Shown: in pieces, positions 1 to 64,000 of the stretch | How positions within the stretch are numbered: position 1 is the first letter of the stretch | How the letters are laid out: each line of letters begins with the position of its first letter | Origin: an uncultured Polyangiales bacterium | GTDB lineage: Bacteria > Myxococcota_A > Polyangia > Polyangiales > JADJMO01 | Length of the DNA stretch: 64,000 bases | Assembly: GCA_964624885.1 (NCBI GenBank) | Contig: CAZUZY010000004.1 | Location: 1,438-65,437, forward strand | Direction of reading: 5' to 3' | Position numbers and translations under genes: made by a program | The notes under the pieces: generated by a model | Seen by the model: only the letters and a program-made list of their open reading frames with translations | Told to the model about the DNA's origin: nothing | The model's database searches: none

Positions 1-452
1 AGGGGGCCAAAGGCGCCTCCACCCCAGACCATCATCTGATCACCAGTCCACACCGCCCCGTGAAACGACCGTGCTCCGATGGGCGCGGCCGGCAGCATGG
101 CCCAGCTGTCTGTGCTCGGATCATATTCAGCGCCGTCCGCGAGGTCGGCGGTGCCAGTGAACCCGCCCCACACCATCATCTTGGTGCCGGTCCAGACTGC
201 AGAGTGATTGGCCCTACCAGCCAGGGGTCCACCAGTCATCGGCAGCCACCTCGGGCCGGCATCACCGGCATCCCCATCAGCGGCGTCCGACGCGTCGGCA
301 TCGGTGGCAGCCTCCGGCGCGACGTCGAGACCAGAGTCGCTCGCCGCATCCGCGCACAGCTTCGGGTCGCTTGCGCATGCCGTCGGCGCGTCGAGATTGA
401 CGCATCCCGACGGGAGGAAAGCGAGAGCTAGAACGGGTACAGCGCACTTCAT
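1..452 (-). CDS. Kelch-repeat lipoprotein; partial, 3' part runs off the window start
   Basis: Absent from the ORF track because it has no stop inside the window. My own minus-strand translation from the ATG at 452 gives MKCAVPVLALAFLPSGCVNLD (signal peptide plus lipobox Cys). A D/A-rich linker follows, then two Kelch-like blades (NHSAVWTGTKMMVWGG, FHGAVWTGDQMMVWGG). The frame stays open to base 1. Confidence 0.7.
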   Translation of the reverse strand, partial: MKCAVPVLALAFLPSGCVNLDAPTACASDPKLCADAASDSGLDVAPEAATDADASDAADGDAGDAGPRWLPMTGGPLAGRANHSAVWTGTKMMVWGGFTGTADLADGAEYDPSTDSWAMLPAAPIGARSFHGAVWTGDQMMVWGGGAFGP

Positions 453-492
453 TCGACACCACGTTAGTTGGTTCACGCGGCGCCGCCAGCCG

Positions 493-951
493 CTATGCGG
501 TGTCATTGGCGACGGGGAGGACAGCTTCCTGGTAGTCCAGCAGGTCCCGCTCGTGCTGGCGGGCAAGCTCCGCCCGCAGGCGGCTCCAGTCAGCCGCCGG
601 TGGCACGTCGATAGCAACCATTTCCTCGGCGAGTTCCGACTCGCATCCACAGGACCGTGCCAGCTCTCGAATCTCGTGGAGGCGATCGGGCGGAGCCACA
701 ACCCGCACGGTTCCGTGCCCCGATGCCCGCACAAGTTCGGTCGCGACCAGGTCACCATTGGTGCGGCGGACCCGAACGTGATCGCCGAGGGCCACGCATG
801 CATAGAACGGGATGTTGTCGAGCACGTACACATTGCCGTCGTCTGACGAGGGAGTCGCCCAGACTCCCTCGCGCCGCACCGGCGGGTAGCCATCGGCGTC
901 GGGCTCGAGCTCAAAGACGATTTTCACATGGGTGGGGTCACTTGTTGTCAT
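493..951 (-). CDS. DUF4265-like immunity protein for the adjacent RHS-HNH toxin
   Basis: 152-aa ORF whose start overlaps the RHS stop by 14 nt (938-951). VKIVFELEPDADGYPP, GVWATP, YVLDNIPFYA, GDHVRV and SGHGTVRVV recall the DUF4265 family found beside polymorphic toxins (family call from memory). GC is lower than in the RHS body. Confidence 0.8.
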   Translation of the reverse strand: MTTSDPTHVKIVFELEPDADGYPPVRREGVWATPSSDDGNVYVLDNIPFYACVALGDHVRVRRTNGDLVATELVRASGHGTVRVVAPPDRLHEIRELARSCGCESELAEEMVAIDVPPAADWSRLRAELARQHERDLLDYQEAVLPVANDTA

Positions 952-1687
952 TGGCGGGCGTCGTCTTCGTCCAGCTGTGTGGCATCGACTGATGTCGAAC
1001 GTTGTCGCGCTTCTCGAGGTTGCACTTCGAACATAGCTTGTCCAGGTTCGTCTCGTCCCCAGCGCCGCCCTTGGACCGCGGGAATCGGTGGTCGCGGCGG
1101 AACTCGTTGGGGTCGGTCGGCTGGTTCTTGACGCTCTGCTTGGCCGGTTTCAGCTCGACCCCGCAGTTCTCGCAGTGCACCCCTCCCCGGGCTACCTCGG
1201 CATTCGTCTCCTGCTTGAGCTTGCGCGTGAAGTCCTTTCCGCCCCGTGGGCCACCAAAGGTGCCGACCTTGGGGATCTTCGCTTCTTCGTCCTTCTTGTG
1301 GAAAGTGTCCACCGCGGTCTTCGTCCCGGCAGCCATGTCGCGGACGCCCGACTGGACCAGCCCCACACCCAACCCCATGACAGCCGTTCCTGCGGCCACG
1401 GCGGGAATCGAGACCGGCGAGCTTGTCCCGGCCGTGGTGACAGTGGCCGCGCCACCGAGTCCAGTCAGGGCAGCCCCTGCGTAGGTCAGCTCGACACCGA
1501 TCCAGGTCTTGATCCCACCGGTGACCGTCTGGCCGACAGCCTCGCCGTACTTGAAGCCAGCGCTGTCGTTGGGCGAGATAGGGATGTACGTCCCTCCAGG
1601 GGTGAGGGCCTTCATCGTCCCGTAGGCGACGCCACCGAGGACATTCGCGACGGGGGCAATCTTCTCCTTCAGCCACTCGCCGAAGGC
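938..1687 (-). other. Variable C-terminal toxin region of the RHS protein: hydrophobic Gly/Ala-rich segment plus HNH nuclease
   Basis: It begins right after the DPSG motif (D codon at 1697-1699). A Gly/Ala-rich hydrophobic stretch (WIGVELTYAGAALTGLGGAATVTTAG...AVAAGTAVMGLGVGLV) comes first. Next is HCENCG...RRDHRFPRSKGG...NLDKLCSKCNLEKRDN, which is the CxxC...DH...N...CxxC pattern of HNH endonucleases. Confidence 0.75.
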
Positions 1688-4447
1688 ACCGCTTGGGTCC
1701 ACGAACTCCGTCGGGCGCAGGGCCGCGTAGGCGTACGCGTTTGAGTTGCCGAGCTCGGCCCCCACGGTGCGCGAGGGGTCGTGGACCGCAATGGGATCCG
1801 CGCTGGTCCACACGCCGAGCTCCGGGGCATAGGCGCGCATGCCCATCTGGTCGAGGCCGACGCCACCGTCGCGCGGGGTGTTGGCGTACTTGCGCGTGAC
1901 GTCGCCTGCGGAGTCGTATCGGGTGAAGCCGTAGGGGAAGACCGCGCTCGAGCCCTTGGCGACGCCGTCGCCGGACGTGGTCTCGGTGGCGGAGCCGATG
2001 GCGTCCGAGAACATGAGCTCGTCGGCATCGGTGAGCGTGAGGACCGTCCCGTCCTCGATGGGCTCCGCCTCGGCGCTGCTGTGGCCGCAGCCGGGCGTCC
2101 CGAGCGCTGCAAGGACGGCGAGGCAGAGAAGGGGCACCGCCACACGGGGCGCGGCCCGCCCGCCTTGGCGATGGCGGCCCACGAGCACGCCGACGGCCAC
2201 CAGGAGCGTAAGACCCAGGGCTGCGACCCCGCCTCGCGACGAGGGCTTCCGCGGCCCAGCGACGGCGCACCCAGATGGGGGCTCGGCCCTGCCGAGACCG
2301 TTGCCCTCGGCGAGCTTCGCGACCCGGCGCCCGCCATGGACGATGTACCGGACGACCTTGCCGTCCTTGATCTCGGCCCAGTCGTCGACGAAGAGCGTGG
2401 TGTGGTCGCCCGAGGCGTCGTGCTCGACGCGGACGCGGCGCATGCCGGCATGGTCGAAGAGCGAGCTCGACGTCGCGCCCGTCGTCCGGCTCGCGGCGAG
2501 GACGAGCTGGTCGGCGTCGTTCCAGGTGTAGAGCCGGTCGCCATCGTCGAGCATCCGGCCGCGCACGTCGTAGACGATCGTTCGCCCCCTGAACCCTGTG
2601 AGCGCGTGCGGGCCGGCGCCGGCCCCGTACGACATCGCGCCAACGTGGTGCTTGGGGTCCGTGCTCTTGCGCTCGAGGATGTTGCCCGAGGCGGAGTAGG
2701 CCCAGGAGGTCTCGCCCCAGCGACCGGCGACCTTGGTCAGCCGGTAGAGGTTGTCGAGCGTGTAGGCTTCCGAGCGGTCCTTGTCGGCCGCGACGCCCAC
2801 GCGCTTGTCACGCACCTCGGTGATGTTCCCGACAGGATCGAGCACCCACTCGAGCTGCTGGACGATGAGACCTGCCTTGGTGCGTGCGAGCGTCTCGATC
2901 CGGCGGCGGTCACCGTCGTAGCGCTGCCACTCCTCGACGCCCGTCGCGAACTTCCGGGAGAGCTCGCGCCCGTCGGCGTCGTGGTCGAAGAGGACGGCGT
3001 CCTTGCCGTAGCCCGAGATGAGGCCCCGCGGGTCGTACTGGATGCGAAGGGAGGAGCCGTCCGGGTAGCGGTGCAGGTACTTGCGGTCCTGGGCATCGAA
3101 CCCATTTCCCGTCGTCACCGTGGGCTGTCCGCCGAGCGTCAGGAGCGCCTTGGTGTTCCGGAGGCGCGCGTCGTACTCGAAGGCCATGAGGCCCGCGGGG
3201 CTCTTCGCGCTCGTGAGCATTCCGGGGCCGGAGCCCTCGTCGTAGGCCCGGAGGATCTCGGGCGCGCCGTCGCCGTTCCAGTCATCGGCCGTGGGCCGCT
3301 CGGCGAGGTCGAAGGCGTACTTCGAGACGACGCCGCCCGGGTGGGTGTGGGCGACGAGGTTGTCGCTCGTGTCGAACGCGAAGTGGTGCTTGCCTGCGTC
3401 GGGGTCGTCGACGAGGACGCGGCGACCCTTGCCGTCGTACTGGTAGCGCGCGGTGTGCCCCTCGGGGTCGACCCGGAAGAGCAGGGCGCCGGCGGCGTCG
3501 TACCCGTAGCTCGAGACGAGCGGCTTGCTGCCAAGCGTGCGGGTGATCGCGACAAGTCGACCGAGCCCGTCGTGCTGCTCGACGACCGGGGTGTGCTCGT
3601 AGGGCGTGCTCGGGTCGGTCTGGTTCGGGTCCCAGGACTTGGTGAGGAAGGGGAGAAACTCGGTGCGGCTCTCGAAGCCGAGCTGGGTCCTGCTCCGGAC
3701 GAGGCGGCCCGCGGCGTCGAAGAAGGCGTCGTCTCCGGGGCCGTCGGCGAAGAGCGGCGGCGCCTCGAGCGCGCTCGGGTCGACCCAACGAGCGCGCACC
3801 GTGCGGCGCGTGTTGCCTCGGGCATCGAAGAGGCCCACCGGAGAGAGCACGTACCTGCCACCGGCCGCTGGGCTCACGACGCCGCGCTTGCGCCCGAGTC
3901 CGTCGGTGAAGGCGACGCTGTCCTCGGTCTCGTCGTGTCCCGAGAAGATGCGCCCGAAGGTGCGGACCTTGGAGAGTGGCGCTCCGAGCTCGTAGCTGTA
4001 GCGGAGGGTGGGCCTCTCAGGGGAATCGCCCGGCTTGACGATGGCGGTGAGGCGCCCGAGCCCGTCGTACTCGAAGGAGGAGACGGCGCCGTTGAAGTTG
4101 GAGAATGTCTTCACCGTGCCGAGCAGATCGTCGTAGGTGGCCTGCTGGAGGAGCAGCTTGTCGGCCGAGACCTTGAGCCCCTCCGCGATCGGGAAGGTGC
4201 GCGACTCGTCCCACTTGAAGAGGCGCCCGCCGCCGCGGGCCGTCCTGACTTCCAGGGGGTTCCCGTCGGCGTCGTACTTCGAGGCGCTCAGCATCTCGAA
4301 GGCCTCGCCGCCGACCCAGGCTTCTTCCCGGACAAGGTCGCCCCGGACCACCTGGCCGAGCGGGAGGCCGGTGAAGGGCTCGCCGTCGTAGAAGTGCCGC
4401 TTGAAGCGCGCGCGCTTGCCCGCGGCGTCCGTGAGCTCCTCGCTCAT
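938..4447 (-). CDS. RHS-repeat / TcC-like polymorphic toxin with C-terminal HNH nuclease tip
   Basis: The ORF is 938..4543 (1201 aa); I prefer the ATG at 4447 (MSEELTD). It has many YD-type repeats (FEYDGLGRLTAIV, YGYDAAGALLFRVDPEGHTARYQYDGKGRRV, YTWNDADQLV). The RHS core ends in GMRAYAPELGVWTSADPIAV...RPTEFVDPSGAF and is followed by a variable tip. No signal peptide, PAAR or other delivery domain is present at the N terminus. Confidence 0.9.
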   Translation of the reverse strand: MSEELTDAAGKRARFKRHFYDGEPFTGLPLGQVVRGDLVREEAWVGGEAFEMLSASKYDADGNPLEVRTARGGGRLFKWDESRTFPIAEGLKVSADKLLLQQATYDDLLGTVKTFSNFNGAVSSFEYDGLGRLTAIVKPGDSPERPTLRYSYELGAPLSKVRTFGRIFSGHDETEDSVAFTDGLGRKRGVVSPAAGGRYVLSPVGLFDARGNTRRTVRARWVDPSALEAPPLFADGPGDDAFFDAAGRLVRSRTQLGFESRTEFLPFLTKSWDPNQTDPSTPYEHTPVVEQHDGLGRLVAITRTLGSKPLVSSYGYDAAGALLFRVDPEGHTARYQYDGKGRRVLVDDPDAGKHHFAFDTSDNLVAHTHPGGVVSKYAFDLAERPTADDWNGDGAPEILRAYDEGSGPGMLTSAKSPAGLMAFEYDARLRNTKALLTLGGQPTVTTGNGFDAQDRKYLHRYPDGSSLRIQYDPRGLISGYGKDAVLFDHDADGRELSRKFATGVEEWQRYDGDRRRIETLARTKAGLIVQQLEWVLDPVGNITEVRDKRVGVAADKDRSEAYTLDNLYRLTKVAGRWGETSWAYSASGNILERKSTDPKHHVGAMSYGAGAGPHALTGFRGRTIVYDVRGRMLDDGDRLYTWNDADQLVLAASRTTGATSSSLFDHAGMRRVRVEHDASGDHTTLFVDDWAEIKDGKVVRYIVHGGRRVAKLAEGNGLGRAEPPSGCAVAGPRKPSSRGGVAALGLTLLVAVGVLVGRHRQGGRAAPRVAVPLLCLAVLAALGTPGCGHSSAEAEPIEDGTVLTLTDADELMFSDAIGSATETTSGDGVAKGSSAVFPYGFTRYDSAGDVTRKYANTPRDGGVGLDQMGMRAYAPELGVWTSADPIAVHDPSRTVGAELGNSNAYAYAALRPTEFVDPSGAFGEWLKEKIAPVANVLGGVAYGTMKALTPGGTYIPISPNDSAGFKYGEAVGQTVTGGIKTWIGVELTYAGAALTGLGGAATVTTAGTSSPVSIPAVAAGTAVMGLGVGLVQSGVRDMAAGTKTAVDTFHKKDEEAKIPKVGTFGGPRGGKDFTRKLKQETNAEVARGGVHCENCGVELKPAKQSVKNQPTDPNEFRRDHRFPRSKGGAGDETNLDKLCSKCNLEKRDNVRHQSMPHSWTKTTPANDNK

Positions 4448-4566
4448 GCGAAGGAGGCCTTCGCGTGGGCACACACCTCGAGACCCTGGCGGACTTCCCA
4501 CGGCGAGGTTCGGGCTCAACGTGTCGCGTGCCGAGGCACCCACCGCCCGGCACGGAGCACGCCATC

Positions 4567-5340
4567 ATGAGCAAGTCGAACAAGTCCTCGAAGAAGGCGC
4601 ACGGCACCAAGAAGAGCACCAAGGCTGCGGCCGCGAAGAGTGCGCCCAAGACGTCCCCGGTCAAGGACGCCAAGCAGGTTGGCTCAAAGGCGCGCGGTGA
4701 CAAGGACGCGGCGCGGCCGCTGACGTCCAGCACGGCGGCGGGGGCGCCGACGACCAAGGTCGGCAAGGCCACGCCCGCGTCGGCGACCCAGAAGACGGCC
4801 ACGTTGCCGGTGACGCAGGAAGTCACCGCGCCGAAGGCGCGCAAGGAGACCCCCGCGTCCGCGAACTCCCGAGCACGCGCCCTGGTCCTCGACGAGTCCG
4901 ACCCCAAGAAGGCCATCGCGGCCCTCCAGAAGTTCGGCTCGACGCAGCTCCAGCGGGCGTTCGGAGACCTCTTCGGCGCCGAGACCACGAGCCGCAACGT
5001 GATGTACCTCCGGAGCGCCATCTCCAAGGGCCTGCTCGACCGGGCGGCAGGTATCCCGCTCGCCGCGCCCGCCGAGGAGAAGAAGGCCGCACGCAACAAG
5101 ATCGTCACCGAGCCCAAGCCGAAGGAGCCGCGCCCGCGGGATCCGCGGCTCCCGGCCGTCGGCACCACGATCGAGCGCCTCTACAAGGGCGAGGCGCTCC
5201 GGGTGAAGGTGCTCGAGGAGGGTTTCCTCTTCAAGGGCACGACGTACCCGAGCCTCTCCGCGCTCGCCAAGTCCCTCACGGGTTGCTCCACGAACGGGTT
5301 CCTCTTCTTCCAGCTCATCGAGCGCCCGGCGAAGGCCTGA
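4567..5340 (+). CDS. DUF2924-like protein with Lys/Ala/Pro-rich N-terminal tail; mobile-element accessory protein
   Basis: The ORF is 4465..5340; I prefer the ATG at 4567 (MSKSNKSSKKAHGTKKSTKAAAAK). The C-terminal GTTIERLYKGEALRVKVLEEGFLFKGTTYPSLSALAKSLTGCSTNGFLFFQL matches my memory of DUF2924, which usually sits beside recombinases. It lies directly upstream of the integrase on the same strand. Confidence 0.75.
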   Translation: MSKSNKSSKKAHGTKKSTKAAAAKSAPKTSPVKDAKQVGSKARGDKDAARPLTSSTAAGAPTTKVGKATPASATQKTATLPVTQEVTAPKARKETPASANSRARALVLDESDPKKAIAALQKFGSTQLQRAFGDLFGAETTSRNVMYLRSAISKGLLDRAAGIPLAAPAEEKKAARNKIVTEPKPKEPRPRDPRLPAVGTTIERLYKGEALRVKVLEEGFLFKGTTYPSLSALAKSLTGCSTNGFLFFQLIERPAKA

Positions 5341-5351
5341 GGGGTCCCGCC

Positions 5352-6578
5352 ATGAGCCAGCCCAAGGCCACCAAGGGACAGCTCAAGTGGTGGGGCAAGT
5401 CCTACTCGGTCAGGGTGCGCTTCGCCGACGGCTCGCGTCGGTGGGTGCCCCTACCCGAGGGGCTCTCCCACGCCGAGGCGGTCGCGCGCGCAGAGGTCGT
5501 CGCCGCTGAGGCGCGGCGGCGGGCGTCACCGGTCGACCTCACCACGCTCACGCAGCCGGGCGAGACCCTCGCCGAGTGGAGCGAGCGGTGGCTCGCGAGC
5601 CGCGTGCAGGCCGGCTATCGCAGCACCAAGGACGACCGCTCGCGCCTGAAGGTGCACATCCTACCGCTCATCGGCGGCGTGAAGATCGCCGCGCTCTCGA
5701 CCGATGACGTCGAGCGCGTGCGCGACCGGCTGGATGCCCGTGTACGCGCCGGGGAGATCGCGTGGGGCACCGCCCAGCTCACGTGGGCGTTGCTCAAGTC
5801 CATGTGCAAGGCCGCGCGGCTCTCGAAGGATCGCGAGCTGCGGGTCCGGCGAGACGATCCCACGCGCGACGTCGCCCCGCCGGATCGTGGGATCGTGAAG
5901 GCGAAGCAGTTCCTCTATCCGAACGAGTTCTTGAAGCTCGTGTCCTGCGAGGAGGTGCCGCTGGCCTGGAGGCGCGCTGTCGTGTTGTCGGTGTACCTCC
6001 TGCTCCGGCAGTCCGAGCTCCAGGCCCTCGCCTGGGACGACCTCGACCTCGAGCACGGCGTCGCCCACGTCCACCGCTCGGTGGACCGCGCAGACCGTGC
6101 CGCCGACAAGACCACCAAGACAGAGACGACTCGCAGACTTGCGATCGAGCCCGCGCTGATGCCTCTCCTGCTCGCCATGCACGAGCAGGCAGGGAAGCCG
6201 AAGAGCGGGCGCGTGCTCGCCGACCTTCCACCCTGGTACGACCTCGCCAAAGGGCTCCGGGCCTACCTCGCGCTCGCGGGCGTCGACCGGCCCGAATTGC
6301 TGGCACGCGGGCCCACGCGGCGGTGGATCACCTTCCACGACTTGAGGGCCACCGGGATCACGTGGATGGCCGTGCGCGGGGACGACCCGCTCAAGATCCG
6401 GCAGCGCGCGGGGCACCAGCACATCGCCACCACCGAGAAGTACATCCGGCTCGCCGAAGACGTGCGGGTTGGGTTTGGCGAGGCGTTCGCGCCACTCCCC
6501 CACCTCGCTCATACGTCAGCGCAAGGTCGACCGTGCGACGGTGACAATGGTCACGGACCTCATGTGACGATCTGGTGA
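5352..6578 (+). mobile_element. Tyrosine recombinase / phage-type integrase
   Basis: The ORF is 5283..6578; the ATG at 5352 (MSQPKATKGQLKWWGKSYSVRV) gives an SAM-like N-terminal domain. The catalytic region has LLLRQSEL, HDLRATGITWMAV and RAGHQHIATTEKYIR (the R...HxxR...H...Y pattern). Confidence 0.9.
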
Positions 6579-6769
6579 AGCTGCGCTTGTGTTGGGCGTC
6601 GACCCGTTGCATCACCGGCCCACTCGCCGAATCCTCGGGAGCCTCGGGGGGGGGCCGCGATCTCCGTCGTAGGGGTTCTCCGGAGCCACCAGGTGGCGTG
6701 GACTGCAACACCACAACGGCGCGCGCGATCCTCGCAGCACTTTGCCATCACACAGTAGCCGGGGGCCTC

Positions 6770-7561
6770 ATGAACAGTTTTCGGAATCTCACGCAGTACG
6801 CCGAGTGCCATCTGGTCTCGAACAACACGGGTACGACTCTGTACCAGTGGTTCACGGATTGGATGTGCTGCGACGGCGTCGATGCCATCCGTGCCGTCCT
6901 CAAGGCCAAGAACGCCACAAGCGCCAACTTCAGCTGGCAACTGGCGATCCAGTACGCACCCGTCCGGTCGGACAATCCCGACGCTCCGGCTGCTATCGGC
7001 AACGGCCAGACAGGCTCCGGCGAGTATCAGACCGGCGACCTCTCCCTGGCCGCACAGGCCGACGCACCCACACATCGCCTCTTTCGTCTCGGCATCGCCT
7101 ACACGAGCGTCAATGCGAGTGTGCAACAAGCCGATGTGAGCCTACAGGCGAGCTACAAGAGTGTCGCGACTCCCCTGGGCATGGCGCGGGCAACGCTTGC
7201 GATCACCGACAGCAGCAACAAGTACGAAGTCCTGACGCCGTGGATTCCCGCGATCTACATGGCCAAGGTGAAAGCTGCCTTCGTCCTGAATAGCATCAAC
7301 CCCTCCAACGGCAACTTCAAGTACCGACTCGCATACCAGACCGCCGGGACGACCGTCACGCAGCCCAGCGCTTGGACGGATATCGAGTCCGGGTGGACTC
7401 AGCCAGGCAACGGAGTAACCTACAGCGAGCGCAACACGGGCGAGGTCACGGTGACGACCTCGGAGATGTGGTTCCGGCTCGGCGTCGCCTACACCCAGGC
7501 CGGTGGGGTTGATACGAACTATACAGCCGTGCTCGAGGCCGTTCTGTCTTGCAGGGCCTAG
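6770..7561 (+). CDS. Hypothetical beta-rich protein made of two homologous halves (ORFan)
   Basis: The ORF is 6575..7561; I prefer the ATG at 6770 (MNSFRNLTQ). There is no signal peptide. GC is about 57 percent with A/T-ending codons atypical for the window. The halves share NFSWQLAIQYA...LFRLGIAYTS with NFKYRLAYQTA...MWFRLGVAYTQ. No family recognised. Confidence 0.65.
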   Translation: MNSFRNLTQYAECHLVSNNTGTTLYQWFTDWMCCDGVDAIRAVLKAKNATSANFSWQLAIQYAPVRSDNPDAPAAIGNGQTGSGEYQTGDLSLAAQADAPTHRLFRLGIAYTSVNASVQQADVSLQASYKSVATPLGMARATLAITDSSNKYEVLTPWIPAIYMAKVKAAFVLNSINPSNGNFKYRLAYQTAGTTVTQPSAWTDIESGWTQPGNGVTYSERNTGEVTVTTSEMWFRLGVAYTQAGGVDTNYTAVLEAVLSCRA

Positions 7562-7569
7562 GGGGAAGA

Positions 7570-8442
7570 ATGCCGAGAATCCAACGCCCAAGCCTTCCAA
7601 ACCCCGCTGTGGCATCAGTCTTCGACCCCGCAGCCGTGCTCTTTCCAACGAACGATTTCCCGGGCACACCAACCGACTTTTTGGGTCCTGGCTCCATGGA
7701 TCCAATTGGCTTCGACGACTCGTTGGATTTTGGAATCTCCTTCGATGATGCGTCCGGTCTTCCCACTGGCCCCTCGGGCGTCGGAGGGGAGACCGAGGAC
7801 CTTGGCGGATGGATCTCCAGCAGACTTGGACGGTCGTCCACGGAGGTCATTCCGATCTCGCCGTGGCCGACAAATGGGGACGGCACCCCTGGAACTCCCA
7901 TCGGCCCGCTCGCACCGTCAAGGGGACTCGGGCCCAACAACTACCCAACGGCGCTCGGAACGGTAGAGGTCTGGGAGATTGCGCCGCGAAACCAGGGTGG
8001 CGGACGGACAACCACCCAGAAGACGGTGCTCGTCGAAGTGGTTCCCGCTGCAAAGAGCGCAGCGCCAAGCCCTTCTTCTCCAAGCTCTCCGCAGCTCACG
8101 GACGGCTGGATTTCGGGACGCGGCTCGACGGCCGCGGAAAGCGCCGCAATGAACGCGCTCGTGCCGAAGAAGCCTGACAGCACGCCCGACCCAACGCGCG
8201 ACCCCGACCGTCTCTCCTGGGCCAGCGCATCGGACTTTGCGAGAGCGATGCGGGGCTTTCGGCCCCGCTCGCCTGCTTCTGACGCTGGGAGTGACGAGAC
8301 CCGCGACGCCCACGGGGCCGTCGCAATTCTCGACCCATGGAGCGAGACGGGATATCGCGCCGTGCGGCCCCGGTCACACACCGCTGCGTCTGTTACCGTG
8401 ACGTATGCTTCGGACAGCCCGGACTTCGGTGCGCCTCGCTGA
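7570..8442 (+). CDS. Hypothetical Pro/Ser/Gly/Thr-rich, probably disordered protein (ORFan)
   Basis: The ORF is 7549..8442. The ATG at 7570 is preceded by gggggaag. It is the only long ORF in this interval, on the same strand and with the same low GC as its neighbours. It has no recognisable domain and no signal peptide. Confidence 0.5.
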   Translation: MPRIQRPSLPNPAVASVFDPAAVLFPTNDFPGTPTDFLGPGSMDPIGFDDSLDFGISFDDASGLPTGPSGVGGETEDLGGWISSRLGRSSTEVIPISPWPTNGDGTPGTPIGPLAPSRGLGPNNYPTALGTVEVWEIAPRNQGGGRTTTQKTVLVEVVPAAKSAAPSPSSPSSPQLTDGWISGRGSTAAESAAMNALVPKKPDSTPDPTRDPDRLSWASASDFARAMRGFRPRSPASDAGSDETRDAHGAVAILDPWSETGYRAVRPRSHTAASVTVTYASDSPDFGAPR

Positions 8443-9508
8443 GGCAACGGTCCTTGCCTCGCTTGCGGCTTGCGTTGCAGGTCCGTCCGCAACGACCCCG
8501 CCGCGCAACGGAAGACCGACCACATCAAACCATCCACGGACCATCATCATTCCTGGCGCACAGGCCTCCAAAGAGGTTCACGCGAAGCTCAAGAATCGCG
8601 GACTCGTGCTTGTGCGCCAGAAACTCAATGGACTCGAGGTGACGTGCCCGGCCGTCGGGCGGGAGGTCTACGGTGTTGTTGACCTTCCTGCCCCATCTTG
8701 GCTCGAGTTGCCCAAACTGACGGCTGAAGAGCTCGCGGAGAATAGTGACGGCTCGGGCGAACTGTCGGCGCAACGTCTTCGGGTTACGCGTCGGCTGTCT
8801 GCCCGGGTCCCCGTCCCGCTTAGCGACCGTTGGCTTGACCACTGCATAGAGGCCACGCACTACGTTGATCGTATCGATGTGGACGTCGACAAGGGTGGCT
8901 CGGAGATCGTCAGACGTCTGGTTCTCGTACCGATCGGCGCCACGGCTCTGCCGCCTGACTGTCGAGGGGACTTTCGCCTCGCCTCTGATATCCCCGATCT
9001 ATGCGTGAAACGAGCCCCACACACATGCAGGATCGGCGACAAGGACTGCCTCGCGCTGTGTGCCGCGGGAGACGCAGGCTCGTGCGAGCGCGCCTCCAGC
9101 GCAGGCGGTCTGACCTTCGGCAAGCTGACGAAGGAGCAGGCTAGTCTCGCGGAGCAGGCCTGCAATCTAAACTCATCTCATTGCTGTTACCTCGCGACGC
9201 TGCTGACATACGACTCATCGGCCTCACAGCGTATCGAGGATGTCGCCACTGGTGGATGCGCGAACGCACAACACAGCTGCTGTCTGGCCCTGGCGATTGG
9301 TCGCCAGAACGGGGGCGCGAAGGAGGGCTCTTCGGCGGCCTACGCGAGCGCCTGCGAGGCTGGCGCAGAAGGGGCGTGTCTACTCTCAGCACGTGCCGCC
9401 GAGTCGGTGGGCAAGTTCGAACTGGCGCAACGCCACGCAGCCGTCGCCTGTCAGGCCGAGGTTCCAGGAGCATGCGAAGAACTCCGTCGTCTCACCAAGG
9501 TCAAGTGA
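8405..9508 (+). CDS. Lipoprotein with C-terminal Cys-paired Sel1/Hcp-like repeats (ORFan)
   Basis: MLRTARTSVRLAEATVLASLAACVAG provides a signal peptide and lipobox. The C-terminal 160 aa carry repeated A..AC..G...(S/A)C motifs (CLALCAAGDAGSCE, AEQACNLNSSHCC, ATGGCANAQHSCC, ASACEAGAEGAC, AVACQAEVPGAC). GC is about 58 percent. Confidence 0.7.
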   Translation: MLRTARTSVRLAEATVLASLAACVAGPSATTPPRNGRPTTSNHPRTIIIPGAQASKEVHAKLKNRGLVLVRQKLNGLEVTCPAVGREVYGVVDLPAPSWLELPKLTAEELAENSDGSGELSAQRLRVTRRLSARVPVPLSDRWLDHCIEATHYVDRIDVDVDKGGSEIVRRLVLVPIGATALPPDCRGDFRLASDIPDLCVKRAPHTCRIGDKDCLALCAAGDAGSCERASSAGGLTFGKLTKEQASLAEQACNLNSSHCCYLATLLTYDSSASQRIEDVATGGCANAQHSCCLALAIGRQNGGAKEGSSAAYASACEAGAEGACLLSARAAESVGKFELAQRHAAVACQAEVPGACEELRRLTKVK

Positions 9509-9704
9509 CCCGTTTTGATGTCGTCTTGAGCCCGCGGACGACAACGGCGTCGGAACGAGAGGTACTTCAAGACACTCGGTAACGGGTCGAGTTTGCTCGG
9601 CATTCCCTCCTCCGTTCTCCTGGTCGGGCCGTAGGGGCTGACAGCCAATCACGCCAGCCCACGCGCAGCCCGATGGCCCACCTCTCGCCAAGAACTCCGC
9701 CCAC

Positions 9705-10045
9705 TCCGCGCTGGGCTGCGCGGGCTGCCCACGTCCATCCGCGGGGTTGGCCACGCCGCACATCGCCTTGGGCACACACGCGACCCCGCCCGGCCCACGC
9801 GATCCCCATGAATCCTCGCCCCGTCGTCGACAACACTCGGTGGGACAACGTCAGCCCGCGATCAGCCTGCGGCACCGCATCCCGGCCATTTCTTCGCGCG
9901 CTTCGCGCTGGGCTGGCCGGGCTGCCGGCGTCCATCCGCGGGGTTGGCCGCGCCGCTCATCGCCCTCGGCACACACGCAACCCGCACCGGCCCACGCAAA
10001 CCCCCTGAATCCTCGCCCCTTCGTCGACAACATCCGCTGGGACAA
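9705..10045. repeat. Two direct copies of a ~144-bp repeat (9705-9848 and 9902-10045), period 197 bp
   Basis: Base-by-base comparison by hand found about 20 mismatches in 144 and no indels (about 86 percent identity). Both copies contain ATCCGCGGGGTTGGCC, GGCACACACGC, CCGGCCCACGC, TGAATCCTCGCCCC and TCGTCGACAACA. They lie in an 825-bp gap with no credible CDS. Confidence 0.9.
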
Positions 10046-10334
10046 GGCACCGCCGAAGGTGCCGACGGGTGAGGTCGAGCGTCCGCCCAAGTGAGGACGG
10101 AGCCGTTCGGTCGCCGACCTGCGGAGAGCTCGTCCCCGTCGAACGCGTGACCCACCGGGAGGACGGTCGGGCCGTCGGCCTCACCCGCTCGGAGAGAGGG
10201 TAACCGGTTGGCGTCGATGGCCCGGGGGCGAGGTTCTCCTTCGGAGGCCCATCGGGCCCATCGGCGACGCGCCCGTCGTTGCCGCGCACACGCCAGACGC
10301 CTCGCGCAGTGGCGCAGTCCTTCGCCGGTTCAGT

Positions 10335-10736
10335 TCACGTGCGCCGCTTCCGCTGGACGAACGACAGGCCTCCGAAGGCGAGCAGGAAGACGAGGGGTAC
10401 GACGACGACGTAGCTCGCGAGGATGACCCGCACCGAGCCGTCTTCGACCTCGTACCGCGCCAGATCGTCGACGTCGTCCAGCGAACCCTTCGGCGGCTGG
10501 CAGTAGGTCCTCGCGGCCTTGCCGCCGCGGCTACCTCCGTTGACCTTGGTGCCGCCGCGGCTCGCGTACGGACCGTGGCAGCCGTCGCACACTTTCGTGC
10601 ACGTCCACGCGGCGTGGGCGCCCAACCAGGGATCGCTCCCGGAGGCGACGGTGGCGAGCGCATAGAGGGGACCGAGCAGCCCGCCGACGAAGACCGTGAT
10701 CAGAGCCGCCTGGGCGCCGCGCCGAACCATGCTCAT
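10335..10736 (-). CDS. Small two-TM membrane protein with a CxxxCxxC loop
   Basis: The ORF is 10335..10775; I prefer the ATG at 10736 (MSMVRRGAQAALITVFVGGLLGPLYALA). The loop carries WTCTKVCDGCHGP. A second TM (VILASYVVVVPLVFLLAFGGLSF) follows, and the protein ends QRKRRT. Confidence 0.6.
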   Translation of the reverse strand: MSMVRRGAQAALITVFVGGLLGPLYALATVASGSDPWLGAHAAWTCTKVCDGCHGPYASRGGTKVNGGSRGGKAARTYCQPPKGSLDDVDDLARYEVEDGSVRVILASYVVVVPLVFLLAFGGLSFVQRKRRT

Positions 10737-10832
10737 GGACGATCCCTGGCTAAGCGCGGGGAGATCGCCCGGCAAGCGCTGCGCTCCGCGAAGTCGTCCA
10801 CGTGGAGTGACGCCCGCTGCGTCCCACTCCGT

Positions 10833-11399
10833 TCAGTCGTGCTTGTTCAAGGTCACCGCAAAGCTGCCCTTCAGCGCGCCCTTCGACGATCCGCAGCCGC
10901 TCTGCCACTCGAGCTCGAAGGAGCCCCGGACACGCCGCTCTCCGGCCGACCACTCCGTGACTTCGATCGCTCCTCGCGCGCCGCCGTACGAGGTGATGGG
11001 TGTCTGCGAGCTCACGCCGCAGAGGGGACTCGTCGCCGCGAGCTGGACGCGACTGCCGGGCGGCGCAACCCCCACACGCACGTTCGCGAGCTGGAGCGTG
11101 AGGGTGAAGCCTTGACCCTCACAGCTGATCAAGGCCAACCCGGACGGCCACAGGATGGCTGTCGCCGGGTCGATCATGCGGTCGCCGAACACCGTGCAGG
11201 AGAGCTCGACGCTCTTGCCGGAGACCGAGCCCGTGGCGACGAGTCCCGTCGTCACCGTGCTCGTCGCCGTCGAAGCGCTCGTGGGCACGGCGACCGGGGC
11301 AACCACGCTGACGCTCGCTGCAGGGTTGGAGGACCGCGCCACCGTCGGAGCAGGCGCGCACGCGCCGATCCAGAGGGCCAGGCTCGCCACGAACTTCAT
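10833..11399 (-). CDS. Lipoprotein, function unknown
   Basis: This is the C-terminal part of the artefactual 865-aa ORF 10833..13430. The in-frame ATG at 11399 gives MKFVASLALWIGACAP (signal peptide plus lipobox), then a T/S/V-rich linker and a beta-rich domain with paired Cys residues. Confidence 0.75.
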   Translation of the reverse strand: MKFVASLALWIGACAPAPTVARSSNPAASVSVVAPVAVPTSASTATSTVTTGLVATGSVSGKSVELSCTVFGDRMIDPATAILWPSGLALISCEGQGFTLTLQLANVRVGVAPPGSRVQLAATSPLCGVSSQTPITSYGGARGAIEVTEWSAGERRVRGSFELEWQSGCGSSKGALKGSFAVTLNKHD

Positions 11400-11432
11400 C
11401 GAGGCATCATAGGTGCGCCCGACGCGCCGAGC

Positions 11433-11912
11433 ATGGCCTACGATGGGCAGGTGAGGCGCCCCGAAGCGGACCTGGTCCTCCCCGCCACGCTGCGGCGCCT
11501 GCTCCGCGCCCGCGACCGCCTGCGCGACGCGCCCGCGGAGGCACCCTCGCTCGCGGACCTCGCCGCCGACGCGCACATGTCGCGCGAGCACTTCCTCCGC
11601 GCCTTCGCGCGCGCCTTCGGCCGCACCCCGCGAGACTTCGTCGTCGACCTGCGGCTCGAGCACGCCAAGCGCGACCTGGCTCGGGGCGCCTCGGTGACCG
11701 AGGCCTGCCTCACGGCCGGCTACGCGAGCCTCGGCACGTTCAGCCGCACCTTCTCCGGCCGCGTCGGCGTGTCGCCGCGCGACTGGCAGCGTCGCGTGCG
11801 CACCGTCCTCCCGAGCGCGGAGCTCTGGCCCGCGGTGTGGATCCCTGGGTGCTTCCTCGATCACCACGCGGCGGTCACTTTCGGAGAAGCACCCATCCGC
11901 AGCGCGTCCTAG
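11433..11912 (+). CDS. AraC-family HTH transcriptional regulator (short form)
   Basis: This is the C-terminal part of ORF 10575..11912, starting at the in-frame ATG at 11433. SLADLAADAHMSREHFLRAFARAFGRTPRDFVVDLRLEHAKRDL...VTEACLTAGYASLGTFSRTFSGRVGVSPRDW is a double AraC HTH. Confidence 0.85.
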   Translation: MAYDGQVRRPEADLVLPATLRRLLRARDRLRDAPAEAPSLADLAADAHMSREHFLRAFARAFGRTPRDFVVDLRLEHAKRDLARGASVTEACLTAGYASLGTFSRTFSGRVGVSPRDWQRRVRTVLPSAELWPAVWIPGCFLDHHAAVTFGEAPIRSAS

Positions 11913-11921
11913 CCTGCCGGC

Positions 11922-12329
11922 ATGATCCTCAAGCAGAGCCACTCCACCCTCTACGTGTTCGACCAGGAGCGCGCCAAGGCGTTCTACACCGAGAAGCTCG
12001 GCTTCGAGGTGCGCGAGGACGCCACGCTCGGCGCGTTCCGCTGGCTGACCGTGGCCCCCAAGACCCAGCCCGATCACTGCATGATCCTGATGGCGCTCAC
12101 CGCGGGACAGTTCATGGATCAAGCCACCGTCGACGCGCTCGGCGAGCTCGTGAAGCGCGGCAAGCTGGGCGGGGGTGTCCTGCAGTGCGACGACATCCAG
12201 CGCACCTACGAGGAGCTCCGCGCCAAGGGCGTGGAGTTCAAGGGCCCGCCGCGCCAGATGCCGTACGGCGTCGAGGCGATGTTCGTCGACGACTCCGGCA
12301 ACTTCTTCTCGCTCGGCGAGAAGAAGTGA
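11922..12329 (+). CDS. VOC (glyoxalase/bleomycin-resistance/dioxygenase) family protein
   Basis: 135 aa. HSTLYVFDQERAKAFYTEKLGFEV...FRWLTV and VEFKGPPRQMPYGVEAMFVDDSGNFFSL are typical VOC beta-alpha-beta modules. It starts 10 nt after the AraC gene. Confidence 0.85.
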   Translation: MILKQSHSTLYVFDQERAKAFYTEKLGFEVREDATLGAFRWLTVAPKTQPDHCMILMALTAGQFMDQATVDALGELVKRGKLGGGVLQCDDIQRTYEELRAKGVEFKGPPRQMPYGVEAMFVDDSGNFFSLGEKK

Positions 12330-12377
12330 ACGTGGCCTCGACGCCCTCGAGCCTCCGACCAGCGGCGGAGGATCGGT

Positions 12378-13187
12378 ATGCTGGTCCGCGTGCGCTCCTT
12401 CCGCTCCGCGTTGGTGCTGTTCTTCGTCGCGTGCACGTCGCGTGAGGCCGTCGAGCCTGCGCCCGAAGCCGGGACCTGCACCGATCTGTTCGGCGTCCCC
12501 AACGAGAAGACCGGTCTCGACGACGCGACCTGTCGACCGACGTGCGGCTGCGGCGATGCCGCCTGGATCGCGCCCACGTGGACTCCCGATCGGATCGCCG
12601 AGCTGCGCTCGTGGACGCTCCTCGATCCCCCCGCCGAGCTCACCGCGGACCCGTACGCCTCCCCTCCGACCACCCCGAGTGGGGTGTGCGCCGTGCAGGT
12701 CGTCGACCGCGCGAAGAAGACCTACCGGCTGGCCTCGTTCGCCACGCGCGCCGAGGCCACGGCGAGCGGCGCGACCATGACCCACGACGACCACTGCGGG
12801 CTCTGCTCCTCCCTCGCCGACCTCGCCGTGTACGCCAGCCAGCCCGATCTCACAGATCCTGTGCGGAGCTGCGGCCTCGACGCCGGCACCGACCTCGAGA
12901 AGAACGTCGTGTGTCTGCAGAAGCTGGGCTTCACCCGGCCGTGCGCGCAGATCTGGGCCTACAACACGCGCAACACCCGCGCCCAGTGCTTCGGCCTCTG
13001 CCTGTCGCTGCTCACGGCGCCCTACCACCAAGAGGACGGTGGCTTGAACGCCTGCCTCCTCTGCGACGAGCAGAAGAGCGGGCCGGTGTTCAAGGCCATC
13101 GCGGGGAGGACCCGCCGCAACACCGGCGTGCCCTCCTCCATGTGTCGTCCCTGCGCGGAGGTGGTGCGCCTCGAGCACCGCTACTGA
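12378..13187 (+). CDS. Cys-rich lipoprotein, function unknown
   Basis: MLVRVRSFRSALVLFFVACTS provides a lipobox. The mature part contains 17 further Cys residues (TCRPTCGCG, HCGLC, ACLLCDEQ, MCRPC). Confidence 0.75.
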   Translation: MLVRVRSFRSALVLFFVACTSREAVEPAPEAGTCTDLFGVPNEKTGLDDATCRPTCGCGDAAWIAPTWTPDRIAELRSWTLLDPPAELTADPYASPPTTPSGVCAVQVVDRAKKTYRLASFATRAEATASGATMTHDDHCGLCSSLADLAVYASQPDLTDPVRSCGLDAGTDLEKNVVCLQKLGFTRPCAQIWAYNTRNTRAQCFGLCLSLLTAPYHQEDGGLNACLLCDEQKSGPVFKAIAGRTRRNTGVPSSMCRPCAEVVRLEHRY

Positions 13188-13378
13188 ACACGGCCACACA
13201 ATCCCTGACGATTCCTGTACACGCACGCCTGGGCCTCGCGCCACGAACCACGCCCGCATGCGGCCTGACGCCCGCGGCACGCCCCCGTGGCAACACTGTG
13301 CACGCCATCGTCGACTCGAGGACCTGGACCACGGCGTCGCACGTTGCTCGGCCGCGCGACGCCTGATATCCCCCGCCG

Positions 13379-13774
13379 ATGCTCCGGCACGCGTCCGTCG
13401 CCCTCGCCCTCGTGATTCTCCCCGTCGCATGCGGCTGCAAGAACGCCGACGACAAGGCCACCACCGGTGACGACGCGGTCCGCCTCCCCGAGGAGGGCAA
13501 GGCGACGGTCAAGGTGGGACAGCGCCTTCGCTACGCGTCACCGCACCACGGATCGGTGGGCATCGACTCCTCCGTCGCCGTCGAGGGCAAGGCGGTGACC
13601 TTCGAGAAGAGCGAGGTCGTGCTCGACGCCAAGAACCCCGCCCCGGGCGGCGACGCGGGACGCAAGATCCACACGTTCAAGGCCACCGCTGCCGGCGATG
13701 CGACGATCGTGGTGACTCGCGTTTATCGCGGGAAGGACGAGGAGAAGAAGACGGTCGTCGTCCACGTCGAGTGA
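13379..13774 (+). CDS. Small lipoprotein, possibly a chagasin/I42-like beta-sandwich
   Basis: MLRHASVALALVILPVACGC provides a lipobox. The size is 131 aa. The overall pattern (VKVGQRLRYASP...GSVG, FKATAAGDATIVVTRVYRG) resembles peptidase-inhibitor I42 proteins; that family call is weak. Confidence 0.7.
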   Translation: MLRHASVALALVILPVACGCKNADDKATTGDDAVRLPEEGKATVKVGQRLRYASPHHGSVGIDSSVAVEGKAVTFEKSEVVLDAKNPAPGGDAGRKIHTFKATAAGDATIVVTRVYRGKDEEKKTVVVHVE

Positions 13775-13899
13775 GCGAGGCGGTGTCGTGAGGGAAGCCG
13801 TCGCTCAGCGCGTCTCCACTTCCACGCTGCCCTTGGATCCCGCCAGCCGGACCGCTCTCGGGTTGCGGTGCGGGCGCGGCGGCCGGGGGCGTGCCGCAT

Positions 13900-13923
13900 A
13901 CGCGGTGTCGCGTGTCACCGCGT
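13900..13923. terminator. Candidate hairpin between convergent genes
   Basis: ACGCGGTG-tcgcgtgt-CACCGCGT forms an 8-bp perfect stem. It lies in the 233-bp gap between the 13379..13774 (+) and 14008..14799 (-) genes. No U-tract follows. Confidence 0.3.
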
Positions 13924-14007
13924 CGATCCGACGCGCGGCGGCGTGTTGACCCTCCTCGCCACCGACCCTCGCTCACGGCGCGCGTCGTGCTCTCGCCGAG
14001 ATCCCCG

Positions 14008-14799
14008 TCAGGGCAGGTCGACGAGGATGGACGTGAGGGTGCGTTGCGACACCACGCCCGTCTTGAGTCCAGCGCCCCCCGCGACGACGACCGGCGTCTC
14101 GAAGACGGTCGGGCGAGCTCGGTACGAACCCTTCGGCAGACGAGCGATGGCCTCGGGCGGAAGGCGGCCGGTGCCAGCGGAAGCCGCGTATGCGCAGGTC
14201 AGTTGGGTGAAGGTCGGGGTGTCGAGCGTCGGCTGGAGCAACACCGACAAGGTGCCCGTCCCACCCGTCCATCGAGCGATGGGCGGACTCTCGCTGAGGG
14301 TGCACTTGTCCTTTGCTCCGGATGGGCAGCCGCCGAGACTGGTGAACTGCACCGGTGAGGGCACCACGACCGACAGATCGAAGGGAGCAACGACGGCGCT
14401 GCCCGCGCCGATCAACCGCACGACCTCGCCGCTCTTGAAGTCGCCGGCCTGGATCAGCCGCGCGTAGCCGCTCGTCACGGGGATCTCGACCGCATCGCCG
14501 ATCGACGGGCTCGAGGCCGTGAGCCGCCCCGGGTCGACCGGGGTCGCTGGTGTGCCCGCCACCTTCTCGCAGACGGAGAGAGAGCAGCCCCCGACCTTCT
14601 CCACCGTGCACTTCTGGCTCGGGGTCCCGCCGGTGGCGACGGCTCCCATCACCAGACGCTCGGCGCCCCCGTTCGCGAACACCAGGAGGGTCAAGTCCGC
14701 CGACAACGTCGGTGGTGCCACCGGGTCGGAGCCCGTGGGTGCGGCCTCGCTGGAGCAACCGAGGCAGACGCTGACGACGAGCAGGAGGGGGTGCCGCAT
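14008..14799 (-). CDS. Lipoprotein, function unknown
   Basis: The ORF is 14008..14937. The in-frame ATG at 14799 gives MRHPLLLVVSVCLGCSS (lipobox). The rest is a beta-rich mature domain. Confidence 0.75.
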   Translation of the reverse strand: MRHPLLLVVSVCLGCSSEAAPTGSDPVAPPTLSADLTLLVFANGGAERLVMGAVATGGTPSQKCTVEKVGGCSLSVCEKVAGTPATPVDPGRLTASSPSIGDAVEIPVTSGYARLIQAGDFKSGEVVRLIGAGSAVVAPFDLSVVVPSPVQFTSLGGCPSGAKDKCTLSESPPIARWTGGTGTLSVLLQPTLDTPTFTQLTCAYAASAGTGRLPPEAIARLPKGSYRARPTVFETPVVVAGGAGLKTGVVSQRTLTSILVDLP

Positions 14800-14952
14800 G
14801 GGGCGATTACACTCGGCACGACCCACGGCTGGCAACCCGCGTTCGATGCTCCTTCCGTCGACATCCTGCGCTCGCGCTGTGGTTCCGCGTTGGCAGGGAC
14901 CACGCGCGTGGTGACGGACAGGGGGTCTACGCGGCATGACGACACCGCTGCG

Positions 14953-15873
14953 TCACGGCGGCGTCCTCGGACGAGCCGTGATGTCGGGCTCCTCGGTCAG
15001 CTGGGACGCGAGCCACGCGATGCCGATGAGTACGGCGCTCGCGGTCGTCGCGACCCAGGCGCTGCTCCACGTGTCTGCCGGCGCTCTGAGCCACATTCGC
15101 ACCTGAGTCACCGCCACGAACACGAGATACCACTGGAAGGGGATACCCAGCATCAGGAGGACGACAACCCGCTGGTCCGCGGAGCCGAGCGCATTTTCCG
15201 CCGCGTCCGCTCGTCTCGCACGCATCCGACGACGCACCAACAGCACAAGGCCCGCTCCGGCAGCGAGCGTCGCGAGCGCGACGATCGGCACGGCCTCCCC
15301 CACCGGACTGCCCAGGAGTGCGGGCATCGTCACCGCGGACACCCACGCGAGACCGAGCGCGAGCGCAGCACCGCCGTCCCCGAGCACCTCCCTCCGCGGG
15401 AGTGGTCGGGGTTCGACCCACACCTCTGGCTTGTACGTCGCCGGGTCGGATGGCAACCCCAGCGCCGACTCGATCTCGTGCTTCAGGCGAGACAGTCGGT
15501 GATGGAACTCACTCTGGTACTCCACCGTGACCCGTGTGCCTGAAGCGTCTTCGACGAGCCGCCAGCGCTCCGTGGTGATCATGCCACCGCTGCCCCACGA
15601 GGAGCTGTAGCGGATGGCCAGCTGGTGAGGCCGCTCGTACTCCGTGCGGGTGACTTGGTGGGTTTGACCGATATTGGCGTAGTAGCGGATCCAGAAAGTT
15701 GGGATCAACTTGATCTGAATGGAGTAGCGATGGCCGACCCGGTGTGGCAGCGGATCGCTCGACTCGAGCCGGGCCGTGCAATTGGGCGGTGGCACCAGGT
15801 GTTGCCGGGGGTCATCGATCCAGTCGAAGACGTAGGTGGCCGGGGCCGAGATGTGGATCGTCTCCCGAGGCAT
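14953..15873 (-). CDS. SRPBCC (polyketide cyclase/START-like) domain protein with C-terminal TM helices
   Basis: The ORF is 14953..15957; I prefer the ATG at 15873 (MPRETIHISAPATYVFDWIDDP). The N-terminal 150 aa look SRPBCC-like. The C-terminal half has 4 hydrophobic helices. Confidence 0.7.
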   Translation of the reverse strand: MPRETIHISAPATYVFDWIDDPRQHLVPPPNCTARLESSDPLPHRVGHRYSIQIKLIPTFWIRYYANIGQTHQVTRTEYERPHQLAIRYSSSWGSGGMITTERWRLVEDASGTRVTVEYQSEFHHRLSRLKHEIESALGLPSDPATYKPEVWVEPRPLPRREVLGDGGAALALGLAWVSAVTMPALLGSPVGEAVPIVALATLAAGAGLVLLVRRRMRARRADAAENALGSADQRVVVLLMLGIPFQWYLVFVAVTQVRMWLRAPADTWSSAWVATTASAVLIGIAWLASQLTEEPDITARPRTPP

Positions 15874-16011
15874 CGGCTCGTGAGGGTGAGTCCGCCCAGA
15901 GGCCCTCGCGTTTCGAACGCTCGCGACCGGGTCGGCGAGCGCAGCAGCGCCGACCACACTGCATTCTGGCCATTCTTCTGCCCCCCCTCGTGGCTAGGCT
16001 GCGGTCTTCCC

Positions 16012-16796
16012 GTGACCGACCCTCGATCTCCGCACGCCTATCGGGACGAGGCCACCGACGGCGAGCCGGACACCGCGCTGCTCGTGTACGACAGCGAGGA
16101 GGAGACGCGCCGCAGTCGCGGCGGCGCCTGGCTCTTGATCGCCATCGCGCTGGTCCCGGTGGCGTATGGTCTCGTCGGGATCGGACAGAGCACCCGGCTG
16201 GCCGAATCGGTGGGCTCGGCGAGCATCGTGGTGTTCGGTGTCCTGTCCCTCCTGGTCTTCTACCAGTGGCGACGGCGCACAGAGGAGAGACGCCTGCGGG
16301 TGGAGTTCTCGCCCTCGTGCGGGAGGAGGACGGCGAGCGGGTGAGGATCCCCTGGTCCGACGTCACCAGCGTCCGCAACCGCGTGACCAGCAACCCGTCG
16401 GCTCGCCGGATCGAGCACGAGCATGTCGTCCACTATGGTCACGGTGGGGTGCTGAGCCTGACGGGGGAGAGCCCAGCCCTGGAAGAGGTGCACGCGCGAC
16501 TCGTGGACGGCGTGGCCCGCCACCTCCTGCCGCGGATGTTGGCGACGCTCCTCGAAGGAGAGACCGTCCACGCGCGGCCGTTCTCGATGACCCTCGACCA
16601 TCTGGCCTTCGGCCCGGAGCGACGCGCCTGGGCAGATCTGGTGGACGTGTCGCTCCACGCGGACGTGCTGACGCTCCGCGACTCGAAGGGGGTCTGGCTC
16701 GAGCGTCCCCTCGAAGATCTCGACAACGGCATCGCGGTGGCCGCCATCGCCGAACGGATGATCGAGCGCGCTGCGGAGGGACCGTCGGGACCCTAG
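16012..16796 (+). pseudogene. Two-TM, PH-like membrane protein; the reading frame appears broken near 16305-16320 (frameshift or assembly indel)
   Basis: Frame 1 from the GTG at 16012 encodes two TM helices (GGAWLLIAIALVPVAYGLVGI, SIVVFGVLSLLVFY), then WRRRTEERRLRVEFS, and stops at 16344. Frame 0 continues from about 16308 as ALVREEDGERVRIPWSDVTSV... to 16796. Joined, they read like one bPH-type protein. An alternative is a separate GTG start at 16316. Confidence 0.45.
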
Positions 16797-17386
16797 TCCG
16801 ACATCTCGAACGCGAGCGGGTAGCGGACGAAGACCCGTCCCTTGTCCGGGGCCGGATACGAGAGGCAGGCGAACACCCGCTCCATGCAGCCCAGCAACTC
16901 CTCGTCGACCAGCGACGTGGCCGGGCTCCGCACGTCGGCCCACTCGGTGTGCCCGTCGACGCCGACGACGAACTCCGTCGCCACCACCCCGACGCTGCTC
17001 GGCTCGCGCTTCAACAAGCGCTCGTAGCAAGCGCGGATGCGGGGGAAGTGGCTCCGCAGGATGCGCTTGATGAATTCGGGCCGCAGGCGCCCCTGGATCT
17101 CGGTGCCGGTCTCCCGCATCATGACCATGCGGGGTTTGACGCTCGGGGTCGGCGCCGCGGCGCTCGGGGTCGGCGGCGCGGCGCTCGAGGACGGCGGCGC
17201 CGACGCCGCGACCGGTGGCGTCGGTTTGCCGCTCGGCACGGGGAGGCGGTCCCCCTCGGGGCACACGTAGCCGCGCTTCGGCGGCTTCTCGGGCGTCGCC
17301 CCCAGCGCGGTCTCGAAGGGCACGGGTGGGCTTGGACGCGGCGCGCCGCACGCGGCGAGGGCCACGAGGACCACGGCTCTTCTCAT
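16793..17386 (-). CDS. AgmX/PglI C-terminal-domain-like lipoprotein
   Basis: MRRAVVLVALAACG provides a lipobox and is followed by a Pro/Ala/Ser linker. Next comes GRLRPEFIKRILRSHFPRIRACYERLLKREPSSVGVV...LLGCMERVFACLSYPAP..GRVFVRYPLAFE, the myxobacterial AgmX/PglI-type C-terminal domain (from memory). Confidence 0.75.
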   Translation of the reverse strand: MRRAVVLVALAACGAPRPSPPVPFETALGATPEKPPKRGYVCPEGDRLPVPSGKPTPPVAASAPPSSSAAPPTPSAAAPTPSVKPRMVMMRETGTEIQGRLRPEFIKRILRSHFPRIRACYERLLKREPSSVGVVATEFVVGVDGHTEWADVRSPATSLVDEELLGCMERVFACLSYPAPDKGRVFVRYPLAFEMSD

Positions 17387-17514
17387 GGACGCGGACTCTA
17401 GATCCGCTGGGCAGGCAGATCACAGGATCGTGTGCCACGATGGCGCACGACACCGCGACACCCACGGTCCGACACGTCTCGCCCTGTGGCCCACTCGTTG
17501 CTCTGGTCGATCCC

Positions 17515-18792
17515 ATGCCCTTCCTCGAGCTCTCCCAGATCTTCCGCGCCATCGCCCTCGGGACCCTCGCCACCAGCGTGGTGGGGTGCAGCCACACGCT
17601 CGACCTCTCCCGCTTCGACGTGAGCCTCTGCGAAGGGGGAAAGTACCGCGTGATCAAGGGATTCCGGGCGGGGCTCGGCGTCGACTACGTCGCCCTCCAG
17701 GGGAAGGACGGCACCACGAGCGCCACGGCGACCGTCGTGGAGGCCGAGGGGACACCTTGCTCGGGCGCAACAGACCCCGGCGCCTGTTCGGCCGCCCTCA
17801 CCTCCGCGATCGCCGCCGCCGACGGGTGGTACCGCGGCGACTTCGGCCCCAACCTGCACTTCCTCGTGACCACGCGTGGCAACGAGGTGCGCGTGTACAA
17901 GACCCTGGCCGAGGTCAAGGCTCTCCTCACGCCCATCGACTCGCCCGCCGAGGCGGCGTTCCTGTTGACCGAGACGGGCCCGCACCGCATCCAGTGCAAC
18001 TACGCCAACGCGCACGCGGTCTCCGGCGGGTTCGAGATCGTGACCGAGACCGGCTCGGGGTGCGGCGACGACATCCAGCGCCGCATCACCTTCGTGGGGT
18101 CGACGGGCGCGACCAGCGAGAGCGACCACGAGGTGCTCGTCGAGGGCGATCCGGGGTGCGTCGTCGGGCGTCGACCCGAAGGCCTGCGGGAGCCGTCGGC
18201 GCGCGCCGACCTCGGCGGGTACTTCGCGCTGCTCGCCCACCTCGAGGCGGCGGCGATCGTGGCCTTCGCGAGGCTCGCGGCGGAGCTGCGGCTGCACGGC
18301 GCGCCCGGCGTCCTCGTGCGCGCGGCCGAGGCGGCGCGTCGGGACGAAATCCGACACGCCAGGACGATGCGCGCGCTCGCGCGACGGTTCGGCGGATCGC
18401 CGCTCCCGATCGAGGTGGCCGAGGTCGCCCCCCGCCCGCTCCTCGCCGTGGCGGTCGAGAACGCGGCCGAGGGCTGCGTGCGGGAGGCGTTCGGTGCGGT
18501 CGTCGGGGCCTTCGCAGCCGAGCACGCGACGGACCCGGCCGTCGCGCGGGCGATGCGGGTGATCGCGGCCGACGAGGCCCGGCACGCGGCGCTCGCCTAC
18601 GCGGTCGACGCGTGGGCGCGCTCGGTGCTGGACGAGGAAGGCCTGGCGCAGGTCGAGGCGGCGCGGGCCGAGGCGCTCGCGGGGCTCGGACGCACCGCCG
18701 CGTGGTCGGCCGAGGTGCGCGCGTGCACGGGACACCCGGACGCCGCGGAGCACCACGCGCTCGCCGGACGCTTCGCGCGCTTCGCGGCCTGA
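17515..18792 (+). CDS. Lipoprotein with C-terminal ferritin-like (four-helix, EXXH) domain
   Basis: The ORF is 17215..18792; I prefer the ATG at 17515 (MPFLELSQIFRAIALGTLATSVVGCS, lipobox). The C-terminal half has LLAHLEAAAIVAF...RRDEIRHA...ENAAEGCVRE...AADEARHAALA, typical of ferritin-like diiron folds. Confidence 0.75.
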   Translation: MPFLELSQIFRAIALGTLATSVVGCSHTLDLSRFDVSLCEGGKYRVIKGFRAGLGVDYVALQGKDGTTSATATVVEAEGTPCSGATDPGACSAALTSAIAAADGWYRGDFGPNLHFLVTTRGNEVRVYKTLAEVKALLTPIDSPAEAAFLLTETGPHRIQCNYANAHAVSGGFEIVTETGSGCGDDIQRRITFVGSTGATSESDHEVLVEGDPGCVVGRRPEGLREPSARADLGGYFALLAHLEAAAIVAFARLAAELRLHGAPGVLVRAAEAARRDEIRHARTMRALARRFGGSPLPIEVAEVAPRPLLAVAVENAAEGCVREAFGAVVGAFAAEHATDPAVARAMRVIAADEARHAALAYAVDAWARSVLDEEGLAQVEAARAEALAGLGRTAAWSAEVRACTGHPDAAEHHALAGRFARFAA

Positions 18793-18873
18793 TCGCCGTG
18801 GAGCTCAGGAAGTGCGCTGGCCTTGCCTCCAGCCACACTGGGCTCGGATCGCGAACTCGGGTACGGAGGGGTG

Positions 18874-19524
18874 ATGCGACGGCACGTGCTCCGGACCGAC
18901 GGCCACGCGGACTTCGTCCCCCGCTTCGTCGCCACCCTGCCCGCGGTGCGCGAGCTGTCGTCGGTCTCGTTCGCCTACAGCCACGCCGAGGATCTCACCG
19001 ACGACGTGCGCCGTCACGTGGCGGTGGACGCCGCGGGCCACGGCACCCTGAGCGTCCTCGTGGATCTCGAGCTCGAGATGCGCTGGGTCGAGATCGAGGG
19101 CGACTCCGCGGCGTTCGAGCGCGCGGTGGACGACGCGGTCGTGGCGCTCGTGCAGATCGTCCCGCTGCGCCAGCTACGCGGCGAGGCGCGCCGGAGGCCC
19201 GACGAGGAGACCCTCGTGCGCCTCGCGCGCGGGGCCCAGCAGGTGGCCGACGCCGAGACCCTCGAGATCCTCGTGGCCGCCCTCGCGAGCGATCACCCTG
19301 CGCGCCTCTGCGGCGCCGCGATGGCCGCGCGGATCCTGCGGTGGCCCGAGCTCCTCGCCCCGCTCGAGGCGGCGAGCGCCGTCAAGCGCACCGCGCGCGT
19401 CAAGCGGGCGCTGCGCGAAGCCCTCGCCGCGGGTGGCGCGCGGACCGACGTCGACGCCCTCACGAGAGGCGACGCAGCAGCTCCTCCTGGGAGTGCACGC
19501 CCACCTTCTGGAACGCCGACTTGA
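18874..19524 (+). CDS. Hypothetical protein
   Basis: The ORF is 18823..19524. The ATG at 18874 is preceded by ggaggg. The 3' end overlaps the convergent response-regulator gene by 65 nt. No domain recognised. Confidence 0.4.
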   Translation: MRRHVLRTDGHADFVPRFVATLPAVRELSSVSFAYSHAEDLTDDVRRHVAVDAAGHGTLSVLVDLELEMRWVEIEGDSAAFERAVDDAVVALVQIVPLRQLRGEARRRPDEETLVRLARGAQQVADAETLEILVAALASDHPARLCGAAMAARILRWPELLAPLEAASAVKRTARVKRALREALAAGGARTDVDALTRGDAAAPPGSARPPSGTPT

Positions 19525-20113
19525 GGTGGTTGCGCACCGTCGCCGGGCTGATGTGCAGCCGCTCGGCGATGGTGGGCACGCGGAGGTGCTCGGCGAGGAG
19601 CCGCACGATCTCCCACTCGCGCTTGGACAGCAACGCCGCCGCGCCGACCCCCTGGTCGAGCGTGCGGCGGGCCGGGCTCACCAGGCCGAGCTGCGTCAGG
19701 ATGCGGGCGATGTCGTCGAGCGCTGCCGCGACGGGCGCGGTCGCGGTCGAGCTCAGCGAGAGCCGCACCGAGGTGAGGAGCTGGCTCTCGGTGAACGGCT
19801 TGGTGACGAACCCGCGAGGAGCGGTCTCGAGCGCTTCTTCGACGACGTCTGTGTCGACGCACCCGCTCAGATACAGGAACGGCACGCCGTGCTCCTTCAT
19901 CGCGCGCCCGACGGCGAGCCCGGAGGTCCCGGGCAACGAGATGTCGAGGAGCGCCAGGTCCACGCGGCGCCGACCGACCCACGAGAGGGCTGCCTCGCCG
20001 TCGCGGGCCGTCCCGACCACGCCGAACCCTCCCCGACCGAGCATCACCACCACGGTCTCGAGGACGCGCGGATCGTCTTCGACCACGAGGATGCCGGGTT
20101 GAGCTGCGTTCAT
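19460..20113 (-). CDS. Response regulator, receiver plus LuxR/GerE HTH (FIST module A output)
   Basis: This is the C-terminal part of ORF 19460..21748, starting at the in-frame ATG at 20113. ILVVEDDP...DLALLDISLPGTSG...TKPF is the receiver. LSKREWEIVRLLAEHLRVPTIAERLHISPATVRNHLKSAFQKVGV is the LuxR HTH. The start overlaps the kinase stop (ATGA). Confidence 0.9.
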   Translation of the reverse strand: MNAAQPGILVVEDDPRVLETVVVMLGRGGFGVVGTARDGEAALSWVGRRRVDLALLDISLPGTSGLAVGRAMKEHGVPFLYLSGCVDTDVVEEALETAPRGFVTKPFTESQLLTSVRLSLSSTATAPVAAALDDIARILTQLGLVSPARRTLDQGVGAAALLSKREWEIVRLLAEHLRVPTIAERLHISPATVRNHLKSAFQKVGVHSQEELLRRLS

Positions 20114-21969
20114 CTCGGACAGTGCTCTCCGCCGGCGACCAGCCGGCAATGGGGGAATCCGCCACACTCGAGACAAGACGTCTCCGCCGGCCCCAGCGCT
20201 TCTTCCACGTGTCGCAACAACTCCGTCGCGCCGAACGGCTTCGGGAGGAACCCCGCGTCGGACGCGCGCTCGTCGGCGTCGAAGGCGTGCCCCGAGGTGA
20301 ACAGCACGGGCAGCGCCGGCTTCTTCTGACGCAGGGCGCGGGCGAGCGCGACGCCACCCATGCCCGGCATGACGATGTCGGTCAGCAGGAGGTCGACGCG
20401 GTGGGCGTGGTCGTGGACGACCAGCGCGTCCTCGCCGCTGCGCGCCTCGAGCACGGCGAAGCCCTGCGCCTCCAGGATCCGCCGCACGATCGCGCGGATC
20501 CGGTCCTCGTCGTCCACGACCAGCACCGTGATCTTGCGGTGACGACCGGAGTCGGGGACCTGCCGCGCGCCGAGGGTCGGCAGGAGCACCGTGAAGCGGC
20601 TCCCTCGCCCGAGGGTGCTGTCCACGAGCACGTGGCCTCCCGACTGCTCCACCACTCCGTGCACGATGGCGAGGCCGAGGCCGGTGCCCTTGCCGACGGT
20701 GGCCGTGGTCTGGCTGGAGAAGAACGGCTCGAAGATCCGCGCCTGCGTCTCGGGGGCCATGCCGACCCCGGTGTCCGAGACCTCGAGCGCGCAGTAGCAC
20801 GACGGATCGAGCTTGCCGCCGGCCATGCGCACCTCCTCCGCCGAGGCGGCGCGCGTCTCGATCGTCAGCGCGCCGCCTTCGGGCATCGCGTCCCGCGCGT
20901 TGACCGCGAGGTTCATGATCGCCTGCTCGATCCGGGTCCGGTCGGCCATCACGTCGCCGACACCTGGATCGAGGTGCAGTCGCAGGTGCACGTGCTCCCC
21001 GATGAGGCGCGCGAGGATCTTGGCGAAGCCCTCGAGCAGGTTGTTCAGCGACAGGCGCTGCGGTCGCAGCTCCTGGCGGCGCGAGAAGGCGAGCAGCTGC
21101 TGGGTGATCCTCCGGGCCTGGTCGGCCGCGTCGACGATCGGCGCCACCTGGTCCCGGTGGGGCGAACCGTCCTCGAGATCGAGATCGAGCATCGACGCGT
21201 TGGCGAGGATGACGGTGAGCAGGTTGTTGAAGTCGTGGGCGATTCCCCCCGCCAGGCGCCCGATCGCCTCGAGCTTGCTCGCCTCGGCCAGGCGATGCTG
21301 CGCGCGCTCGACCTCCCGGAGCGTGTTGGCGAGCTGCTCGTTGCGCTGGCCGAGCTCGTGGGTCCGCGCCTCGAGGGCCTTGGTGAGGGCGATGTTGCGC
21401 AGGGCGCGGTCGAGGTGATCGTGGAGCAGGGCGAGGAACGGCCGGTGTCGCTCGCCCGGCGCCTCGAGGAAGAACGAGCGCTGGCTGCAGGGGCAGCTCC
21501 AGGCGACCAGCGCGCTGACCACCGAGTTGTGACCGATGGGCATGACGACACCGACGGTGCCCTCGACCGGCGCCGCCCCCACCACCCGCGCGAACGCCTC
21601 GGAGAGCTCCGCGTGGTCGCCCACGGCGCCGACCCACGGCCGCGCGTCGACGCTGGGCGCGACCTCGAGCGCCACGAGCCGCAAGCCGGTCGGCTCGACC
21701 AGCGCCTCGGGATCGCCGAGGGCGACGATGGTGTCGATGGCGAACCACTCCTCGAGGAGCGCGGCGGCGCGCTCGATCACCACGAGGGGACTCTCGAGCG
21801 CCGACGACGCGAGGGCGAACGTCGAGAGGGCCTGCACCCGCGTGAGCTGGCGGTCGAGCTCCGTCTGCGAGCGCGTCCAGCGGTGCTCGGTCTGCACGAG
21901 GTTCTTCACCTGCTCGTCGAGCTCGCGGTTCTCGGCCTCGAGGGCAGCGATGCGTGCGGCCTCGCTCAT
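20110..21969 (-). CDS. Hybrid sensor histidine kinase (FIST module A)
   Basis: The in-frame ATG at 21969 gives an N-terminal coiled coil (IAALEAENRELDEQVKNL) and a GAF-like region. The H-box is GGIAHDFNNLLTVI, the N-box NLAVNARDAM, and the G-boxes DTGVGM and GKGTGLGLAIV. A C-terminal receiver (VLVVDDE...DLLLTDIVMPGMGG...PKPF) follows. Confidence 0.9.
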   Translation of the reverse strand: MSEAARIAALEAENRELDEQVKNLVQTEHRWTRSQTELDRQLTRVQALSTFALASSALESPLVVIERAAALLEEWFAIDTIVALGDPEALVEPTGLRLVALEVAPSVDARPWVGAVGDHAELSEAFARVVGAAPVEGTVGVVMPIGHNSVVSALVAWSCPCSQRSFFLEAPGERHRPFLALLHDHLDRALRNIALTKALEARTHELGQRNEQLANTLREVERAQHRLAEASKLEAIGRLAGGIAHDFNNLLTVILANASMLDLDLEDGSPHRDQVAPIVDAADQARRITQQLLAFSRRQELRPQRLSLNNLLEGFAKILARLIGEHVHLRLHLDPGVGDVMADRTRIEQAIMNLAVNARDAMPEGGALTIETRAASAEEVRMAGGKLDPSCYCALEVSDTGVGMAPETQARIFEPFFSSQTTATVGKGTGLGLAIVHGVVEQSGGHVLVDSTLGRGSRFTVLLPTLGARQVPDSGRHRKITVLVVDDEDRIRAIVRRILEAQGFAVLEARSGEDALVVHDHAHRVDLLLTDIVMPGMGGVALARALRQKKPALPVLFTSGHAFDADERASDAGFLPKPFGATELLRHVEEALGPAETSCLECGGFPHCRLVAGGEHCPR

Positions 21970-23195
21970 GGGGCGTACACCGCGAGCACGGTCGCCGTGT
22001 AGTTGTGGTAGCGGGCCTTGCCGCCGAGCGGGGCGACCTCGCCGTAGCTGTGCATCCCGAGCCAGGGGACCTGGTCGCCGATGCGCGACTGGAGCGGCTC
22101 GACCGTGTGGGCGTAGGTCGTGGAGCCGAACAGCAGCTTGCCGCGACCGGCGCAGTCGAAGTGGAGCACGGCCTTCGGGCGGTCCGCGCGGTCGCCGAGT
22201 CGATCGCCGAGGGCCGCCGCGCTGGCGGCGATCGCGGAGGGGCTCCGCATCACCATGCGGATGGCATCGCCGGTGGAGAGATCGCCGCCCGGGAAGAACA
22301 GCGCGCCATCCTCCTTGCGCAGGAGCATCGGGGTGCGGATGGTGTATTCGGCCACGGCGCCACCGGGGGTGAGCTCGCGCCCCACGCTGACGTGCATGAT
22401 GCCGTCGGCGTTGAGCTCGGTGGGGTGCCCGTCGAGATAGGCGCGCACCTCGTCCCACGCCGGCCGGTGGTCGATCTCCTCCACCCAGCCGTCGTGGGCG
22501 CGGGTGATCCGCTTGCGCGAGCCGATCGGCGAGCACCCGTGGGAGACCCCGTGCGCGACCGAGCCTCGCCCGGTGAGCAGCAGCGCCGCGACACCGCCGC
22601 TGATCACGGAGTCCCCGTGCAGCTGCGAGGTGCGCTCCATCCGTTGCGCGTCGGCGCTCGCGCCACCGACGATCGGGAAGCCGTCGGGCAACCCCTCCTG
22701 CAAGCGCGCCAGGAACGCGCTGCAGTCACCGGCCAGCCCGTCGGGGAGCACGACGAGGGCCAGCGCATCGTCGGTGAGCTGCCGTTGGACCGCGGTCGCG
22801 AGGACGGTCCCGGCCTCGGCGGAGCGCTCGCCGTAGTCAGGAACGAGGAAGCCCGTGGCCCGCAGTCCGCCACCGATCGCCATGACCCCGAGCACGTGCT
22901 CGCCCTCGTCGGCGCGCCCCCGCGTGATGACGCCGCCGGCGGAGCACCCGGTGGTCTCGGCGCCGCACACGGCGCGCAGCGTCCGGGCCACCGCGACCGC
23001 GTCGTGTCGCGCGGTGTAGAAGGCGATCACGTGGTGGACCGGCCCCCCGAGCTCGGTGACCGCCTGCTCGATGGCCTCGCGGGCGGCGCGCTCGGACGAG
23101 CGGGCCGTGCTCCACCCGACGCCGGTCCACGCGCGGGACGACGCCTCGACGCCACCGACACCTCCATCGAGGGCCACGCCCGCGTCGAGCTTCAT
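21966..23195 (-). CDS. FIST N/C domain sensor protein (FIST module A)
   Basis: 409 aa. The pattern is typical of FIST: VIAFYTARHD, GCSAGGVI, LVVLPDGLAGD, IVGGASAD, FDCAGRGKLLFG, GMHSYGEVAP. Its stop overlaps the kinase start. Confidence 0.85.
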   Translation of the reverse strand: MKLDAGVALDGGVGGVEASSRAWTGVGWSTARSSERAAREAIEQAVTELGGPVHHVIAFYTARHDAVAVARTLRAVCGAETTGCSAGGVITRGRADEGEHVLGVMAIGGGLRATGFLVPDYGERSAEAGTVLATAVQRQLTDDALALVVLPDGLAGDCSAFLARLQEGLPDGFPIVGGASADAQRMERTSQLHGDSVISGGVAALLLTGRGSVAHGVSHGCSPIGSRKRITRAHDGWVEEIDHRPAWDEVRAYLDGHPTELNADGIMHVSVGRELTPGGAVAEYTIRTPMLLRKEDGALFFPGGDLSTGDAIRMVMRSPSAIAASAAALGDRLGDRADRPKAVLHFDCAGRGKLLFGSTTYAHTVEPLQSRIGDQVPWLGMHSYGEVAPLGGKARYHNYTATVLAVYAP

Positions 23196-23288
23196 GGGCT
23201 GTCACATCAGCAAGACACGTACCGGTTGTGTCGAGGTCGATTCAGGAGGCCATTTGTCACCACATGGGTCAGTTTTCACCCACCACTT

Positions 23289-23304
23289 TGCACCAAAGAG
23301 TGCA
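23289..23304. promoter_or_regulatory. Inverted repeat TGCAC-N6-GTGCA in a divergent intergenic region
   Basis: tgcac caaaga gtgca, read directly from the sequence. It lies between the FIST operon start (23195, -) and the RCC1 gene start (23480, +). The 5-6-5 geometry resembles Crp/Fnr-family operators, but the half-site sequence differs from the CRP and FNR consensus. Confidence 0.3.
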
Positions 23305-23372
23305 TTTCTCGACGGATCTTGTGCGGGTCACTCCTGACTCACTCCGCAGACTGTACCCCTCGTTCTGGGCCG

Positions 23373-23412
23373 GTCGAGATGGGTGAGACGAGGCGTCGAG
23401 ACGGGTGAGACG
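23373..23412. promoter_or_regulatory. Tandem 18-bp direct repeat GTCGAGA(T/C)GGGTGAGACG x2, period 22 bp
   Basis: The copies are at 23373-23390 and 23395-23412, with 17 of 18 bases identical. They lie 68-107 bp upstream of the RCC1 lipoprotein ATG. The spacing equals two helical turns, as for winged-helix or response-regulator sites. Confidence 0.35.
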
Positions 23413-23479
23413 GGAGGTAACGAAACCGCGCAGAAATCGACGGGCCGTGGGCCTTCGAAGCGACTGCTAGCGTGGCCCG

Positions 23480-24757
23480 ATGCGTCGTACCCACCTGCTC
23501 GCCCTCTCTTTCCTCGCTCTCCTCTCGCCTGCGTGCGTCACCCAGCAGGACGCTGCCGACGGCGGCGCGGACGCCGGGGTGGACAGCGCGCTGGATGCAG
23601 GCTCGGACGCGGCGGTCGACTCCGCGGTCGGCGACGACGGCATGGACACGACGAAGCCCGACGGTGGCGGGGGCGGGCCCGAGGTGAAGTCGCTCTCCGC
23701 GGGCAGCGAGATGACCTGCGCCGCCCTGGCCGACGGCACCGTGCGCTGCTGGGGCCGCAACAACGTCGGGCAGCTGGGCAACGGCGCGAAGACCTTCGAT
23801 CCCGTCGTGCGCCCCGTCCAGGTCACCGGCCTCACCGACGCCGTCGCGGTCTCCGCCGGCGTCGAGTACGCGTGCGCGCTCCGCGCCGGGGGCACGGTCG
23901 TCTGCTGGGGCGGCAACGCGCTCGGCGTGCTCGGCAACGGCACCACGACCGACGCGCTCACGCCGAGCCCGGTGACCGGCCTGACGGGGGTGAGCGAGAT
24001 CGCCGCGGGCTACTCGGCCACCTGCGCGCTCAAGACCGATGGGACCGTGTGGTGCTGGGGGCGGGGCGGCGACTACGGCACGACCTCGCTCACCCAGAGC
24101 AACGTCCCGGTGCAGGTCACAGGGCTCGCCAACGTCCAGCACCTGGCGAGCGCGAACGAGGGCGGCACCTCGTTCACCTCGCTGGTCTGCGCGCTCCTCG
24201 CGGACAAGACCGTGCAGTGCTTCAGCAACTACAACGGGTCCGGCCAGCTCGGGAACGGCACCAAGGACAGCTCGCGCACACCCGCGCCGGTCAGCGGGAT
24301 CGCCGACGCGAGCGCGATCACGGCCTCCCTGATCCACGCGTGCGCGGTGCGCGCCGACGGCACCTGGTGCTGGGGCGCGAGTCAGCTGGTGGGCGACGGT
24401 AGCGTCGAGAACCGGCTCCTGCCGGTGAAGGTCGCGCCGACGCTGTTCGCCGAGCTGTCCTCGGGCTTCGAGCACACCTGCGCGCGCGAGACCGGCGGCG
24501 CGGTGTGGTGCTGGGGCTCCAACAACCGCGGTCAGTCGGGCGACGGCGCGACGATCAAGGTGAGCGACTACCGCCTCAGCCCCGCCAAGTCGAACGTGAC
24601 CGACGCGGTGCTGCTGTCGGCCGGCATGTTCCACAACTGCGTGTACACCAAGGCCAAGCGCACCCTGTGCTGGGGCGCGAACAACTACGGCGAGCTCGGC
24701 TGGGGCACGCCCAGCAGCTCCGAGCGCACCTCGGTCCCGACCGAGGTCGTCTGGTAG
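23480..24757 (+). CDS. RCC1-repeat (beta-propeller) lipoprotein
   Basis: MRRTHLLALSFLALLSPACV provides a lipobox and is followed by a D/A/G linker. Seven or so repeats of the type CAL..DGTV.CWG.N..GQLG.G follow (VRCWGRNNVGQLGNG, VVCWGGNALGVLGNG, VWCWGSNNRGQSGDG, LCWGANNYGELGWG). Confidence 0.9.
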   Translation: MRRTHLLALSFLALLSPACVTQQDAADGGADAGVDSALDAGSDAAVDSAVGDDGMDTTKPDGGGGGPEVKSLSAGSEMTCAALADGTVRCWGRNNVGQLGNGAKTFDPVVRPVQVTGLTDAVAVSAGVEYACALRAGGTVVCWGGNALGVLGNGTTTDALTPSPVTGLTGVSEIAAGYSATCALKTDGTVWCWGRGGDYGTTSLTQSNVPVQVTGLANVQHLASANEGGTSFTSLVCALLADKTVQCFSNYNGSGQLGNGTKDSSRTPAPVSGIADASAITASLIHACAVRADGTWCWGASQLVGDGSVENRLLPVKVAPTLFAELSSGFEHTCARETGGAVWCWGSNNRGQSGDGATIKVSDYRLSPAKSNVTDAVLLSAGMFHNCVYTKAKRTLCWGANNYGELGWGTPSSSERTSVPTEVVW

Positions 24758-24797
24758 AGCCCAGGTAACGCGCCTCGAGGGGGCGCGACGCACGGGG

Positions 24798-25088
24798 ATG
24801 CGACGTCCGACACTCCTGCTCCTCGTCGCGATGGGCTGCGCGCGACCCGGCGCTGGCCGGGTCGACGAGCGAGCTTCGTGCGATGCCGACCGCGACTGCT
24901 CGGTCTCCTGCAGCACCGGCGCGGTCTCGCGTGCCTGGGCGCGGGAGCACATCTTCGAGGAGTGTAGCGGGGGCTGTGCGCAGCGGGTCCCGCGCTGCAT
25001 CGAGCACCAGTGCGTCGCCTACCTCGAGGGCAAGCTCGATGTGGCGTGTGGCACGGGTGTGCCGCACGTGGAGAAGACAGCGAAGTAG
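24798..25088 (+). CDS. Small Cys-rich lipoprotein
   Basis: MRRPTLLLLVAMGCARPG provides a lipobox. The protein is 96 aa, with eight further Cys residues in the mature part. Confidence 0.6.
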   Translation: MRRPTLLLLVAMGCARPGAGRVDERASCDADRDCSVSCSTGAVSRAWAREHIFEECSGGCAQRVPRCIEHQCVAYLEGKLDVACGTGVPHVEKTAK

Positions 25089-25180
25089 CTCCCCCACGAG
25101 ATTCGTCCGTCCGCGACTGCAGGCCGGGTCGTTCGGCCCGTTCCTCTGTTCTACGCGGCTCGCACCGCGCAAGGAGGACC

Positions 25181-25597
25181 ATGGCCCTGGACGCAGAAGC
25201 ACTTCGGTCGAGCCTCGAGCTCGTCGTCTCCCGTCAGCCCCACGTCACCCGGCGCTTCTACGAGATCCTCTATACGAGGTACCCGTCGGTGCAGTCGCTG
25301 TTCCGACGCAACGCTCCCGAGCAGCAGCAGAAGATGCTCCAGGAGGCGATCGTCGCCGTCGTCGACCACGTCGAGGACGCCACCTGGCTGACCACCACGC
25401 TCCGCGGGATGGGCAGCAAGCACGTCGAATACGGCGTCCGCCCGGAGATGTACGCCTGGGTCGGCGAGTGCCTCGTCGCCACCCTCGCCGAGATCGCCGG
25501 CGCCGACTGGTCGCCGCGGATCGAGAAGGCCTGGGTGGATGCCTACGGGGCCATCACGGGGCTCATGCTGGAAGGCGCGGCCTCGGCCGCCGCCTGA
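25181..25597 (+). CDS. Single-domain globin
   Basis: The ORF is 25010..25597. The ATG at 25181 is preceded by aaggagg. Globin hallmarks are present: FYEILYTRYPSVQSLF, a proximal-His region LRGMGSKHVEYGVRPEMYAWVGECL, and KAWVDAYGAITGLM. Confidence 0.85.
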   Translation: MALDAEALRSSLELVVSRQPHVTRRFYEILYTRYPSVQSLFRRNAPEQQQKMLQEAIVAVVDHVEDATWLTTTLRGMGSKHVEYGVRPEMYAWVGECLVATLAEIAGADWSPRIEKAWVDAYGAITGLMLEGAASAAA

Positions 25598-25708
25598 CGC
25601 GACCACCGCGACGGACGTTGCGCTCGCGCAGGCTCGCGGAGACAACAAACTCGCAACAGACGTGGCGGCGTGCGAACCGCATGTTCTGGCCCAACACAGG
25701 GGCCCAGC

Positions 25709-26611
25709 ATGCGCATCGTCCGGCACTCCCTCCTCACCGTCGCCACACTCCTCGTCCTCGGGTGCTCGAGCACCACGCCGCCAGGCAGCGCAGCGCCCGA
25801 GACGACCACCGTCACGGAGAAGGAGCCGAACGACGGTCCGGACATCAGCAACGCCCAGGACCTCGGCGTCTTCGATCGCGACCGCACGGTGACGGTGCAG
25901 GGGAGCCTCGCCACCGGCGGGAACGACGGCACCAAGTACACCGGCGACTTCGACGTGTTCGCGCTCGACGTGACCGAGAGCGGCACGCTCGACGTCTCGG
26001 TCACCTGGACGGGATCGGCGGACGTGGACTTCGCGGTCTACGACGCGTCGACCAAGCAGGTCGCCGCCGATGGATCGACCGCGATGCCCGCCAAGGCGAG
26101 CCTCGCGAGCGCGAAGGGCAAGTACCGGCTCGCGCTGTTCTCGAAGGACCGGGAAGCCACCTACACGGTGACGGTGACGTACCGGAAGACAACCACCACG
26201 ACGCCACCCCCGGGAGGCGACTGTCCGACCACCCCGATCGCCGCCGCGGCCCCGAGCGGAGGCTGCAGCATCACCTTGACCACCCCCACCTGCTCGACCG
26301 CCGACCTCACCGGGGGCAAGGACTTCGAGCTCGCGTGGTCCACGAGCGCCACCTTCTGCGAGGGACCCCACAAGATCCAGGTCGGTGGCGATCCGCCGAG
26401 CAGCTGGACCAGCGGCAACGCGCTCGAGTGGTCGGTCGCGTCGACCAGCACGTCGGATCGGGCGCAGATGACCCGCAACATCGGGGGGTTCGTGAAGTTC
26501 AACGCCTCGGAGATCGCCGGGCTCACCTCGGCGAGCGGTGTCTACTACTACCGCGTCGTGAGCTTCTACGGGTCGGCCTCGGAGGTGCGAGCGTTCCGCG
26601 TCGTGCGCTGA
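25709..26611 (+). CDS. Lipoprotein with pre-peptidase C-terminal (PPC)-like domain
   Basis: The ORF is 25670..26611. The ATG at 25709 gives MRIVRHSLLTVATLLVLGCSS. EKEPNDGPDISNAQDLG...GDFDVFALDV...GTLDVSVTW...DVDFAVYD resembles bacterial PPC domains. A Thr/Pro linker and a second Cys-containing domain follow. Confidence 0.75.
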   Translation: MRIVRHSLLTVATLLVLGCSSTTPPGSAAPETTTVTEKEPNDGPDISNAQDLGVFDRDRTVTVQGSLATGGNDGTKYTGDFDVFALDVTESGTLDVSVTWTGSADVDFAVYDASTKQVAADGSTAMPAKASLASAKGKYRLALFSKDREATYTVTVTYRKTTTTTPPPGGDCPTTPIAAAAPSGGCSITLTTPTCSTADLTGGKDFELAWSTSATFCEGPHKIQVGGDPPSSWTSGNALEWSVASTSTSDRAQMTRNIGGFVKFNASEIAGLTSASGVYYYRVVSFYGSASEVRAFRVVR

Positions 26612-26645
26612 CCCCATCGCCGGGCGTCTTCGCTACGCTCGGGGC

Positions 26646-27080
26646 GTGTTCGCGTTCGCCTACGAGCCCGTCTCCGGCACCGCCGTGTTCCACTTCAGCG
26701 GGACCTCCAACGACGACGCGGACTTCGAGCGCTACCTCGCCGCCGTGGACCAGCTGGACACCCTGGCCGGCGGGCGGGCCGACGCGGCGGTCGTCACCGT
26801 CGTCGAGCCCGGCAACCCACCCCCGAACGCCAAGTGGCGTCAGCGCATCGCCGAGCGGGCACGCGGCCTCCGCACGCAGGCCATCGCGGTGCTGGTCTCC
26901 GATTCCCCCATCATCCGCGGCGTGATGACCGTCCTCAACTGGCTCGCCCCGCGGCGGTTCCGCGAGCAGACGGTGACGGGCTCGTTCGAGGAGGCGGTGG
27001 AGTGGGTGGAACGGCGGCTGCCCCACCGCGGCGTCGTGCTGCGCCAGCTCCTGAGCGAGGTTCGCGGGAGCGCACGCTGA
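26646..27080 (+). CDS. Hypothetical cytoplasmic protein
   Basis: 144-aa ORF with a GTG start at 26646. The composition is clean (MFAFAYEPVSGTAVFHFSGTSNDDADFERYL...). No family recognised. Its stop abuts the convergent gene (tgatca). Confidence 0.6.
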   Translation: MFAFAYEPVSGTAVFHFSGTSNDDADFERYLAAVDQLDTLAGGRADAAVVTVVEPGNPPPNAKWRQRIAERARGLRTQAIAVLVSDSPIIRGVMTVLNWLAPRRFREQTVTGSFEEAVEWVERRLPHRGVVLRQLLSEVRGSAR

Positions 27081-27731
27081 TCAGCGGAACGCCCAGCCCG
27101 CGGCGGCGCCCAGGTAGAACAGGCGGTGTCCGTCGCCCGCGTGGCCGCTGCTGCAGTGGCCGAACGAGCTCGAGCCCGCGCCCCAGCCCACGCAGCCGAG
27201 GGCGCTCGGGTTCAGCATCCACGCGTACCCGAGGAACATGCGTGCCGAGAAGCCGCTCTCGTGGCGCGCCTCGAACGAAGCCTCGACGTTGGTCCAGTGC
27301 GCGCGCTCCGTCGTCTTGTAGGCAGGCCCGTCGGTCGTGAGCTCGACCCACGTGTAGCCACCGGTCGAGTAGCCGCCGCCGAGGGCGAGCGCTGCGTGCT
27401 CGCGCGTGATCAGGCGATAGCGTGCCTGCAGCGCCAGCTGGACGTCGCGGTGCCAGCGGTTGCAGACCGCGTCGAACGAGCTCGGCTGCGTGCCTTTCGC
27501 TTTGCAGTACGGACCGCTGCCGAGACCGAGCCCCACCGAGGCGACCAACATCGGGGTCGGCGCGACCTCGAGCGCCGCGCCGTAGTAGCCGGTCGGCGTC
27601 CCGAACCCGAACTGCGCCATCACTGCCAGTGTCTGCTCGAACGCGTGGGTGGGGGCGCGCGGCGGGGGTGGCAAGGGCACCTCCTCGCCGACGACGAGCG
27701 CGCCGACGAGGACCATGGCGGAGACGGACAT
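27081..27731 (-). CDS. Hypothetical secreted / outer-membrane beta-barrel-like protein
   Basis: This is the C-terminal part of ORF 27081..28814, starting at the in-frame ATG at 27731 (MSVSAMVLVGALVVG). It has alternating Gly/aromatic beta-strand-like segments (GYYGAALEV, VGLGLGSG, LALGGGYSTGGYTWVE, RMFLGYAWM, LFYLGAAAGWAF). Confidence 0.55.
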   Translation of the reverse strand: MSVSAMVLVGALVVGEEVPLPPPPRAPTHAFEQTLAVMAQFGFGTPTGYYGAALEVAPTPMLVASVGLGLGSGPYCKAKGTQPSSFDAVCNRWHRDVQLALQARYRLITREHAALALGGGYSTGGYTWVELTTDGPAYKTTERAHWTNVEASFEARHESGFSARMFLGYAWMLNPSALGCVGWGAGSSSFGHCSSGHAGDGHRLFYLGAAAGWAFR

Positions 27732-27841
27732 GGCGGTGCCCCGAGCAAGCCGTGGGCCACGCAGGATGCCGAGAATCCTCGCGGTTCCTGGCGTGCGCGC
27801 GCCGCACACTGGGGTGCGCGGCCCACAACGCGTGAATCCAG

Positions 27842-29152
27842 CTACCGGTAGAGCATCGAGGCGGCGTCGAACGACAGCGTGACCTTGGCCTCGCCCTTCA
27901 CCATGATCTGCAGCTTGGAGGGCGCGGCGCCGCTGGTCGTCACGTCGACCGTCTCGTCGGCGTCCTTGCCGCGGGCGAACGCCACGTCGATCAGCGGCTC
28001 GAGGAACCCTCGCTCGAAGGTCCAGGCGCGCATCCCCGACGACCGCGTGGCGCTCTCGCCGCTCGCGAAGCCCCACGTGAAGACCACGTCCGACAGGTTC
28101 GCGCGGTGGAGGGGCTGCACGCTGACCTTGGTGGCGTCGGCGTCGAAGCCGTCGGGCCGGCCCTCCTGCACGAGGTAGTCGGTGCCGATGTGCACGTACT
28201 TGCCGCCCTCGATCGCACCGAGCGCGATCGCGTAGAACACCATGCGCTTCTGCGGCGCGGGCGGGTCGGACGGCGGGTCCTCCGGCTTGTACTCGAACGA
28301 GAGCCGGAGCAAGAGCTCGTTGCCCGGCTGGCCGTCGAGGTCGACCTCGTCGAGCGACGCGCGGCACCGCTGATCGGTGAGCAGGTCGCCGAGGATCGGC
28401 GCGCCGATCTTGTTGATCAGCTGCACCGCGTCCGACGCGCTCCACTTCTCCCAGCGGGTCGTGATCGTCTCGACGGACTTCTTGAGGTCGGCCAGATCCT
28501 GCGGGGGGCTGTCGGTCCCGTCGCCGAGGATCGCCGCCTCGGTCACGGCGAGCGCGCCCTTGCCCGCGTGGATCTCGTCGAACACGATGCGCACGGCCTT
28601 GGCCTCGGTGCCGTCGAGCTCGATGAACGCGCCGTGCTGGTCGGCCCCGATCTCGCGGGTGGCCACCGTCTTGCCGTCGAGCAGGATCGACACCTTCTTG
28701 GCGTGCGAGTTCTCGCCGAACAGGTCGCCGTCCTTGGCGCCGAAGTCGACGAGGCCGGTGTCGAAGCGCACGCCCCAGATCTTCTTCGGCTGCTTGAGCT
28801 TGGCCTCGAGCCACTCCGGATCGGTGGACTTGGGCTTGGGGGCCGCGATCCAGGTGGTGGACCGCGAGCCGTCGAACGCGCGCTTGCCGGGGTAGAAGCC
28901 GCCCTTGGCGAGCTCGGTGGACGCCGACACGGAGTCGACCGGCAGCTTGCGCAGCCAGCGCGGCCCCTTGCGCGGCTCCACCTTGGCGACCACCGGCGCG
29001 GAGGCCGACGCGCTGGCCGTCGCCGAGGCGCTCGACGCGACCGTGGGTGGCGTCGACGCCGGCGCCGCGGGCGCGGGCTTGTCGTTCTTGGGCTCGGACT
29101 TGCAGTGGAGCAACGACAACGCCAACAACGCGAACGCAGACGAGCGCTTCAT
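27842..29152 (-). CDS. Lipoprotein with discoidin (F5/8 type C)-like domain
   Basis: The ORF is 27842..29236. The ATG at 29152 gives MKRSSAFALLALSLLHCKS. KRAFDGSRSTTWIAAP...EWLEAKLKQPKKIWGVRFDTG...VSILLDGKTV...AVRIVFDEI is the discoidin-type pattern. The C-terminal 200 aa are unassigned. Confidence 0.8.
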   Translation of the reverse strand: MKRSSAFALLALSLLHCKSEPKNDKPAPAAPASTPPTVASSASATASASASAPVVAKVEPRKGPRWLRKLPVDSVSASTELAKGGFYPGKRAFDGSRSTTWIAAPKPKSTDPEWLEAKLKQPKKIWGVRFDTGLVDFGAKDGDLFGENSHAKKVSILLDGKTVATREIGADQHGAFIELDGTEAKAVRIVFDEIHAGKGALAVTEAAILGDGTDSPPQDLADLKKSVETITTRWEKWSASDAVQLINKIGAPILGDLLTDQRCRASLDEVDLDGQPGNELLLRLSFEYKPEDPPSDPPAPQKRMVFYAIALGAIEGGKYVHIGTDYLVQEGRPDGFDADATKVSVQPLHRANLSDVVFTWGFASGESATRSSGMRAWTFERGFLEPLIDVAFARGKDADETVDVTTSGAAPSKLQIMVKGEAKVTLSFDAASMLYR

Positions 29153-29289
29153 GGACGGCATGCTAGGCGGGAAGTTCATGCCGAGACAAACGAGGATGTG
29201 CGGCTCCTCGATTCCACGTCGACCCTCGCGTGACACGGCGCACGCGTCGGCGAACCGAGGGTGGCGTTACGGAGTCTCCGTCGGATCGT

Positions 29290-30174
29290 TCACTTGATCG
29301 GCGGGCACTCGGCGCCGGGGGCCGGGTCCGGATCGCAGTAGAGGAACCCGCCCCCCGTGGTGCGCGTGACGAGCACGAGGGTGTTCGAGCGCGTGGCGTC
29401 GTCGATCGTGGGGAGCACCCGCTTCACGGCGTCGTAGTAGGTCGCGCTCGGCACCCAGATGTGGAGGATCTGCTTCACCCAGCGGTCCTCGGGGAGCACC
29501 CGCGCGCTGCTCGCCTTGATCGACTCGAAGTCCTTCACCAGCTGCGTGCGCACCTCGGCGTCGGTCATGGTGAGCGGCAGCGGCTTGAACACCCGCTTGG
29601 GGTTCACGCCGATCTTGTCGCCGCCGATCGACACCAGGAGGTCGGTGATGGTGGCCGCGCCGCCGTCGGGGGGCGGACCGTACTTGATCTCGGTCTCCGT
29701 CTTCAGCAACGCAGCGCCCGCGCAGTGGAGCAGGAGCTCGTAGGTCATCACCTCGGACTCCTTGGAGCTGCCGCCCGCGTTGGGCGCGTCGAACACGATC
29801 TTGCCGCCCGGGGACAGGCGCGCGCGCTCGTACTTCTCGGTGGCGTCGAAGGTCAGCGGGATCTCCACCGTCACCGAGGCCGTCGCCTTCACCGCGGCCG
29901 CGAGCCCGGCGCAGTCACCAGAGGCGGTGCCCAGGATGTCGAACGGAGCGGCCGCGTCGGCCGCGTCGACCGCGGCTTCGGGGGTCGCGTCCAGGGCGAC
30001 CTCGACCGCGGCGTCGCTGGTCGTGTCGTCTCGCGGGCCGACGTCCTCCACGAGCGCGGTGTCCGGCTCGACCCCGGTGTCGGTGGCGCTCGACGCGGGG
30101 GGACTGCTGGACGTGCAGCCCACCGAGGCGAACGCGAGCAGGGCGAGCGTGGAGAGGGCGGTCAGGAGACGCAT
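29290..30174 (-). CDS. Lipoprotein, function unknown
   Basis: This is the C-terminal part of ORF 29290..30951. The in-frame ATG at 30174 gives MRLLTALSTLALLAFASVGCTSS. A D/A/T-rich linker and a globular domain ending CDPDPAPGAECPPIK follow. Confidence 0.8.
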   Translation of the reverse strand: MRLLTALSTLALLAFASVGCTSSSPPASSATDTGVEPDTALVEDVGPRDDTTSDAAVEVALDATPEAAVDAADAAAPFDILGTASGDCAGLAAAVKATASVTVEIPLTFDATEKYERARLSPGGKIVFDAPNAGGSSKESEVMTYELLLHCAGAALLKTETEIKYGPPPDGGAATITDLLVSIGGDKIGVNPKRVFKPLPLTMTDAEVRTQLVKDFESIKASSARVLPEDRWVKQILHIWVPSATYYDAVKRVLPTIDDATRSNTLVLVTRTTGGGFLYCDPDPAPGAECPPIK

Positions 30175-30292
30175 CGGACACCCGATTACCCCTCCTCCCG
30201 CCGGGGTGCACGGGGCCCATCCTGGTCGTCCGCGAGAAACCTGAGCCGATCGGTGGCCGCCCCGGCCTCTCCCCCCCGAGGAGACCTGCGCC

Positions 30293-31597
30293 ATGAGGAC
30301 GACGACGGTGATCGGGGTGGTGTTCGCGTGTCTCGTGGGGTGCTCGGGGTCGGACGCCCCCTCCGACCCGGCCGGGGACGACGCCGCGACGACCGACGAG
30401 ACGGGCACGCCGATCGACTCGGGGAGCCCGCCGGCCGATGGTACCCCCACCGACACGGGCACGCCGCCCACCGACACCGGTATCGCGCCGACCGACTCGG
30501 GCACGCCGCCCACCGACACCGGCACCCCCGACACGGGCACCCCCGACACGGGTCCCCTCGGTACGGCGGGCAACCCCGACGGCTCGTGCAAGGCCGGCAT
30601 CCCCGCGGGGGGCACGCCCGCCGACGTCTCGAAGCCGACCGCGGTGGTCGGCACCGGCACGGCGGCGAGCTGCACGTTCGCGGCGCTCAAGACCGCGGTC
30701 AACGCGGGTGGCGTCGTGACGTTCAACTGCGGCGCCACGCCGGTCACCCTCCTCGTCACCGCGACCCTCGATCTGCCGACCACCAAGAGCACGGTGATCG
30801 ACGGCGGCAACAAGGTCACCCTCGACGGCGGCGGCACCGTGCAGATCCTCCGCTGGTACAGCGCCGACTTCCGCAAGAACGACAACCGGCTCACGCTGCA
30901 GCACATCAACTTCGTCAACGGCAAGACCACCCCCACCAAGGCCATCCCCAAGGCACCGCCGCCGTGCTCGCAGGGCTGGAACGACGGCGAAGGCGGCGCT
31001 CTCTACATGCGCGACGGCAACCTGACGGTCATCGACGCCATCTTCGCCAACAACCAGGGCGCGCCGCTCGGCCCCGACACCGGTGGGGGCGCGATCTACG
31101 TGGTCGGCAGCAAGAACGGCGCGCTGATCGTCAAGAGCACCTTCAAGAACAACAAGGCGGCCAACGCGGGCGCGTTCGGCGGGCTGTTCTGCCCCCTCGA
31201 GATCTACGACAGCCTGTTCACCGGCAACCAGGGCATCGGCAACGGCGCCAACAGCGACGACCCGAGCAAGTGCAGCGTCATCAACAACGGGCAGCACGAG
31301 GTGGGCTCGGGCGGCAACGGCGGCGCGATCTACAGCGACGGCGCCTCGGTGAACCTCAAGGTGTGCGGCAGCGCGGTGCTGGGCAACGCGGCGGGCACGG
31401 GCGCGTTCGGCGGTGGCCTGTTCTTCACCAGCAACGACTTCGGCGGCACGCTCTCGATCATCGACTCCACGATGACCGGCAACACGGGCGGCTACTGGAC
31501 CTCGGTGGCCTCCGGCGCCACCAAGAACGCGGGCACCGCCGTCGGCACCAACACCAAGAGCCTCACCATCGTGAACTCCACGCTGCAGGGGCTCTGA
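30293..31597 (+). CDS. Right-handed parallel beta-helix (pectate-lyase-fold-like) lipoprotein
   Basis: MRTTTVIGVVFACLVGCSG provides a lipobox and is followed by a TGTP-type repeat linker. Then come repetitive GGAIY...N..F.NN / GGLF...S.F.GN turns (GGALYMRDGNLTVIDAIFANN, GGAIYVVGS...STFKNN, GGLFCPLEIYDSLFTGN, GGAIYSDGA, GGGLFFTSN). Confidence 0.8.
   Translation: MRTTTVIGVVFACLVGCSGSDAPSDPAGDDAATTDETGTPIDSGSPPADGTPTDTGTPPTDTGIAPTDSGTPPTDTGTPDTGTPDTGPLGTAGNPDGSCKAGIPAGGTPADVSKPTAVVGTGTAASCTFAALKTAVNAGGVVTFNCGATPVTLLVTATLDLPTTKSTVIDGGNKVTLDGGGTVQILRWYSADFRKNDNRLTLQHINFVNGKTTPTKAIPKAPPPCSQGWNDGEGGALYMRDGNLTVIDAIFANNQGAPLGPDTGGGAIYVVGSKNGALIVKSTFKNNKAANAGAFGGLFCPLEIYDSLFTGNQGIGNGANSDDPSKCSVINNGQHEVGSGGNGGAIYSDGASVNLKVCGSAVLGNAAGTGAFGGGLFFTSNDFGGTLSIIDSTMTGNTGGYWTSVASGATKNAGTAVGTNTKSLTIVNSTLQGL
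30444..30552 (+). repeat. Coding tandem repeats specifying a (T/S)GTPPTD linker
   Basis: acgccgcccaccgacaccgg occurs at 30461-30480 and at 30503-30522 (period 42 bp). cacccccgacacggg occurs twice in tandem (30523-30537 and 30538-30552). Confidence 0.8.
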
Positions 31598-31697
31598 GGC
31601 CTCGCGTTCGCGCGGCCACGTGCCGCTCGCAGATCACGCAGCGAATCGGGCGATCGCGGCGCCCTCGATCGGGCACGAGGCCTGCAAACGACCGCGC

Positions 31698-32267
31698 ATG
31701 CGCTCCCCGATCTCCGCCCTGCTCGTCGTGTCCCTCCTGGTCGCTGGTTGCTCGTCGGCGACCCCGGCGCCTTCGGCGGCCATCCCCGCCGAACTCGCCG
31801 ACTACTGCACCGGCACCCTCTCCGTCGCCACCAAGTACCGCTCACCCGCCGCGGGCGGAGGCTGGGAAGGGATCGGCGCCACCCTGCCCGCGGGCACCAC
31901 CTTCGTGCTCGCGGAGGACTTCTCGCACTACGGCGGCTTCGCGTTCCTCGACGGCACGCCCGTGGAGCTCGAAGGGGACTTCCTCAAAGGTCTCGCGCTC
32001 GGCACCGACTTCGCGTCGAGCTGCGCGACCAAGCCGGAGCGAGCCAACGCCGACTTCGTCGTCCTCGAGAAGACCGTCCTGTTCGCCAACAAGGATCTCA
32101 GCGGCGCCTCGTGCCAGCTGACCCGGGGGACCAAGTTCAAGTCCTACAGCTACTCGGCGGGCGGCTCGGACACCGTGGAGTTCGGGTCGAGCGACCTCTC
32201 GGCGATCTGCGGCTTCGCCAAGGGCTACGCGAGCACGTTCCACTACGGGGCGCTGCTGCGCCGGTAG
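31698..32267 (+). CDS. Lipoprotein, function unknown
   Basis: The ORF is 31620..32267. The ATG at 31698 gives MRSPISALLVVSLLVAGCSS. Confidence 0.75.
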   Translation: MRSPISALLVVSLLVAGCSSATPAPSAAIPAELADYCTGTLSVATKYRSPAAGGGWEGIGATLPAGTTFVLAEDFSHYGGFAFLDGTPVELEGDFLKGLALGTDFASSCATKPERANADFVVLEKTVLFANKDLSGASCQLTRGTKFKSYSYSAGGSDTVEFGSSDLSAICGFAKGYASTFHYGALLRR

Positions 32268-32975
32268 TCAGGCGGCGACCGTCTCCGCGCCGACGACGCT
32301 CGACCGGGCGAGCCAGCCCGGATCGGGCAAGCGGAAGCCCTCGGCCGTGGTCTCCACGAGCCGCTGCTTCTGCCACCGGCTCATGGCGCGGATGGTGGTC
32401 TCGACGGTCGCGCCGACCAGCGAGGCCAGCTCGCCGCGCGAGAGCGCCACGGGGATGTGGACGCCGTCGTCGAACTCGTCCCCGAAGCGCTCGACGAGGT
32501 GGCTGAGGAGCGCCTTGAGCCGCTGCTCCACCGGCCCGGCGCTCATGATCCCGATCTTGTCGTGGAGGGCATAGCTGTGCTCGGTCAGCGAGCGCGCCAG
32601 CGCCCACGCGATCGGCGGTCGCCGCTCGGCGGCGGTGAGGACCGCCTCGGACGAGAGCGTCAGCACCTCGGCCTCCTCGGAGATGACCACCGCGTTGCCG
32701 GGGTAGACGTCGCGCGCGATCACCGCCAGGTTGCCGATGGTCTGCCGCGGGCCCCACAGCGCGAGGATGCACGACCCGCCCTCGTTGGTCGGCCGCACCA
32801 GCTTCACGAGCCCGTGGGTGACCACGCCGAGGAACGACGCGCGCTCCCCCACGCGGAAGATGAGCTCGCCGCGCGCGAAGCGTCGACGCACCACGAAGCC
32901 CGCCAGCTCGGCGAGGCAGTCCGGGGGGAGCCCCGCGAAGAGGTTCGAGGCACGCAGCATCGGCGACAGGTCCAT
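32268..32975 (-). CDS. Crp/Fnr-family transcriptional regulator
   Basis: 235 aa. It has a cNMP-binding-like barrel (FARGELIFRVGERASFLGVVTHGLVKLVR) and a C-terminal HTH (LSRGELASLVGATVETTIRAMSRWQKQRLV). No N-terminal Cys cluster of the FNR type is seen. Confidence 0.9.
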   Translation of the reverse strand: MDLSPMLRASNLFAGLPPDCLAELAGFVVRRRFARGELIFRVGERASFLGVVTHGLVKLVRPTNEGGSCILALWGPRQTIGNLAVIARDVYPGNAVVISEEAEVLTLSSEAVLTAAERRPPIAWALARSLTEHSYALHDKIGIMSAGPVEQRLKALLSHLVERFGDEFDDGVHIPVALSRGELASLVGATVETTIRAMSRWQKQRLVETTAEGFRLPDPGWLARSSVVGAETVAA

Positions 32976-33129
32976 TCGGCAAGGTCTTGCACGCGGTGAT
33001 CCAACGGCGGTCTGCGGGGAAATGGCCGTTTCGTAGTGTCGCGAGGGCGCACCGTTTGCAGGCGCGCGTTCGTTGCGTGCTCAGGACGGCGCTCAAGCGG
33101 AGGGCTCGGTGGACCGTTCTCTCGCTGCG

Positions 33130-34245
33130 ATGCAAACCGCCGCGTTCCAGTACGAGTCGGGCCGCTGGTCCGTGCCTGTGTTCCCACCCCTCGACTCCGA
33201 CGACACCCTGGTGCTCGTGTTCGGGGGCGCCGGCTACCGCGACGCCCCCGCTCCCCTCGCCGAGCTGACGCGGGCGTACCCCCGCGCGAAGGTCACCGGT
33301 TGCTCCTCCGCGGGAGAGATCCACGGCGCCCGGATCAGCGACGACACGCTCTCGGTGGTGGTCGTCCGCTTCGACAAGACCCACGTGCGGCTGGCCCGCG
33401 CGACGCTGGGCGCCGACTCGACGGACGCGGGCGCGAGCCTCGCGCGGGAACTGGCGGCGCCCGACCTGCGCGCCGTCCTCGTGTTCTCCGATGGCCTCGC
33501 GGTCAACGGCACCGCGCTGCTGCGCGGGATCCACTCCGTCGTGGGGCGGGACGTGATCGTGACCGGCGGGCTCGCCGCGGACGGCGATCGCTTCCAGCAC
33601 ACCTGGGTCTTCCACGAGGGTGGGCCGGTCGAAGGAAGCGTGGTGGCGGTGGGGCTGTACGGCGACGCGGTCGGCGTGAGCCACGGCTCGCGCGGCGGGT
33701 GGGACGTGTTCGGCCCGGAGCGGATCGTGACGCGGGCCGAGCAGAACGTGCTCTACGAGCTCGACGGAGAGCCGGCCCTCGACCTCTACAAGAAGTACCT
33801 GGGCGATCGCGCGGCGGGGTTGCCGTCGACGGCGCTCCTGTTCCCGCTGGCCCTGCGCACGACGGCGGGGGTCGTGGTGCGCACGATCCTCGGGGTGGAC
33901 GAGGCGACCCAGAGCATGACCTTCGCGGGGGACGTCCCCAAGGACTCGGTGGTCCAGCTGATGCGCGCCAACTTCGACCGGCTCATCGACGGCGCGGCGG
34001 ACGCGGGGCGGGACGCGGTCGCTCCCCGCTCGCCCTCGGTCGCGCTCGCCGTCAGCTGTGTGGGCCGTCGCATCGTCCTCGGTGAACGCACCGAGGAGGA
34101 GGTGGAGGGAGCCTTCGAGAGCGTGCCGGACGGCGACGTGCTCGTGGGGTTCTACTCCTATGGCGAGATCTCCCCGCTCGCCACCGGCGAGTGCGGTGTG
34201 CTGCACAACCAGACGATGACCCTCACCCGCCTGTGGGAGACCTGA
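33130..34245 (+). CDS. FIST N/C domain sensor protein (FIST module B)
   Basis: The ORF is 33073..34245; I prefer the ATG at 33130 (MQTAAFQYESGRW). FIST-type motifs are present: LVLVFGG, GCSSAGEI, VLVFSDGLAVNG, VTGGLAAD, LAVSCVGRRIVLG and GFYSYGEISP. Its stop overlaps the kinase start (TGATG). Confidence 0.85.
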   Translation: MQTAAFQYESGRWSVPVFPPLDSDDTLVLVFGGAGYRDAPAPLAELTRAYPRAKVTGCSSAGEIHGARISDDTLSVVVVRFDKTHVRLARATLGADSTDAGASLARELAAPDLRAVLVFSDGLAVNGTALLRGIHSVVGRDVIVTGGLAADGDRFQHTWVFHEGGPVEGSVVAVGLYGDAVGVSHGSRGGWDVFGPERIVTRAEQNVLYELDGEPALDLYKKYLGDRAAGLPSTALLFPLALRTTAGVVVRTILGVDEATQSMTFAGDVPKDSVVQLMRANFDRLIDGAADAGRDAVAPRSPSVALAVSCVGRRIVLGERTEEEVEGAFESVPDGDVLVGFYSYGEISPLATGECGVLHNQTMTLTRLWET

Positions 34246-35291
34246 TGCACCGGGTGCTCGAGCGGCAGCTGCGCAAGCTGGGGCTCTCGGAGGCTCCGCC
34301 CGACGCCGCGCAGTGGCGGGCGTTCCTCGAGCGCGTGGACCAGAGCTACACGAGCGCCGACCAGGACCGCTACACACTCGAGCGCGCGCTCGACCTCTCG
34401 TCGGGCGAGATGCGCAAGCGCTTCGCCGAGCTGCGGAGCGCCCAGGACCAGCTGGTGCTGGCCTCCCGGAAGGCCGGCATGGCCGACGTCGCGACCAGCG
34501 TGCTGCACAACGTGGGCAACGTCCTCAACAGCGTGAACGTGGCCGCCAACCTGGTCTCCCAGCTCGCCAAGTCCACCACGCGCGCGGGCCTCGGCAAGAG
34601 CCTCACGCTGCTCCGCGCCCAGCCGGCGCCCGGGCGGTTCCTCGACGACGATCCGCGCGGCAAGAAGCTGCTCCAGTACCTCGATGCGATCGACAGGACG
34701 CTCGGCGAAGAGGGTCGACAGATGTCCTCCGAGCTCGAGAACCTCTCCCGGCACATCGATCACATCAAGGCCATCGTGGCCCAGCAGCTCGCGGTGGCCC
34801 GCGGGGGCAACCAGGCCCTGGTCGAGGAGCAGATCGTCCTCGGCCAGCTGCTCGACGACGCGGTGCTGGTGGTGAAGGGCTCGCTGCCGCGGCGCTCGGC
34901 GATCACGTTCGTGCGCGACTACGCGCCGTGCGTGGTCCGCGCCGATCGCCACAAGCTGTTCCAGATCGTGCTCAACCTGCTCGCCAACGCGCGCGACGCC
35001 CTCGCCGCGCGGCCGGAGGGCACCATCACGCTGCGCATCCACTCGGTGGAGAGCCAGGCGAGGGTCGACGTGGAGGACGACGGGGTGGGCATCGCCGCCG
35101 AGAACCTCGCCGAGATCTTCACCCATGGCTTCACCACCAAGCCCACGGGGAACGGCTTCGGGCTCCACTCGTCGGCGTGCGCGGCGATGGAGCTCGGGGG
35201 GAACCTCTCCGTGCACAGCGACGGTGTCGGGCGGGGCGCGCGCCTCACGCTCTGCCTGCCCTGCGAGAGACCTCTTTCAAAATCTGCCTGA
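34245..35291 (+). CDS. Cytoplasmic histidine kinase (FIST module B)
   Basis: The ATG at 34245 lies within ORF 34191..35291. The H-box variant is DVATSVLHNVGNVLNSV. The N-box is LNLLANARDAL and the G-boxes are DDGVGI and GNGFGLHSS. There is no TM segment. Confidence 0.85.
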   Translation: MHRVLERQLRKLGLSEAPPDAAQWRAFLERVDQSYTSADQDRYTLERALDLSSGEMRKRFAELRSAQDQLVLASRKAGMADVATSVLHNVGNVLNSVNVAANLVSQLAKSTTRAGLGKSLTLLRAQPAPGRFLDDDPRGKKLLQYLDAIDRTLGEEGRQMSSELENLSRHIDHIKAIVAQQLAVARGGNQALVEEQIVLGQLLDDAVLVVKGSLPRRSAITFVRDYAPCVVRADRHKLFQIVLNLLANARDALAARPEGTITLRIHSVESQARVDVEDDGVGIAAENLAEIFTHGFTTKPTGNGFGLHSSACAAMELGGNLSVHSDGVGRGARLTLCLPCERPLSKSA

Positions 35292-35300
35292 AAGCCACCC

Positions 35301-37622
35301 ATGGGAATCGAACAAGACCCCCCCGCCCGCCGCATCCTGGTCATCGACGACAACCGGTCGATCCACGAGGACTTCGAGAAGACCCTCGTCGCCACGACGC
35401 GGAGCGACGAGCTCGGGGCGCTCGAGGGAGAGCTGTTCGCCGAGACCGGTCGGCCGCCGCCGCGGGCGCCGATGAAGTTCGAGGTCTCGTTCGCCTCGGG
35501 CGGCGAGGAGGGCGCCGGGATCGCGGCCGCGGCCCTGGCCGAGGGTCGACCGTTCTCGGTCGCCTTCGTCGACATGCGCATGCCACCCGGCTGGAACGGC
35601 GTGCAGACCATCCGCCGCCTCTGGGAGCTCGACCCCGAGCTGCAGTGCGTGATCTGCACCGCCTATTCGGACTACTCCTGGGAGGACATCCTCGCCGACC
35701 TCGGCGTCAACGACCGCCTGCTGCTCCTGCGCAAGCCGTTCGACCCCGCCGAGGTGTGTCAGCTCGCCTGCGCCCTCACCGAGAAGTGGCACCTCGCTCG
35801 GCGGGCACACCTCAAGCTCGAGCAGCTGCGGGGCATGGTCGAGGAGCAGACCCGCCACCTCGAGCAGGCCAACCGCAGCCTCGCCGAGAGCGAGGCGCGC
35901 TACGCCCTCGCCGCCGAGGGCGCCAACGACGGGCTCTGGGACTGGAACCTCACGACCGGGCGAGTGTTCTACTCGCCGCGCTGGCGCGCCCTGCTCGGGA
36001 TCCCGATCGAAGGGCCGCTCGGGGACGGGCTCGAGGCGTTCTTCGACCTCGTCCACCCGGAGGACCTGCCGACGCTGCGCGCGGCGTTCGCCGACCTGCG
36101 GGACGGCGCCGCGGATCAGGTCTCGGCCGAGTACCGCATCCGGCACACGGACGGTCAGCACCGCTGGATGCTCTGCCGCGGCGCCGTGACGCGGCGCCCG
36201 GACGGTCAGCCGACGCGCGCCGCCGGCTCGCAGACCGACATCACCAACCGCAAGATGGCCGAGACGCAGCTCCGGCACGAGGCGCTGCACGACGCCCTCA
36301 CCGGCCTGCCCAACCGGGTCCTCCTCAACGAGCGCATCCAGCGCTGCCTCGCGCGCCAGCGCCGCGACCCCGCGTTCCGCTTCGTCGTCATGTTCATCGA
36401 CCTCGACCGCTTCAAGGTCATCAACGACAGCCTCGGCCACGTGATCGGCGACGCGCTCCTCGTCGCCGTGTCCGAGCGCCTCTCGTCGTGCCTGCGCGAG
36501 ACCGACACCCTCGCGGCGGTGGACGCGCAGGGGGTCGCGCGACTCGGCGGGGACGAGTTCGTGGTCCTGCTCGAGGGGGTCCGACAGGACGCGGACGCGC
36601 TGCGGGTCGCCGAGCGGCTCCTCGAGCGCGTGGCCGAGCCGGTCGTGCTGTCCGGCCACACCGTGCACGTCTCGCTCAGCATCGGCGTCGCCATCGGGCA
36701 CTCGGGCTACGAGCGCGTGGAGGACATCATCCGCGACGCCGACACCGCGCTCTACCGCGCCAAGGGCGGCGGACGCGGGCGGTACGACGTGTTCACCGAC
36801 GACCTGCACGTGGCCGCCGTCAACCGCTGGCGGACCGAGGGCGAGCTGCGCCACGCGATCGAGCACCGCGAGTTCGTGCTGCAGTACCAGCCCGTGATGT
36901 CGCTCGCGACGGGGTCGGTGACGCACTTCGAGGCGCTCGTCCGCTGGGACCACCCGACCCGAGGGCGCGTCGGTCCGCACGAGTTCATCCCGCTGGCCGA
37001 GGAGAGCGGGCTCATCGTGCCGCTCGGCCGCTGGATCCTCGCCGAGGCGTGCCGGCAGATGGAGCAGTGGCAGGCGCTCGGCGTCGCGGCGGCGGTCGCG
37101 GTGAACGTGGCGAGCAAGCAGTTCGCCCAGCCCGCGTTCGTGGACGAGGTCGGCGCGCTGCTCGAGGCGACCGGCGTGCCGGCGGACTCGCTGCGCATCG
37201 AGCTCACCGAGAGCACCACCATGGATCCCAAGGCCATCGACACCTGCAGCCGCCTCGCCGCGCTCGGGGTGCGGCTCTACCTCGACGACTTCGGCACCGG
37301 GTACTCGTCGCTCAGCTACCTCACCCGGATGCCGATCCACGCGCTCAAGATCGACCGCTCGTTCGTCGCGCGGCTGACCGAGGACCCGATGAGCGCCTCG
37401 ATCGTGCAGACCATTCTCGCCCTCGCCACGGCGCTCGGCATGGAGGCCATCGCCGAGGGGGTCGAGACGAACGCCCAGGCCGAAGCGCTGCGGAGGATGA
37501 GCTGCGCGGCCGCCCAGGGGTACCTCTGGCACCGCCCCCTCGACCCCACCCGGGCCCTCTCCCTGCTGCAGGGGGAGCCCGAGCGGTGGCCGACCGGCGC
37601 GGCGACCGCGGCCGCCGAGTGA
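35301..37622 (+). CDS. Response regulator with PAS, GGDEF and EAL domains (FIST module B output)
   Basis: 773 aa. The receiver is ILVIDDNRSIHEDF...VAFVDMRMPPGWNG...RKPF. The PAS region is NDGLWDWNLTTGRVFYSPRW. The cyclase region contains RLGGDEFVVLL. The phosphodiesterase region contains FEALVRW, ELTE and DDFGTGYSSLSYL. Confidence 0.92.
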   Translation: MGIEQDPPARRILVIDDNRSIHEDFEKTLVATTRSDELGALEGELFAETGRPPPRAPMKFEVSFASGGEEGAGIAAAALAEGRPFSVAFVDMRMPPGWNGVQTIRRLWELDPELQCVICTAYSDYSWEDILADLGVNDRLLLLRKPFDPAEVCQLACALTEKWHLARRAHLKLEQLRGMVEEQTRHLEQANRSLAESEARYALAAEGANDGLWDWNLTTGRVFYSPRWRALLGIPIEGPLGDGLEAFFDLVHPEDLPTLRAAFADLRDGAADQVSAEYRIRHTDGQHRWMLCRGAVTRRPDGQPTRAAGSQTDITNRKMAETQLRHEALHDALTGLPNRVLLNERIQRCLARQRRDPAFRFVVMFIDLDRFKVINDSLGHVIGDALLVAVSERLSSCLRETDTLAAVDAQGVARLGGDEFVVLLEGVRQDADALRVAERLLERVAEPVVLSGHTVHVSLSIGVAIGHSGYERVEDIIRDADTALYRAKGGGRGRYDVFTDDLHVAAVNRWRTEGELRHAIEHREFVLQYQPVMSLATGSVTHFEALVRWDHPTRGRVGPHEFIPLAEESGLIVPLGRWILAEACRQMEQWQALGVAAAVAVNVASKQFAQPAFVDEVGALLEATGVPADSLRIELTESTTMDPKAIDTCSRLAALGVRLYLDDFGTGYSSLSYLTRMPIHALKIDRSFVARLTEDPMSASIVQTILALATALGMEAIAEGVETNAQAEALRRMSCAAAQGYLWHRPLDPTRALSLLQGEPERWPTGAATAAAE

Positions 37623-37721
37623 GCCTGGTGAACCCAGCCAACCGGTGAGCCTGCGCCGACACCGACGAGCTCCTCCGCGCGTCGCCCGACATTGCTCTGT
37701 CGGACCGCGCGAATCGGAGCC

Positions 37722-38333
37722 ATGCTTGGCGCCGTGGACACGTTCACCGCCGCGAGTCAGCACTGTGACATCGTGGAACGCCTGGCCCGCGTGACGCCGG
37801 ATCAACAGGTCCGCGGGGTCTGGTTCGCGATGCTCCACGACGAGGTCCGGCGCCGAGGCGAGACGCTGGGCGCGGCGTTCGACGCCGAGGTCGGCGCCCC
37901 CGACTACGTCACCTTCCGCATGTATCCGGTGGCCGACTACCTGCGGCGCCTGGTGGTGGCGGGGGCCCGCGTGGCCTCGCCCGAGCGCGTGCACGAAGGC
38001 ATGCGCGACCTGCACCGCGAGTCGGTGCGCTACTTCGCGCGGAGCGTGGTCGGGCGCGCGTTCGTCTCGCTCATCCGCTTCTCCCAGACGCCCCTCGGCT
38101 TGTTCCAGCAGGTCGCACGGAGCCGCAGCCACATCGCGACCTACGGGCGCTGGCTCATCGAGCCCATCGCGACCCGGCGGGCGCGCGTGCGCATCGAGGG
38201 CGAGCCGGTCTACGTCGAGAGCGCGCAGGTCGGGGGCATCCTCAGCGTCTGTGACATGTGCGGCGTGCGCGGCGAGATCGAGCACGTCGAGATGCTGGGC
38301 CCGTTCGACGGCATCGTGGAAGTCAGCTGGTAG
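37722..38333 (+). CDS. TIGR02265/DUF2378-like protein (myxobacterial paralogous family)
   Basis: The ORF is 37692..38333; I prefer the ATG at 37722. The size and overall pattern (VRGVWFAMLHDEV, YPVADYLRRLVVAG, RDLHRESVRYF, ESAQVGGILSVCDMCG) match my memory of this family. The family call is moderate. Confidence 0.6.
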   Translation: MLGAVDTFTAASQHCDIVERLARVTPDQQVRGVWFAMLHDEVRRRGETLGAAFDAEVGAPDYVTFRMYPVADYLRRLVVAGARVASPERVHEGMRDLHRESVRYFARSVVGRAFVSLIRFSQTPLGLFQQVARSRSHIATYGRWLIEPIATRRARVRIEGEPVYVESAQVGGILSVCDMCGVRGEIEHVEMLGPFDGIVEVSW

Positions 38334-38336
38334 GGA

Positions 38337-39686
38337 TCAGCCGCTGCGACGCAGGCGATCGAGGCGGCGCTGGAACGCCTTGCGCTGCACCCCGAGCAGT
38401 CGGGCGGCGGCGCTCTTGTTGCCGTCGCACTCGAGCATGGCGGCCGTCAGCAGCTTCTCCTCGGCGATGTGCAGGCGCGAGCGGCCGTCGGGCGCGGGGA
38501 GGTGCAGCAGGGTCTGTACGGCCTCGCCGACGTCGGTCGTGGTCTCGGTGGGCGGCACGAGCGCCTCGAGGGTCGGGACGTCGACGTGGGGGTCCTCGGC
38601 GAGCACCGCGAGCCGCTCCACGACGTTGTGGAGCTCGCGCACGTTGCCCGGCCACGGCCGGTGGCGCAGCCACTCGAGCGCCTCGCGGGTGAACGTGAGG
38701 CCCCGCGGCTGGGCGGCGGCGAACGCCTCGACGAGCTCGCGCACGTCGTCGCCGCGCGCGGCGAGCGAAGGCACCGCGACCACCACCACCGACAGCCGGT
38801 GGTAGAGGTCTTCGCGGAAGAGCCCCTGGCGCACCCGGGCCAGGAGGTCGACGTGGGTGGCCGCCACGATGCGCGCGCGCAGGGCCACCTCGCGCTCGGC
38901 ACCGAGGGGTCGGAAGCTCCGATCGTCGAGCACGTGGAGCAGCTTCGCCTGCATCTCGAGCGGGAGCTCGGCGATCTCGTCGAGGAGCAGCGTGCCGCCG
39001 CCGGCGAGCTCGAGGTGCCCACGCACGCGGCGATCGGCGCCGGTGAACGCCCCGCGCTCGTGGCCGAACAACGACGACTCGACCAGCGTCGGCGGCATCG
39101 CCGCGCAGTGCACGACGACGAACGGCTCGGCCGCCCGCCGGCTCGCGCGGTGGAGCGCGCGTGCGACGAGGCCCTTGCCCGCGCCCGTCTCCCCGCGCAG
39201 GAGCACGGTGGAGGGGGTGTCGGCGACGCGCGCGATCAGCTGGCGCAGGTGCTCCATGGCCGGTGACGAGCCCAGCACCTCGTTGTGCGAGGTCACCCGC
39301 ACGCGGCTCGGCGGCGGCTCGCGGAGCTCCTCGAGCAAGGGGACGAGCACCTGCGCGCTCAGCTCGTCCTTGAGGAGGTAGTCGCGCGCGCCGAGGCGCA
39401 GGGCCTCGCGCACGTCCTCGAGCTCACTGGAGGAGGTGAGGACGATGGTGGGCAGCGCGCGGCCTGCCTGTCGGAGCTCGCGGAGCAGGTCGAAGCCGCC
39501 CCGATCGGTCGGACGATCGCTGAGGCGCACGTCGAGGATCATGGCGTCGATCGCCACGCGCTCGAGGGCGAGGCGGGCCGTGGCGACGTCTTCGGCCTCG
39601 ATCACGTCGACGTCTCCGAGGCGACCGATCATCGCGCGCAGGACCTGCCGCAGACGGCGGCTGTCCTCGACCAACAGGATTTTCAC
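38337..39686 (-). CDS. Sigma54-dependent enhancer-binding response regulator (NtrC family)
   Basis: The ORF is 38337..39836; I prefer the GTG at 39686 (VKILLVEDS). The receiver has DAMILDVRLSD. The AAA+ domain has Walker A GETGAGKG, the GAFTGA loop (ERGAFTGA), and LLLDEI. The C-terminal Fis-type HTH is GNKSAAARLLGVQRKAFQRRL. Confidence 0.92.
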   Translation of the reverse strand: MKILLVEDSRRLRQVLRAMIGRLGDVDVIEAEDVATARLALERVAIDAMILDVRLSDRPTDRGGFDLLRELRQAGRALPTIVLTSSSELEDVREALRLGARDYLLKDELSAQVLVPLLEELREPPPSRVRVTSHNEVLGSSPAMEHLRQLIARVADTPSTVLLRGETGAGKGLVARALHRASRRAAEPFVVVHCAAMPPTLVESSLFGHERGAFTGADRRVRGHLELAGGGTLLLDEIAELPLEMQAKLLHVLDDRSFRPLGAEREVALRARIVAATHVDLLARVRQGLFREDLYHRLSVVVVAVPSLAARGDDVRELVEAFAAAQPRGLTFTREALEWLRHRPWPGNVRELHNVVERLAVLAEDPHVDVPTLEALVPPTETTTDVGEAVQTLLHLPAPDGRSRLHIAEEKLLTAAMLECDGNKSAAARLLGVQRKAFQRRLDRLRRSG

Positions 39687-39713
39687 GGGGTCCAAACATA
39701 CGTCGCCGTGGGC

Positions 39714-39745
39714 CGTTTTCGACCCCGACCTGGACGTTTCCGACC
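39714..39745 (+). promoter_or_regulatory. Direct repeat CGTTT(T/C)CGACC x2 (period 21 bp); candidate upstream activator site
   Basis: The copies are at 39714-39724 and 39735-39745, with 10 of 11 bases identical. They lie 57-88 bp upstream of the -24 element, between the EBP gene and its putative target promoter. Confidence 0.3.
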
Positions 39746-39800
39746 AGCCGACACCTCCCACGCCGACTCCCTCGACCGGCGTCTGCCCTACATCCACCCA

Positions 39801-39816
39801 CGGCACGGTCGATGCT
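39801..39816 (+). promoter_or_regulatory. Sigma54 (-24/-12) type promoter for the ThDP-enzyme/KASIII operon
   Basis: cGGCACGgtcgaTGCt has GG at 39802-39803 and GC at 39814-39815, exactly 10 nt apart. It matches GGCACG-N4-(T)TGC. An RBS-like gggagga at 39836-39842 and the ATG at 39848 follow. A sigma54 EBP gene is divergently adjacent. Confidence 0.65.
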
Positions 39817-39847
39817 CTCGCGCGGCGCGAACCCACGGGAGGATTCC

Positions 39848-41572
39848 ATGCACACCCAGGAAATCGAGCTCAGTCCACGTCCACAGAGCCGCACGTCGAG
39901 CGAGACGAGCGGTGCGCACCTGCTGCTCGACACGCTCCTCGGCCACGGCATCGACGTCGTGTTCGGCTTGCCGGGCGGCACGATCATGCCGCTGTACGAC
40001 GCGCTCGGGGATCGGTCGGCGATCGAGGTGGTGACGTGTCGTCACGAGACGGCCGCGATGTTCGCCGCGATGGGTTACGGGCGAGCGACCGGTCGACCCG
40101 CGCTCGTGCTCGTGACGTCGGGGCCGGGCCTCACCAACGCGCTCACGGGCCTCGCCGCGGCGGCGTGCGAGGGGATCCCGCTCCTCGTCGTCGCGGGCGA
40201 GATCTCCACCGCGAGCGTCGGGCGCTTCGCGCTGCAGGACGGGAGCCCGAGTGGGCTCGACGTCCTCTCGTTGACCCGCCCCCTCACCCGCTTCTCCGCG
40301 CGCGTCGATCGGCCGACCGCGCTGGAGGCGCTGGTCCGGAGGGCGCTGGCCGAAGCGACCGGCCCCCGCCCCGGCCCGGTGTTCCTATCGCTGCCGCTCG
40401 ACGTCGCGCGGGCCAAGGTGCGTCCCCACAGCCTGGGCGGCGCGGTCCAGGCGACCCACGAGACGACCGACCGGAGCGCGTGCGAGGCAGCGGCGCGGCT
40501 CCTCGGGCGCGCCACGCGCCCGGCGATCGTGCTCGGCAACGGCGCGCGCGAACGGGGCCTGTCCACGCTGGTGGAGGAGATCGCCGAGCGGACCCACGCG
40601 ATGGTCACGGCCACGACCCACGGCAAGGGCGCGTTCCCGGAGCGCCACCCACGCTACCTCGGGGTCCTCGGATTCGGGGGCCACGCACGGGCGCTCGACT
40701 ACCTCGCGAGCGCCGACCTCACGCTGGTGGTCGGGTCGCGCCTCGGGGACATCTCGACCAACGGCTGGACGGTCTCGTTCGGTGGCCCGCTGGTCCACGT
40801 CGACCGGGATCCCACGGCGATCGGGCGCAACCACCCGACGGAGCTGGGCATCGTCGGCGACGCCCGCGCGAGCCTCGCGGCGATCCGCGCGGCGCTGCCG
40901 GCGCGCGCCTCGTACGCACCGCACCCCTCGGGCCTCGCCCTCGACGAGGACCCCCGGCGCGCCGACACCAGCGTGCCCCTCAAGCCCCAGTGGTTGATGG
41001 CGACCCTCGAGCGCGCGCTGCCCCGATCGACGATCTTCACGGTCGACATCGGCGAGCACGCCGCGTTCGCGGTGCACCACCTCCGGGTCGACGGGCCGGA
41101 GCGGTTCCACATGTTCGCCGGGCTCGGCTCGATGGGGAGCGGGATCTGCGCCGCCATGGGGTTCAAGGTCGCCCACCCGAACACGCCCGTGGTCGCGATC
41201 TGCGGCGACGGCGGCCTCGCGATGCACGCGGGCGAGCTGCTCACCTGCGCGGAGAACGGCATCAACGTGACGTTCGTGGTCCTGAACGACGGGCGCTACC
41301 GGATGGTCGACGCCGGCCTCCAGCACATCTTCGGGCGACGCTCACCAGGCCTCCCGGCCCACGTGGCCGACCTCGCGAGCCTGGCCCGCGCCTGCGGGGT
41401 GATCGGCGTCACGGTCGACGCGCCGGGCGACCTCGACTCGCGGCGACTGTCCGCGCTCTTGTCGATCCAGCGCCCCGTGGTGCTGGACGTGCGCATCGAC
41501 CCGAGCGAGCACCTCTCGATCCAGACGCGGCTCGCCTCGCTCAAGCACTTCTCCGAGGAGGGTGGACGATGA
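39848..41572 (+). CDS. Thiamine-diphosphate-dependent enzyme, acetolactate-synthase-like
   Basis: The ORF is 39812..41572; I prefer the ATG at 39848. The N-terminal Pyr domain has GIDVVFGLPGG...RHETAAMFAAMGY...TSGPGLTNALTGLAAA. The ThDP-binding motif is GDGGLAMHAGELLTCAENGINVTFVVLNDGRY. Confidence 0.9.
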   Translation: MHTQEIELSPRPQSRTSSETSGAHLLLDTLLGHGIDVVFGLPGGTIMPLYDALGDRSAIEVVTCRHETAAMFAAMGYGRATGRPALVLVTSGPGLTNALTGLAAAACEGIPLLVVAGEISTASVGRFALQDGSPSGLDVLSLTRPLTRFSARVDRPTALEALVRRALAEATGPRPGPVFLSLPLDVARAKVRPHSLGGAVQATHETTDRSACEAAARLLGRATRPAIVLGNGARERGLSTLVEEIAERTHAMVTATTHGKGAFPERHPRYLGVLGFGGHARALDYLASADLTLVVGSRLGDISTNGWTVSFGGPLVHVDRDPTAIGRNHPTELGIVGDARASLAAIRAALPARASYAPHPSGLALDEDPRRADTSVPLKPQWLMATLERALPRSTIFTVDIGEHAAFAVHHLRVDGPERFHMFAGLGSMGSGICAAMGFKVAHPNTPVVAICGDGGLAMHAGELLTCAENGINVTFVVLNDGRYRMVDAGLQHIFGRRSPGLPAHVADLASLARACGVIGVTVDAPGDLDSRRLSALLSIQRPVVLDVRIDPSEHLSIQTRLASLKHFSEEGGR

Positions 41573-42633
41573 GCGCCACGATCCACGGCCTCGGGCTCTA
41601 CCTGCCCGAGACGGTACGGCGCAACGAGGACTGGCCGCCCTCGTTCCGCGAGCAGTTCGAGCGCCTGCGCCGCGACGACCTCACCCGCATCGATCCCGCC
41701 GACGACGCGATTGGAGCCCTCGCCGAGCGCCACGCCGCGATCCACGAGCGCGACCCGTTCCGCGGCGCGCGGCAACGGCACGTCGCCGTCGAGACGACCT
41801 CGAGCGAGGCCGGGGCCCGGGCGGCAGAGGCTGCCCTCGCGGACGCCGGGATCGACGCCTCGGAGGTGGACCTCGTGCTCTCGCACGCGCTCGTGCCCGA
41901 GCGCGTGTCGCCCCCGGATGCGGCCCGCATCGCGGCGCACCTCGGCATCCGGCGGGCGGCGGCGCTGGGGCTCGACGCGGTGTGCGCTTCGGTGATCGCG
42001 CAGCTCGTGGTGGCGAGCGCGATGATCGAGAGCGGCCGCGCGCGTCGTGTGCTCCTCGTGCAGTCGCACCTCGTGTCACCCACGCTCGACTGGACGAAGC
42101 CGGCGTCGGCGATCTTCGGCGACGCGGCCACCGCGCTGGTGGTCGGGCCGGGCGCGCCCGGTGAGGGGCTCCGCGCCGATGTGGCCTCCGTCGACGGCGC
42201 GATGCACGCGGCCGTGAGCTTCGAGCGGCGGGAGGGGACGCCCTGGTACACCGGGGGTGAAGCGATGCACCCGGCGAGCGCGGATCGCGCGGCCACCCAG
42301 CGCATGACGTCGCGCCTCCTGCACTTCGGCGTCGACACGCTCGGCGCCCTGTTCGACCGCGCGCACATCCACGGCGGTGACGTCGACGTGCTCGCCACCA
42401 TCCAGCCCGCCGCGTGGTACCCGACAGCACTCGGCGAAGCGGTGGGGGTGCCGCGGGGCCGCGCCCCTTCGACCTTCGACCGCATCGCGCACGTCGGGGC
42501 CTGCGGCGTGGTTGCCAACCTGCTCGAAGCGCGCGCGCAGGGGCTGCTCGTGCCCGGTGCCCAGGTGGTCCTCTACGCGCACGGCGCGGGGATGAACTGT
42601 GTGGCAGCTCTGCTCCGATGGGGGCAAAGGTAG
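41569..42633 (+). CDS. KASIII (FabH)-like thiolase-fold protein with non-canonical active-site motifs
   Basis: The in-frame ATG at 41569 lies within ORF 39436..42633 and overlaps the upstream stop (ATGA). The FabH-like layout has the Cys motif LGLDAVCASVIAQL. The position of PHQAN reads ATIQPAAW, and the position of HGNTSAAS reads AHVGACGVV. Confidence 0.8.
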   Translation: MSATIHGLGLYLPETVRRNEDWPPSFREQFERLRRDDLTRIDPADDAIGALAERHAAIHERDPFRGARQRHVAVETTSSEAGARAAEAALADAGIDASEVDLVLSHALVPERVSPPDAARIAAHLGIRRAAALGLDAVCASVIAQLVVASAMIESGRARRVLLVQSHLVSPTLDWTKPASAIFGDAATALVVGPGAPGEGLRADVASVDGAMHAAVSFERREGTPWYTGGEAMHPASADRAATQRMTSRLLHFGVDTLGALFDRAHIHGGDVDVLATIQPAAWYPTALGEAVGVPRGRAPSTFDRIAHVGACGVVANLLEARAQGLLVPGAQVVLYAHGAGMNCVAALLRWGQR

Positions 42634-42677
42634 GAGTCACAAGCGGGACACGAGCGGGCTGCTAAGCTGTCTCGACG

Positions 42678-44165
42678 ATGTCGGGGCGGCCGTTCACAAC
42701 CCACATCCTCACGACGCCCTCGCGAGCGACCGCCGTCCGCCAGGCGCTGCTCGCGTCTGGCGTCGACGCGCAGTTGCTGGTCGGGGAGATCACCCTGCTC
42801 GCGGAGACGCTCCGCAAGGGCGACCCCTCGGTGGTGCTCATCGGCGTCGCCGACGAGGGCGTTCATCGCGGCTGCCTCGACGAGATCATCTCCTATCGCG
42901 CGCTCACCCCGGAGCTGCTCGCCCTCGCGGCGCGCACGAGTGTCGAGCGGGTGGCCATGGTCTCTCGCCTGGCAGACGCCGAGCGTTCGAGCCGCCACAA
43001 GGAGCAGCTCGCGTCCCTCGGGGTGGTGGTCGCGGGCGCGATGCACGAGATCAACAACCCGACCGCCGCCCTGCGGCTCAGCATGGAGGCCCTCGGAGAC
43101 CTGGTCGGCGAGCTGCGCACCGAGGTGGCCCGCCTCGAGGAGCTGCTCGTGGCCCCGGGCGCGCACGAGCTCGAGGCGGCGCGAGCCTCCGTCGGTCAGC
43201 TGCACGCGCTCTTGCGGGAGGACGGCGCCACGAGCCTCATCGGTGACTCGCTCGAGGACCTGCACGTGATCCGCGACGTCGCCCGCGATCTGCGCACCAT
43301 CGCCTCGGTGGAGTCGAAGGACGTGGCGCCCGAGATCGTCAACGTGGCCACCGTCGTCAAGCAGGCGCTGCGCCTCTCCCCGATCGATCCCGACGTCGTG
43401 CACGTGGAGCTCGACTTCTCCGATCCGGTCCCGCTGCTCTGGCTCCCACGCTCGCGACTCGTCCAGATCGTGAGCAACCTGGTGACCAACGCCTGCCACG
43501 CGATGCAGCAGATCGAGCGGCCGATGCACCGCCTGCGGATCAGCGTGCGCGAGGACGAGACCACCCTCTTGCTCGCGGTCAGCGACACCGGCATCGGCAT
43601 CGAGCCCGAGGTGCTGCCGTCGGTGTTCGAGCCGTTCTTCACGACCAAGGGCCCCGAGCGCGGCACCGGGCTCGGCCTCTCGATGTCGCGCGAGATCGTG
43701 CGGCGCCTCGGTGGCGATCTGTGCATCGACGCCATCGCCGGTGAGGGCGCCATCGCGATGGTGTTCCTGCCCCTCAGCCTCCGCGCCGACGTCACGCCCC
43801 CGCCGAGCGACCGTCAACGGCCGCGGGTGCTGCTCGTCGACAGCGACTTCGAGCGACTGCGGCGCATGGAGCGCGCGCTGCGCCACGACTTCGAGGTGCT
43901 CGTCGCGCAGAGCGGGCTCGACGCGCTCGCGTTGCTGGAGTCGGGCGCGCGCGTCGACGGGATCCTCGGCGAGGCGACGATGCGCGAGATGGACGGGGAG
44001 GCGTTCCTCGGCGAGGTGAAGGCGCACTGGCCCAGCCGTCAGCGGCACGTCGTCCTCTATGGCAGCGAGACGCCGGTCGAGGGTGTTCGGGTCGCGCACT
44101 GCCCGAGCGACGACGCGGCGTGGCTCGCGCTCGCCCGAGAGGCCACCGGGATGGCCTTGCACTAG
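42678..44165 (+). CDS. Hybrid sensor histidine kinase (pseudo-receiver N-terminus, HisKA, HATPase, C-terminal receiver-like domain)
   Basis: 495 aa. The H-box is GAMHEINNPTAAL. The N-box is VSNLVTNACHAM and the G-boxes are DTGIGI and GTGLGLSMS. The C-terminal region is VLLVDSDFERL...DGILGEATMREMDG. It starts 45 nt downstream of the KASIII-like gene. Confidence 0.88.
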   Translation: MSGRPFTTHILTTPSRATAVRQALLASGVDAQLLVGEITLLAETLRKGDPSVVLIGVADEGVHRGCLDEIISYRALTPELLALAARTSVERVAMVSRLADAERSSRHKEQLASLGVVVAGAMHEINNPTAALRLSMEALGDLVGELRTEVARLEELLVAPGAHELEAARASVGQLHALLREDGATSLIGDSLEDLHVIRDVARDLRTIASVESKDVAPEIVNVATVVKQALRLSPIDPDVVHVELDFSDPVPLLWLPRSRLVQIVSNLVTNACHAMQQIERPMHRLRISVREDETTLLLAVSDTGIGIEPEVLPSVFEPFFTTKGPERGTGLGLSMSREIVRRLGGDLCIDAIAGEGAIAMVFLPLSLRADVTPPPSDRQRPRVLLVDSDFERLRRMERALRHDFEVLVAQSGLDALALLESGARVDGILGEATMREMDGEAFLGEVKAHWPSRQRHVVLYGSETPVEGVRVAHCPSDDAAWLALAREATGMALH

Positions 44166-44313
44166 TCGCGTACGTCGAAGAAGGGCATCCACCTACATCC
44201 ACGCCGTCTCGGTGCACGGACGAATGTCACGTGGCGCAGACACGGGAGATGGCGAATTCTCCGGTGTTCTGGCCGTGAGGCGGGGTGGTACGCGGATTGA
44301 ACTGTCGCCGGTC

Positions 44314-45162
44314 ATGACGCTCGCTCGCTCCCTCGTGGTGGTGCTCTCGCTCGGTCTCGTCGTGGGCTGCGCTGCCCAGCACGAAGACCCGAGCGACGCG
44401 CTGGTCGGTGCGGAGGAGCCCGACGACGACGCCGACCTGCGCGGCGCGGAATCGGTGACCGACACCCTCGCGGCGGGCGCGCAGCTGCGGACCAACGCGG
44501 CGCTCAACCTGCGGGCGAGCCCTTCGAAGAGCGCGACGATCCTCGAGGTGATGCCGGAGGGCACGCTCGTCACCGCCGTCACCGGGAAGCCGAGCGCGGG
44601 CTGGTATCAGGTGAAGCACGGCGCGAAGACGGGCTGGGCCTACGGCGTCTACCTCGACCGCGTGACGAGCAGCGGAGGCTCCACCGCCGCCGGCGGCTCG
44701 TGCTCGCCCGCGCGCGCCATCGGGATCGTGAGCGCGCCCAAGAAGGCGCTGCTCGACACGATCGCCTACGCCGAGGGCACGCGGGGCTACAGCCAGGATG
44801 GCTACGACGTGATGTTCTCGTTCAAGACCTTCAGCAGCTGCGACAGCCACCCGCGCCAGACGCTCTGCTCGGGTGGGTACTGCTCGACGGCGGCCGGGCG
44901 CTACCAGTTCCTCTCCACCACCTGGGACGGCCTCAAGCTGCCGAACTTCCGCCCCGAGAACCAGACCACCGGCGCCATGACCCTCATCGCCTGGCGCAAG
45001 GCGACCATCCCGGCCGACCGTCCGCTCACCGCGACCGAGTTCACCAACGTGATGAACAAGATCTCGTACGAGTGGGCCTCGCTGCCGCCGGGGCGCTACG
45101 GGCAGCCGATCAAGACGATGTCGCAGCTGCGCACCGAGTACTGCAAACTCGCCAAGTGCTGA
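44314..45162 (+). CDS. SH3b-domain plus GH104 (lambda-R-type) lytic transglycosylase lipoprotein
   Basis: The ORF is 44059..45162. The ATG at 44314 gives MTLARSLVVVLSLGLVVGCAA. The SH3b-like segment is LNLRASPSKSATILEVMPEGTLV...GWYQVKH..KTGWAYGVYL. The GH104 motifs are LLDTIAYAEGT, GYDVMF, DSHPR, AAGRYQFL and EWASLPPGRYGQ, compared with phage lambda R from memory. Confidence 0.85.
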   Translation: MTLARSLVVVLSLGLVVGCAAQHEDPSDALVGAEEPDDDADLRGAESVTDTLAAGAQLRTNAALNLRASPSKSATILEVMPEGTLVTAVTGKPSAGWYQVKHGAKTGWAYGVYLDRVTSSGGSTAAGGSCSPARAIGIVSAPKKALLDTIAYAEGTRGYSQDGYDVMFSFKTFSSCDSHPRQTLCSGGYCSTAAGRYQFLSTTWDGLKLPNFRPENQTTGAMTLIAWRKATIPADRPLTATEFTNVMNKISYEWASLPPGRYGQPIKTMSQLRTEYCKLAKC

Positions 45163-45938
45163 CGGGACGACAGACCTTCGCCTTGCTCGGGGTGCTCGCG
45201 GCGCTCGTGGCCCTCGCCGCGTGGCGGCTCGTCGCGCCTGCGCCGACGCCGCTCGGATCGACGGCGTCGAGCGGCGTGCCGTCGGCCAGCATGGTCACGC
45301 CCTCGCTCAGCGGTGCAACATCGGCGCCCCCACCTTCCGTGGTCCCGTCGAGCCCTTCGCCGGTCACCAGCGGCAAAGCGGGGGGACTCGTGGTGGCGCT
45401 CGCCTCCACCGACCCGTTCGTGCGTCGGAAGGCCATCGAGGACGCGGTGGTCGCCAAGGACGTCACTGCGCTCGCCGAGCTCTACCAGGTGGACCTCGCG
45501 GCGAACGGCTACGTGGCGGCGGCGGCGATCGACGGTGTCGGCAAGCTCGCGGCGCTGCTGCCGATGGCCGAGCGCAAGGAGGCGATCCGCACGCTGGATC
45601 GCTGGCTGCGGGCGGAGTCCCAGCGCGACGCGAAGGAGGCCGTCGGCAACGCCTCGATCGCGGTGGACGCCCTCGGGGAGACCAAGTCGAAGGACGCGGT
45701 GACGCCGCTGATCGACGCGCTCGACGGAGGGCGTCTGCCCTTGCACGTGCAGACGCGCATCGTCGAGGTGCTCGGCACGCTGGACGACCCCCGCGCGGCG
45801 CCGAGCGTGCAACGGTTCCTCTCGCGGGTGGAGGCGGAGGCCAAGAAGCTGACCGACGCCAGCGACGCCTTGGAGCGCGAGCTGCTCACCGAAGCCAAGG
45901 CGGCGGGCGACGCGGCGCTGGCGCGCTGGTCCCACTGA
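45156..45938 (+). CDS. Membrane-anchored HEAT-repeat protein
   Basis: The in-frame GTG at 45156 lies within ORF 44700..45938 and overlaps the lysozyme stop by 7 nt. A TM helix (FALLGVLAALVALAAW) and a Ser/Pro linker come first. HEAT/PBS-lyase-type repeats follow (DPFVRRKAIEDAV, AIDGVGKL, AVDALGETKSKDAVTPLIDAL, RIVEVLGTLDDPRAAPSVQRFL). Confidence 0.65.
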   Translation: MLTGRQTFALLGVLAALVALAAWRLVAPAPTPLGSTASSGVPSASMVTPSLSGATSAPPPSVVPSSPSPVTSGKAGGLVVALASTDPFVRRKAIEDAVVAKDVTALAELYQVDLAANGYVAAAAIDGVGKLAALLPMAERKEAIRTLDRWLRAESQRDAKEAVGNASIAVDALGETKSKDAVTPLIDALDGGRLPLHVQTRIVEVLGTLDDPRAAPSVQRFLSRVEAEAKKLTDASDALERELLTEAKAAGDAALARWSH

Positions 45939-46103
45939 CCAGCCTCGGGAGCACGCCGGCGACTCTGGACCTCAAGATCGCGCGGGAGCGGCCGTAGACA
46001 GGGTGAACCGGGTGCGCTCGCGCTGACGTTCGCTCGTCGCGTCCACCGAACGTCAGGGCCGACGCTCACCCAGCTCGTTCCCGCCAGGCAGAAGGGGTCA
46101 TCG

Positions 46104-47456
46104 ATGCTCCGGACGGAGACAGGCACGCGCGCACCGAGGGCAGCGGCCATCACAGCCGACTTCTTGCACGAGCCACCGAGCGAACGGGTGACCGTCCCTT
46201 CCGTCCTGTCTCCTGGCCAGCAGGTCGACGGACGCTTCTGCCTCGAGCAGCCGCTCGGCGCCGGCGCCCAGGCCGACGTCTGGCGCGCGCGGGACATCCA
46301 CCTCGAGCGGCACGTCGCGCTCAAGGTGTTGCGGGGGTCGGCGGCCACGGGGTTGCACAGCGCGGCGCGCTTCCGGCGGGAGGCGGCCATGCTCGCCCGC
46401 CTGCGCAGCGCGCACCTGGCGACCATCTTCGGCTTCGGCTTCATCGAAGGCGAGCCCTACTTCGCGATGGAGCTCGTGGACGGCAAGAGCCTGCTCGAGC
46501 TCTGGGACGTGCACCTCGAGGCCCAGCGCCCGATGCCGCTCGGTCGCACGGTGGAGATCGTGGCGGACGCCGCGCGGGGCCTCTCGGTCGCGCACGCGCA
46601 GGGCATCGTCCACCGCGACGTCAAGCCCGAGAACGTGATGATCGAGGACGACACCGGTCGGGTGGTCGTCGTGGACTTCGGCGTCGCGCTGGATCGCGAC
46701 GACGTCGGCGACGGCATGATCTACGGCACCCCGGAGTACCTGGCGCCCGAGCTCTTGCGGGGCTCTCCGGCGAGCGCGCTGAGCGATCAGTACGGGCTCG
46801 CGCTGATCGCCTACGAGCTCCTGGTCGGATCGCTGCCGTTCGCGCACGAGCCCGCCACGATGCAGATCCTCCGGCGCGGCGAGGAGGGGCTGCCTGCCCC
46901 GTCGATCGCCCGGGCGGAGCTCGCGCCGCTCGACCGCGTGCTGCTCCGCGCGCTGTCGCCCGATCCCGCGGAGCGCTATCCGACCTGCGTGGCGCTGGGG
47001 AACGCCCTGACGCAGGCGATCGGCGGCCCGGCCCACGCGGCCCTCGACGGCAACGTGCGGGTGCTCGTCGTCGACGACGATCCGCTGTTCGGTCGGCTCG
47101 TGACGCGGTGCCTGCACGTGGCGCTCGCCGGGATCCCGCTGACCATCGAGCGCGCGACGGATCCGCGCGCGGCCCTCGAGAAATGCCGACAAGAGCTGCC
47201 CGAGCTCGTCGTGCTCGACTACGCGATGCCGGGGATGGACGGCGTGGAGCTCCTCTCGCAGGTGCGCGCGCTCCCCGAGGGCGACGCGGTGCGAGCCGTC
47301 GTCCTGAGCGGCGCCACCGACAACCAGACGCGACTGCGGTTCGCCATGCTCGGCGTGCGCACCTTCGCGACCAAGCCGATCGACTTCGAGGCCCTCGTGA
47401 CGACCCTGCGACGGCTGGCGCGATCGAACGGGTGGGTCACCGCAGGGGTCGAATGA
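46104..47456 (+). CDS. Ser/Thr protein kinase fused to a C-terminal receiver domain
   Basis: 450 aa. Hanks motifs are present: GAGAQADVW, VALKVL, HRDVKPENVMI, DFGVA and GTPEYLAPE. The receiver follows: VLVVDDDPLF...LVVLDYAMPGMDG...TKPI. Confidence 0.9.
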   Translation: MLRTETGTRAPRAAAITADFLHEPPSERVTVPSVLSPGQQVDGRFCLEQPLGAGAQADVWRARDIHLERHVALKVLRGSAATGLHSAARFRREAAMLARLRSAHLATIFGFGFIEGEPYFAMELVDGKSLLELWDVHLEAQRPMPLGRTVEIVADAARGLSVAHAQGIVHRDVKPENVMIEDDTGRVVVVDFGVALDRDDVGDGMIYGTPEYLAPELLRGSPASALSDQYGLALIAYELLVGSLPFAHEPATMQILRRGEEGLPAPSIARAELAPLDRVLLRALSPDPAERYPTCVALGNALTQAIGGPAHAALDGNVRVLVVDDDPLFGRLVTRCLHVALAGIPLTIERATDPRAALEKCRQELPELVVLDYAMPGMDGVELLSQVRALPEGDAVRAVVLSGATDNQTRLRFAMLGVRTFATKPIDFEALVTTLRRLARSNGWVTAGVE

Positions 47457-49918
47457 CCGACGAGGGGGTGGCCGCCGAGCAGACGGATCTGGTCCGTCTG
47501 CATCGCTTCTCGGCCATCGTGGCGCTGGCCTGGGCGGCGTTCGCCCTGTTGCACCTCTTCATGGGTCGAAGACTCCTCGCGCTGGTCCACGTGGGGGCGG
47601 CGGCGCTGGCGGGGATCGGCGTGCTCCTCGCGCGTCGGACCGCGCGCGGCCCGTCGCTCTCGATCGTCGCGATGAGCTCGTGCGTCGCGCTGGTGGTCGT
47701 CACCGTGCTGACCGGCGGCGCGCGCGCGCCGACCATGGTGTACCTGGCCCTCCTCCCGCTCGTGACCGGCCTGTTCCGGCGGCCCCTCGTGCGGAGGACG
47801 TGGCTCGCGGTGGCGCTGCTCGCCATCGTCGCCATCCCGCCGCTCACGACGCTGCTCGGCAGCGACGTCGTCCAGCCAGGCCCCTTCGAGCAGGTGTTCG
47901 TCGTGGTCGCGCTCGCGCTGATCCTCTACGGGTTCGGCAGCGAGTGGCGGGCCTCGAGCGACGCGCTGGTGACGCTGCTCGAGGCGCGGCGACGCACGAT
48001 CGAGGGGCAGGCCGAGGAGGTCCAGCGGGCGCACGACGACGCGGTGAAGGCCTCGGAGAACAAGAGCCGCTTCGTCGCCATGACCAGCCACGAGCTGCGC
48101 GGGCCGCTCAACGGGATGCTGGGCATGAGCCAGGCGCTCGCGGACACCCGTCTCACCGACAACCAGCGCGAGCTGGTACGCGCGCTCACCACGAGCGCCG
48201 AGTCGCTCTCTCGGCTGCTCAGCGACCTGCTGGACATCGCCCGCATCGAGGCCGGACGCGTCGAGGTGGTGCTCAAGGACACCGACGTGCGCGGGCTCGT
48301 CGCCGACGTGGTCGACACCTTCGCCACCGAGGCCGACGCCAAGGGCCTCGACATCGTCGCCATCGCGGATCTCACCGTGCCCGCGGTGGTGAGCGCCGAC
48401 GCGGGCCGGCTCGCCCAGGTGCTGCGGAACCTGGTCTCCAACGCCGTGAAGTTCACCGAGAAGGGCGCGGTGACGGTCTCGCTCACCCGCGAGGAGGCGA
48501 CCCTGTGGATCTCGGTGAAGGACACCGGCCGGGGGATGAAGAAGGAGGACGTCGGTCGGATCTTCCTCCCCTTCGAGCAAGTTTCCGCCGAGCTGGTCGA
48601 CCGCCGCGCCGGCACGGGGCTCGGCCTGTGGATCGCGCGGAGCTTCGTCGAGAGCTGGGGTGGGACCATCGTCGTGGACTCGGCGCTCGGGCAAGGGACC
48701 GAGTTCCGGGTCGCGATCCCGCTCGGCCCCGAGGAGGTGAATCCACGGTTCACGACGCTGATGGGCATGCCCGTGCTCGTCGTGATCACCCAGCGGCCGG
48801 CCACCGCCCAGGCGTTCCTCGCCGTCGGTCGGGAGATCGAGGCGCGGGTGGTGCACGCCACCTCCGCCGACGATATCCTGGCCGCGGGTCGCCTCGACGC
48901 ACGGGCCCTGATCGTGGACACGGCGCACGGCGGGCTCGACCTCGCCGACGCGCTCGCGCCCCTGCGGCTCAAGGCGCGCCTCGTCCTCGCGGCGACCGCG
49001 AGTCAGCTCGCGGAGGCCGAGAAGCTCGCCGCCAAGCTCGAGGCGCGGGTGATGCTGCTCCCACCGCGCGCCTCGCGGCTGCTCGCGGCGCTCGAGGCGC
49101 CCCACCGCGCCCTCACCCACCGCCCGAGCTACCACACCCCCTCGACCGTCGACGCCACCCTGCTGGTCGTGGACGACGACGCGATCAACCGTCGCGTGGC
49201 GCGGCACGCGGCCCAGCAGCTCGGCCTGCGGGTGCTCGAGGCGGCGTCCGGCGAGAAGGCGCTCGAGGTGCTCGGGCGAGTGACGGTGGATCTGGTGCTG
49301 CTCGACCTCCACCTCGAGGGGATGGACGGCGACGAGGTCGCGCGACGCATCTGCGCGAGCCCCACCGCGCCCGCCATCATCGCCTACACGGGCAGCGTGA
49401 ACGAGGCGGACCGGCGGCGCTTGCTCGAGGCCGGCGTCACGGAGATCCTCGCGAAGCCGCTCGATCGCGGCTCGTTCCTCGGCGCCGTCAACCGAGCGAT
49501 GAACGCGCGACGCCAGCAGGCGCGCAAGACCGGCCGGTCCCTCAAGCTCGACGTGCTCGACCCCGGCGCGCTGGACGAGCTCACCAAGATCATGGGCGAA
49601 GAGGTGCCCGACATGATCACCGAGTTCCTCCCGCAGCTTCGCGCCCGGGTCGACAAGATCGTGGCGGCCGCCATCGAGGGCGAGCTCGCCCAGGTCGGCG
49701 CGGAGTCACACTCGCTCGCTTCCACGGCGGCGACCTTCGGCGCCCTGCGGGTCGCGATCATCGCGCGCACCCTCGAGGCCGCGGCCCACAAGCAGGACCT
49801 CGGCCGGGCGCGCCCGCTGTCGAGCGCCCTCGCCGAGGCGGCAGAGGAGAGCGTCCCGCTGCTCGAGGCCGAGGCGCGAGCGAGGGCCACAGATCCTCGG
49901 GCTTCTTCGCGCGTGTAA
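47453..49918 (+). CDS. Membrane-bound hybrid histidine kinase with pseudo-receiver, receiver and HPt domains
   Basis: The in-frame ATG at 47453 lies within ORF 47108..49918 and overlaps the kinase stop (ATGA). There are about 6 TM helices. The H-box is MTSHELRGPLNGMLG, the N-box is LVSNAVKFT, and the G-boxes are DTGRGM and GTGLGLWIA. The receiver is LLVVDDDAINR...LVLLDLHLEGMDG. The HPt region is AESHSLASTAATFGA. Confidence 0.9.
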   Translation: MTDEGVAAEQTDLVRLHRFSAIVALAWAAFALLHLFMGRRLLALVHVGAAALAGIGVLLARRTARGPSLSIVAMSSCVALVVVTVLTGGARAPTMVYLALLPLVTGLFRRPLVRRTWLAVALLAIVAIPPLTTLLGSDVVQPGPFEQVFVVVALALILYGFGSEWRASSDALVTLLEARRRTIEGQAEEVQRAHDDAVKASENKSRFVAMTSHELRGPLNGMLGMSQALADTRLTDNQRELVRALTTSAESLSRLLSDLLDIARIEAGRVEVVLKDTDVRGLVADVVDTFATEADAKGLDIVAIADLTVPAVVSADAGRLAQVLRNLVSNAVKFTEKGAVTVSLTREEATLWISVKDTGRGMKKEDVGRIFLPFEQVSAELVDRRAGTGLGLWIARSFVESWGGTIVVDSALGQGTEFRVAIPLGPEEVNPRFTTLMGMPVLVVITQRPATAQAFLAVGREIEARVVHATSADDILAAGRLDARALIVDTAHGGLDLADALAPLRLKARLVLAATASQLAEAEKLAAKLEARVMLLPPRASRLLAALEAPHRALTHRPSYHTPSTVDATLLVVDDDAINRRVARHAAQQLGLRVLEAASGEKALEVLGRVTVDLVLLDLHLEGMDGDEVARRICASPTAPAIIAYTGSVNEADRRRLLEAGVTEILAKPLDRGSFLGAVNRAMNARRQQARKTGRSLKLDVLDPGALDELTKIMGEEVPDMITEFLPQLRARVDKIVAAAIEGELAQVGAESHSLASTAATFGALRVAIIARTLEAAAHKQDLGRARPLSSALAEAAEESVPLLEAEARARATDPRASSRV

Positions 49919-49948
49919 GGACTCAGACCTTCCACCGTTGGAGAGATC

Positions 49949-52117
49949 ATGAGACGCCTCGCCCACCTGTTCGGCGTGACCTGCCTGGTCGCGCTCGTCG
50001 GCTGCGGTCCGACCACCACCACCTACGTGAAGAGCCCCGACACGACCCTCGGTCGCGTCGTGGTGTACCGGAACGGCATCGCCTATTTCGAGCGCTATGC
50101 GCACGTCGAGGGCAACGTCCTCAAGGTCTCGGTGCCGACCGACAAGCTCGACGACTTCCTCAAGTCGTTGACCGTGACCGACACCAAGACCGGAGAACCG
50201 GCGCCGATCTCGTACCCGACCACCCTGCCGGCCTCCGCGACCGGGCTCGTCGACCTCGAGATCCGGCTCGGCGGCCAGGCGCCCCACGACCTGAAGCTCA
50301 CCTACGTGACCGAGGCCCCGAGCTGGAAGCCGAGCTACCGCATCGTGCTCGGCAACGACGGCAAGATCACGATGGAGGGCTGGGCGATCGTCGACAACAC
50401 CTCGGGCGAGGACTGGGTCGACGTGCGCCTCGGCGTCGGGTCGAGCTCCGCGCTCTCGTTCAAGTTCGACCTCAAGTCCGTGAAGGTGGTCAATCGCGAC
50501 ACCCTGCACGCGGACGAGCTGTTCGCGACCGCGCCGCCGATGGGCGGCACGACCTACGGCGGGGAGGGCGAGGTGCAGGTCGCGACGCTCGACGACAAGA
50601 CCGCCGAGAAGATCGCCCTCGCCGACACCAACAAGAAGCTGCCGTCCGCGACAGGAACGCCCGAGCCGCAGAAGAAGCCGCCGGTCTACGTGGGCGGTCC
50701 CATGGGCGGCCCGGGTGCGAGTGGCGGCAAGATGAAGGGCCTGCCAGGTCAGCCCGCCGGCGTGACGCCGGCGACGCCCGCGCCGGTGATGCCACCGCCG
50801 CCGCCCGCGGACCCGGCGTTCGAGGCCACGGCCTACAAGCTCGCGGCCAGCAAGAAGCCGGTGGTGGTGGAAGGCTTCGCGACGGAGGCGGACGTGGACA
50901 AGGCCGGCGCCTCGCTCGAGCGCGCCGGACGCGTGCGCCTGCAGCTCATCGCGCGCGGCGTGCCGCCCGAGAACGTGGTCGCGGTCGGCAAGGGGCTCGT
51001 GCCGGGCAAGAACGGCGGCGTCCGCATCGTCGAGGTGACCCCGAAGGCGCCGCCCAAGGGTCTCCCGGCCGAGGGTGGTGCGGGCGACCCCATCGGCACC
51101 TCGCACTTCGAGTCGTCGGGCAAGATGAGCGTCAAGAAGGCCAACTCGGCGATGATCTCGATCGTGAAGGGGGCGACCAAGGGAGAGGTGGTCTACTTCT
51201 ACGATCCGGAGAGCCCGCGGGGGAACCTGACCTTCCCGTTCCGGGCGATCCGGCTCGAGAACCCGACCGAGAGCACCCTCGAGAGCGGGCCCGTCACCGT
51301 GTTCGGCGAGGGCAAGTTCATCGGCGAGGGCATCAGCGAGCCGATCCCGCCACACGCCTCGGCGTTCATCCCGTTCGCGCTCGACCGCCAGATCGTGGTC
51401 GAGACCAACGACGGTCAGAAGGACGACATCCTCCGGGTGCTCGCCGTGCAGCGGGGCGTGTTCTCGACCGAGAGCAAGCACACCCGGACCACCAAGCTCG
51501 TGTTCCACAACCGGCTGACCCACAAGGCCAAGATCAACATCCGGCACACGACGCCCAAGGGCTACACGCTGGACGAGCAGGGGTTCGTCTCGGTGCAGAA
51601 GATCGGGGCGGCCCACGTGCTCGGCATCGAGGTCGACCCCGGCGCCAAGAAGGAGATCGTGATCTCCGAGACGACCCCGGTGTTCAAGACCATCGACCTG
51701 CGCTCGCCAGGGGGGCTCGACGCGGTGAAGGCGTACGTCTCGTCCGCCGCCACCGCCGGCCCGCTCAAGGAGCAGGTGGCCCGCATCGTCAAGCTGCAGC
51801 AGGAGATCGGCAACCTCGAGCAGCGCATCGAGACCACCAAGGAGCAGCTCGGCGAGTACCGCACGCGCATGGACGAGCTCCACATGCAGCTCGTCACCCT
51901 GAAGGCGGTCAAGAGCGCCGGCCCGCTGATGAAGGACCTCGAGAAGAAGATGCAGGAGACCAGCGACAAGGTGTCCAAGACCACCCTCGACCTGGTCGAC
52001 CAGCAAGAGAAGCTGATGATGGCCAAGATCCGCCTGCAGGACGCGATCTCCGAGCTCACGCTCAAGAAGGACGAGGAGCCGAAGGGGGATCCGAAGGCAG
52101 ATCCGAAGAAGACCTAG
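49949..52117 (+). CDS. DUF4140/DUF4139-like lipoprotein with C-terminal coiled coil
   Basis: MRRLAHLFGVTCLVALVGCG provides a lipobox. VVVYRNGIAYFERYAHVEGNVLKVSVPTDKLDDFLKSLTV and APSWKPSYRIV...GWAIVDNTSGEDW match my memory of the DUF4140/DUF4139 (MuiA-like) family. The central roughly 200 aa are Pro/Gly-rich. The C-terminal 150 aa form a heptad-like coiled coil. Confidence 0.8.
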   Translation: MRRLAHLFGVTCLVALVGCGPTTTTYVKSPDTTLGRVVVYRNGIAYFERYAHVEGNVLKVSVPTDKLDDFLKSLTVTDTKTGEPAPISYPTTLPASATGLVDLEIRLGGQAPHDLKLTYVTEAPSWKPSYRIVLGNDGKITMEGWAIVDNTSGEDWVDVRLGVGSSSALSFKFDLKSVKVVNRDTLHADELFATAPPMGGTTYGGEGEVQVATLDDKTAEKIALADTNKKLPSATGTPEPQKKPPVYVGGPMGGPGASGGKMKGLPGQPAGVTPATPAPVMPPPPPADPAFEATAYKLAASKKPVVVEGFATEADVDKAGASLERAGRVRLQLIARGVPPENVVAVGKGLVPGKNGGVRIVEVTPKAPPKGLPAEGGAGDPIGTSHFESSGKMSVKKANSAMISIVKGATKGEVVYFYDPESPRGNLTFPFRAIRLENPTESTLESGPVTVFGEGKFIGEGISEPIPPHASAFIPFALDRQIVVETNDGQKDDILRVLAVQRGVFSTESKHTRTTKLVFHNRLTHKAKINIRHTTPKGYTLDEQGFVSVQKIGAAHVLGIEVDPGAKKEIVISETTPVFKTIDLRSPGGLDAVKAYVSSAATAGPLKEQVARIVKLQQEIGNLEQRIETTKEQLGEYRTRMDELHMQLVTLKAVKSAGPLMKDLEKKMQETSDKVSKTTLDLVDQQEKLMMAKIRLQDAISELTLKKDEEPKGDPKADPKKT

Positions 52118-52118
52118 A

Positions 52119-52155
52119 CGACGAAGGGAGCGCCCGGGGGGGCGCTCCCTCGTCG
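52119..52155. terminator. Strong GC-rich hairpin between convergent genes (candidate bidirectional terminator)
   Basis: cgacgaaGGGAGCGCC-cggggg-GGCGCTCCCtcgtcg has a 9-bp perfect core stem that extends to about 15 bp with one bulge. It starts 2 nt after the DUF4139 stop and ends 13 nt before the MCP stop. Confidence 0.6.
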
Positions 52156-52167
52156 CGCGCGCCGTCG

Positions 52168-53895
52168 CTAGAACTCGTCGCAGTGAGCGGCGGCGAGCTG
52201 CGGCTTCGGGGCCTTCGCGAGGCGGCGCAGCGCGGGCTTGCGGGCGACCTCGCGGACGACGACCGGCGGCCGCGGCGCCGCCACCGCGGGCTCCGCGCCC
52301 GTGTCGAGGCGGAAGCGCGCGACCAGCTCCTGCAGCTGCTCGCCCTTGCTGGCGAGGTTCTGGGCGGTCGAGGAGAGCTCCTCGGTCTGCGCGGCGTTCG
52401 ACTGGGTGACCTGGTCCATCTGGCTGACGGCCTTGTTGACCTGCTCGATCCCGGTCGTCTGCTCGTTGGAGGCCGCGGCGATCTCGCCGATCATGTCGGT
52501 GACCCGCTTCACCGAGGTCACGATCTCGCGCAGCGTCTCCCCGCTCGTGTTCACGTGCTGGGAGCCGGCGGCGACCTTCTCGGTGGAGTCGCCGATGAGG
52601 CCCTTGATCTCCTTGGCGGCCGCCGCGCTCCGCTGCGCGAGGTCACGCACCTCGGCGGCGACCACCGCGAAGCCCCGCCCCTGCTCGCCGGCCCGCGCCG
52701 CCTCGACGGCCGCGTTGAGGGCGAGGATGTTGGTCTGGAAGGCGATCTCGTCGATGGTGGTGATGATGTCGCCGATGCGGCGGGACGACTGGGTGATGTC
52801 GCCCATCGCCTCCACCGCCGATCCGACCACCGCGCCGCCCTTCTCGGCGACGGTCCGCGAGCCGGCGGCCAGCTGGGCCGCGTGCTTGGCGTTGTCGGCG
52901 TTCTGACGGACGGTGGCCGCGACCTCCTCCAGGCTCGCCGCGGTCTCCTCGAGGCCCGAGGCCTGCTCCTGGGCGCCGGTCGAGATCTGGTCGGCGGCGC
53001 CCGAGAGCTGCTGCGAGGCCGAGGCGAGCTCGTCGGCGACGGTCCGCACCTCGCTGAGGGCCTGGTGGATCGCCCCGACCGCGGTGTTCAGGGACGAGGC
53101 GAGGGCACCCAGCTCGTCGTGGCTCTCGACCTCGAGGCGCTGGGTGAGGTCGCGGGCCGCGACCCCCTCCAGCACGCCGACCGCCTTGCGCAGCGGACGC
53201 GCGATGAGGCCGGCGATGAAGACGCCGAGGCCCATCGAGAGGAGCACGCCGAGGATGGTGCCGGCGACGTTCAGGCGCGTGGCCGAGGCCGCGGTCGCCG
53301 CCCCGGCCTGGTCCATCTCGCCGGCGATGTCGGCGATGATCTGCGCCTGCTCGTCGAACGAGCGCACCGCGACGAGCAGCTTGGGGCCGGCGTCGTCGCT
53401 GGAGTTCTTCGCGGCCTGCTGGTGCAGGGCTGCCTTCTGGTCCGGGTCGGTGGCGACGGCCGCCTCCCGCGCCAGCGTCAGGGTGCGCTCGGCCGCGACG
53501 AGGTAGGCGGTCGCGTTGGTCTGCAGCGCCTCGAAGGCCCGCCGCTCGTCACGTCCGTCCTTGGTCACGGTGAGGTTGGTCGCGCCGTAGTCCTTCAGGA
53601 TCTTGTCCATCTCCCCGCGCAGACGGGCCTGCGTGACGATCATCTCGTCGATCTTGTGCGCGTCGGTGTAGTTCAACCCGTTGATCGCGTTCGCTCGGTA
53701 ACGCGTGAGCTTGGAGGCGAACATGGCCAGCTGCGTGCCGGGCACGGTGTAGTCGACGTACATCCCCCGCATCTTGTCGGTGACGCGGTGCAGGCTGTTC
53801 GCCGAGAGCACGCCGAGCGAAATCATCAGGACGCTCACCAGCGCGAAGGCCGTGAGGAGCTTCGCCCTCACCTTGAGGTTCGTGAACCATTCCAT
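52168..53895 (-). CDS. Methyl-accepting chemotaxis protein (4HB-type sensor, HAMP, signalling domain)
   Basis: The ORF is 52168..54012; I prefer the ATG at 53895 ([28 protein letters not shown]). A second TM plus HAMP follows ([24 protein letters not shown]). The conserved hairpin is [34 protein letters not shown]. Confidence 0.92.
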
Positions 53896-53948
53896 GTGCA
53901 GCTCCCTCCGGCAGCGCAGGCGCCGGTCGAGCTCGAGCGGTGCACCGG

Positions 53949-53972
53949 CCGTGCCCACCGGAGTGGGCACGG
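53949..53972. terminator. Perfect hairpin ccGTGCCCAC-cgga-GTGGGCACgg
   Basis: It has a 10-bp stem and a 4-nt loop. It lies in the 195-bp gap between the AraC/GyrI gene stop (54091) and the MCP start (53895), both on the minus strand. It could be a terminator or an operator. Confidence 0.35.
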
Positions 53973-54090
53973 GCCTTGCCGATTGAGCGGCGCTCCCCGC
54001 GATTTGCGCCAAACCGTTGACGCGGCGGCGGGCGCGGCGACAAGCGCCGAACGCCTGCGCCGCGCTCTTCCTGCCAGTTGCTGCCAGCGG

Positions 54091-55002
54091 TCAGGCGAGC
54101 GGGACGTAGAGCTCGGTGCGCAGCGCCTCGGGCGGCGTGGTGGAGGGATCGTTGCGGTAGATCTCGAAGCTGACCCCCTCCGCCAGACGGTGCCCGCTCT
54201 CGGGGAGCCACCCGCCCATCAACCGCGCCCACGCGTCGCCGAGGCCCGAGTACGGGCCGACGTGGGTCGCGCAGGCGTAGCGACCGGCGGCGATGCGCTG
54301 CTCGGCGAGTCCGGCCGGCAACGGCGCGCCTTCGGGCACCGTGATGGCCGCGTCGGAGCAGAGCTCCTCCTTGGGCTTGCCCTCGGGGTCGTCGTGGTAG
54401 ATCGCGATCATCTGCGTCGAGAGGCCGAACAGCCCGGCGGGCCCGGCGAGGGCGCCGAGCCGACCGAAGGCCTCGCCGATGCGATCGTAGGGCCCCACGT
54501 GACGGACGGTGAACACGCGTTGCTCGGACAGCTGCTTGATCTCGATGTTCATGGGCGTGCCTCCTCGGGTGAAACGGAGGGTGACGGGAGCGCCGCCCTC
54601 GCGGAAATGGACGCCGCAGCGGGCGGCGATCTCGGTGCGGGTGCGCTCGGGGCCACACGCCTCGACCGGCTTGCGGAAGCCCGATGGCGAGTCGCCGTAG
54701 GCCTGCCGGAAGGCCCGGGTGAAGGCCTCGTGGGTCTCGTAGCCGGCCTCGAACGCGATGCGGGTCACCGCCTCGTCGGTGCGGAGCAGGCGCAGCGCGG
54801 CGCGCTCCAGGCGCAGGCGCCGGTGCAGCTCGAGCGGGGTCTCGCCGACGAGGCCGCGGAAGATGCGGTGGAAGTGCAGCGGGGCGAGCGCGGCCTCCCG
54901 GGCGAGCACCTCGAGCTGCAGAGCGTCGTCGAGCCGGGCGGCGACGTGGTCGACCGCCCGCTGCACGGCGGCTTCGTAGAACGATCGGGTCTCTTCCTTC
55001 AC
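54091..55002 (-). CDS. AraC-family regulator with GyrI-like effector domain
   Basis: The ORF is 54091..55089; I prefer the GTG at 55002 (VKEETRSFY). The HTH region is LAREAALAPLHFHRIFRGLVGETP...VTRIAFEAGYETHEAFTRAFRQAYGDSP. The GyrI-like C-terminal part has IKQLSEQRVFTVRHVGPY and FEIYRNDP. Confidence 0.88.
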   Translation of the reverse strand: MKEETRSFYEAAVQRAVDHVAARLDDALQLEVLAREAALAPLHFHRIFRGLVGETPLELHRRLRLERAALRLLRTDEAVTRIAFEAGYETHEAFTRAFRQAYGDSPSGFRKPVEACGPERTRTEIAARCGVHFREGGAPVTLRFTRGGTPMNIEIKQLSEQRVFTVRHVGPYDRIGEAFGRLGALAGPAGLFGLSTQMIAIYHDDPEGKPKEELCSDAAITVPEGAPLPAGLAEQRIAAGRYACATHVGPYSGLGDAWARLMGGWLPESGHRLAEGVSFEIYRNDPSTTPPEALRTELYVPLA

Positions 55003-55133
55003 GAGACCGAGGGTAGCGACTGCGGTGGGGCCCGCTTGACGGGGATTGCGATTTTTCGCGCGAGCCGGGGGTGCGAACCGCGCTCGCAACCTTGCACGTC
55101 CGGCGGGCGCGTCTGCATGCCAGGCTCCCGCCC

Positions 55134-55523
55134 ATGTCCCGCTACCTCGTCCTCTCGACCGTGCTGACCTGGGTGATGTTGCTCACCGCGAGCCTGCTCC
55201 GCTCGCGGGGGTGGAGCCTCGCCGGTCTGCGGGTCGCGTTCGGCAACCGTGACGATCTCGCAGAGGCCACCCCGCTCGCCGCCCGCGCCGACCGCGCGGC
55301 GAAGAACATGCTCGAGAACCTGCTGCTCTTCGTGGCGGTCTCGGCGGCGGTCGCGCTGAAGGGCGCCGCCGCCCCCGCCCAGCTTTCGCTGGGGGGCGCG
55401 GTGTTCTTCTTCGCCCGGGTGGCCTATTTCGTCGTCTACCTCGCGGGCGTGCGGTACCTCCGCACCCTGATCTGGGCCGTGGGGCTGGTCGGCGTGGGGA
55501 TCGTCGGCGCGGCGGCGCTCTAG
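55134..55523 (+). CDS. MAPEG-family membrane protein
   Basis: The ORF is 55071..55523; I prefer the ATG at 55134 (MSRYLVLSTVLTWVMLLTASLL). It has RADRAAKNMLENLLLFVAV and ARVAYFVVYLAG, with four hydrophobic helices. It is divergent from the AraC/GyrI gene. Confidence 0.75.
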   Translation: MSRYLVLSTVLTWVMLLTASLLRSRGWSLAGLRVAFGNRDDLAEATPLAARADRAAKNMLENLLLFVAVSAAVALKGAAAPAQLSLGGAVFFFARVAYFVVYLAGVRYLRTLIWAVGLVGVGIVGAAAL

Positions 55524-57160
55524 ACGTCGATCGCGGACACCGAGCCGACGCGGGCGCGGAGCTCGAACTTCTGGATCTTGCCCGTGGCCGTGCGCGGCAG
55601 CTCGCCGAACACCACGGCCCGCGGCACCTTGAAGTGGGCGAGGTGCTGGCGACAGTGGGCGACGATCTCCTCGACGGTCGCCGTGGCACCGGCCCGCAGC
55701 TCGAGGAACGCACACGGGGTCTCGCCCCAGCGCGGGTCGGGCTTGGCCACGACAGCGGCCGCGAGGATCGCGGGGTGGCGGTAGAGCACGTCCTCGACCT
55801 CGAGGCTCGAGATGTTCTCGCCGCCCGAGATGATGATGTCCTTGCTCCGGTCCTTGATCTTCACGTAGCCGTCGGGGCCGAGGACACCGAGATCGCCGCT
55901 GTGGAACCACCCCCCGGCGAACGCCTGCTCGGTGGCCGTCGGGTTCTTGAGATAGCCCTTCATGGCGATGTTCCCGCGGAACATCACCTCGCCCATCGTC
56001 TCGCCGTCGGCCGCCACCTCGCGCATGGTGTCGGGGTCGAGGACGCTGATCGCCTCCTGCAGGTGGTAGCGGACCCCTTGTCGAGCGTTGAGCCGCGCGC
56101 GCTCGCCGACGGGGAGCTCGCGCCAGTCGGGGTGCTTCTCGCACACCGCGGCGGGGCCGTAGGTCTCGGTGAGGCCGTAGACGTGGGTCAGATCGAAGCC
56201 CAGCGTCTCCATGGCCTCGATCATGGCGGCCGGCGGCGCGGCGCCGGCGACCATCGCGTGCACGCGGTGGGTGATGCCCGCGCGCAGCTCGGCGGGTGCG
56301 TTGATCAAGGTGGCGTGCACGATCGGCGCGCCGCAGTAGTGGGTGACGCGGTGCTCGCGGATGGCGTCGAAGATCGCCTTGGGCTCCACCTTGCGGAGAC
56401 ACACGTTGACGCCGGCGCGCGCCGCCACCGTCCAGGGGAAGCACCACCCGTTGCAGTGGAACATGGGCAGGGTCCACAGGTAGACCGCGTGCTTCTCCAT
56501 GTCCCACTCGAGCGCGTTGGAGATGGCGTTCAGGTACGCGCCGCGGTGGTGGTAGACCACGCCCTTCGGGTTGCCGGTGGTGCCCGAGGTGTAGTTCAGG
56601 CAGATGGCGTCCCACTCGTCGGCGGGGCCCTCGGAGACGAACGCCGGATCGCCCTCGGCGAGGAGCGCCTCGTACTCGAGGGTGCCGATGCGGTGGCCGG
56701 GCCCCGTGTACTCGGGGTCGTCCACGTCGATCACGAGGAGCTCACGACCCGCCATGGCGACGGCGCGCTCGACGACCGGGGCGAGCTCGCGGTCGACCAG
56801 CAACACCTTGGCCTCGCCGTGGGCGAGCGTGAAGGCGATGCTCTCGGCGTCGAGGCGCGTGTTGAGCGCGTTGAGCACGGCGCCGCTCATCGGCACCCCG
56901 AAGTGCAGCTCGACCATGGCCGGGACGTTGGGGAGCATCGCCGCCACCGTGTCACCGCGGCCGATGCCTCGGGCGCGGAGCGCGCTCGCGAGGCGGCGAC
57001 ACCGCTGGTCGACCTCCCGCCAGCTGCGGCGCAACGGACCGTGCACGACGGCGAGGCGATCGGGGTGGACAATGGCGGCGCGGGTGAGGAACGACACCGG
57101 CGTCAGCGGGACGTAGTTGGCGGCGCGCTTCTCGAGGCCGTGGTCGTAGGGGGAGGTCAT
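55520..57160 (-). CDS. Acyl-CoA synthetase (AMP-forming, medium-chain type)
   Basis: This is the C-terminal part of ORF 55520..57892, starting at the in-frame ATG at 57160 (MTSPYDHGLEKRAANYVPLTP). The AMP-binding motifs are LNYTSGTTGNPKGV, YGLTETYG, GWFHSGDLG, KDRSKDIIISGGENI and TATGKIQKFELR. Confidence 0.92.
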   Translation of the reverse strand: MTSPYDHGLEKRAANYVPLTPVSFLTRAAIVHPDRLAVVHGPLRRSWREVDQRCRRLASALRARGIGRGDTVAAMLPNVPAMVELHFGVPMSGAVLNALNTRLDAESIAFTLAHGEAKVLLVDRELAPVVERAVAMAGRELLVIDVDDPEYTGPGHRIGTLEYEALLAEGDPAFVSEGPADEWDAICLNYTSGTTGNPKGVVYHHRGAYLNAISNALEWDMEKHAVYLWTLPMFHCNGWCFPWTVAARAGVNVCLRKVEPKAIFDAIREHRVTHYCGAPIVHATLINAPAELRAGITHRVHAMVAGAAPPAAMIEAMETLGFDLTHVYGLTETYGPAAVCEKHPDWRELPVGERARLNARQGVRYHLQEAISVLDPDTMREVAADGETMGEVMFRGNIAMKGYLKNPTATEQAFAGGWFHSGDLGVLGPDGYVKIKDRSKDIIISGGENISSLEVEDVLYRHPAILAAAVVAKPDPRWGETPCAFLELRAGATATVEEIVAHCRQHLAHFKVPRAVVFGELPRTATGKIQKFELRARVGSVSAIDV

Positions 57161-57262
57161 GGGAGGCTCGTCCGCGGGTTCGGGGTGCGATCGATGGGAA
57201 CCTGCGCCGCCGAGCGCCGCAACTGCTAGAAGCTCCCCGTACCCCGACAAGGACGAGATCCC

Positions 57263-57862
57263 ATGGCAATCTGGCTGGAAGACGACGACGACAAGAAGCC
57301 GGAGATCGAAGCGAAGCCCTCGGAGGCGATGGAAGAGCGCCTCTTCAAGTCGCGCTCGGTGTTCGTGTTCGGCTCCATCGACATGAAGCTCGCGCAGCGC
57401 GTCACCGCGCAGCTGATCGCCCTCGCGACCGAGAGCGAGTCGAAGGAGATCCGCGTGTTCGTGAACTCGCCCGGCGGCCACGTGGAGTCGGGGGACACCA
57501 TCCACGACATGATCCGCTTCGTGCCGTGCCCGGTGAAGATCATCGGCACCGGCTGGGTGGGGAGCGCCGCGGCGCACATCTACCTCTCGGCCCCCAAGGA
57601 GCGGCGGCTCTGCCTGCCGAACACGCGGTTCCTTCTCCACCAGCCGAGCGGTGGCGCGGGCGGTCAGGCCACGGACATCGCCATCCAGGTCGAGCAGATC
57701 CTCAAGGCCAAGCGCCGCATCCAGAAGGCCATCGCCGACGCGACCGGGCAGACCCTCGACAAGGTGATCGCCGACACCGAGCGCGACTACTGGATGAGCG
57801 CGGAAGAGGCCAAGGAGTACGGCGTGGTCTCGCGCATCATCAAGACGCAGTCCGAGATCTGA
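57263..57862 (+). CDS. clpP: ATP-dependent Clp protease proteolytic subunit paralogue
   Basis: 199 aa. ClpP-family motifs are present: [36 protein letters not shown] (Ser), [18 protein letters not shown] (His) and [17 protein letters not shown] (Asp). It has an unusual acidic N-terminal extension, [18 protein letters not shown]. Confidence 0.88.
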
Positions 57863-57930
57863 GCTCGAGGGGCGCAGGCGACCGGTCGTCATGGCTCAAG
57901 AGGCACGCGGGGCCGTCCGTTCACCCCGAC

Positions 57931-58449
57931 GTGGAGAAGAGCGACTGGGACTGCCTGCACCAGCTGGTGGCCGACTGCGCCCTCGCGCTGTTCGAGGGCG
58001 TGGAGGTCCCGCTCGAGTACCGGGGGCTCGTGCCGGGCAGCACCACCGCGACCACCATCGCGGTGCTCGGGTTCGCCGGGGAGCACCTCCGCGGAGCTGT
58101 CGTGCTCGAGGCGCCCGAGACCGTCCTCACGCGGTCTCTGCCGTGTGGCGAGCCGACCAGCGAAGCGCTGCTCGACTGGGCGGGTGAGCTCGCCAACCAG
58201 CTGTGCGGGCGGATCAAGAACCGCCTGCTCACGCACGGGGTCGTCATCCAGCTCGCAACGCCGACCGTCATCAGCGGGCAGGTCACCACGGTCACCGCGG
58301 AGCCGACCGCGAAGGCGGCCCACCAGTTCCAGACCGCGCGCGACGAGGCGATCGCCGTCCGCTTCAGCGCCCTGCCGAGCCCGGAGCTCGTGTTCCTGCC
58401 CGTGGTGGAGTCCAACGCCGCGGACGAGGGCGACTGCCTGCTGTTCTGA
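57931..58449 (+). CDS. CheX-like (chemotaxis phosphatase fold) protein
   Basis: The in-frame GTG at 57931 lies within ORF 57526..58449; no ATG is available in frame. IAVLGFAGEHLRGAVVLE...LLDWAGELANQLCGRIKNRLLTHGVVIQLATPTVISG parallels the CheX core (...GELGN...G...TPPTVV.G) as I remember it, including the E..N pair. Confidence 0.6.
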   Translation: MEKSDWDCLHQLVADCALALFEGVEVPLEYRGLVPGSTTATTIAVLGFAGEHLRGAVVLEAPETVLTRSLPCGEPTSEALLDWAGELANQLCGRIKNRLLTHGVVIQLATPTVISGQVTTVTAEPTAKAAHQFQTARDEAIAVRFSALPSPELVFLPVVESNAADEGDCLLF

Positions 58450-58451
58450 CC

Positions 58452-59381
58452 TCAGGGGACCCGCACCGACGAGGTGCCGTCGAGGTCGGGCTCGACGAAG
58501 ATCCAGCGGGCCTGCGGGATCTCCGCGCGCAGGCGGGCCTCGAAGTCGTTGATGATGCGCGACACCGCCCGGGCCTCGAGCTCCGCGCGACAGGAGATCT
58601 TGAGGGCCACGAGCACCTCACCCGGCCCCTGCTGCACCGTGATCACCTCGCGCACGTCGTCCACCCGAGGGTCCTCCACGGCGAGGCGCTCGACGACCGC
58701 CCGGATGCGGGGATCGGCGCTCTCGCCGATGAGCAGTGACTTCACCTCCATGGTGAGGAAGATCGCGACGCCGATGAGCACCACGCCGACCAGGATGGAG
58801 CCGAGGGCGTCGAACCGCCCGTCGCCGGTCTTCCACGAGGCGAAGAACGCGAAGAACGCGAGGACGGTGCCGATGAGCGCGGCCGCGTTCTCGCCGAACA
58901 CCACGATGAGATCGCTCTCCTTGGAGCCGACGACGAAGGCGAAGAACCCCTGCTCGCCCTTGAGCGCGCGGATCTGTCGCACGTTGGCCCCGGTCACCAG
59001 GATCTCGAGGACGAGGGAGAAGCCGAAGATGGTGAAGCCGACCCAGGCGTGCTCGATCGGCGCCGGGGCGGCGAGCTTGTGCACGCCCTCGTAGATCGAG
59101 AACAAGCCGCCCGCGGAGAACAGGAGCAGGGCGACCAGGAACGACCAGAAATACAGCTCTCGCCCATAGCCGAGCGGGTGGGTGGTGTCGGGCGGCCGGC
59201 GCGCGGCGCGGACGCCGATCAGCAGGAGCACCTGGTTGAGCGAGTCGGTGGTCGTGTGCAGGGCCTCCGCGAGCAGCGCGCCCGACCCGGTGTAGAACGC
59301 GGCCGCGAGCTTCACCGCGGCGAGGGCCAGGTTGGACAGCAGCGACTGCAGGATGTGCGACGTGTCGTGGGCCTGGCTCAC
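58452..59381 (-). CDS. Cation diffusion facilitator (CDF) family transporter
   Basis: 309 aa with six TM helices. AAFYTGSGALLAEALHTTTDSLNQ and HPLGYGRELYFWS are typical CDF motifs. A C-terminal cytoplasmic domain follows (VREVITVQQGPGEVLVALKI). Confidence 0.9.
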   Translation of the reverse strand: MSQAHDTSHILQSLLSNLALAAVKLAAAFYTGSGALLAEALHTTTDSLNQVLLLIGVRAARRPPDTTHPLGYGRELYFWSFLVALLLFSAGGLFSIYEGVHKLAAPAPIEHAWVGFTIFGFSLVLEILVTGANVRQIRALKGEQGFFAFVVGSKESDLIVVFGENAAALIGTVLAFFAFFASWKTGDGRFDALGSILVGVVLIGVAIFLTMEVKSLLIGESADPRIRAVVERLAVEDPRVDDVREVITVQQGPGEVLVALKISCRAELEARAVSRIINDFEARLRAEIPQARWIFVEPDLDGTSSVRVP

Positions 59382-59571
59382 CGCGCGAGACTACCCGGGG
59401 CGTCCGCCGGGCAGGAGCCACGCACCACCCCTCCGACGAGCTCTGCGACATTCCCTGATCGAGAACAGGGTGGCGCGATGTGTTCGCGCTCGCGCACGGC
59501 TTGCTCACGCGTCGTCGGCGACGCGCCCGGGGCCTCGACGAAGCCTCGACGAACATCGACGGCGATTGTCG

Positions 59572-60807
59572 ATGGCACCACTGAAGGCACCTGCCCACAC
59601 GCAGCCGATTCGTCGCCTGCGCGACCTCTGCGTCGACGAATTGCCCAGCGCGAGCGAGGCCAGGAGCCAATCTTCGAATGGCTCGGCCATTGCTTCGCGG
59701 ACCGACGTGCCTTTGTCCGCGAAGAAGCCCGCCGCTGCGTCCGCCCGGCGGCTGCGCGTCGATGGCGGCCGAGACTCCCGATCCACGCGGATCCTGGAGG
59801 TGGTGCAGGCCGGTGTGATCGCGCTGGACGGGGCCGGGTTCGTGCTCGAGTGCAACCCCTTCGCGTGCGCGATCCTCGGCGTCGACGTGGGCGACGTGCT
59901 GGGGCTCCCGATCGAGCAGTGCATCGCCTCGGTGGCGGAGCTCCGTCGCCGGACCGGCAAGGACGGTCGCGGTGAGATCGCGTACACGCGCCCCGACGGC
60001 CGCACGCTGACGCTCGGCTTCGGCTTCTCCGAGCTCGAGGCCTTGCCCGACGCGGTCGGCCTGGTGCTCCTGTTCCAGGACGTGTCGGCGCTGGCGGGGC
60101 TCCGTCGCGAGCGCGATCGCTTGCTGCAGATGGCCGCGGTGGGCGAGGTGCTCCCCGCCATGCTGCACGAGCTGCGCAACCCGCTCGCCGCCGTGATGAC
60201 CATGCTCGAGCTCCTCGTGGAGGAGGCCTCGGGACACCTGCAACACGACCTGCACACGGTGCTCGCCGAGGTGCGGCGACTGATCCTCAGCCTCCAGGGC
60301 ATCGGCGGCTTCCGCGGCGAGATCGCGAGCGCCCACCACCAGGCCATCGACGAAGCCATCGAGGAAGCGGTCGAGATCCTGCAGCCCACGGCGGCGCGAC
60401 GCTCGCTCACGCTGACCGCAGCGGTCGAGACGATGCCGCTCTTGCCGCTCGCCCGTGAAGCCATCAAGGGCGTGGTGTTCAACCTCGTCCGCAACGCGAT
60501 CGACGCCTGTGGCCCCGGTCAGAGCGTCGAGGTCCGCGCGCGGCTCACCCGGGAGGGCTGGCTCGAGCTCGTGGTGATCGACACCGGCAAGGGCATGGAA
60601 GAAGAGGTGCTCCAGCACTGCACCGAGCTGTTCTTCACCGACAAGGAGAGCGGCTCCGGCATCGGCCTCGCGATCTGTCGTCAGGTGGCCGAACGGGCGC
60701 ACGGCGAGCTCTCGATCGTCAGCGCGAAAGGAACTGGGACCACGGTCACGTTGCGCGTGCCTGCCCGCACGCGAGGAGGCACGACATGTCACGAGTCGAC
60801 AGTCTGA
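59572..60807 (+). CDS. PAS-domain sensor histidine kinase (first gene of the Roadblock operon)
   Basis: The ORF is 59332..60807; I prefer the ATG at 59572, since upstream codons overlap the divergent CDF gene. The PAS region is ILEVVQAGVIALDGAGFVLECNPFACAILG. The H-box is AMLHELRNPLAAV, the N-box is LVRNAIDA, and the G-boxes are DTGKGM and GSGIGLAIC. Confidence 0.85.
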   Translation: MAPLKAPAHTQPIRRLRDLCVDELPSASEARSQSSNGSAIASRTDVPLSAKKPAAASARRLRVDGGRDSRSTRILEVVQAGVIALDGAGFVLECNPFACAILGVDVGDVLGLPIEQCIASVAELRRRTGKDGRGEIAYTRPDGRTLTLGFGFSELEALPDAVGLVLLFQDVSALAGLRRERDRLLQMAAVGEVLPAMLHELRNPLAAVMTMLELLVEEASGHLQHDLHTVLAEVRRLILSLQGIGGFRGEIASAHHQAIDEAIEEAVEILQPTAARRSLTLTAAVETMPLLPLAREAIKGVVFNLVRNAIDACGPGQSVEVRARLTREGWLELVVIDTGKGMEEEVLQHCTELFFTDKESGSGIGLAICRQVAERAHGELSIVSAKGTGTTVTLRVPARTRGGTTCHESTV

Positions 60808-61151
60808 ACCGGATCTTGCGCGCGCTGCAGAGCTCGTCGCCGGACGTGGAGGCCTGCGCCCTCATCTCCGAGGACGGCCTCATGATCGCGAGCGCGCTGC
60901 CCCAACACGTCGACGAGTCACGCATCGCCGGCATGAGCGCCACGCTCTCGAGCCTCGGCGCGCGCGCCGCGAGCGAGCTCGAGCGCGGAGAGGTGCAGGA
61001 GGTCCTGGTGCGGGGCACCGAGGGCTACGCCGCGATGATGAGCTCAGGCCACGGCACCCTCTTGCTCGGGCTCGCCAGCAAACAGGCCAAGCTGGGCCTG
61101 CTGTTCCTCGACATGCGTCGAGCCATCGAAGACCTACGCAAGGTTCTGTGA
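60786..61151 (+). CDS. Roadblock/LC7 (MglB-like) domain protein
   Basis: 121 aa. The typical pattern is present: VEACALISEDGLMIASALP...ESRIAGMSATLSSLGARAASELERGEVQEVLVRGTEGYAAMM. It overlaps the kinase 3' end by 22 nt. Confidence 0.88.
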   Translation: MSRVDSLNRILRALQSSSPDVEACALISEDGLMIASALPQHVDESRIAGMSATLSSLGARAASELERGEVQEVLVRGTEGYAAMMSSGHGTLLLGLASKQAKLGLLFLDMRRAIEDLRKVL

Positions 61152-61161
61152 GAGGATCATC

Positions 61162-61923
61162 ATGTCCAACGCGACCAATGTCACGCTGTTCGAGGGCCCC
61201 GGCCACAAGAACATCCTCCTCGAGGACTTCAACAAGGGCGGTCTCGCCGTCCAGGCGAACCAGCACATCGTCATCCACAACAAGGCCGGCATGATCCTCG
61301 ATCCGGGAGGGCACAAGGTCTACTCGAAGGTCCTCTCGGCGACCCTGCAGCAGCTGGGCAGCGCCAAGCTGCAGTACCTGTTCCTCTCGCACCAGGATCC
61401 GGACATCGTCGCGGCCACCAATGGCTGGCTGATGACCACCGACGCGACGGCCTACTGCTCGGCCCTGTGGACCCGCTTCGTGCCGCACTTCGGTCTGGAT
61501 CGACTGGTCGAGACGCGTCTCCTGCCGATCCCGGACGAGGGTATGAAGATCGACCTGGATGGGTGCCTCCTCGAGATCATCCCGGCCCATTTCCTTCATT
61601 CACCTGGCAACTTCCAGGTCTACGATCCGGTCAGCAAGGTGCTCTACACCGGCGATCTCGGCGCCTCGCTCGGCGCGCCGGGCTGGGAGGTGACCGACTT
61701 CGAGGCGCATCGCGCCTACATGGACGGGTTCCACGCCCGGTACATGGCGGGCAACGCGGCCATGCGCGCGTGGGTGAAGCGCGCGAGCAAGCTGGACATC
61801 GAGACCTTGGCGCCGCAGCACGGCAGCGTGTTCAAGGGCAAGGACATGGTCGAGAAGTTCTTCCGCTGGGCCGAGACGTTCCAGTGCGGCCTGGACCTGA
61901 TCGACAGGTTCTACGGAGGCTGA
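61162..61923 (+). CDS. Stand-alone metallo-beta-lactamase-fold domain of the flavodiiron / oxygen-binding di-iron (ODP) type
   Basis: 253 aa. NQHIVIHNKAGMILDPGG, YLFLSHQDPDIVAA, IPAHFLHSPGNFQVYDPVSKVLYTGDLGAS and LAPQHGSVFKG line up with the diiron MBL domain of flavodiiron proteins (from memory). There is no flavodoxin domain. Confidence 0.75.
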   Translation: MSNATNVTLFEGPGHKNILLEDFNKGGLAVQANQHIVIHNKAGMILDPGGHKVYSKVLSATLQQLGSAKLQYLFLSHQDPDIVAATNGWLMTTDATAYCSALWTRFVPHFGLDRLVETRLLPIPDEGMKIDLDGCLLEIIPAHFLHSPGNFQVYDPVSKVLYTGDLGASLGAPGWEVTDFEAHRAYMDGFHARYMAGNAAMRAWVKRASKLDIETLAPQHGSVFKGKDMVEKFFRWAETFQCGLDLIDRFYGG

Positions 61924-61924
61924 G

Positions 61925-62854
61925 ATGCCCACCCTCTTGGTGGTCGAGGACGAGCCCGTGCTTCGCGCGTCGGTGGTGCGCGGGCTCAGCAAGCTCGCGG
62001 GCGTGGACATCGTCGACGCCGGCACCAAGGCCGAGGCGCGCAAGCTCATCGCCGCCATGCCACCGAGCATGCTCATCTCGGACCTCGATCTCCCCGACGG
62101 CTCGGGGGTCGAGCTCCTCGTCGATCTCGAGCGGCGGGGGCTGCGGATCCCCATCGTCTTCGCCTCGGGTTTCCTCCGGCGCTTCGAGATCCCCGCGCGC
62201 GAGGACATCATCCTGCTCGAGAAGCCGGTCACCCTCGCCACGCTGCGCAAGCTGGTGACCGAACACCTGGGCGGCCGCTCGGAGCACACCTCCCCCTTCG
62301 GACTGGCCGACTACGTGCAGCTCGCGGGCCTCGGACGCCGCTCGGTCCACCTCGTCGTGAGCCGGGAGGGCGTGCAGGTGGGTGAGGTCGTGATCCGGGA
62401 CGGAGAGGCGTGGCATGCCCACGACGCCAAGGGCGACGGACCCGTCGCGTTCCGCCGCCTCGTGACGGCGCGGGACGTGACGGTGGAAGCGACGCACCCG
62501 ACCCCGACCGCTCGCACGCTGTCGGGCTCCTGCGAGCAGCTCCTGCTCGAGACAATGCGCCTCGAAGACGAGCAGAGCCGCGACGAGGAGGCGGCCGATC
62601 TGGCGTGGGACGATCTCGCGACCCGTCGACGCTCCTCGCTGCCGCCGGCGGCGCCGGCTCGCCCCTCCGAGCCACGGACGGCGGCCTCGGTGCAGCGGTC
62701 GTTCGAGGAGCTCTACGAGCGCGGTGTCGAGGCCCTCCTCGACAAGCGCTACGACGACGCGTTCACCGCGTTCAGCGCGGCCGCGGAGCTCCACCACACG
62801 CCGAGCCTCGACGTGAACCTGAGCCGGCTGCGCTCGATGGGATACGGTCGATGA
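61925..62854 (+). CDS. Response regulator receiver fused to a DUF4388 (PATAN-like) domain
   Basis: 309 aa. The receiver is LLVVEDEPVLR...MLISDLDLPDGSG...EKPV. Next comes FGLADYVQLAGLGRRSVHLVVSREG..VGEVVIRDGEAWHAHDAKG.GPVAFRRLV, which resembles DUF4388. The tail is TPR-like. Confidence 0.8.
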   Translation: MPTLLVVEDEPVLRASVVRGLSKLAGVDIVDAGTKAEARKLIAAMPPSMLISDLDLPDGSGVELLVDLERRGLRIPIVFASGFLRRFEIPAREDIILLEKPVTLATLRKLVTEHLGGRSEHTSPFGLADYVQLAGLGRRSVHLVVSREGVQVGEVVIRDGEAWHAHDAKGDGPVAFRRLVTARDVTVEATHPTPTARTLSGSCEQLLLETMRLEDEQSRDEEAADLAWDDLATRRRSSLPPAAPARPSEPRTAASVQRSFEELYERGVEALLDKRYDDAFTAFSAAAELHHTPSLDVNLSRLRSMGYGR

Positions 62855-63450
62855 AGCACGAGCTCCCCTTCGAGCACAGCGGCCCGCTGCCGGGCGCGAT
62901 CGCCGCCTGTCTCGGCGTGCTCCTGCTCGGCGCGTTCGTGTGGTCGGCGGAGCTCCCGGCGGCGGCCTCGCCGCCACGACCGACGCCCTCGGTGATCGTG
63001 ATCGAGAAGCCGGTGCCCGTGACGACGCCGACGGCGTCGGCGAGCGCAATGCCCACGCCGAGCGCCAGCGCGGTGGTGGCCTGCGCGCCGCGCGCGTCGG
63101 TGCCGTTCGCGCAGGGCCAGATCGAGGCGCCCACGGAGGCGAAGGAGCTGCTCGCGCCCCTCGTCGCCTACGCCGATGCCCACCCCGAGGCGATCCTCCT
63201 GGTCGACGGGCACGCCGACGCGACCGGCGCCGAGGAGGTCAACGTGGTGCTGAGCCACCACCGAGCCCGGGCGATCGCTGCGCTGCTCGAGGCCCAGAGC
63301 CTCCCCAAGGCTCGACTGGTGGTGCGAGGCTTCGGTGCGTACCAGCCCCTCGAAGGCAAGGCCGAACAGGCCGCCGACAATCGACGCGTGACCGTGCAAG
63401 TGCGGGGGTTGCCCGCCTGTCCTTCGACCCCGACGGAGAAGACTCCATGA
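62851..63450 (+). CDS. OmpA-like (peptidoglycan-binding) membrane-anchored protein
   Basis: The in-frame ATG at 62851 lies within ORF 62410..63450 and overlaps the upstream stop (ATGA). A TM helix (GAIAACLGVLLLGAFVW) and a Pro/Thr/Ser linker come first. The OmpA-C-like part is ILLVDGHADATGAEEVNVVLSHHRARAIAALL...VVRGFGAYQPL...NRRVTVQV. Confidence 0.8.
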   Translation: MKHELPFEHSGPLPGAIAACLGVLLLGAFVWSAELPAAASPPRPTPSVIVIEKPVPVTTPTASASAMPTPSASAVVACAPRASVPFAQGQIEAPTEAKELLAPLVAYADAHPEAILLVDGHADATGAEEVNVVLSHHRARAIAALLEAQSLPKARLVVRGFGAYQPLEGKAEQAADNRRVTVQVRGLPACPSTPTEKTP

Positions 63451-64000
63451 TGCTCGTCACGCTGATCCTCGGCACCGCTGGAGCAGCGACCTTCTTCACC
63501 TCGGGCTTCCTGCTCGCCGCGCGGCGCGGCGTCGGCGCACGCGACGCGCTGCGCGAGGACGCCGAGGTGGCGACCGCGAGCCTTCGTGCCCAGGTGGCCG
63601 AGGTCGATCGGCTCCGCGACGAGACCCACCGCCTGCGCGCCGACGAGGCCAAGCTGGCCGCCGAGCTCTCGGGCCTCCGCAGCACGGCCGATGCCGCCCG
63701 CCACTACGCGGACGGGCGCTCGGTGGAGACGGCGGCGCTCCAGGCCGACACGCAGTCGCTGCGCGCCGACCACGCGCGGATCCAAGGCGAGGCGCAGGCG
63801 CTGCGGCAGGAGCTCACCCGCACCCGCGACCTCTTGCAGCGCAACCAGGACGACCTGGCCGCGGCGCGCGCCGAGCTCGCCGAGCTCGTGTCTCGCTTCG
63901 CCGAGCGAGGCAAGGGTCAGGCGGAGGGGCAGCTGCGCGAGGTGCAGCGCGTCCTCGCGCCACTGATGGAGAAGGAGCGGCTCGCCAAGGCGCTCGCGGC
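63447..64000 (+). CDS. Membrane-anchored coiled-coil protein; partial, continues beyond the window end
   Basis: Absent from the ORF track because it has no stop in the window. My translation from the ATG at 63447 (which overlaps the upstream stop) gives MMLVTLILGTAGAATFFTSGFLLAARRG. Uninterrupted Ala/Arg/Glu/Leu heptad-like sequence follows (LRAQVAEVDRLRDETHRLRADEAKLAAEL...) to base 64000. Confidence 0.7.
   Translation, partial: MMLVTLILGTAGAATFFTSGFLLAARRGVGARDALREDAEVATASLRAQVAEVDRLRDETHRLRADEAKLAAELSGLRSTADAARHYADGRSVETAALQADTQSLRADHARIQGEAQALRQELTRTRDLLQRNQDDLAAARAELAELVSRFAERGKGQAEGQLREVQRVLAPLMEKERLAKALA

Follow-up and report, generated by a model that had tools for sequence, protein, structure and literature searches.

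Whether three genes that lie on one strand behind a tyrosine integrase make up a single cargo unit with one new function, or an assortment of accessory genes, is the question raised by a locus in a 64,000-nucleotide stretch of DNA (hereafter the window) from an uncultured Polyangiales bacterium. The original prediction, made from the sequence alone, described three ORFans (ORF1, ORF2 and ORF3) as the cargo of the integrase. We hold with moderate confidence that the 2.7-kb low-GC stretch is instead a patchwork, consisting of a recurrent pair (ORF1 and a disordered partner) and an independent lipoprotein gene (ORF3), and contains no dedicated three-gene system. The features of the locus are collected in Table 1.

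Table 1. Features of the ORF1–ORF3 locus and its flanks, in window coordinates
Feature	Position	Strand	Evidence
DUF4265 gene 3′ of the RHS toxin gene, presumed immunity gene	493–951	-	PF14085, annotation of identical contig L022
RHS-repeat toxin with C-terminal HNH nuclease, divergent from DUF2924 gene	938–4543	-	PF05593, PF14279, PF01844
DUF2924 protein, 257 aa, immediately 5′ of integrase	4567–5340	+	PF11149 (5.8e-24)
Tyrosine integrase, 408 aa	5352–6578	+	PF00589 (1.4e-12), phrog_1 (2e-45)
ORF1, 263 aa, two homologous jelly-roll-like beta-sandwich domains	6770–7561	+	Homologues, AF2, Foldseek
ORF1 N-terminal beta-sandwich, residues 1–132, 8 predicted strands	6770–7165	+	AF2, hhalign
ORF1 C-terminal beta-sandwich, residues 133–263, 7 predicted strands, duplicate of N-terminal domain	7166–7558	+	AF2, hhalign
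ORF2, 290 aa, Gly/Pro/Ser/Thr/Ala/Asp-rich, Cys-free, probably disordered	7570–8442	+	Composition, placement
ORF3, 367 aa (359 aa from GTG 8429), lipoprotein with C-terminal helical repeats	8405–9508	+	Homologues, AF2
ORF3 lipobox L-A-A-C, residues 20–23	8462–8473	+	Alignment of homologues
ORF3 five C-x7-C pairs on predicted helix pairs	9059–9475	+	Sequence, alignment, AF2
Two tandem 197-nt copies, 80% identical	9651–10044		Non-coding gap 3′ of ORF3

The three genes are co-directional, as had been described. A gap of 8 nt with a Shine-Dalgarno-like spacer (GGGGGAAGA) separates the stop of ORF1 from the start of ORF2, and the 38-nt overlap reported for ORF2 and ORF3 applies if ORF3 begins at ATG 8405, but shrinks to 14 nt with GTG 8429, the start in the public gene call. 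On the + strand, neither promoters nor terminators were found between ORF1, ORF2 and ORF3. The GC content of ~58% given earlier is wrong; the trio has 63.2% (61.5, 64.7 and 63.2% for ORF1, ORF2 and ORF3 respectively), which is the lowest among 613 segments of the same size across the 64 kb (z = −5.8). Of the atypical third codon positions claimed for all three genes, those of ORF2 and ORF3 have a GC3 of 0.68 and 0.67, compared to 0.81–0.97 in neighbouring genes, and those of ORF1 one of 0.80; the low GC of ORF1 is mostly due to codon positions 1 and 2, i.e. to its amino-acid composition. In agreement with the earlier view that the trio encodes no enzyme, nuclease, ATPase or regulator domain, searches of ORF1, ORF2 and ORF3 against Pfam, PHROGs, NCBIfam and PADLOC returned zero matches (for the PADLOC defence models, none at E ≤ 1), PDB sequence searches with single sequences and with profiles A1 and A2 gave chance-level matches only, and viral hallmark genes were not found at the locus. 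By appearance, each of the three would be a binding or assembly protein without enzymatic activity. The tandem 197-nt repeat downstream has no Rfam match and shows no excess folding.

The integrase and the RHS toxin adjoin the trio as stated, the start of the toxin being placed at 4447 in the public gene call. The locus resembles integrase-associated islands in that atypical accessory genes lie directly 3′ of a tyrosine integrase, with a polymorphic RHS locus adjoining, and differs from them in lacking a tRNA, direct repeats and conserved cargo, and in the codon composition of the integrase, which, like that of the DUF2924 gene, is host-like (GC3 0.86 and 0.92 respectively) and differs from that of ORF1–3. 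No tRNA genes occur in the 64-kb window, and no direct repeats of at least 16 nt link the candidate left-end regions 1–950, 4380–4620 and 6480–6800 to downstream sequence; an integrase is present while the flanking repeats and tRNA of an integrative element are lacking. The DUF2924 and tyrosine-integrase module may mark a recombination-prone spot, although carriage of ORF1–3 by it is not demonstrable.

Comparison with other genomes bears most directly on the proposed unit. The trio is confined to contigs of the same strain (99.8–100% identity), and therefore the claim of a single cargo unit fails by the test that accompanied it, absence of the trio as a conserved unit elsewhere. ORF1 is the only gene common to its ten contexts in all-against-all blastp and phmmer comparisons of the flanking genes; no conserved neighbour was found across them, lenient Pfam searches also being empty, and in the nine independent contexts outside the window an ORF3 homologue is never found near the ORF1 homologue. 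In three of the ten contexts an integrase is present at a distance of up to 10 kb, and in the other seven none is; the integrases are mutually unrelated at E ≤ 0.05, and the cargo is not seen to travel with the same integrase in other genomes. The linkage of the ORF1 family to an integrase is loose. Homologues of ORF3 occur in two other contexts, after RecBCD/SpoVR/peptidase S41 genes or after a GST gene, where neither ORF1, ORF2 nor an integrase stands beside them; these loci show no synteny with the window, and the homologues there have a GC3 of 0.80–0.83.

It is therefore unlikely that ORF1, ORF2 and ORF3 form one co-transcribed, integrase-delivered cargo operon with one new accessory function in defence, competition or predation. 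Such an operon would fit the 8-nt gap, the 14–38-nt overlap, the shared strand without a terminator-like site between genes, the low-GC patch common to all three genes and the adjoining RHS toxin, as well as the defence candidates found within 10 kb of some ORF1 homologues (RhuM/PDC-S05, a TmtA-like ATPase and a weak AbiEii). However, it conflicts with the absence of the trio outside the strain, with ORF3 homologues that stand alone elsewhere, with the lack of any PADLOC match and with an integrase that differs in composition and has no recognisable att sites. The tight spacing and shared low GC3 of ORF2 and ORF3 make a local functional link possible, and suggest that these two genes arrived, and are transcribed, together in the window. 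The trio is an ordinary accessory-gene patch, and the idea of a novel three-gene system is to be dropped; the part of the cargo idea that survives is ORF1 with its disordered downstream partner, a recurrent uncharacterised accessory pair.

The term ORFan does not fit ORF1. This protein has 34 close homologues at 54–66% identity, and a profile search recovers 423 clusters, nearly all of them stand-alone proteins of 245–270 aa (~250 aa), with very uniform length and termini conserved up to the final residue. This large, unnamed family is absent from Pfam, NCBIfam and PHROGs; 111 of its members gave no consistent match to Pfam or PHROGs, and the longer, fused relatives gave none to Pfam. Consistent with the earlier description of a beta-rich protein with an internal duplication, the AF2 model is all-beta (15 strands, pLDDT 92.7, pTM 0.83), and the N- and C-terminal halves align in hhalign with a probability of 99.9% and E = 2.3e-31. 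The duplication is echoed at the DNA level by a 23-nt segment (7082–7104 and 7472–7494) encoding FRLGIAYT and FRLGVAYT. Each chain is predicted to contain two jelly-roll barrels, as judged by the 8 + 7 strands of the model and its jelly-roll matches in Foldseek. Across 111 diverse members, the conservation of Asp, Glu and His stays below 90% at every position; Trp, Gln and Arg are conserved at equivalent positions of both halves. ORF1 has no signal peptide. No conserved motif was found upstream of its homologues, a ~3-kb low-GC dip begins at the homologue in most loci, and a further scan for loci with alignment A1 returned those already known.

The structural matches of ORF1 in Foldseek include the ColG tandem CBD, SIDT1, the capsid protein P3 of PR772, a CBM22 tandem, PNGase F and PHM, every one with a TM-score of 0.3 or less. 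The best-ranked PDB matches, ColG s3a-s3b and CBM22-1/CBM22-2, share with ORF1 two consecutive beta-sandwiches of ~120–130 residues, and would be in line with a lectin-like or carbohydrate-binding tandem module that acts alone after non-classical release (by vesicles or lysis), ORF2 then being an unrelated fast-evolving gene. Glycan-binding PNGase F among the top matches, and the Trp, Gln and Arg residues shared by the two halves, point the same way, although these residues may be mere determinants of the core fold. Against this, the ColG and CBM22 modules belong to secreted enzymes with several domains, and CBMs are usually fused to enzymes or surface anchors, whereas ORF1 relatives almost always stand alone, carry no signal peptide and match no CBM family in Pfam; together with the low TM-scores, this leaves a lectin-like role improbable.

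Two eight-stranded jelly-roll-type sandwiches in one chain are also found in PNGase F, PHM, DUF2961 and the double jelly-roll (DJR) capsid proteins (Krupovic et al. 2022, PMC8812541), and the best Foldseek matches of ORF1 include the first two of these and the DJR capsid protein of a tectivirus (E 1e-5 to 1e-4). The same relative arrangement of the two domains is unsupported because the TM-scores are only 0.2–0.3, and whole-chain superposition on DJR capsid proteins did not give the same barrel orientation. Unlike these proteins, ORF1 has no sequence or Pfam relation to the group; it has no Pfam match and its 111 relatives have no consistent one, be it to the PNGase F/PHM clan (CL0612) or to DUF2961, and no catalytic or metal-binding residues are conserved. 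Compared with the cellular and viral double jelly-rolls, the halves of ORF1 retain clear sequence homology (E = 2e-31). The ORF1 family could conceivably be a fifth, hitherto unnoticed lineage of double-jelly-roll type, with its founding duplication still visible in the sequence, that builds a capsid- or shell-like assembly with the disordered partner on mobile DNA, although we regard this as a long shot. The assembly in such a lineage, which would span Myxococcales, Thermoanaerobaculia and further metagenomic bacteria without assignment, might be a capsomer, either ancestral or domesticated. If so, ORF1 would represent a living intermediate between single and double jelly-rolls, of interest for the origin of Bamfordvirae capsids.

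It is very unlikely that the region is a relic of a small integrated virus, or a live one. Two jelly-roll domains per chain of ~260 aa, the match to tectivirus PR772 P3 and other capsid proteins, the uniform length with termini conserved to the last residue and the integrase within 10 kb in three of ten contexts would all suit such a virus, and the absence of a packaging ATPase would not be decisive, as FLiP-like DJR viruses also lack one (PMC8812541). However, TM-scores to PR772 P3 reach only 0.20–0.23 (rmsd 16–17 Å), and relatives of ORF1 are absent from IMG/VR (searched with A1 patterns), from 50,697 phage genomes (INPHARED) and from PHROGs (111 members), the phage and plasmid tblastn searches with the queries run being equally without a match. 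Neither a penton, an FtsK/HerA ATPase or a Rep gene nor any conserved neighbour accompanies ORF1 across its ten contexts. Circular contigs are also lacking, one locus (L019) carries four tandem ORF1 paralogues, and two contexts (L016 and L032) are free of mobile-element genes.

ORF2 does hold up as an ORFan, its only match among 5.8 billion proteins being itself, and the earlier description of a Pro/Ser/Gly/Thr-rich protein without an export signal was confirmed (44% P+S+G+T, no Cys, N-terminus not hydrophobic). Fast-diverging genes of similar composition are found behind ORF1 relatives in four of the nine other contexts (L005, L012, L014 and L016). In the window, L005, L012 and L016, a same-strand gene starts 8–50 nt after the ORF1 homologue, and a further Gly/Pro-rich gene of this kind follows it in L014. 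The five partners contain 11–21% Gly, 6–16% Pro and 0% Cys, those of the four other loci being 265–499 aa long; in L001 and L021 the partners belong to another type, which is not Gly-rich. BLASTP and phmmer detect no relation between ORF2 and the other downstream genes, and the only similarity, to L016_319, is weak (z = 2.7, 6 of 200 shuffles in Smith-Waterman alignments). By the same method, the partners of L005 and L014, which hold the closest ORF1 pair (67%), are the most similar (z = 8.7), followed by those of L012 and L016 (z = 4.8). Judged from these alignments, partner similarity follows ORF1 similarity across loci. Population SNPs include one in ORF2, too few for dN/dS.

That ORF2 is no gene at all, but a frame left open by chance, or the remnant of a decayed gene, in the space between ORF1 and ORF3, is highly improbable: although homologues are absent, the frame signal is weak (GC1/2/3 of 0.63/0.63/0.68) and, by estimate, 64 kb at the given GC should hold ~1 chance open frame this long, ORF2 begins 8 nt past the stop of ORF1, preceded by a purine-rich spacer, takes up the entire gap, is predicted by public gene callers, and has equally placed counterparts of equally unusual composition and 265–499 aa at four other loci, where an open frame of 499 codons at 62% GC would be very unlikely to arise by chance.

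In the patchwork reading, ORF1 and ORF2 would be one instance of an accessory pair that recurs, most clearly in Myxococcales. Its conserved member, stand-alone and signal-less, with two homologous jelly-roll-type domains and no conserved catalytic residues, would serve as a non-enzymatic scaffold that oligomerises, binds a ligand or does both. The rapidly diverging, Cys-free member, rich in Gly, Pro and Asp and probably disordered, may be engaged by ORF1 through short linear motifs, for which an N-terminal FDP and a C-terminal P-x-SD and DP-V/W-P/S are candidates. The useful outcome of the analysis is the ORF1 family itself, which comprises hundreds of clusters, has an architecture of two jelly-rolls predicted with confidence and is recurrently accompanied by a disordered, hypervariable neighbour. 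Should ORF1 oligomerise like DJR proteins, it would bear on the origin of double jelly-roll capsomers; should it not, it would still be a sizeable unannotated family that merits a name and a structure.

ORF3 would be an independently distributed envelope lipoprotein that adjoins the pair by happenstance in this strain. Its designation as an ORFan was partly wrong, as it has four homologues at 58–97% identity, whereas its description as a lipoprotein with Cys-paired C-terminal repeats was well founded. The predicted signal peptide and lipobox, MLRTARTSVRLAEATVLASLAAC, agree with the pattern [LVI][ASTVI][GAS]C, the L-A-A-C is conserved, with T/A-A-C aligned in all full-length homologues, and all later Cys residues are conserved. 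Five C-x7-C pairs (219/227, 253/261, 285/293, 317/325 and 349/357) recur with a period of 32–34 residues. The AF2 model has a pLDDT of 48 overall and only 55–84 for residues 210–367, which are all helix pairs, ten helices being paired between residues 214 and 365; the ~170-residue N-terminal domain has no confident model. Weak Foldseek matches of this low-confidence model to TPR and SLR proteins include HcpB (1klx), at E 0.05–0.26, and ORF3 matches neither Pfam Sel1 (PF08238) nor any other Pfam family at E ≤ 1.

The Hcp signature, as seen in the Helicobacter cysteine-rich proteins HcpB and HcpC, is a Cys pair with seven-residue spacing in each repeat, and HcpB/HcpC and Sel1-like repeats have a period of ~36 residues. 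ORF3 carries this signature in five pairs, all conserved in its homologues, and resembles Hcp proteins in that an export signal is followed by repeats predicted to be helix pairs, each with a C-x7-C pair; it differs in its shorter period and in being a lipoprotein with an extra N-terminal domain. The envelope location and the disulfides are inferred from these sequence features, and the C-terminal half would form a disulfide-stapled TPR/Sel1-like solenoid that acts as an adaptor for protein-protein interactions. ORF3 would then extend the Hcp-type repeat with its disulfide staples, in a lipoprotein form, beyond Epsilonproteobacteria.

The ORF1-ORF2-ORF3 trio downstream of the tyrosine integrase is not real as a 'system': it was found only on contigs from one strain, which are 99.8-100% identical. 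This absence elsewhere is the outcome that the original prediction named as its refutation. Its gene models were accurate, with exact agreement in coordinates and strand on an ORF check. That ORF1 starts at its ATG is backed by the way 27 homologues align at the N-terminus, and public annotations of identical contigs agree; 8 nt separate the ORF1 TAG from the start of ORF2, which is preceded by GGGGGAAGA, and ORF3 overlaps ORF2 whether it starts at ATG 8405 or at GTG 8429 (the public call, 359 aa). Neither promoter-like sites nor plus-strand terminator-like sites were found between the three genes, and local co-transcription is likely from their spacing. A shared function in this strain is a possibility that nothing supports, and a true three-gene accessory operon is improbable.

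The low GC content of the patch was overstated at ~58%, as 6770-9508 measures 63.2%, but it is indeed atypical: against 70.5% for the whole window, it is the minimum among 613 windows of the same size and lies 5.8 sd under the non-overlapping ones. Third-position GC (GC3) of neighbouring genes is 0.81-0.97, and most of the low GC of ORF1 is accounted for by codon positions 1 and 2. Elsewhere in the window GC falls below 66% only at 61001-62000 and 1-1500, the latter spanning the tip of the HNH toxin together with the DUF4265 gene, which is what an exchangeable toxin-immunity tip would show.

Features of the low-GC patch and its surroundings (window coordinates)
Feature	Position	Strand	Length	GC3	Remarks
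RHS-repeat toxin	938-4543	-			HNH C-terminus; divergent from DUF2924 gene and integrase
DUF4265 gene					after RHS toxin
DUF2924 gene	4567-5340	+		0.92	host-like; upstream of ORF1
Tyrosine integrase	5352-6578	+		0.86	host-like; upstream of ORF1
ORF1	6770-7561	+	263 aa	0.80	
ORF2	7570-8442	+	290 aa	0.68	
ORF3	8405-9508	+	367 aa	0.67	
Tandem repeat	9651-10044		2 x 197 nt		copies 80% identical; non-coding gap between ORF3 and next gene

ORF1 had been described as an ORFan, but defines a sizeable unannotated family inside a known fold class. A word-indexed search returned 34 close homologues (54-66% identity, ~258 aa) from Myxococcales MAGs and metagenomes, and when a profile was run against 1.84 billion representatives, 423 clusters passed E <= 1e-3 and 118 of them E <= 1e-30; lengths are almost always 245-270 aa, and one cluster comes from a Thermoanaerobaculia MAG. 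ORF1 matched no Pfam, NCBIfam, PHROG or PADLOC model, Pfam and PHROG gave no consistent match to 111 diverse relatives, and a PDB sequence search found nothing related. Myxococcales members carry C-S-C-R at the extreme C-terminus (window 7547-7558; N-terminus 6770-6790), whilst the distant relatives examined (P0072, P0111, P0112 and P0160) start M-S/T-C; the termini, kept to the last residue at both ends, may be functionally engaged. P0112 (243-419) and P0160 (265-432) have in common an extra C-terminal domain of ~170 residues without a Pfam match (…SPYGDTYDSPS…WIGYD.STG.W.VY…VSFDG…FSTL).

The AlphaFold2 (AF2) model of ORF1, built on a 28-sequence alignment (pLDDT 92.7, pTM 0.83), is all-beta: residues 11-131 contain eight strands and residues 134-262 seven. 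The two halves are homologous to each other: the family N and C halves align in hhalign with 99.9% probability (E = 2.3e-31, 24% identity), T-x-W, Q-x-A and F-R-L-G-x-A-Y motifs occupy equivalent positions in both, and a 23-nt DNA echo of the duplication persists. The family is unusual in that its duplication is still evident in sequence. Foldseek against the PDB retrieved two-jelly-roll or tandem beta-sandwich proteins (E 4e-6 to 1e-4, with TM-scores of only 0.2-0.3), namely ColG tandem collagen-binding domains, the SIDT1 ectodomain, PR772 capsid protein P3, IBDV VP2, tandem CBM22, PNGase F and PHM. BFVD gave generic matches only. Krupovic et al. (PMC8812541) compared four double jelly-roll families, three of which are PNGase F, PHM and double jelly-roll (DJR) capsid proteins, so ORF1 belongs to that architectural class in a loose sense, equivalent geometry between domains not being established. 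An enzyme of PNGase F or PHM type is disfavoured, since no acidic or His position reaches 90% conservation across the broad ORF1 family. None of the three proteins bears an enzymatic signature, as originally noted.

ORF1 would be a scaffold of duplicated jelly-rolls that stands alone and has a binding or assembly role, and we prefer an assembling subunit because lengths are uniform, the termini are kept to the very last residue, paralogues form arrays and fusions are lacking. A carbohydrate-binding module fits these features less well. A lectin-like ORF1 acting alone is improbable. That the family is a capsomer-like DJR lineage preserving the step from single to double jelly-roll is a long shot. 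A small integrated virus with ORF1 as its DJR capsid protein is very improbable.

Ten independent contexts of ORF1 relatives were obtained, the window included: five of Myxococcales type (L001-3, L004/5, L012/13, L014/15 and L016/17) and L021, L019/20 (Thermoanaerobaculia), L032-34 and L035. All-against-all blastp and phmmer comparison of the flanking genes showed the ORF1 homologue to be the sole shared gene, and Pfam matched essentially none of the neighbours. An integrase lies within 10 kb in three of the ten contexts, these integrases being mutually unrelated; transposases occur in three, RHS or FG-GAP giants in three, and defence candidates several kb away in three (RhuM/PDC-S05, a TmtA-like ATPase and a weak AbiEii match), whilst two look like plain chromosome. 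In most loci a ~3 kb low-GC dip starts at the ORF1 homologue. One MAG has at least two family copies (56% identical), and in a Thermoanaerobaculia MAG (L019 509-6052, and L020) four paralogues of 261, 255, 419 and 269 aa stand in tandem. Behind this array lie genes for a 303-aa protein very rich in Cys and for one of 290 aa, and a 1983-aa FG-GAP/TcdB-mid/RHS giant is encoded convergently with it. The third gene after the ORF1 pair is a different one at each locus; it encodes the ORF3 lipoprotein in the window, whereas L004 has DUF922 there and L016 a 122-aa protein. In L001, the ORF2-position gene is followed by a 131-aa Gly/Tyr/aromatic-rich gene (12819-13214) ending ...GVGWRF, whose product looks like a small outer-membrane beta-barrel.

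ORF2, correctly described as an ORFan, matched only itself among 5.8 billion proteins; it contains 13% Pro, 12% Ser, 11% Gly, 11% Ala, 8% Thr, 8% Asp and no Cys. A same-strand gene begins 19-50 nt after the ORF1 homologue in L005, L012 and L016, and ~690 nt after it in L014; the four products, of 265-499 aa, share its unusual composition (17-21% Gly, 6-16% Pro and 0% Cys), with GC3 of 0.59-0.67. The partners of L001 (514 aa) and L021 (506 aa) belong to another type, which is not Gly-rich. BLASTP and phmmer detected no similarity among the ORF2-position proteins. Smith-Waterman scores against 200 shuffles gave z = 8.7 for L005 and L014, whose ORF1 homologues are the most similar pair (67%), 4.8 for L012 and L016, which have GGVTDPVP exactly in common, 3.3 for L016 and L005, and 2.7 for ORF2 and the L016 partner, with 6 of 200 shuffles equally good. 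Short motifs noted by eye and post hoc were FDP in the first 40 residues (window, L016 and L005), VPKK/VWKK-x-P, P-x-SD and DP-V/W-P/S. Homology of ORF2 to the other partners is only weakly supported. We conclude that ORF2 is a real gene, a non-coding stretch being hardly credible, and that it probably belongs to a class of disordered proteins linked to ORF1 and evolves very fast.

ORF3 has four homologues (58-97% identity). In their alignment the lipobox (L-A/T-A-C) and the N-terminal domain are conserved, a Pro-rich linker is present, and all later Cys residues are retained. Five C-x7-C pairs (219/227, 253/261, 285/293, 317/325 and 349/357) recur every 32-34 residues. AF2 modelled ORF3 poorly overall (pLDDT 48), with helix pairs in residues 210-367 (pLDDT 55-84) that weakly resemble TPR/SLR solenoids in Foldseek, HcpB (1klx) ranking 49th and none reaching E <= 1e-3. 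Pfam Sel1 gave no match. 'Cys-paired Sel1/Hcp-like repeats' is a fair description, but family membership is not established; ORF3 looks like a variant of a known repeat type. The homologues follow RecBCD-SpoVR-peptidase S41 genes (L007) or a GST (L008-11); none of their flanking genes recurs in the window, and ORF1, ORF2 and integrases are missing from their neighbourhoods. With a GC3 of 0.67, compared with 0.80-0.83 in these homologues, the window copy looks recently imported, possibly together with ORF1 and ORF2.

Overall, the best-supported reading, an ORF1 scaffold with an ORF2 partner and an unrelated ORF3, is about evenly poised. Confidence is high for the anatomy, whilst the mechanism is tentative and on balance unlikely: ORF2 would be a disordered, quickly diverging partner contacting ORF1 via short motifs, and ORF3 an envelope lipoprotein unrelated to both, its disulfide-stapled solenoid serving as a protein-interaction surface.

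No tRNA, Rfam family or direct repeats plausible as element ends were found in the window. The ~830 nt 3' of ORF3 are without frame-specific composition, and the 197-nt repeats there have no further copies in the window or in unrelated loci, no Rfam match and, on either strand, a folding energy not better than shuffles. The DUF2924 gene is directly 5' of the integrase, both differing in codon composition from ORF1-3; the searched literature mentions DUF2924 only in three papers, on Wolbachia prophage or gene-transfer agents. All 22 differences between the window and an otherwise identical contig of the same strain (L022), 18 of them synonymous, fall inside 200 nt of the RHS core (3384-3584), which resembles a tract produced by recombination or gene conversion between copies of RHS.

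Follow-up and report, generated by a model that had tools for sequence, protein, structure and literature searches.

An enzyme pair resembling acetolactate synthase and FabH lies among regulatory genes in a 64,000-nucleotide stretch of DNA from an uncultured Polyangiales bacterium (the window), which raises the question of what the two enzymes make and how they relate to the signalling proteins around them. An earlier note had read the region as a self-contained sigma54 cassette, with the pair as the sole cargo of a hybrid kinase and an activator, and had suggested production or turnover of a small acyloin- or alpha-hydroxyketone-type metabolite, possibly a signal. Every gene that it reported lies at the coordinates given, as does the -24/-12 element, and its domain calls are correct. 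The features of the region are as follows.

37722-38333, plus strand: DUF2378 (TIGR02265) protein, 203 aa (Pfam PF09536 and TIGR02265 matches)
38337-39689, minus strand: NtrC-type sigma54 activator, REC-AAA+-HTH, 450 aa (Response_reg, Sigma54_activat, AAA_lid_14, HTH_8)
39690-39847, no strand: divergent intergenic control region, 158 bp (aligns over its full length with related loci L005 and L006)
39801-39816, plus strand: candidate sigma54 -24/-12 promoter, CGGCACGgtcgaTGCT (direct sequence reading)
39848-41572, plus strand: acetolactate-synthase-like ThDP carboligase, 574 aa (TPP_enzyme N, M and C domains)
41569-42633, plus strand: atypical KASIII-like (thiolase-fold) enzyme, 354 aa (ACP_syn_III, ACP_syn_III_C)
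42678-44165, plus strand: cytoplasmic histidine kinase, 495 aa (HATPase_c match)

The first of these genes had been missed, the interval having ended 3 nt short of it.

A conserved four-gene module

In the window, one lineage carries its own form of a four-gene cassette from uncultured soil myxobacteria. About 45 informative related loci in Polyangia metagenome-assembled genomes (MAGs) were surveyed, and the unit conserved among them consists of the genes for DUF2378, the ThDP and KASIII-like enzymes and the histidine kinase. The ThDP gene lies directly 5' of the KASIII-like gene in all 20 KAS-seeded loci with upstream sequence; DUF2378 is found no more than 3 kb away in 18 of these, and the kinase adjoins in 16 (tblastn) and in two more by Pfam. 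The reciprocal search seeded with DUF2378, which adjoins the module in most related loci, recovered these partners again, with their order shuffled (L040, L041, L043, L049, L050, L057 and L070). Gene order varies among the loci and the surrounding genes are unrelated, with flanking genes matching 0-1 other loci as against 32-61 for the module genes. The same DUF2378 gene, identical over its 203 aa, is also called in public contigs.

Most related loci encode neither a response regulator nor a transporter. The activator gene, which separates the DUF2378 and ThDP genes, is an insertion specific to the lineage, with orthologues only in L005, L006, L034, L010 (without the REC domain) and L022. Since the activator and its promoter are limited to the window lineage and a few others, they represent an add-on rather than part of the core. 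With no activator in most related loci, the cassette is not the self-contained sigma54 unit of the earlier note. The module itself is made of two sub-pairs, DUF2378/kinase and ThDP/KASIII-like.

The enzyme pair

The ThDP and KASIII-like genes share the ATGA overlap described before and are translationally coupled. The ThDP enzyme falls under every curated family cutoff, its best NCBIfam match being TIGR00118 (377.8 bits, cutoff 538), and 18 orthologues share both the RHE catalytic Glu and the GDGG...ND motif. Its nearest solved structures are carboligase-like ones other than AHAS, namely BbmA (E 4e-92) and CsmA, with AHAS following. The AF2 model of the KASIII-like enzyme (pLDDT 93.7) has FabH as its best fold match, and the protein scores 127 against the NCBIfam FabH cutoff of 249. 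In the alignment the active-site Cys is kept, Ile278 takes the place of the FabH His and His308 that of the FabH Asn, indicating a Cys139/His308 dyad that replaces the Cys-His-Asn triad of FabH. The catalytic substitutions are common to the whole KASIII-like family.

An ordinary acetolactate synthase for branched-chain amino acids, together with a FabH for fatty-acid initiation, would accord with TIGR00118 and FabH as the best family-level matches and with the FabH fold. This explanation, already doubted in the earlier note, is effectively refuted: both scores lie far under their cutoffs, the FabH His and Asn are replaced, ilvN, ilvC and ACP were not found nearby, and the enzyme family is restricted to Polyangia MAGs. 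The reported absence of ACP, reductase, transporter and branched-chain amino-acid genes holds within about 6 kb of the window cassette, whose neighbours are signalling proteins throughout.

The pair probably builds a small acyloin-type molecule. The precedent mentioned in the earlier note, a ThDP acyloin synthase with a KS-like partner, is real: in carbazole biosynthesis the ThDP enzyme CqsB3/NzsH passes its product to the KASIII-like CqsB1/NzsJ (PMC7466098). This biosynthetic core raises the idea that the pair is a fragment of a conventional carbazole-like or xenocyloin-like natural-product cluster lying by chance among signalling genes; in L001/L007 the pair adjoins a B12-radical SAM enzyme and a flavin monooxygenase, and L061 carries additional KASIII-like paralogues. 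We regard such a fragment as very unlikely, given that DUF2378 and the kinase are the only genes conserved with the pair, with no carbazole-synthase-like, ACP, aminotransferase or tailoring genes, and that the canonical KASIII His/Asn pair is missing.

The enzymes could also act in the opposite direction, with DUF2378 sensing an exogenous acyloin, diketone or alkyl-ketone such as a prey signal. The ThDP enzyme would then be a lyase that breaks a C-C bond of this compound, and its thiolase-fold partner would transfer the acyl fragment to CoA. C-C lyases occur among AHAS-like ThDP enzymes, a Cys/His dyad is suited to acyl transfer, and the host clade is predatory. In M. xanthus and C. ferrugineus, HHQ, a quinolone signal of prey, induces DUF2378 genes (PMC9257966). 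Among PDB matches, however, the ThDP protein is much nearer to the carboligases (313 bits to BbmA, 230 to AHAS) than to the 2-hydroxyacyl-CoA lyases (about 162 bits, E ~1e-46), and no conserved downstream catabolic genes adjoin the module. Degradation of a signal or xenobiotic is accordingly rated as quite unlikely.

Sensor-like protein, kinase and control region

The DUF2378 protein is predicted to adopt an H-NOX fold and to be sensor-like. Its AF2 model has a pLDDT of 92, and the top 42 Foldseek PDB matches are all H-NOX or sGC heme domains (TM-scores up to 0.68-0.75), with no detectable sequence similarity to Pfam HNOB. No conserved His is present in the helix matching the heme proximal-ligand helix, where an invariant Pro is aligned with low confidence; given that low confidence, DUF2378 may nonetheless be a haem or gas sensor.

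DUF2378 and the kinase may sense an unrelated cue (such as NO, O2 or redox state), as H-NOX does, with no ligand connecting sensor and enzymes and with the latter as a merely co-expressed response that, for example, makes a protective or storage metabolite or reroutes 2-oxo acids. Bacterial H-NOX genes classically adjoin kinase genes, and the fold matches are all H-NOX. The sub-pairs are also found apart in a few loci, the enzymes without the sensor in L001/L007 and the sensor and kinase without the enzymes in L060, so that coupling of sensor and enzymes is not obligate. Against this count the Pro at the proximal-ligand position and the roughly ten loci in which the enzyme genes lie between the sensor and kinase genes, a linkage that outlasts repeated rearrangement and would be unusual for a mere output. 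We consider an unrelated cue somewhat unlikely, and linkage to a sensor-like protein strengthens the idea that the pair may make a signal.

The kinase gene begins 44 nt past the KASIII-like stop codon. From the N-terminus onward its product has a pseudo-receiver-like region, the H-box AGAMHEINNP, the catalytic domain and, at the C-terminus, a pseudo-receiver, with no transmembrane segment or recognisable sensor domain. Sixteen aligned orthologues share the H-box His, and 14 of them, the window protein included, have Glu rather than Asp at the receiver phospho-site. The C-terminal receiver is degenerate, its Response_reg match scoring 22.6 bits where the Pfam cutoff is 30.2, and as it lacks the Asp that would accept phosphate, the kinase is not the true hybrid it had been taken for. 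Direct transfer to the receiver of the activator is easier to envisage for a kinase whose own receiver lacks the phospho-Asp.

The activator start was placed at GTG 39689 (VKILLVED), and its GAFTGA motif is intact. In the 39690-39847 control region no sigma70-like promoter or terminator and no convincing activator-binding repeat were found. The candidate promoter is correctly spaced (GG-N10-GC), departs from TGGCACG-N4-TTGCW at 2 positions, and lies 32 nt 5' of the ThDP ATG at 39848, which is preceded by a GGGAGGA ribosome-binding site. Elements at the equivalent position are CGGCACGCTCGGTGCT in L005, CGGCATGCTCGGTGCT in L006 and CGGCACGACAGGTGCT in L010, giving a near-identical CGGCACG-N4-xTGCT 5' of the ThDP gene in three loci that, like the window, also encode the activator. 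Moderate -24/-12-like matches also occur in L004, L018 and L023, where no activator lies nearby. The motif is not enriched in the GC-rich window (12 matches with at most 2 mismatches, 7.5 +/- 2.5 in shuffles), and it is position and conservation in activator-carrying relatives, rather than motif count, that make the candidate promoter credible. The proposed activator-promoter link is plausible in this light, and the first interpretation as a whole is partly supported.

A possible signalling loop and its closest known systems

Drawing on gene linkage, fold and analogy, we tentatively propose, as a possibility a little short of even, that the region elaborates, in a lineage-specific way, the conserved Polyangia (Myxococcota) module: the two enzymes would produce an acylated molecule of acyloin type, DUF2378 and the kinase would sense it, and the activator would close the loop. 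By analogy with CqsB3/CqsB1 and PqsBC, the KASIII-like enzyme would be acylated at Cys139 by acyl-CoA or acyl-ACP and would then condense or esterify the acyl group with the ThDP product, a step that would not need the malonyl-decarboxylation machinery lost in this enzyme. As linkage and fold suggest, DUF2378 would bind the resulting small hydrophobic acyloin derivative and tune kinase autophosphorylation, as H-NOX proteins do with partner kinases. In the window and its close relatives the kinase, whose own receiver would be unable to accept phosphate, would then phosphorylate the REC domain of the adjacent activator, which would drive the 39801-39816 promoter and transcription of the ThDP, KASIII-like and kinase genes. 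Such positive feedback through the activator would be typical of autoinducer systems. With its sensor-like protein, kinase and two enzymes, the module makes the region a candidate for a chemical signalling system so far undescribed.

Compared with IlvB/IlvI and FabH, the enzymes have the same folds and cofactor motifs (ThDP catalytic Glu and GDG...N(D); KASIII-like active-site Cys), and differ in their sub-threshold scores, the lack of a regulatory subunit, the missing FabH His/Asn pair and the narrow taxonomic range. The carbazole core resembles the window pair in combining an acetolactate-synthase-like ThDP carboligase with a KASIII-like partner, a likeness of enzyme type. The cassette lacks the carbazole synthase (CqsB2), ACP, second KASIII and aminotransferase, and belongs to a myxobacterium rather than an actinomycete. 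Its KASIII-like enzyme shows Cys/Ile/His where the triad would be, and the pair keeps company with signalling genes instead of tailoring enzymes. PqsBC/PqsD of alkylquinolone signal synthesis, in which an acyl-Cys intermediate is condensed with a beta-keto acid to give the signal, are likewise thiolase-fold KASIII-like enzymes with an incomplete triad, and are among the structural and sequence matches, with sequence similarity at superfamily level only (E ~1e-11). PqsC keeps the first His and has lost the Asn (Cys/His), the opposite of the KASIII-like family of the module, in which that His is lost and a His occupies the Asn position.

On the sensory side, H-NOX proteins with associated histidine kinases, such as Shewanella HnoX/HnoK and Vibrio H-NOX/HqsK, share with the module a stand-alone H-NOX-fold protein of about 200 aa beside a soluble kinase without its own sensor domain. 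DUF2378 differs in its lack of detectable HNOB similarity and of a conserved His at the aligned proximal-ligand position, and in being coupled, with the kinase, to two biosynthetic-type enzymes, an arrangement that is not known for H-NOX systems. In CqsA/CqsS and LqsA/LqsS an alpha-hydroxyketone signal synthase is encoded beside its sensor kinase, and in Vibrio the output reaches the sigma54 activator LuxO. CqsA is a PLP-dependent acyl-CoA transferase and CqsS a membrane receptor kinase, whereas the module has a ThDP and thiolase-fold pair and a separate soluble sensor-like protein. If the proposed loop is correct, the module would be a functional analogue of these systems, with an acyloin-type signal synthase beside a sensor kinase.

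The four-gene module and its conservation

The window has a GC content of ~71% and is assigned to a myxobacterium, because it carries a DUF2378/TIGR02265 gene and its best related loci are Myxococcales/Polyangiaceae MAGs. An earlier note on this DNA had proposed a self-contained sigma54 cassette at 38337-44165. All the elements it listed were found, and its domain calls were right (Pfam matches, intact GAFTGA). The boundaries of the unit were wrong, as that interval just misses a DUF2378 gene. The features of the locus are as follows:

37722-38333: DUF2378 gene, ending 3 nt before the activator stop codon
38337-39689, minus strand: NtrC-type activator gene, with REC, sigma54 AAA+, lid and HTH_8 domains
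39801-39816: candidate -24/-12 element, CGGCACGgtcgaTGCT, with GG-N10-GC spacing
39848-41572: ThDP enzyme gene, with three TPP domains and an ATGA overlap with the next gene
41569-42633: KASIII-like gene
42678-44165: histidine kinase gene, starting 44 nt after the KASIII-like gene

We fetched 23 genome loci with the KASIII-like protein as the seed and mapped the window proteins onto them by tblastn and Pfam. The ThDP gene lies directly upstream of the KASIII-like gene in 20/20 loci having upstream sequence. A DUF2378 gene is located at most 3 kb away in 18 loci, and tblastn finds an adjacent homologous kinase in 16 loci, to which Pfam adds two (L009 and L011). The most frequent order, on one strand, is DUF2378 > ThDP > KASIII-like > kinase (loci L004, L013, L014, L016, L018-L021, L023, and L025). 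A reciprocal scan of metagenome contigs plus one 2.3-Mb contig, with DUF2378 as the seed, recovered these four genes, differently arranged, wherever the contig was long enough, for example DUF2378 > kinase with a convergent enzyme pair, or ThDP > DUF2378 > KASIII-like. In most loci, DUF2378 adjoins the kinase or is one enzyme pair apart from it. Module genes have 32-61 matches in other loci, versus 0-1 for flanking genes. The linkage of the four genes is therefore well supported, and the conserved partners of the ThDP/KASIII-like pair are DUF2378 and the kinase, not the sigma54 activator. L001/L007 contain the enzyme pair without DUF2378 or kinase, with a B12-radical SAM enzyme and flavin monooxygenase as neighbours, and L060 contains DUF2378 and the kinase without the enzymes, which suggests that the module consists of two sub-pairs.

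Some loci show further variation. L001/L007 (JBGAKG010000008.1, locus coordinates 4228-10535) hold the closest non-identical enzyme pair (KASIII-like identity 69%), and their flanking genes for a B12-binding radical SAM enzyme and an FMO-like flavoprotein look more like a small biosynthetic cluster. Locus L061 (8844-12546) has DUF2378 > ThDP followed by three KASIII-like matches of 33%, 27%, and 40% identity, an arrangement suggestive of a duplicated or diversified thiolase-fold component.

The neighbours within ~6 kb all belong to signalling: Crp-like, FIST, kinase, REC-PAS-GGDEF-EAL, SH3, Ser/Thr kinase-REC, and hybrid kinase-Hpt proteins. Their domain calls bear out the claim that no ACP, reductase, transporter or ilv gene is located within this distance. 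The locus could also be viewed as a fragment of a conventional biosynthetic cluster, for which an adjacent ThDP and thiolase-fold pair would be suitable cargo; with these neighbours, we find that quite improbable.

The genes around the module form signalling groups of their own. The run of genes directly upstream of DUF2378 and on its strand (33073-37622) constitutes a second signalling operon, devoted to cyclic-di-GMP turnover; its products are a FIST-domain protein, a histidine kinase, and a protein with REC-PAS-GGDEF-EAL architecture. The DUF2378 gene follows it after 99 nt and may be co-transcribed with it. The GGDEF-EAL neighbour is kept in loci L034 and L028 and was not detected in L005 and L006. 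Downstream, the gene for a Ser/Thr protein kinase-receiver fusion (46104-47456) overlaps the next one (47108-49918), which encodes a hybrid histidine kinase carrying REC and Hpt domains; L005 and L006 conserve this neighbourhood.

The ThDP and KASIII-like enzymes

The ThDP enzyme retains the catalytic Glu (RHE) and the GDGG...ND motif, both of which are kept in 18 orthologues. Its closest family is the biosynthetic AHAS large subunit (TIGR00118), with a score of 377.8 bits versus a cutoff of 538.35, and it also falls below the cutoffs of all other AHAS and ALS models. No regulatory small subunit or ilv gene was found among the neighbours within ~6 kb or conserved across the loci. Among solved structures, BbmA (E 4e-92) and CsmA (E 3e-75) come closest, followed by AHAS (E ~1e-67); literature searches returned no function for BbmA or CsmA. 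For the xenocyloin enzymes XclA/B/C, a lead from the earlier note, the literature search gave review mentions only. The public gene calls of the ThDP enzyme in loci L003 and L004 carry Pro/Ala-rich N-terminal extensions of ~70-110 residues (683 and 646 aa versus 574), which may be genuine or else stem from wrongly called start codons in GC-rich DNA.

The KASIII-like family is almost confined to Polyangia MAGs and metagenomes. A word-indexed search returned 59 clusters and then generic FabH at E 5e-12, and an exhaustive search returned 132 representatives at E ≤1e-30. The predicted structure is FabH-like (pLDDT 93.7), and the protein scores 127 bits versus 249 for NF006829 and 118 versus 292 for TIGR00747 in NCBIfam. 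Cys139 is invariant in the family. The position of the FabH His is occupied by Ile278, which varies among I/V/T/S/A across the family, and that of the FabH Asn by a nearly invariant His308. Among 140 full-length sequences out of the best 150 representatives, ~40 have this Cys-x-His pattern, whereas neighbouring clades have Cys-His-Ser (48) or the canonical Cys-His-Asn (17). We rejected a canonical FabH/KASIII assignment, as the Cys-His-Asn triad is absent and the scores are below the cutoffs. The absence of the His/Asn pair speaks against decarboxylation of malonyl-ACP and agrees with an acyl-Cys chemistry in which the nucleophile is self-activating. The Cys-His-Ser clade (48/140) lies within a wider KASIII-like radiation that shares an N-terminal extension, and we know of no characterised member of it.

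Another reading of the pair, ordinary AHAS plus FabH, draws on these family resemblances. It is contradicted by the curated cutoffs, the active-site residues, the genomic context and the taxonomic range, and we regard it as effectively refuted. That the enzymes stand outside primary metabolism, as the earlier note had argued, thus holds: both score below curated cutoffs, the FabH His/Asn pair is replaced, and no ACP or ilv gene is nearby.

DUF2378, the kinase and the sigma54 layer

The DUF2378 family (TIGR02265) is specific to myxobacteria and comprises multiple paralogues; the literature assigns it no function (PMC9257966). By sequence, no solved relative was found and Pfam HNOB was not detected, and the best 120 matches of a profile search all belong to the same subfamily. 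An AlphaFold2 model built with 17 family members reached a pLDDT of 92. Its top 42 Foldseek matches in the PDB are all H-NOX or soluble guanylate cyclase haem domains (best E 7e-7, TM-scores up to 0.68-0.75), and the predicted structure places the DUF2378 subfamily in the H-NOX fold. H-NOX proteins are marked by a proximal haem-ligating His and a Y-x-S-x-R haem-propionate motif. An hhalign alignment to a provisional Tt H-NOX sequence had a probability of only 2.5%; its topology is sensible, and at this low confidence it sets His102 opposite the invariant Pro124, in a helix without an invariant His. Haem binding by DUF2378 is therefore doubtful. If the protein were nevertheless a gas or redox sensor, as the haem-domain matches might suggest, the enzymes would be its mere co-regulated output, an explanation that we consider unlikely, if still a serious one.

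The kinase lacks transmembrane segments and any known sensor domain. The alignment of 16 orthologues reveals a receiver-resembling N-terminus of ~95 residues, an H-box conserved as AGxxHEINNP, a catalytic ATP-binding domain, and a C-terminal receiver-like domain. In 14/16 sequences, including that of the window, Glu replaces the phospho-accepting Asp of the C-terminal receiver; the window protein also lacks the conserved Lys, and its REC match in Pfam scores 22.6 against a cutoff of 30.2. The Glu substitution and the missing Lys indicate that the kinase is not a functional hybrid, so the label "hybrid" given to it before has to be dropped. Lacking a phospho-Asp, it could phosphorylate a separate regulator directly.

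The start of the activator was placed at the GTG giving VKILLVED. With Pfam scores of 64.6 (Response_reg), 211.8 (Sigma54_activat), and 36.3 bits (HTH_8), and an intact GAFTGA loop (ERGAFTGA in the translation), its predicted product has the features of an NtrC-type bacterial enhancer-binding protein. The candidate element CGGCACGgtcgaTGCT lies 32 nt upstream of the ThDP ATG (39848), which is preceded by a GGGAGGA ribosome-binding site, and fits a sigma54 promoter by its GG-N10-GC spacing and TGGCAC/TTGCW-like context. At up to two mismatches, the sigma54 motif occurs 12 times in the window versus 7.5 ± 2.5 in shuffles. As this count in GC-rich DNA is not above chance, we relied on comparative evidence. 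Activator orthologues occur only in L005, L006, and L034, which are close relatives of the window (~90% identical), and in L010 and L022. In L005, L006 (one change), and L010, the element CGGCACG-N4-xTGCT likewise precedes the ThDP gene at the corresponding place. The ThDP protein of L010 is only 54% identical to that of the window, and the intergenic DNA would accordingly not be alignable otherwise. This co-occurrence of element and activator is the best evidence for a real promoter served by the activator. The two do not always go together: in L004, L018, and L023, moderate -24/-12 matches occur without an activator nearby. Weak inverted repeats in the 158-bp intergenic region offered no convincing activator-binding sites, and a sigma70 promoter and terminator scan of 37500-44600 found nothing. 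The loop of activator, promoter, and kinase in the earlier note is thus plausible, but sigma54 control is not central; with an activator in few related loci, it is an add-on to the module. Overall, the observation in that note is confirmed and its interpretation partly supported.

Two further observations concern sigma54 elements. The activator downstream in L010 (12487-13455) consists of AAA+ and HTH domains with no REC, and CGGCACG...TGCT still precedes the ThDP gene; without a receiver, its control must differ from phosphorylation. Elsewhere in the window, TGGCACGTCGATAGCA (601-616) and TGGCTCGGCCATTGCT (59679-59694) match the sigma54 consensus better, with 1 mismatch each, and may be other sigma54 promoters.

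A proposed signalling circuit and its precedents

Little is understood of how myxobacteria, which are social predators, signal with small molecules. PqsBC, a KASIII-like enzyme with an incomplete triad, condenses an acyl-Cys with a beta-keto acid to yield a signal. By analogy with PqsBC and with the carbazole enzymes discussed below, the pair may combine central 2-oxo acids with an acyl-CoA or acyl-ACP to give an acylated acyloin or hydroxy-diketone. DUF2378 would bind this product and control the kinase; in the lineage of the window, the kinase would phosphorylate the adjacent activator, which would drive the sigma54 promoter of the ThDP, KASIII-like, and kinase genes and close a positive feedback. 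For this full chain, in which the chemistry and the ligand relation are inferred, our confidence falls somewhat short of even. The lasting linkage of the enzymes to DUF2378 and the kinase despite rearrangement makes a product-binding DUF2378 the most economical reading. In its specific form, with DUF2378 as a haem-less H-NOX-fold receptor for an endogenous acyloin-derived autoinducer made by the ThDP/thiolase-fold pair, the proposal is speculative and, taken singly, unlikely. The module might instead sense and degrade an exogenous acyloin or diketone signal, a reading that we judge improbable. The prey quinolone signal HHQ is known to induce two DUF2378 genes (PMC9257966).

The components are of known kinds, and we found no description of the combination of an H-NOX-fold DUF2378, a sensorless kinase, a ThDP carboligase, and a Cys/His KASIII-like enzyme. 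A DUF2378 subfamily that travels with a sensorless kinase and a two-enzyme small-molecule pathway provides a testable handle on the family and a direct experimental route to DUF2378 function, possibly to a new myxobacterial signal. The analysis also delimits a clade of KASIII-like enzymes whose Cys/His active site is unusual. If DUF2378 is indeed the receptor, the module would represent a class of cell-cell signalling system that has so far gone unrecognised in Polyangia, and this myxobacteria-specific family would obtain its first functional assignment.

Two known systems resemble parts of the module. In carbazole biosynthesis, a ThDP carboligase passes its product to a KASIII-like enzyme (PMC7466098). 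The ThDP and KASIII-like genes are adjacent here as well, a likeness known from gene arrangement; beyond its own family, the KASIII-like search returned nothing closer than generic FabH. Unlike in the carbazole cassette, CqsB2/NzsI, a dedicated ACP, and an aminotransferase are absent from the window neighbours, and none is conserved across the loci. The ThDP plus KASIII-like logic of actinomycete carbazoles would extend to another phylum and to a signalling context. The second resemblance is to H-NOX/partner-kinase systems: DUF2378 likewise has an H-NOX fold, according to the model, and a histidine kinase gene close by.

Follow-up and report, generated by a model that had tools for sequence, protein, structure and literature searches.

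Pairs of KASIII-like and ThDP enzymes are a recently recognised route to lactone and carbazole scaffolds, and among the KASIII-like members of such pairs, the only ones studied so far, to our knowledge, are CybF and CqsB1/NzsJ. CybF, the furanolide synthase of cyanobacterin biosynthesis, is partnered by the ThDP enzyme CybE and produces the furanolide through O-acylation, C-C ring closure and a hydride shift, by a Michael-addition (Morita-Baylis-Hillman) route. The substrate that the KASIII-like CybF O-acylates, before cyclisation, is an acyloin acid derived from CybE (PMC12395478, PMC13288894, PMC8777810). Homologues of CybF have been proposed in Enhygromyxa salina and Plesiocystis pacifica, the one from E. 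salina being a 1113-bp gene on contig 249 (PMC8777810), and the furanolide nostoclide, which has been assigned to a cyb-like cluster, is a chemical mediator in Nostoc (PMC9324945). The bacterial carbazole pathways are similarly built, with CqsB3/NzsH as the ThDP acyloin synthase and CqsB1/NzsJ as the KASIII-like enzyme, for which the acyloin acid takes the place of malonyl-ACP (PMC7466098). Pairing of a ThDP enzyme with a KASIII-like enzyme is, as such, already known, from CybE/CybF for furanolides and from CqsB3/CqsB1 for carbazoles.

We analysed a 64,000-nucleotide stretch of DNA from an uncultured Polyangiales bacterium (hereafter, the window), in which the open reading frame at positions 41569-42633 of the forward strand is a real gene that encodes a KASIII-like protein of 354 amino acids, denoted P0001, as characterised by translation, Pfam and family searches, and an AF2 model. 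Pfam detects both ACP_syn_III (PF08545, 4e-15) and ACP_syn_III_C (PF08541, 7e-13), so that P0001 has the thiolase fold with N- and C-terminal ACP_syn_III domains that characterises FabH/KAS III. The best matches are FabH structures both in a Foldseek search with the AF2 model (pLDDT 93.7; TM 0.79-0.90) and in a phmmer sequence search of the PDB. The PDB matches also include PqsC (of PqsBC) and the CerJ/DpsC acyltransferases, CerJ (3s3l) with an E-value of 2.7e-8 and a score far below those of the FabHs. P0001 scores under every NCBIfam FabH cut-off (127 bits against 249 for NF006829 and 118 against 292 for TIGR00747). P0001 shares with E. coli FabH its fold, both Pfam domains, the nucleophilic Cys and the glycine-rich loop of the oxyanion hole, but differs in having Ile in place of His244, His in place of both Asn274 and Asp140, and an N-terminal insert of about 45 residues. 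This insert, delineated by alignment and in the AF2 model (residues 20-65, positions 41626-41763 of the forward strand), consists of two helices and ends in DPFRG; it has no counterpart in FabH and is common to CybF-type proteins. The same genome encodes several more FabH-like genes.

The active-site equivalences were derived in three concordant ways, namely, phmmer against PDB FabHs, MAFFT alignment with canonical FabHs, and hhalign comparison of the family profile with E. coli FabH (NC_000913). Cys139 (codon at 41983-41985; all codons on the forward strand) corresponds to the nucleophile Cys112 of FabH and is Cys in 28 of 28 GTDB loci. The pair Ile278-Gln279 (42400-42405) occupies the position of His244-Gln245, with the catalytic His lost and the Gln kept, and His308, within the motif A-H-V-G (42490-42492), the position of Asn274. 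His167, within the motif Q-S-H (42067-42069), aligns with Asp140, and Gly339-Ala340-Gly341 (42583-42591), which is family-invariant, with the glycine-rich G304-G306 loop of the oxyanion hole. The Cys-His-Asn triad of FabH (C112, H244 and N274 in E. coli) is accordingly represented in P0001 by C139, Ile278 and His308. His308 is invariant (30/30 aligned homologues and 28/28 GTDB species loci), as is His167 within the family, whereas position 278 is occupied by I, V, F, M, T, S or L, and by His in none of the family members examined. The near or complete invariance of Cys139, His167, His308, Gln279 and the G-A-G loop among sequences that are just 40-45% identical points to selection on the active site. 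Given the family-wide invariance of His308 and His167, the pattern is neither chance nor decay and, as judged from the alignments, reflects an active site that has been rebuilt and then conserved throughout the family; the reading of P0001 as a decayed pseudo-enzyme was considered and rejected in view of the residue conservation. From their alignment positions, we infer that both histidines lie close to Cys139. In a small subclade of relatives, Tyr replaces Cys139, which does not seem to fit an obligatory acyl-Cys intermediate.

These results bear on the original prediction, which was made by eye from the strings LDAVCASVIAQL (residues 135-146), ATIQPAAW (276-283) and AHVGACGVV (307-315). It correctly recognised that the nucleophile Cys is kept and that the His equivalent to His244 is absent, and it named the presence of both a His and an Asn or Asp in the catalytic positions as grounds for its own rejection; just one His was found at a canonical position. 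At this position, the by-eye alignment was off by two residues, such that Gly was assigned to the Asn position that is actually held by His308, and the proposed Cys-only site gives way to Cys139 plus two invariant histidines. The by-eye reading also missed the family-invariant His167. The broader proposal that P0001 is not an ordinary malonyl-decarboxylating FabH is borne out, as far as sequence can tell, by the replacement of both His244 and Asn274 and by the low NCBIfam scores.

Other branches of the superfamily offer partial parallels. The KAS I/II enzymes (FabB/FabF) have a Cys-His-His triad, and in a textbook comparison, P0001 resembles them in having His where FabH has Asn, but it lacks the first His of the triad and its sequence is overall of the KASIII type. 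CerJ/DpsC combine a Cys or Ser nucleophile with a His that matches His244 and an Asp in the position of Asn274. PqsC, of the PqsBC complex, depends obligately on a PqsB-like partner and has a Cys-His dyad whose His is again the one that matches His244. Like these enzymes, P0001 is KASIII-like, retains the Cys-His-Asn triad only in part, and would not perform FabH chemistry; however, they keep the His244-equivalent while the Asn is changed or lost, and in P0001, the reverse is the case, with Ile, not His, at 278 and His at the 274-equivalent. Furthermore, no second KASIII-like gene that might encode a PqsB-like partner adjoins P0001.

The closest likeness is to the CybF-type furanolide synthases. 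CybF was represented by its homologue from E. salina SWB005 (L049:1306-2418), which was assigned by similarity to Tolypothrix CybF; P0184, a candidate for the same role, is another E. salina paralogue, located on contig 231 and with no ThDP neighbour. In hhalign comparisons, the P0001 family profile matches the E. salina CybF homologue with a score of 209 (E 8e-30), with the N-terminal insert aligned, and E. coli FabH with the lower score of 185 (E 1e-26); P0001 itself is 28% identical to the Enhygromyxa protein (80 bits). Apart from the KASIII-like thiolase fold, the Cys nucleophile and the location of the gene directly after or beside an ALS-like ThDP gene, P0001 and the CybF-type proteins have in common the derived motifs DPFRG, in the N-terminal insert, P-x-x-W, following the 'His244' position, and A-[H/N]-V-G, at the 'Asn274' position. 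In the tree, P0001 belongs to a clade that is separate from the CybF-type proteins and does not cluster with CybF (as represented by the E. salina homologue). On sequence grounds, then, the P0001 family is a separate one, related to CybF and found here only in Polyangia-type Myxococcota.

The catalytic residues set the two groups apart. Of about 119 tabulated proteins of the CybF-type clade, some 115 have Cys at position 167; position 278 is His or Asn, and position 308 is Asn in all, so that the set is Cys/Cys/(His or Asn)/Asn as opposed to C139/H167/I278/H308 in P0001, which does not carry the residues of this clade. Because position 167 is Cys in CybF-type proteins, His in the P0001 family, and Asp or Glu in canonical FabHs, it appears to be a superfamily-specific functional position. 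Since P0001 has neither the second Cys nor the invariant Asn, the chemistry of CybF may not be retained in P0001. The gene neighbourhoods differ as well: there are no ammonia-lyase or CoA-ligase genes adjacent to P0001, and the P0001 family, unlike the CybF-type proteins, has a conserved neighbourhood that includes DUF2378 and hybrid-kinase genes.

The ThDP partner of P0001 is an acetolactate-synthase-like enzyme of 575 amino acids (39848-41572, forward strand, counted from an ATG start at 39848, within a longer open reading frame that begins at 39812), recognised by its GDG...ND ThDP motif, and the stop codon of its gene overlaps the start codon of P0001 as ATGA. Such a gene is found directly upstream of the KASIII-like gene in 26 of the 26 GTDB loci that have upstream DNA, and a ThDP gene also adjoins those of P0060, P0113 and P0163, which are related more distantly; in being paired with an ALS-like (CybE-type) ThDP gene, P0001 matches the CybF-type systems. 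Together with the CybE/CybF precedent, this constant association upholds the earlier proposal that P0001 acts with the adjacent ThDP enzyme. The accompanying suggestion that the ThDP enzyme passes on a carbanion is at odds with the known systems, where an acyloin acid is released and then used by the KASIII-like enzyme. The ThDP partner was also considered as a CybE orthologue, but this was not supported, its identity to the CybE homologue (32%) being no higher than that to a paralogue from the same genome (36%), and this suggests that the P0001 and CybF pairs may have been assembled independently. At least three pairs of ThDP and KASIII-like genes are present in one genome.

Two further genes are linked to the pair in most related loci. 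One of these encodes a DUF2378 protein with an H-NOX-like fold (37692-38333, forward strand; identified with Pfam, AF2 and Foldseek), a candidate ligand sensor, and the other, 45 nucleotides past the stop codon of the KASIII-like gene, encodes a soluble hybrid histidine kinase with HATPase_c and C-terminal receiver domains identified by domain search (42678-44165, forward strand). Of the 30 GTDB loci, 24 carry DUF2378 and about 22 the hybrid kinase, with varying order and orientation, and their linkage to the pair is kept in a rearranged locus with the Tyr-for-Cys variant. For the AF2 model of the DUF2378 neighbour (pLDDT 89), the top 40 Foldseek matches are all H-NOX domains (E-values down to 2e-6, TM 0.6-0.7). 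No invariant or nearly invariant His, as expected of a haem-ligating proximal His, was detected across the 24 cassette-linked DUF2378 sequences. The arrangement resembles the pairs of an H-NOX sensor and a histidine kinase in that a standalone protein with an H-NOX fold adjoins a kinase without a sensor domain of its own; it differs in that DUF2378 lacks a conserved haem-ligating His and in that the proposed ligand, by analogy, would be the product of the synthase pair rather than a gas. A search with the Pfam model revealed three copies of DUF2378 in the genome, in place of the single one indicated by tblastn, and a fusion of a Ser/Thr kinase with DUF2378 is encoded in the same genome as P0001.

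On the opposite strand, a divergent gene (38337-39836, reverse strand) encodes an NtrC-type sigma54 enhancer-binding protein (EBP) with the REC-AAA-HTH architecture, as identified by domain search; translation of this gene probably begins further downstream than its first start codon. A motif search yielded a sigma54-type -24/-12 promoter-like element, GGCACG-N4-ATGCT (39802-39816, forward strand), against a background of 0.012 per 510 bp. Among 26 related loci, the motif is conserved only in the three that keep the EBP (L006, L007 and L011), which is adjacent in just this minority, and because motif and EBP are kept in so few, sigma54 control was rejected as a general feature of the family. 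In the lineage of P0001, the operon would be controlled by the sigma54 promoter and the divergent EBP. There are no ACP, other fab or PKS genes in the conserved neighbourhood of P0001.

Taken together, these observations lead us to propose, with a probability of about 0.5, that P0001 follows the ThDP enzyme in a CybE/CybF-type two-enzyme pathway that yields a lactone-type, probably diffusible signal. In the first step, the ThDP partner would provide an acyloin acid, as can be surmised from its family. An acyl group from acyl-CoA or acyl-ACP would then be loaded onto Cys139, chemistry suggested by the conserved Cys and the Gly339-Ala340-Gly341 loop, after which P0001 would acylate the acyloin, most likely at the hydroxyl, and ring closure would give a butenolide- or furanolide-like lactone. 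With the His244/Asn274 pair of FabH gone, P0001 is expected to work without malonyl decarboxylation. His308, which takes the place of the Asn, and His167, found where CybF-type proteins have their second Cys, are proposed to serve as acid/base or enolate-stabilising groups. More speculatively, the Michael-addition (Morita-Baylis-Hillman) route of CybF might be replaced by alpha-deprotonation of an ordinary acyl chain, as suggested by the Cys167-to-His difference and the lack of adjacent ammonia-lyase and CoA-ligase genes.

The same pair of enzymes could, instead, perform a C-C condensation of the CqsB1/NzsJ kind, in which acyl-Cys139 is attacked by the enolate formed from a decarboxylating ThDP-derived alpha-hydroxy-beta-keto acid, so that the product would be an acyclic acylated acyloin (a hydroxy-diketone) and not a lactone. 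Cys139 and the oxyanion loop, both conserved, are compatible with this reaction, His308 sits where KAS I/II enzymes have their second His, which stabilises an enolate, and such a condensation is a known activity of a ThDP-paired KASIII-like enzyme (PMC7466098). We nevertheless regard it as rather unlikely because NzsJ homologues, with CqsB1/NzsJ compared here by description, are reported to retain the canonical catalytic residues (PMC7466098), whereas P0001 has lost His244, and because the derived motifs of P0001 are common to the CybF-type clade. Moreover, carbazole formation also requires the carbazole synthase CqsB2/NzsI as a third enzyme, and neither a counterpart of this cyclase nor an ACP supply was found in the neighbourhood within the window or in the related loci.

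Simple ester formation is less probable still. Acylated acyloins have been proposed for the xenocyloins, with XclA and acylating enzymes, and an O-acyltransferase of the CerJ/DpsC/ChlB6 type would esterify the acyloin hydroxyl from acyl-CoA with no further step, giving an acylated acyloin. KASIII-like acyltransferases do typically keep the Cys while lacking the decarboxylation residues, and CerJ is among the PDB matches; yet its score there is far under those of the FabHs, the CerJ/DpsC pattern (His at 244 and Asp at the Asn position) is the opposite of that in P0001, and the two extra invariant histidines suggest chemistry beyond acyl transfer. A role without catalysis, be it as a subunit or scaffold comparable to PqsB in PqsBC or as a degenerate FabH paralogue that serves only to stabilise or regulate the ThDP enzyme, appears very improbable for P0001: both canonical residues of the second half-reaction are replaced, and the Tyr139 relatives lack the Cys altogether, but it is difficult to reconcile such a role with the near-invariance of Cys139, His167, His308, Gln279 and the G-A-G loop at 40-45% identity. 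We hardly credit an ordinary FabH-type ketosynthase that uses an unusual primer to initiate the synthesis of fatty acids or polyketides, notwithstanding that P0001 is matched best, in structure and in sequence, by FabH structures, given the replacement of both His244 and Asn274, scores below all NCBIfam FabH cut-offs, a conserved neighbourhood free of ACP, fab and PKS genes, and a genome already supplied with other FabH-like genes.

Returning to the lactone pathway that we favour, its product is probably, by analogy, a diffusible signal, considering that the synthase pair is co-inherited with the DUF2378 sensor candidate and the hybrid kinase. By analogy with the H-NOX/kinase pairs, DUF2378 and the sensorless kinase would bind the product and transduce the signal, although the linkage of the kinase gene does not prove that the kinase senses the product. 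Tentatively, and with considerably less confidence, the four genes may be seen as a self-contained signal-synthase/receptor module of Polyangia, in which the enzyme pair, using chemistry based on histidine instead of Cys/Asn, would make a new butenolide- or acyloin-derived autoinducer, and DUF2378, as a haem-free, H-NOX-like receptor for this lipid-like molecule, would control the kinase.

The P0001 family appears to be a case of the same scaffold re-equipped with another catalytic set, a Cys and two relocated histidines, and the presence of three or more pairs of this kind in one genome is a sign that uncultured myxobacteria hold chemistry and products still to be explored. The linkage to the H-NOX-shaped DUF2378 and the sensorless kinase provides a testable hypothesis of a new small-molecule signalling system; if true, the four-gene module would represent the first function for DUF2378 and a new class of bacterial signalling system.

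The KASIII-like gene of the window (41569-42633, + strand) encodes a protein of 354 residues, P0001, whose start codon overlaps the stop codon of the gene upstream (ggacgATGAgc), and this upstream gene encodes a ThDP enzyme resembling acetolactate synthase, in which the three TPP_enzyme domains are all present, as is a GDG...ND motif. The translation of P0001 contains all three peptide strings quoted in the original prediction. Both FabH-type Pfam domains are detectable in P0001 (ACP_syn_III, 4e-15; ACP_syn_III_C, 7e-13), and the top Foldseek matches of its AlphaFold2 model, which was based on 30 homologues (pLDDT 93.7, pTM 0.93), are FabH crystal structures (TM 0.79-0.90). The scores against the NCBIfam FabH models, 127 and 118 bits, are far under the respective cut-offs of 249 and 292.

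Residue equivalences with FabH were obtained using phmmer against the FabHs in the PDB, MAFFT with canonical FabHs, and hhalign of the P0001 family profile against E. coli FabH (annotated K-12 record), and the three methods are concordant throughout: Cys139 corresponds to FabH Cys112, His167 to Asp140, Ile278-Gln279 to His244-Gln245, His308 to Asn274, and Gly339-Ala340-Gly341 to the Gly304-306 loop. The original prediction was thus right that the Cys is retained and the His is lost, but the Gly that it placed at the Asn position reflects a by-eye alignment off register by two residues, the position being occupied by His308, and it overlooked the invariant His167; its interpretation, an acyltransferase or a non-decarboxylative condensing enzyme, is partly supported. 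A 30-sequence family alignment shows no variation at His167, Gln279, His308 or the G-A-G loop and very little at Cys139, and all 28 species-level loci from GTDB genomes conform to Cys / S-H / non-His-Q-P / [A/G]-H-x-G. This conservation indicates that the rebuilt active site is selected across the P0001 family. One subclade of the family has Tyr in place of the nucleophilic Cys139 and keeps both His167 and His308.

Close homologues of P0001, those scoring more than about 380 bits with the family profile, are confined to MAGs of Polyangia-type Myxococcota and to soil or sediment metagenomes; of 401 genomes sampled evenly across the phylum, 4, all from one order, carry the strict family and 17 the looser superfamily. 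When 1.84 billion representatives were searched exhaustively with HMMER, 570 proteins matched at E <= 1e-30; the matches of the top 150 all span the entire length, and with it an N-terminal insert of about 45 residues that is missing from FabH. The catalytic columns of 259 sequences reveal many active-site variants within the superfamily: Cys / His167 / [I,V,F..]-Gln / His308 in the P0001 clade, His308 with Ser or Asn at 167 in a sister clade, and His-Gln with Ser, Thr or Asn at 308 in large clades, the canonical FabHs having Asp/Glu at 167, His-Gln, and Asn at 308. Two sister-clade genes, one from Enhygromyxa salina SWB005 (contig PVNK01000231; locus L046, 7001-8125) and one in locus L047 (7001-8122), adjoin very large AAA_16 (STAND-like) proteins, not DUF2378 and kinase genes; no ThDP gene adjoins the former.

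The pairing of a ThDP enzyme with a KASIII-like enzyme is of an established kind. In the cyanobacterin/furanolide pathway, CybE converts two 2-oxoacids to an acyloin acid, which is O-acylated with coumaroyl-CoA by CybF, a KASIII-like 'furanolide synthase'; CybF also closes the lactone, in a reaction formally of the Morita-Baylis-Hillman type together with a hydride shift (PMC12395478, PMC13288894). The carbazole pathway likewise has a ThDP enzyme, CqsB3/NzsH, acting before a KASIII-like one, CqsB1/NzsJ, here with a decarboxylative C-C condensation (PMC7466098). Homologues of cybE and cybF are reported to be co-localised in the myxobacteria Plesiocystis pacifica and E. salina (PMC8777810); the 1113-bp CybF-homologue gene named there lies on contig 249 of E. 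salina SWB005, with a ThDP gene before it. P0001 is 28% identical to this homologue (80 bits), the hhalign score of the P0001 family profile is 209 against it and 185 against E. coli FabH, and the two share an aligned N-terminal insert with DPFRG, P-x-x-W and A-[H/N]-V-G motifs. A search from the E. salina protein retrieves a large clade from Enhygromyxa, Pseudenhygromyxa and other Myxococcota, together with a Scytonema plasmid protein; among about 119 of its members tabulated, the column of Cys139 holds Cys, position 167 is Cys in about 115, position 278 is divided about equally between His and Asn, and position 308 is Asn throughout. Judging from these alignments, motifs and catalytic columns, P0001 is a relative of the CybF-type enzymes that lies outside their clade and has a different catalytic set; it is a previously undescribed variant among CybF-type KASIII-like enzymes. 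Position 167 is Cys in CybF-type proteins, His in P0001 and acidic in FabHs, which marks this site as functional within the superfamily. Both the alignment and the equivalent Glu192 of chalcone/stilbene synthases suggest that it lies close to the catalytic Cys.

In the window, the DUF2378 gene (37692-38333, +) is followed by a divergent NtrC-type EBP gene (38337-39836, -) and a sigma54-type -24/-12 promoter element (39802-39816); the longest EBP ORF would overlap this element, so the true start is probably further in. The ThDP gene lies between the promoter and the KASIII-like gene, downstream of which a soluble hybrid histidine kinase is encoded (42678-44165). Across 30 GTDB loci, the ThDP gene directly precedes the KASIII-like gene wherever upstream DNA is available, 24 have DUF2378 no more than about 3 kb away, and about 22 have an orthologous hybrid kinase; these two vary in position and orientation, lying upstream in the same direction, downstream in the opposite direction, or between the genes. 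Only 3 of 26 loci, those of the closest relatives (L006, L007 and L011), retain the EBP and the sigma54 motif, so that sigma54 control is a recent addition to this four-gene cassette. On a JGI metagenome contig (L056) carrying a Tyr139-subclade gene (5001-6068), the DUF2378 (start-overlapped), hybrid kinase, ThDP and KASIII-like genes stand together in rearranged order, with a tryptophan-halogenase-like gene added. After the cassette, the window contains a HEAT-repeat ORF (44700-45938) and a Ser/Thr kinase that ends in a receiver domain (46104-47456), which are syntenic in the two closest genomes only (L006, L007) and so probably fall outside it.

The source genome encodes two further ThDP/KASIII-like pairs. 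Contig C312 begins inside a ThDP gene (C-terminus, 2-667, +), followed by a KASIII-like gene ending at 1773 (+), of the 'S-H-Q-P ... G-S-I-N-S' type, in which His is kept and Ser replaces Asn, and by an alpha/beta hydrolase. On contig C328, a CybF-type gene (8409-9485, +; Cys / Cys167 / Asn / Asn) and a ThDP gene on the opposite strand (4786-6435, -) are accompanied by two histidine kinases (1-4128, +; 6534-8240, -) and a TetR-family regulator (9465-10043, -). More distant relatives (P0060, P0113 and P0163) are likewise ThDP-coupled, and P0113 adjoins a kinase.

We propose that P0001 would take an acyl group from an acyl thioester to form an acyl-Cys139 intermediate, a half-reaction for which the required Cys and oxyanion loop are intact, and would pass it to the ThDP-derived acyloin, with subsequent lactone closure, His308 and His167 serving as acid/base groups. 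Loss of the FabH His244/Asn274 pair rules out malonyl decarboxylation. Given the change from the CybF-type Cys167 to His and the absence of ammonia-lyase and CoA-ligase genes, the reaction may, speculatively, involve alpha-deprotonation of an ordinary acyl chain, not Michael addition to a cinnamoyl-type chain.

Of four rivals to this acylation and lactone closure, the likeliest is a C-acylation like that of CqsB1, which also acts after a ThDP enzyme, in a step that is decarboxylative. Plain O-acyl transfer ranks next, followed by a non-catalytic subunit, a role favoured by the Tyr139 subclade and disfavoured by the near-invariance of the catalytic residues. A true FabH, for which the structural and sequence matches speak and against which the NCBIfam scores and the lost residues stand, is the least likely.

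No PDB entry matches the DUF2378 protein in sequence, and its AlphaFold2 model (pLDDT 89) matches H-NOX domains (E 2e-6, TM 0.6-0.7); no conserved His was found across 24 cassette-linked copies, which makes haem binding unlikely. The source genome has three copies at the Pfam level, one of which, on contig C207 (locus L058, 70-2211, +), is part of a 713-aa fusion of a Ser/Thr protein kinase domain with a DUF2378 domain, a Rosetta-stone-type link that suggests a role as a kinase input domain. The linkage with DUF2378 and the kinase suggests a signalling role for the product of the ThDP/KASIII-like pair; nostoclide, a furanolide, is a chemical mediator in Nostoc (PMC9324945). The conserved cassette probably both makes and senses a small molecule.
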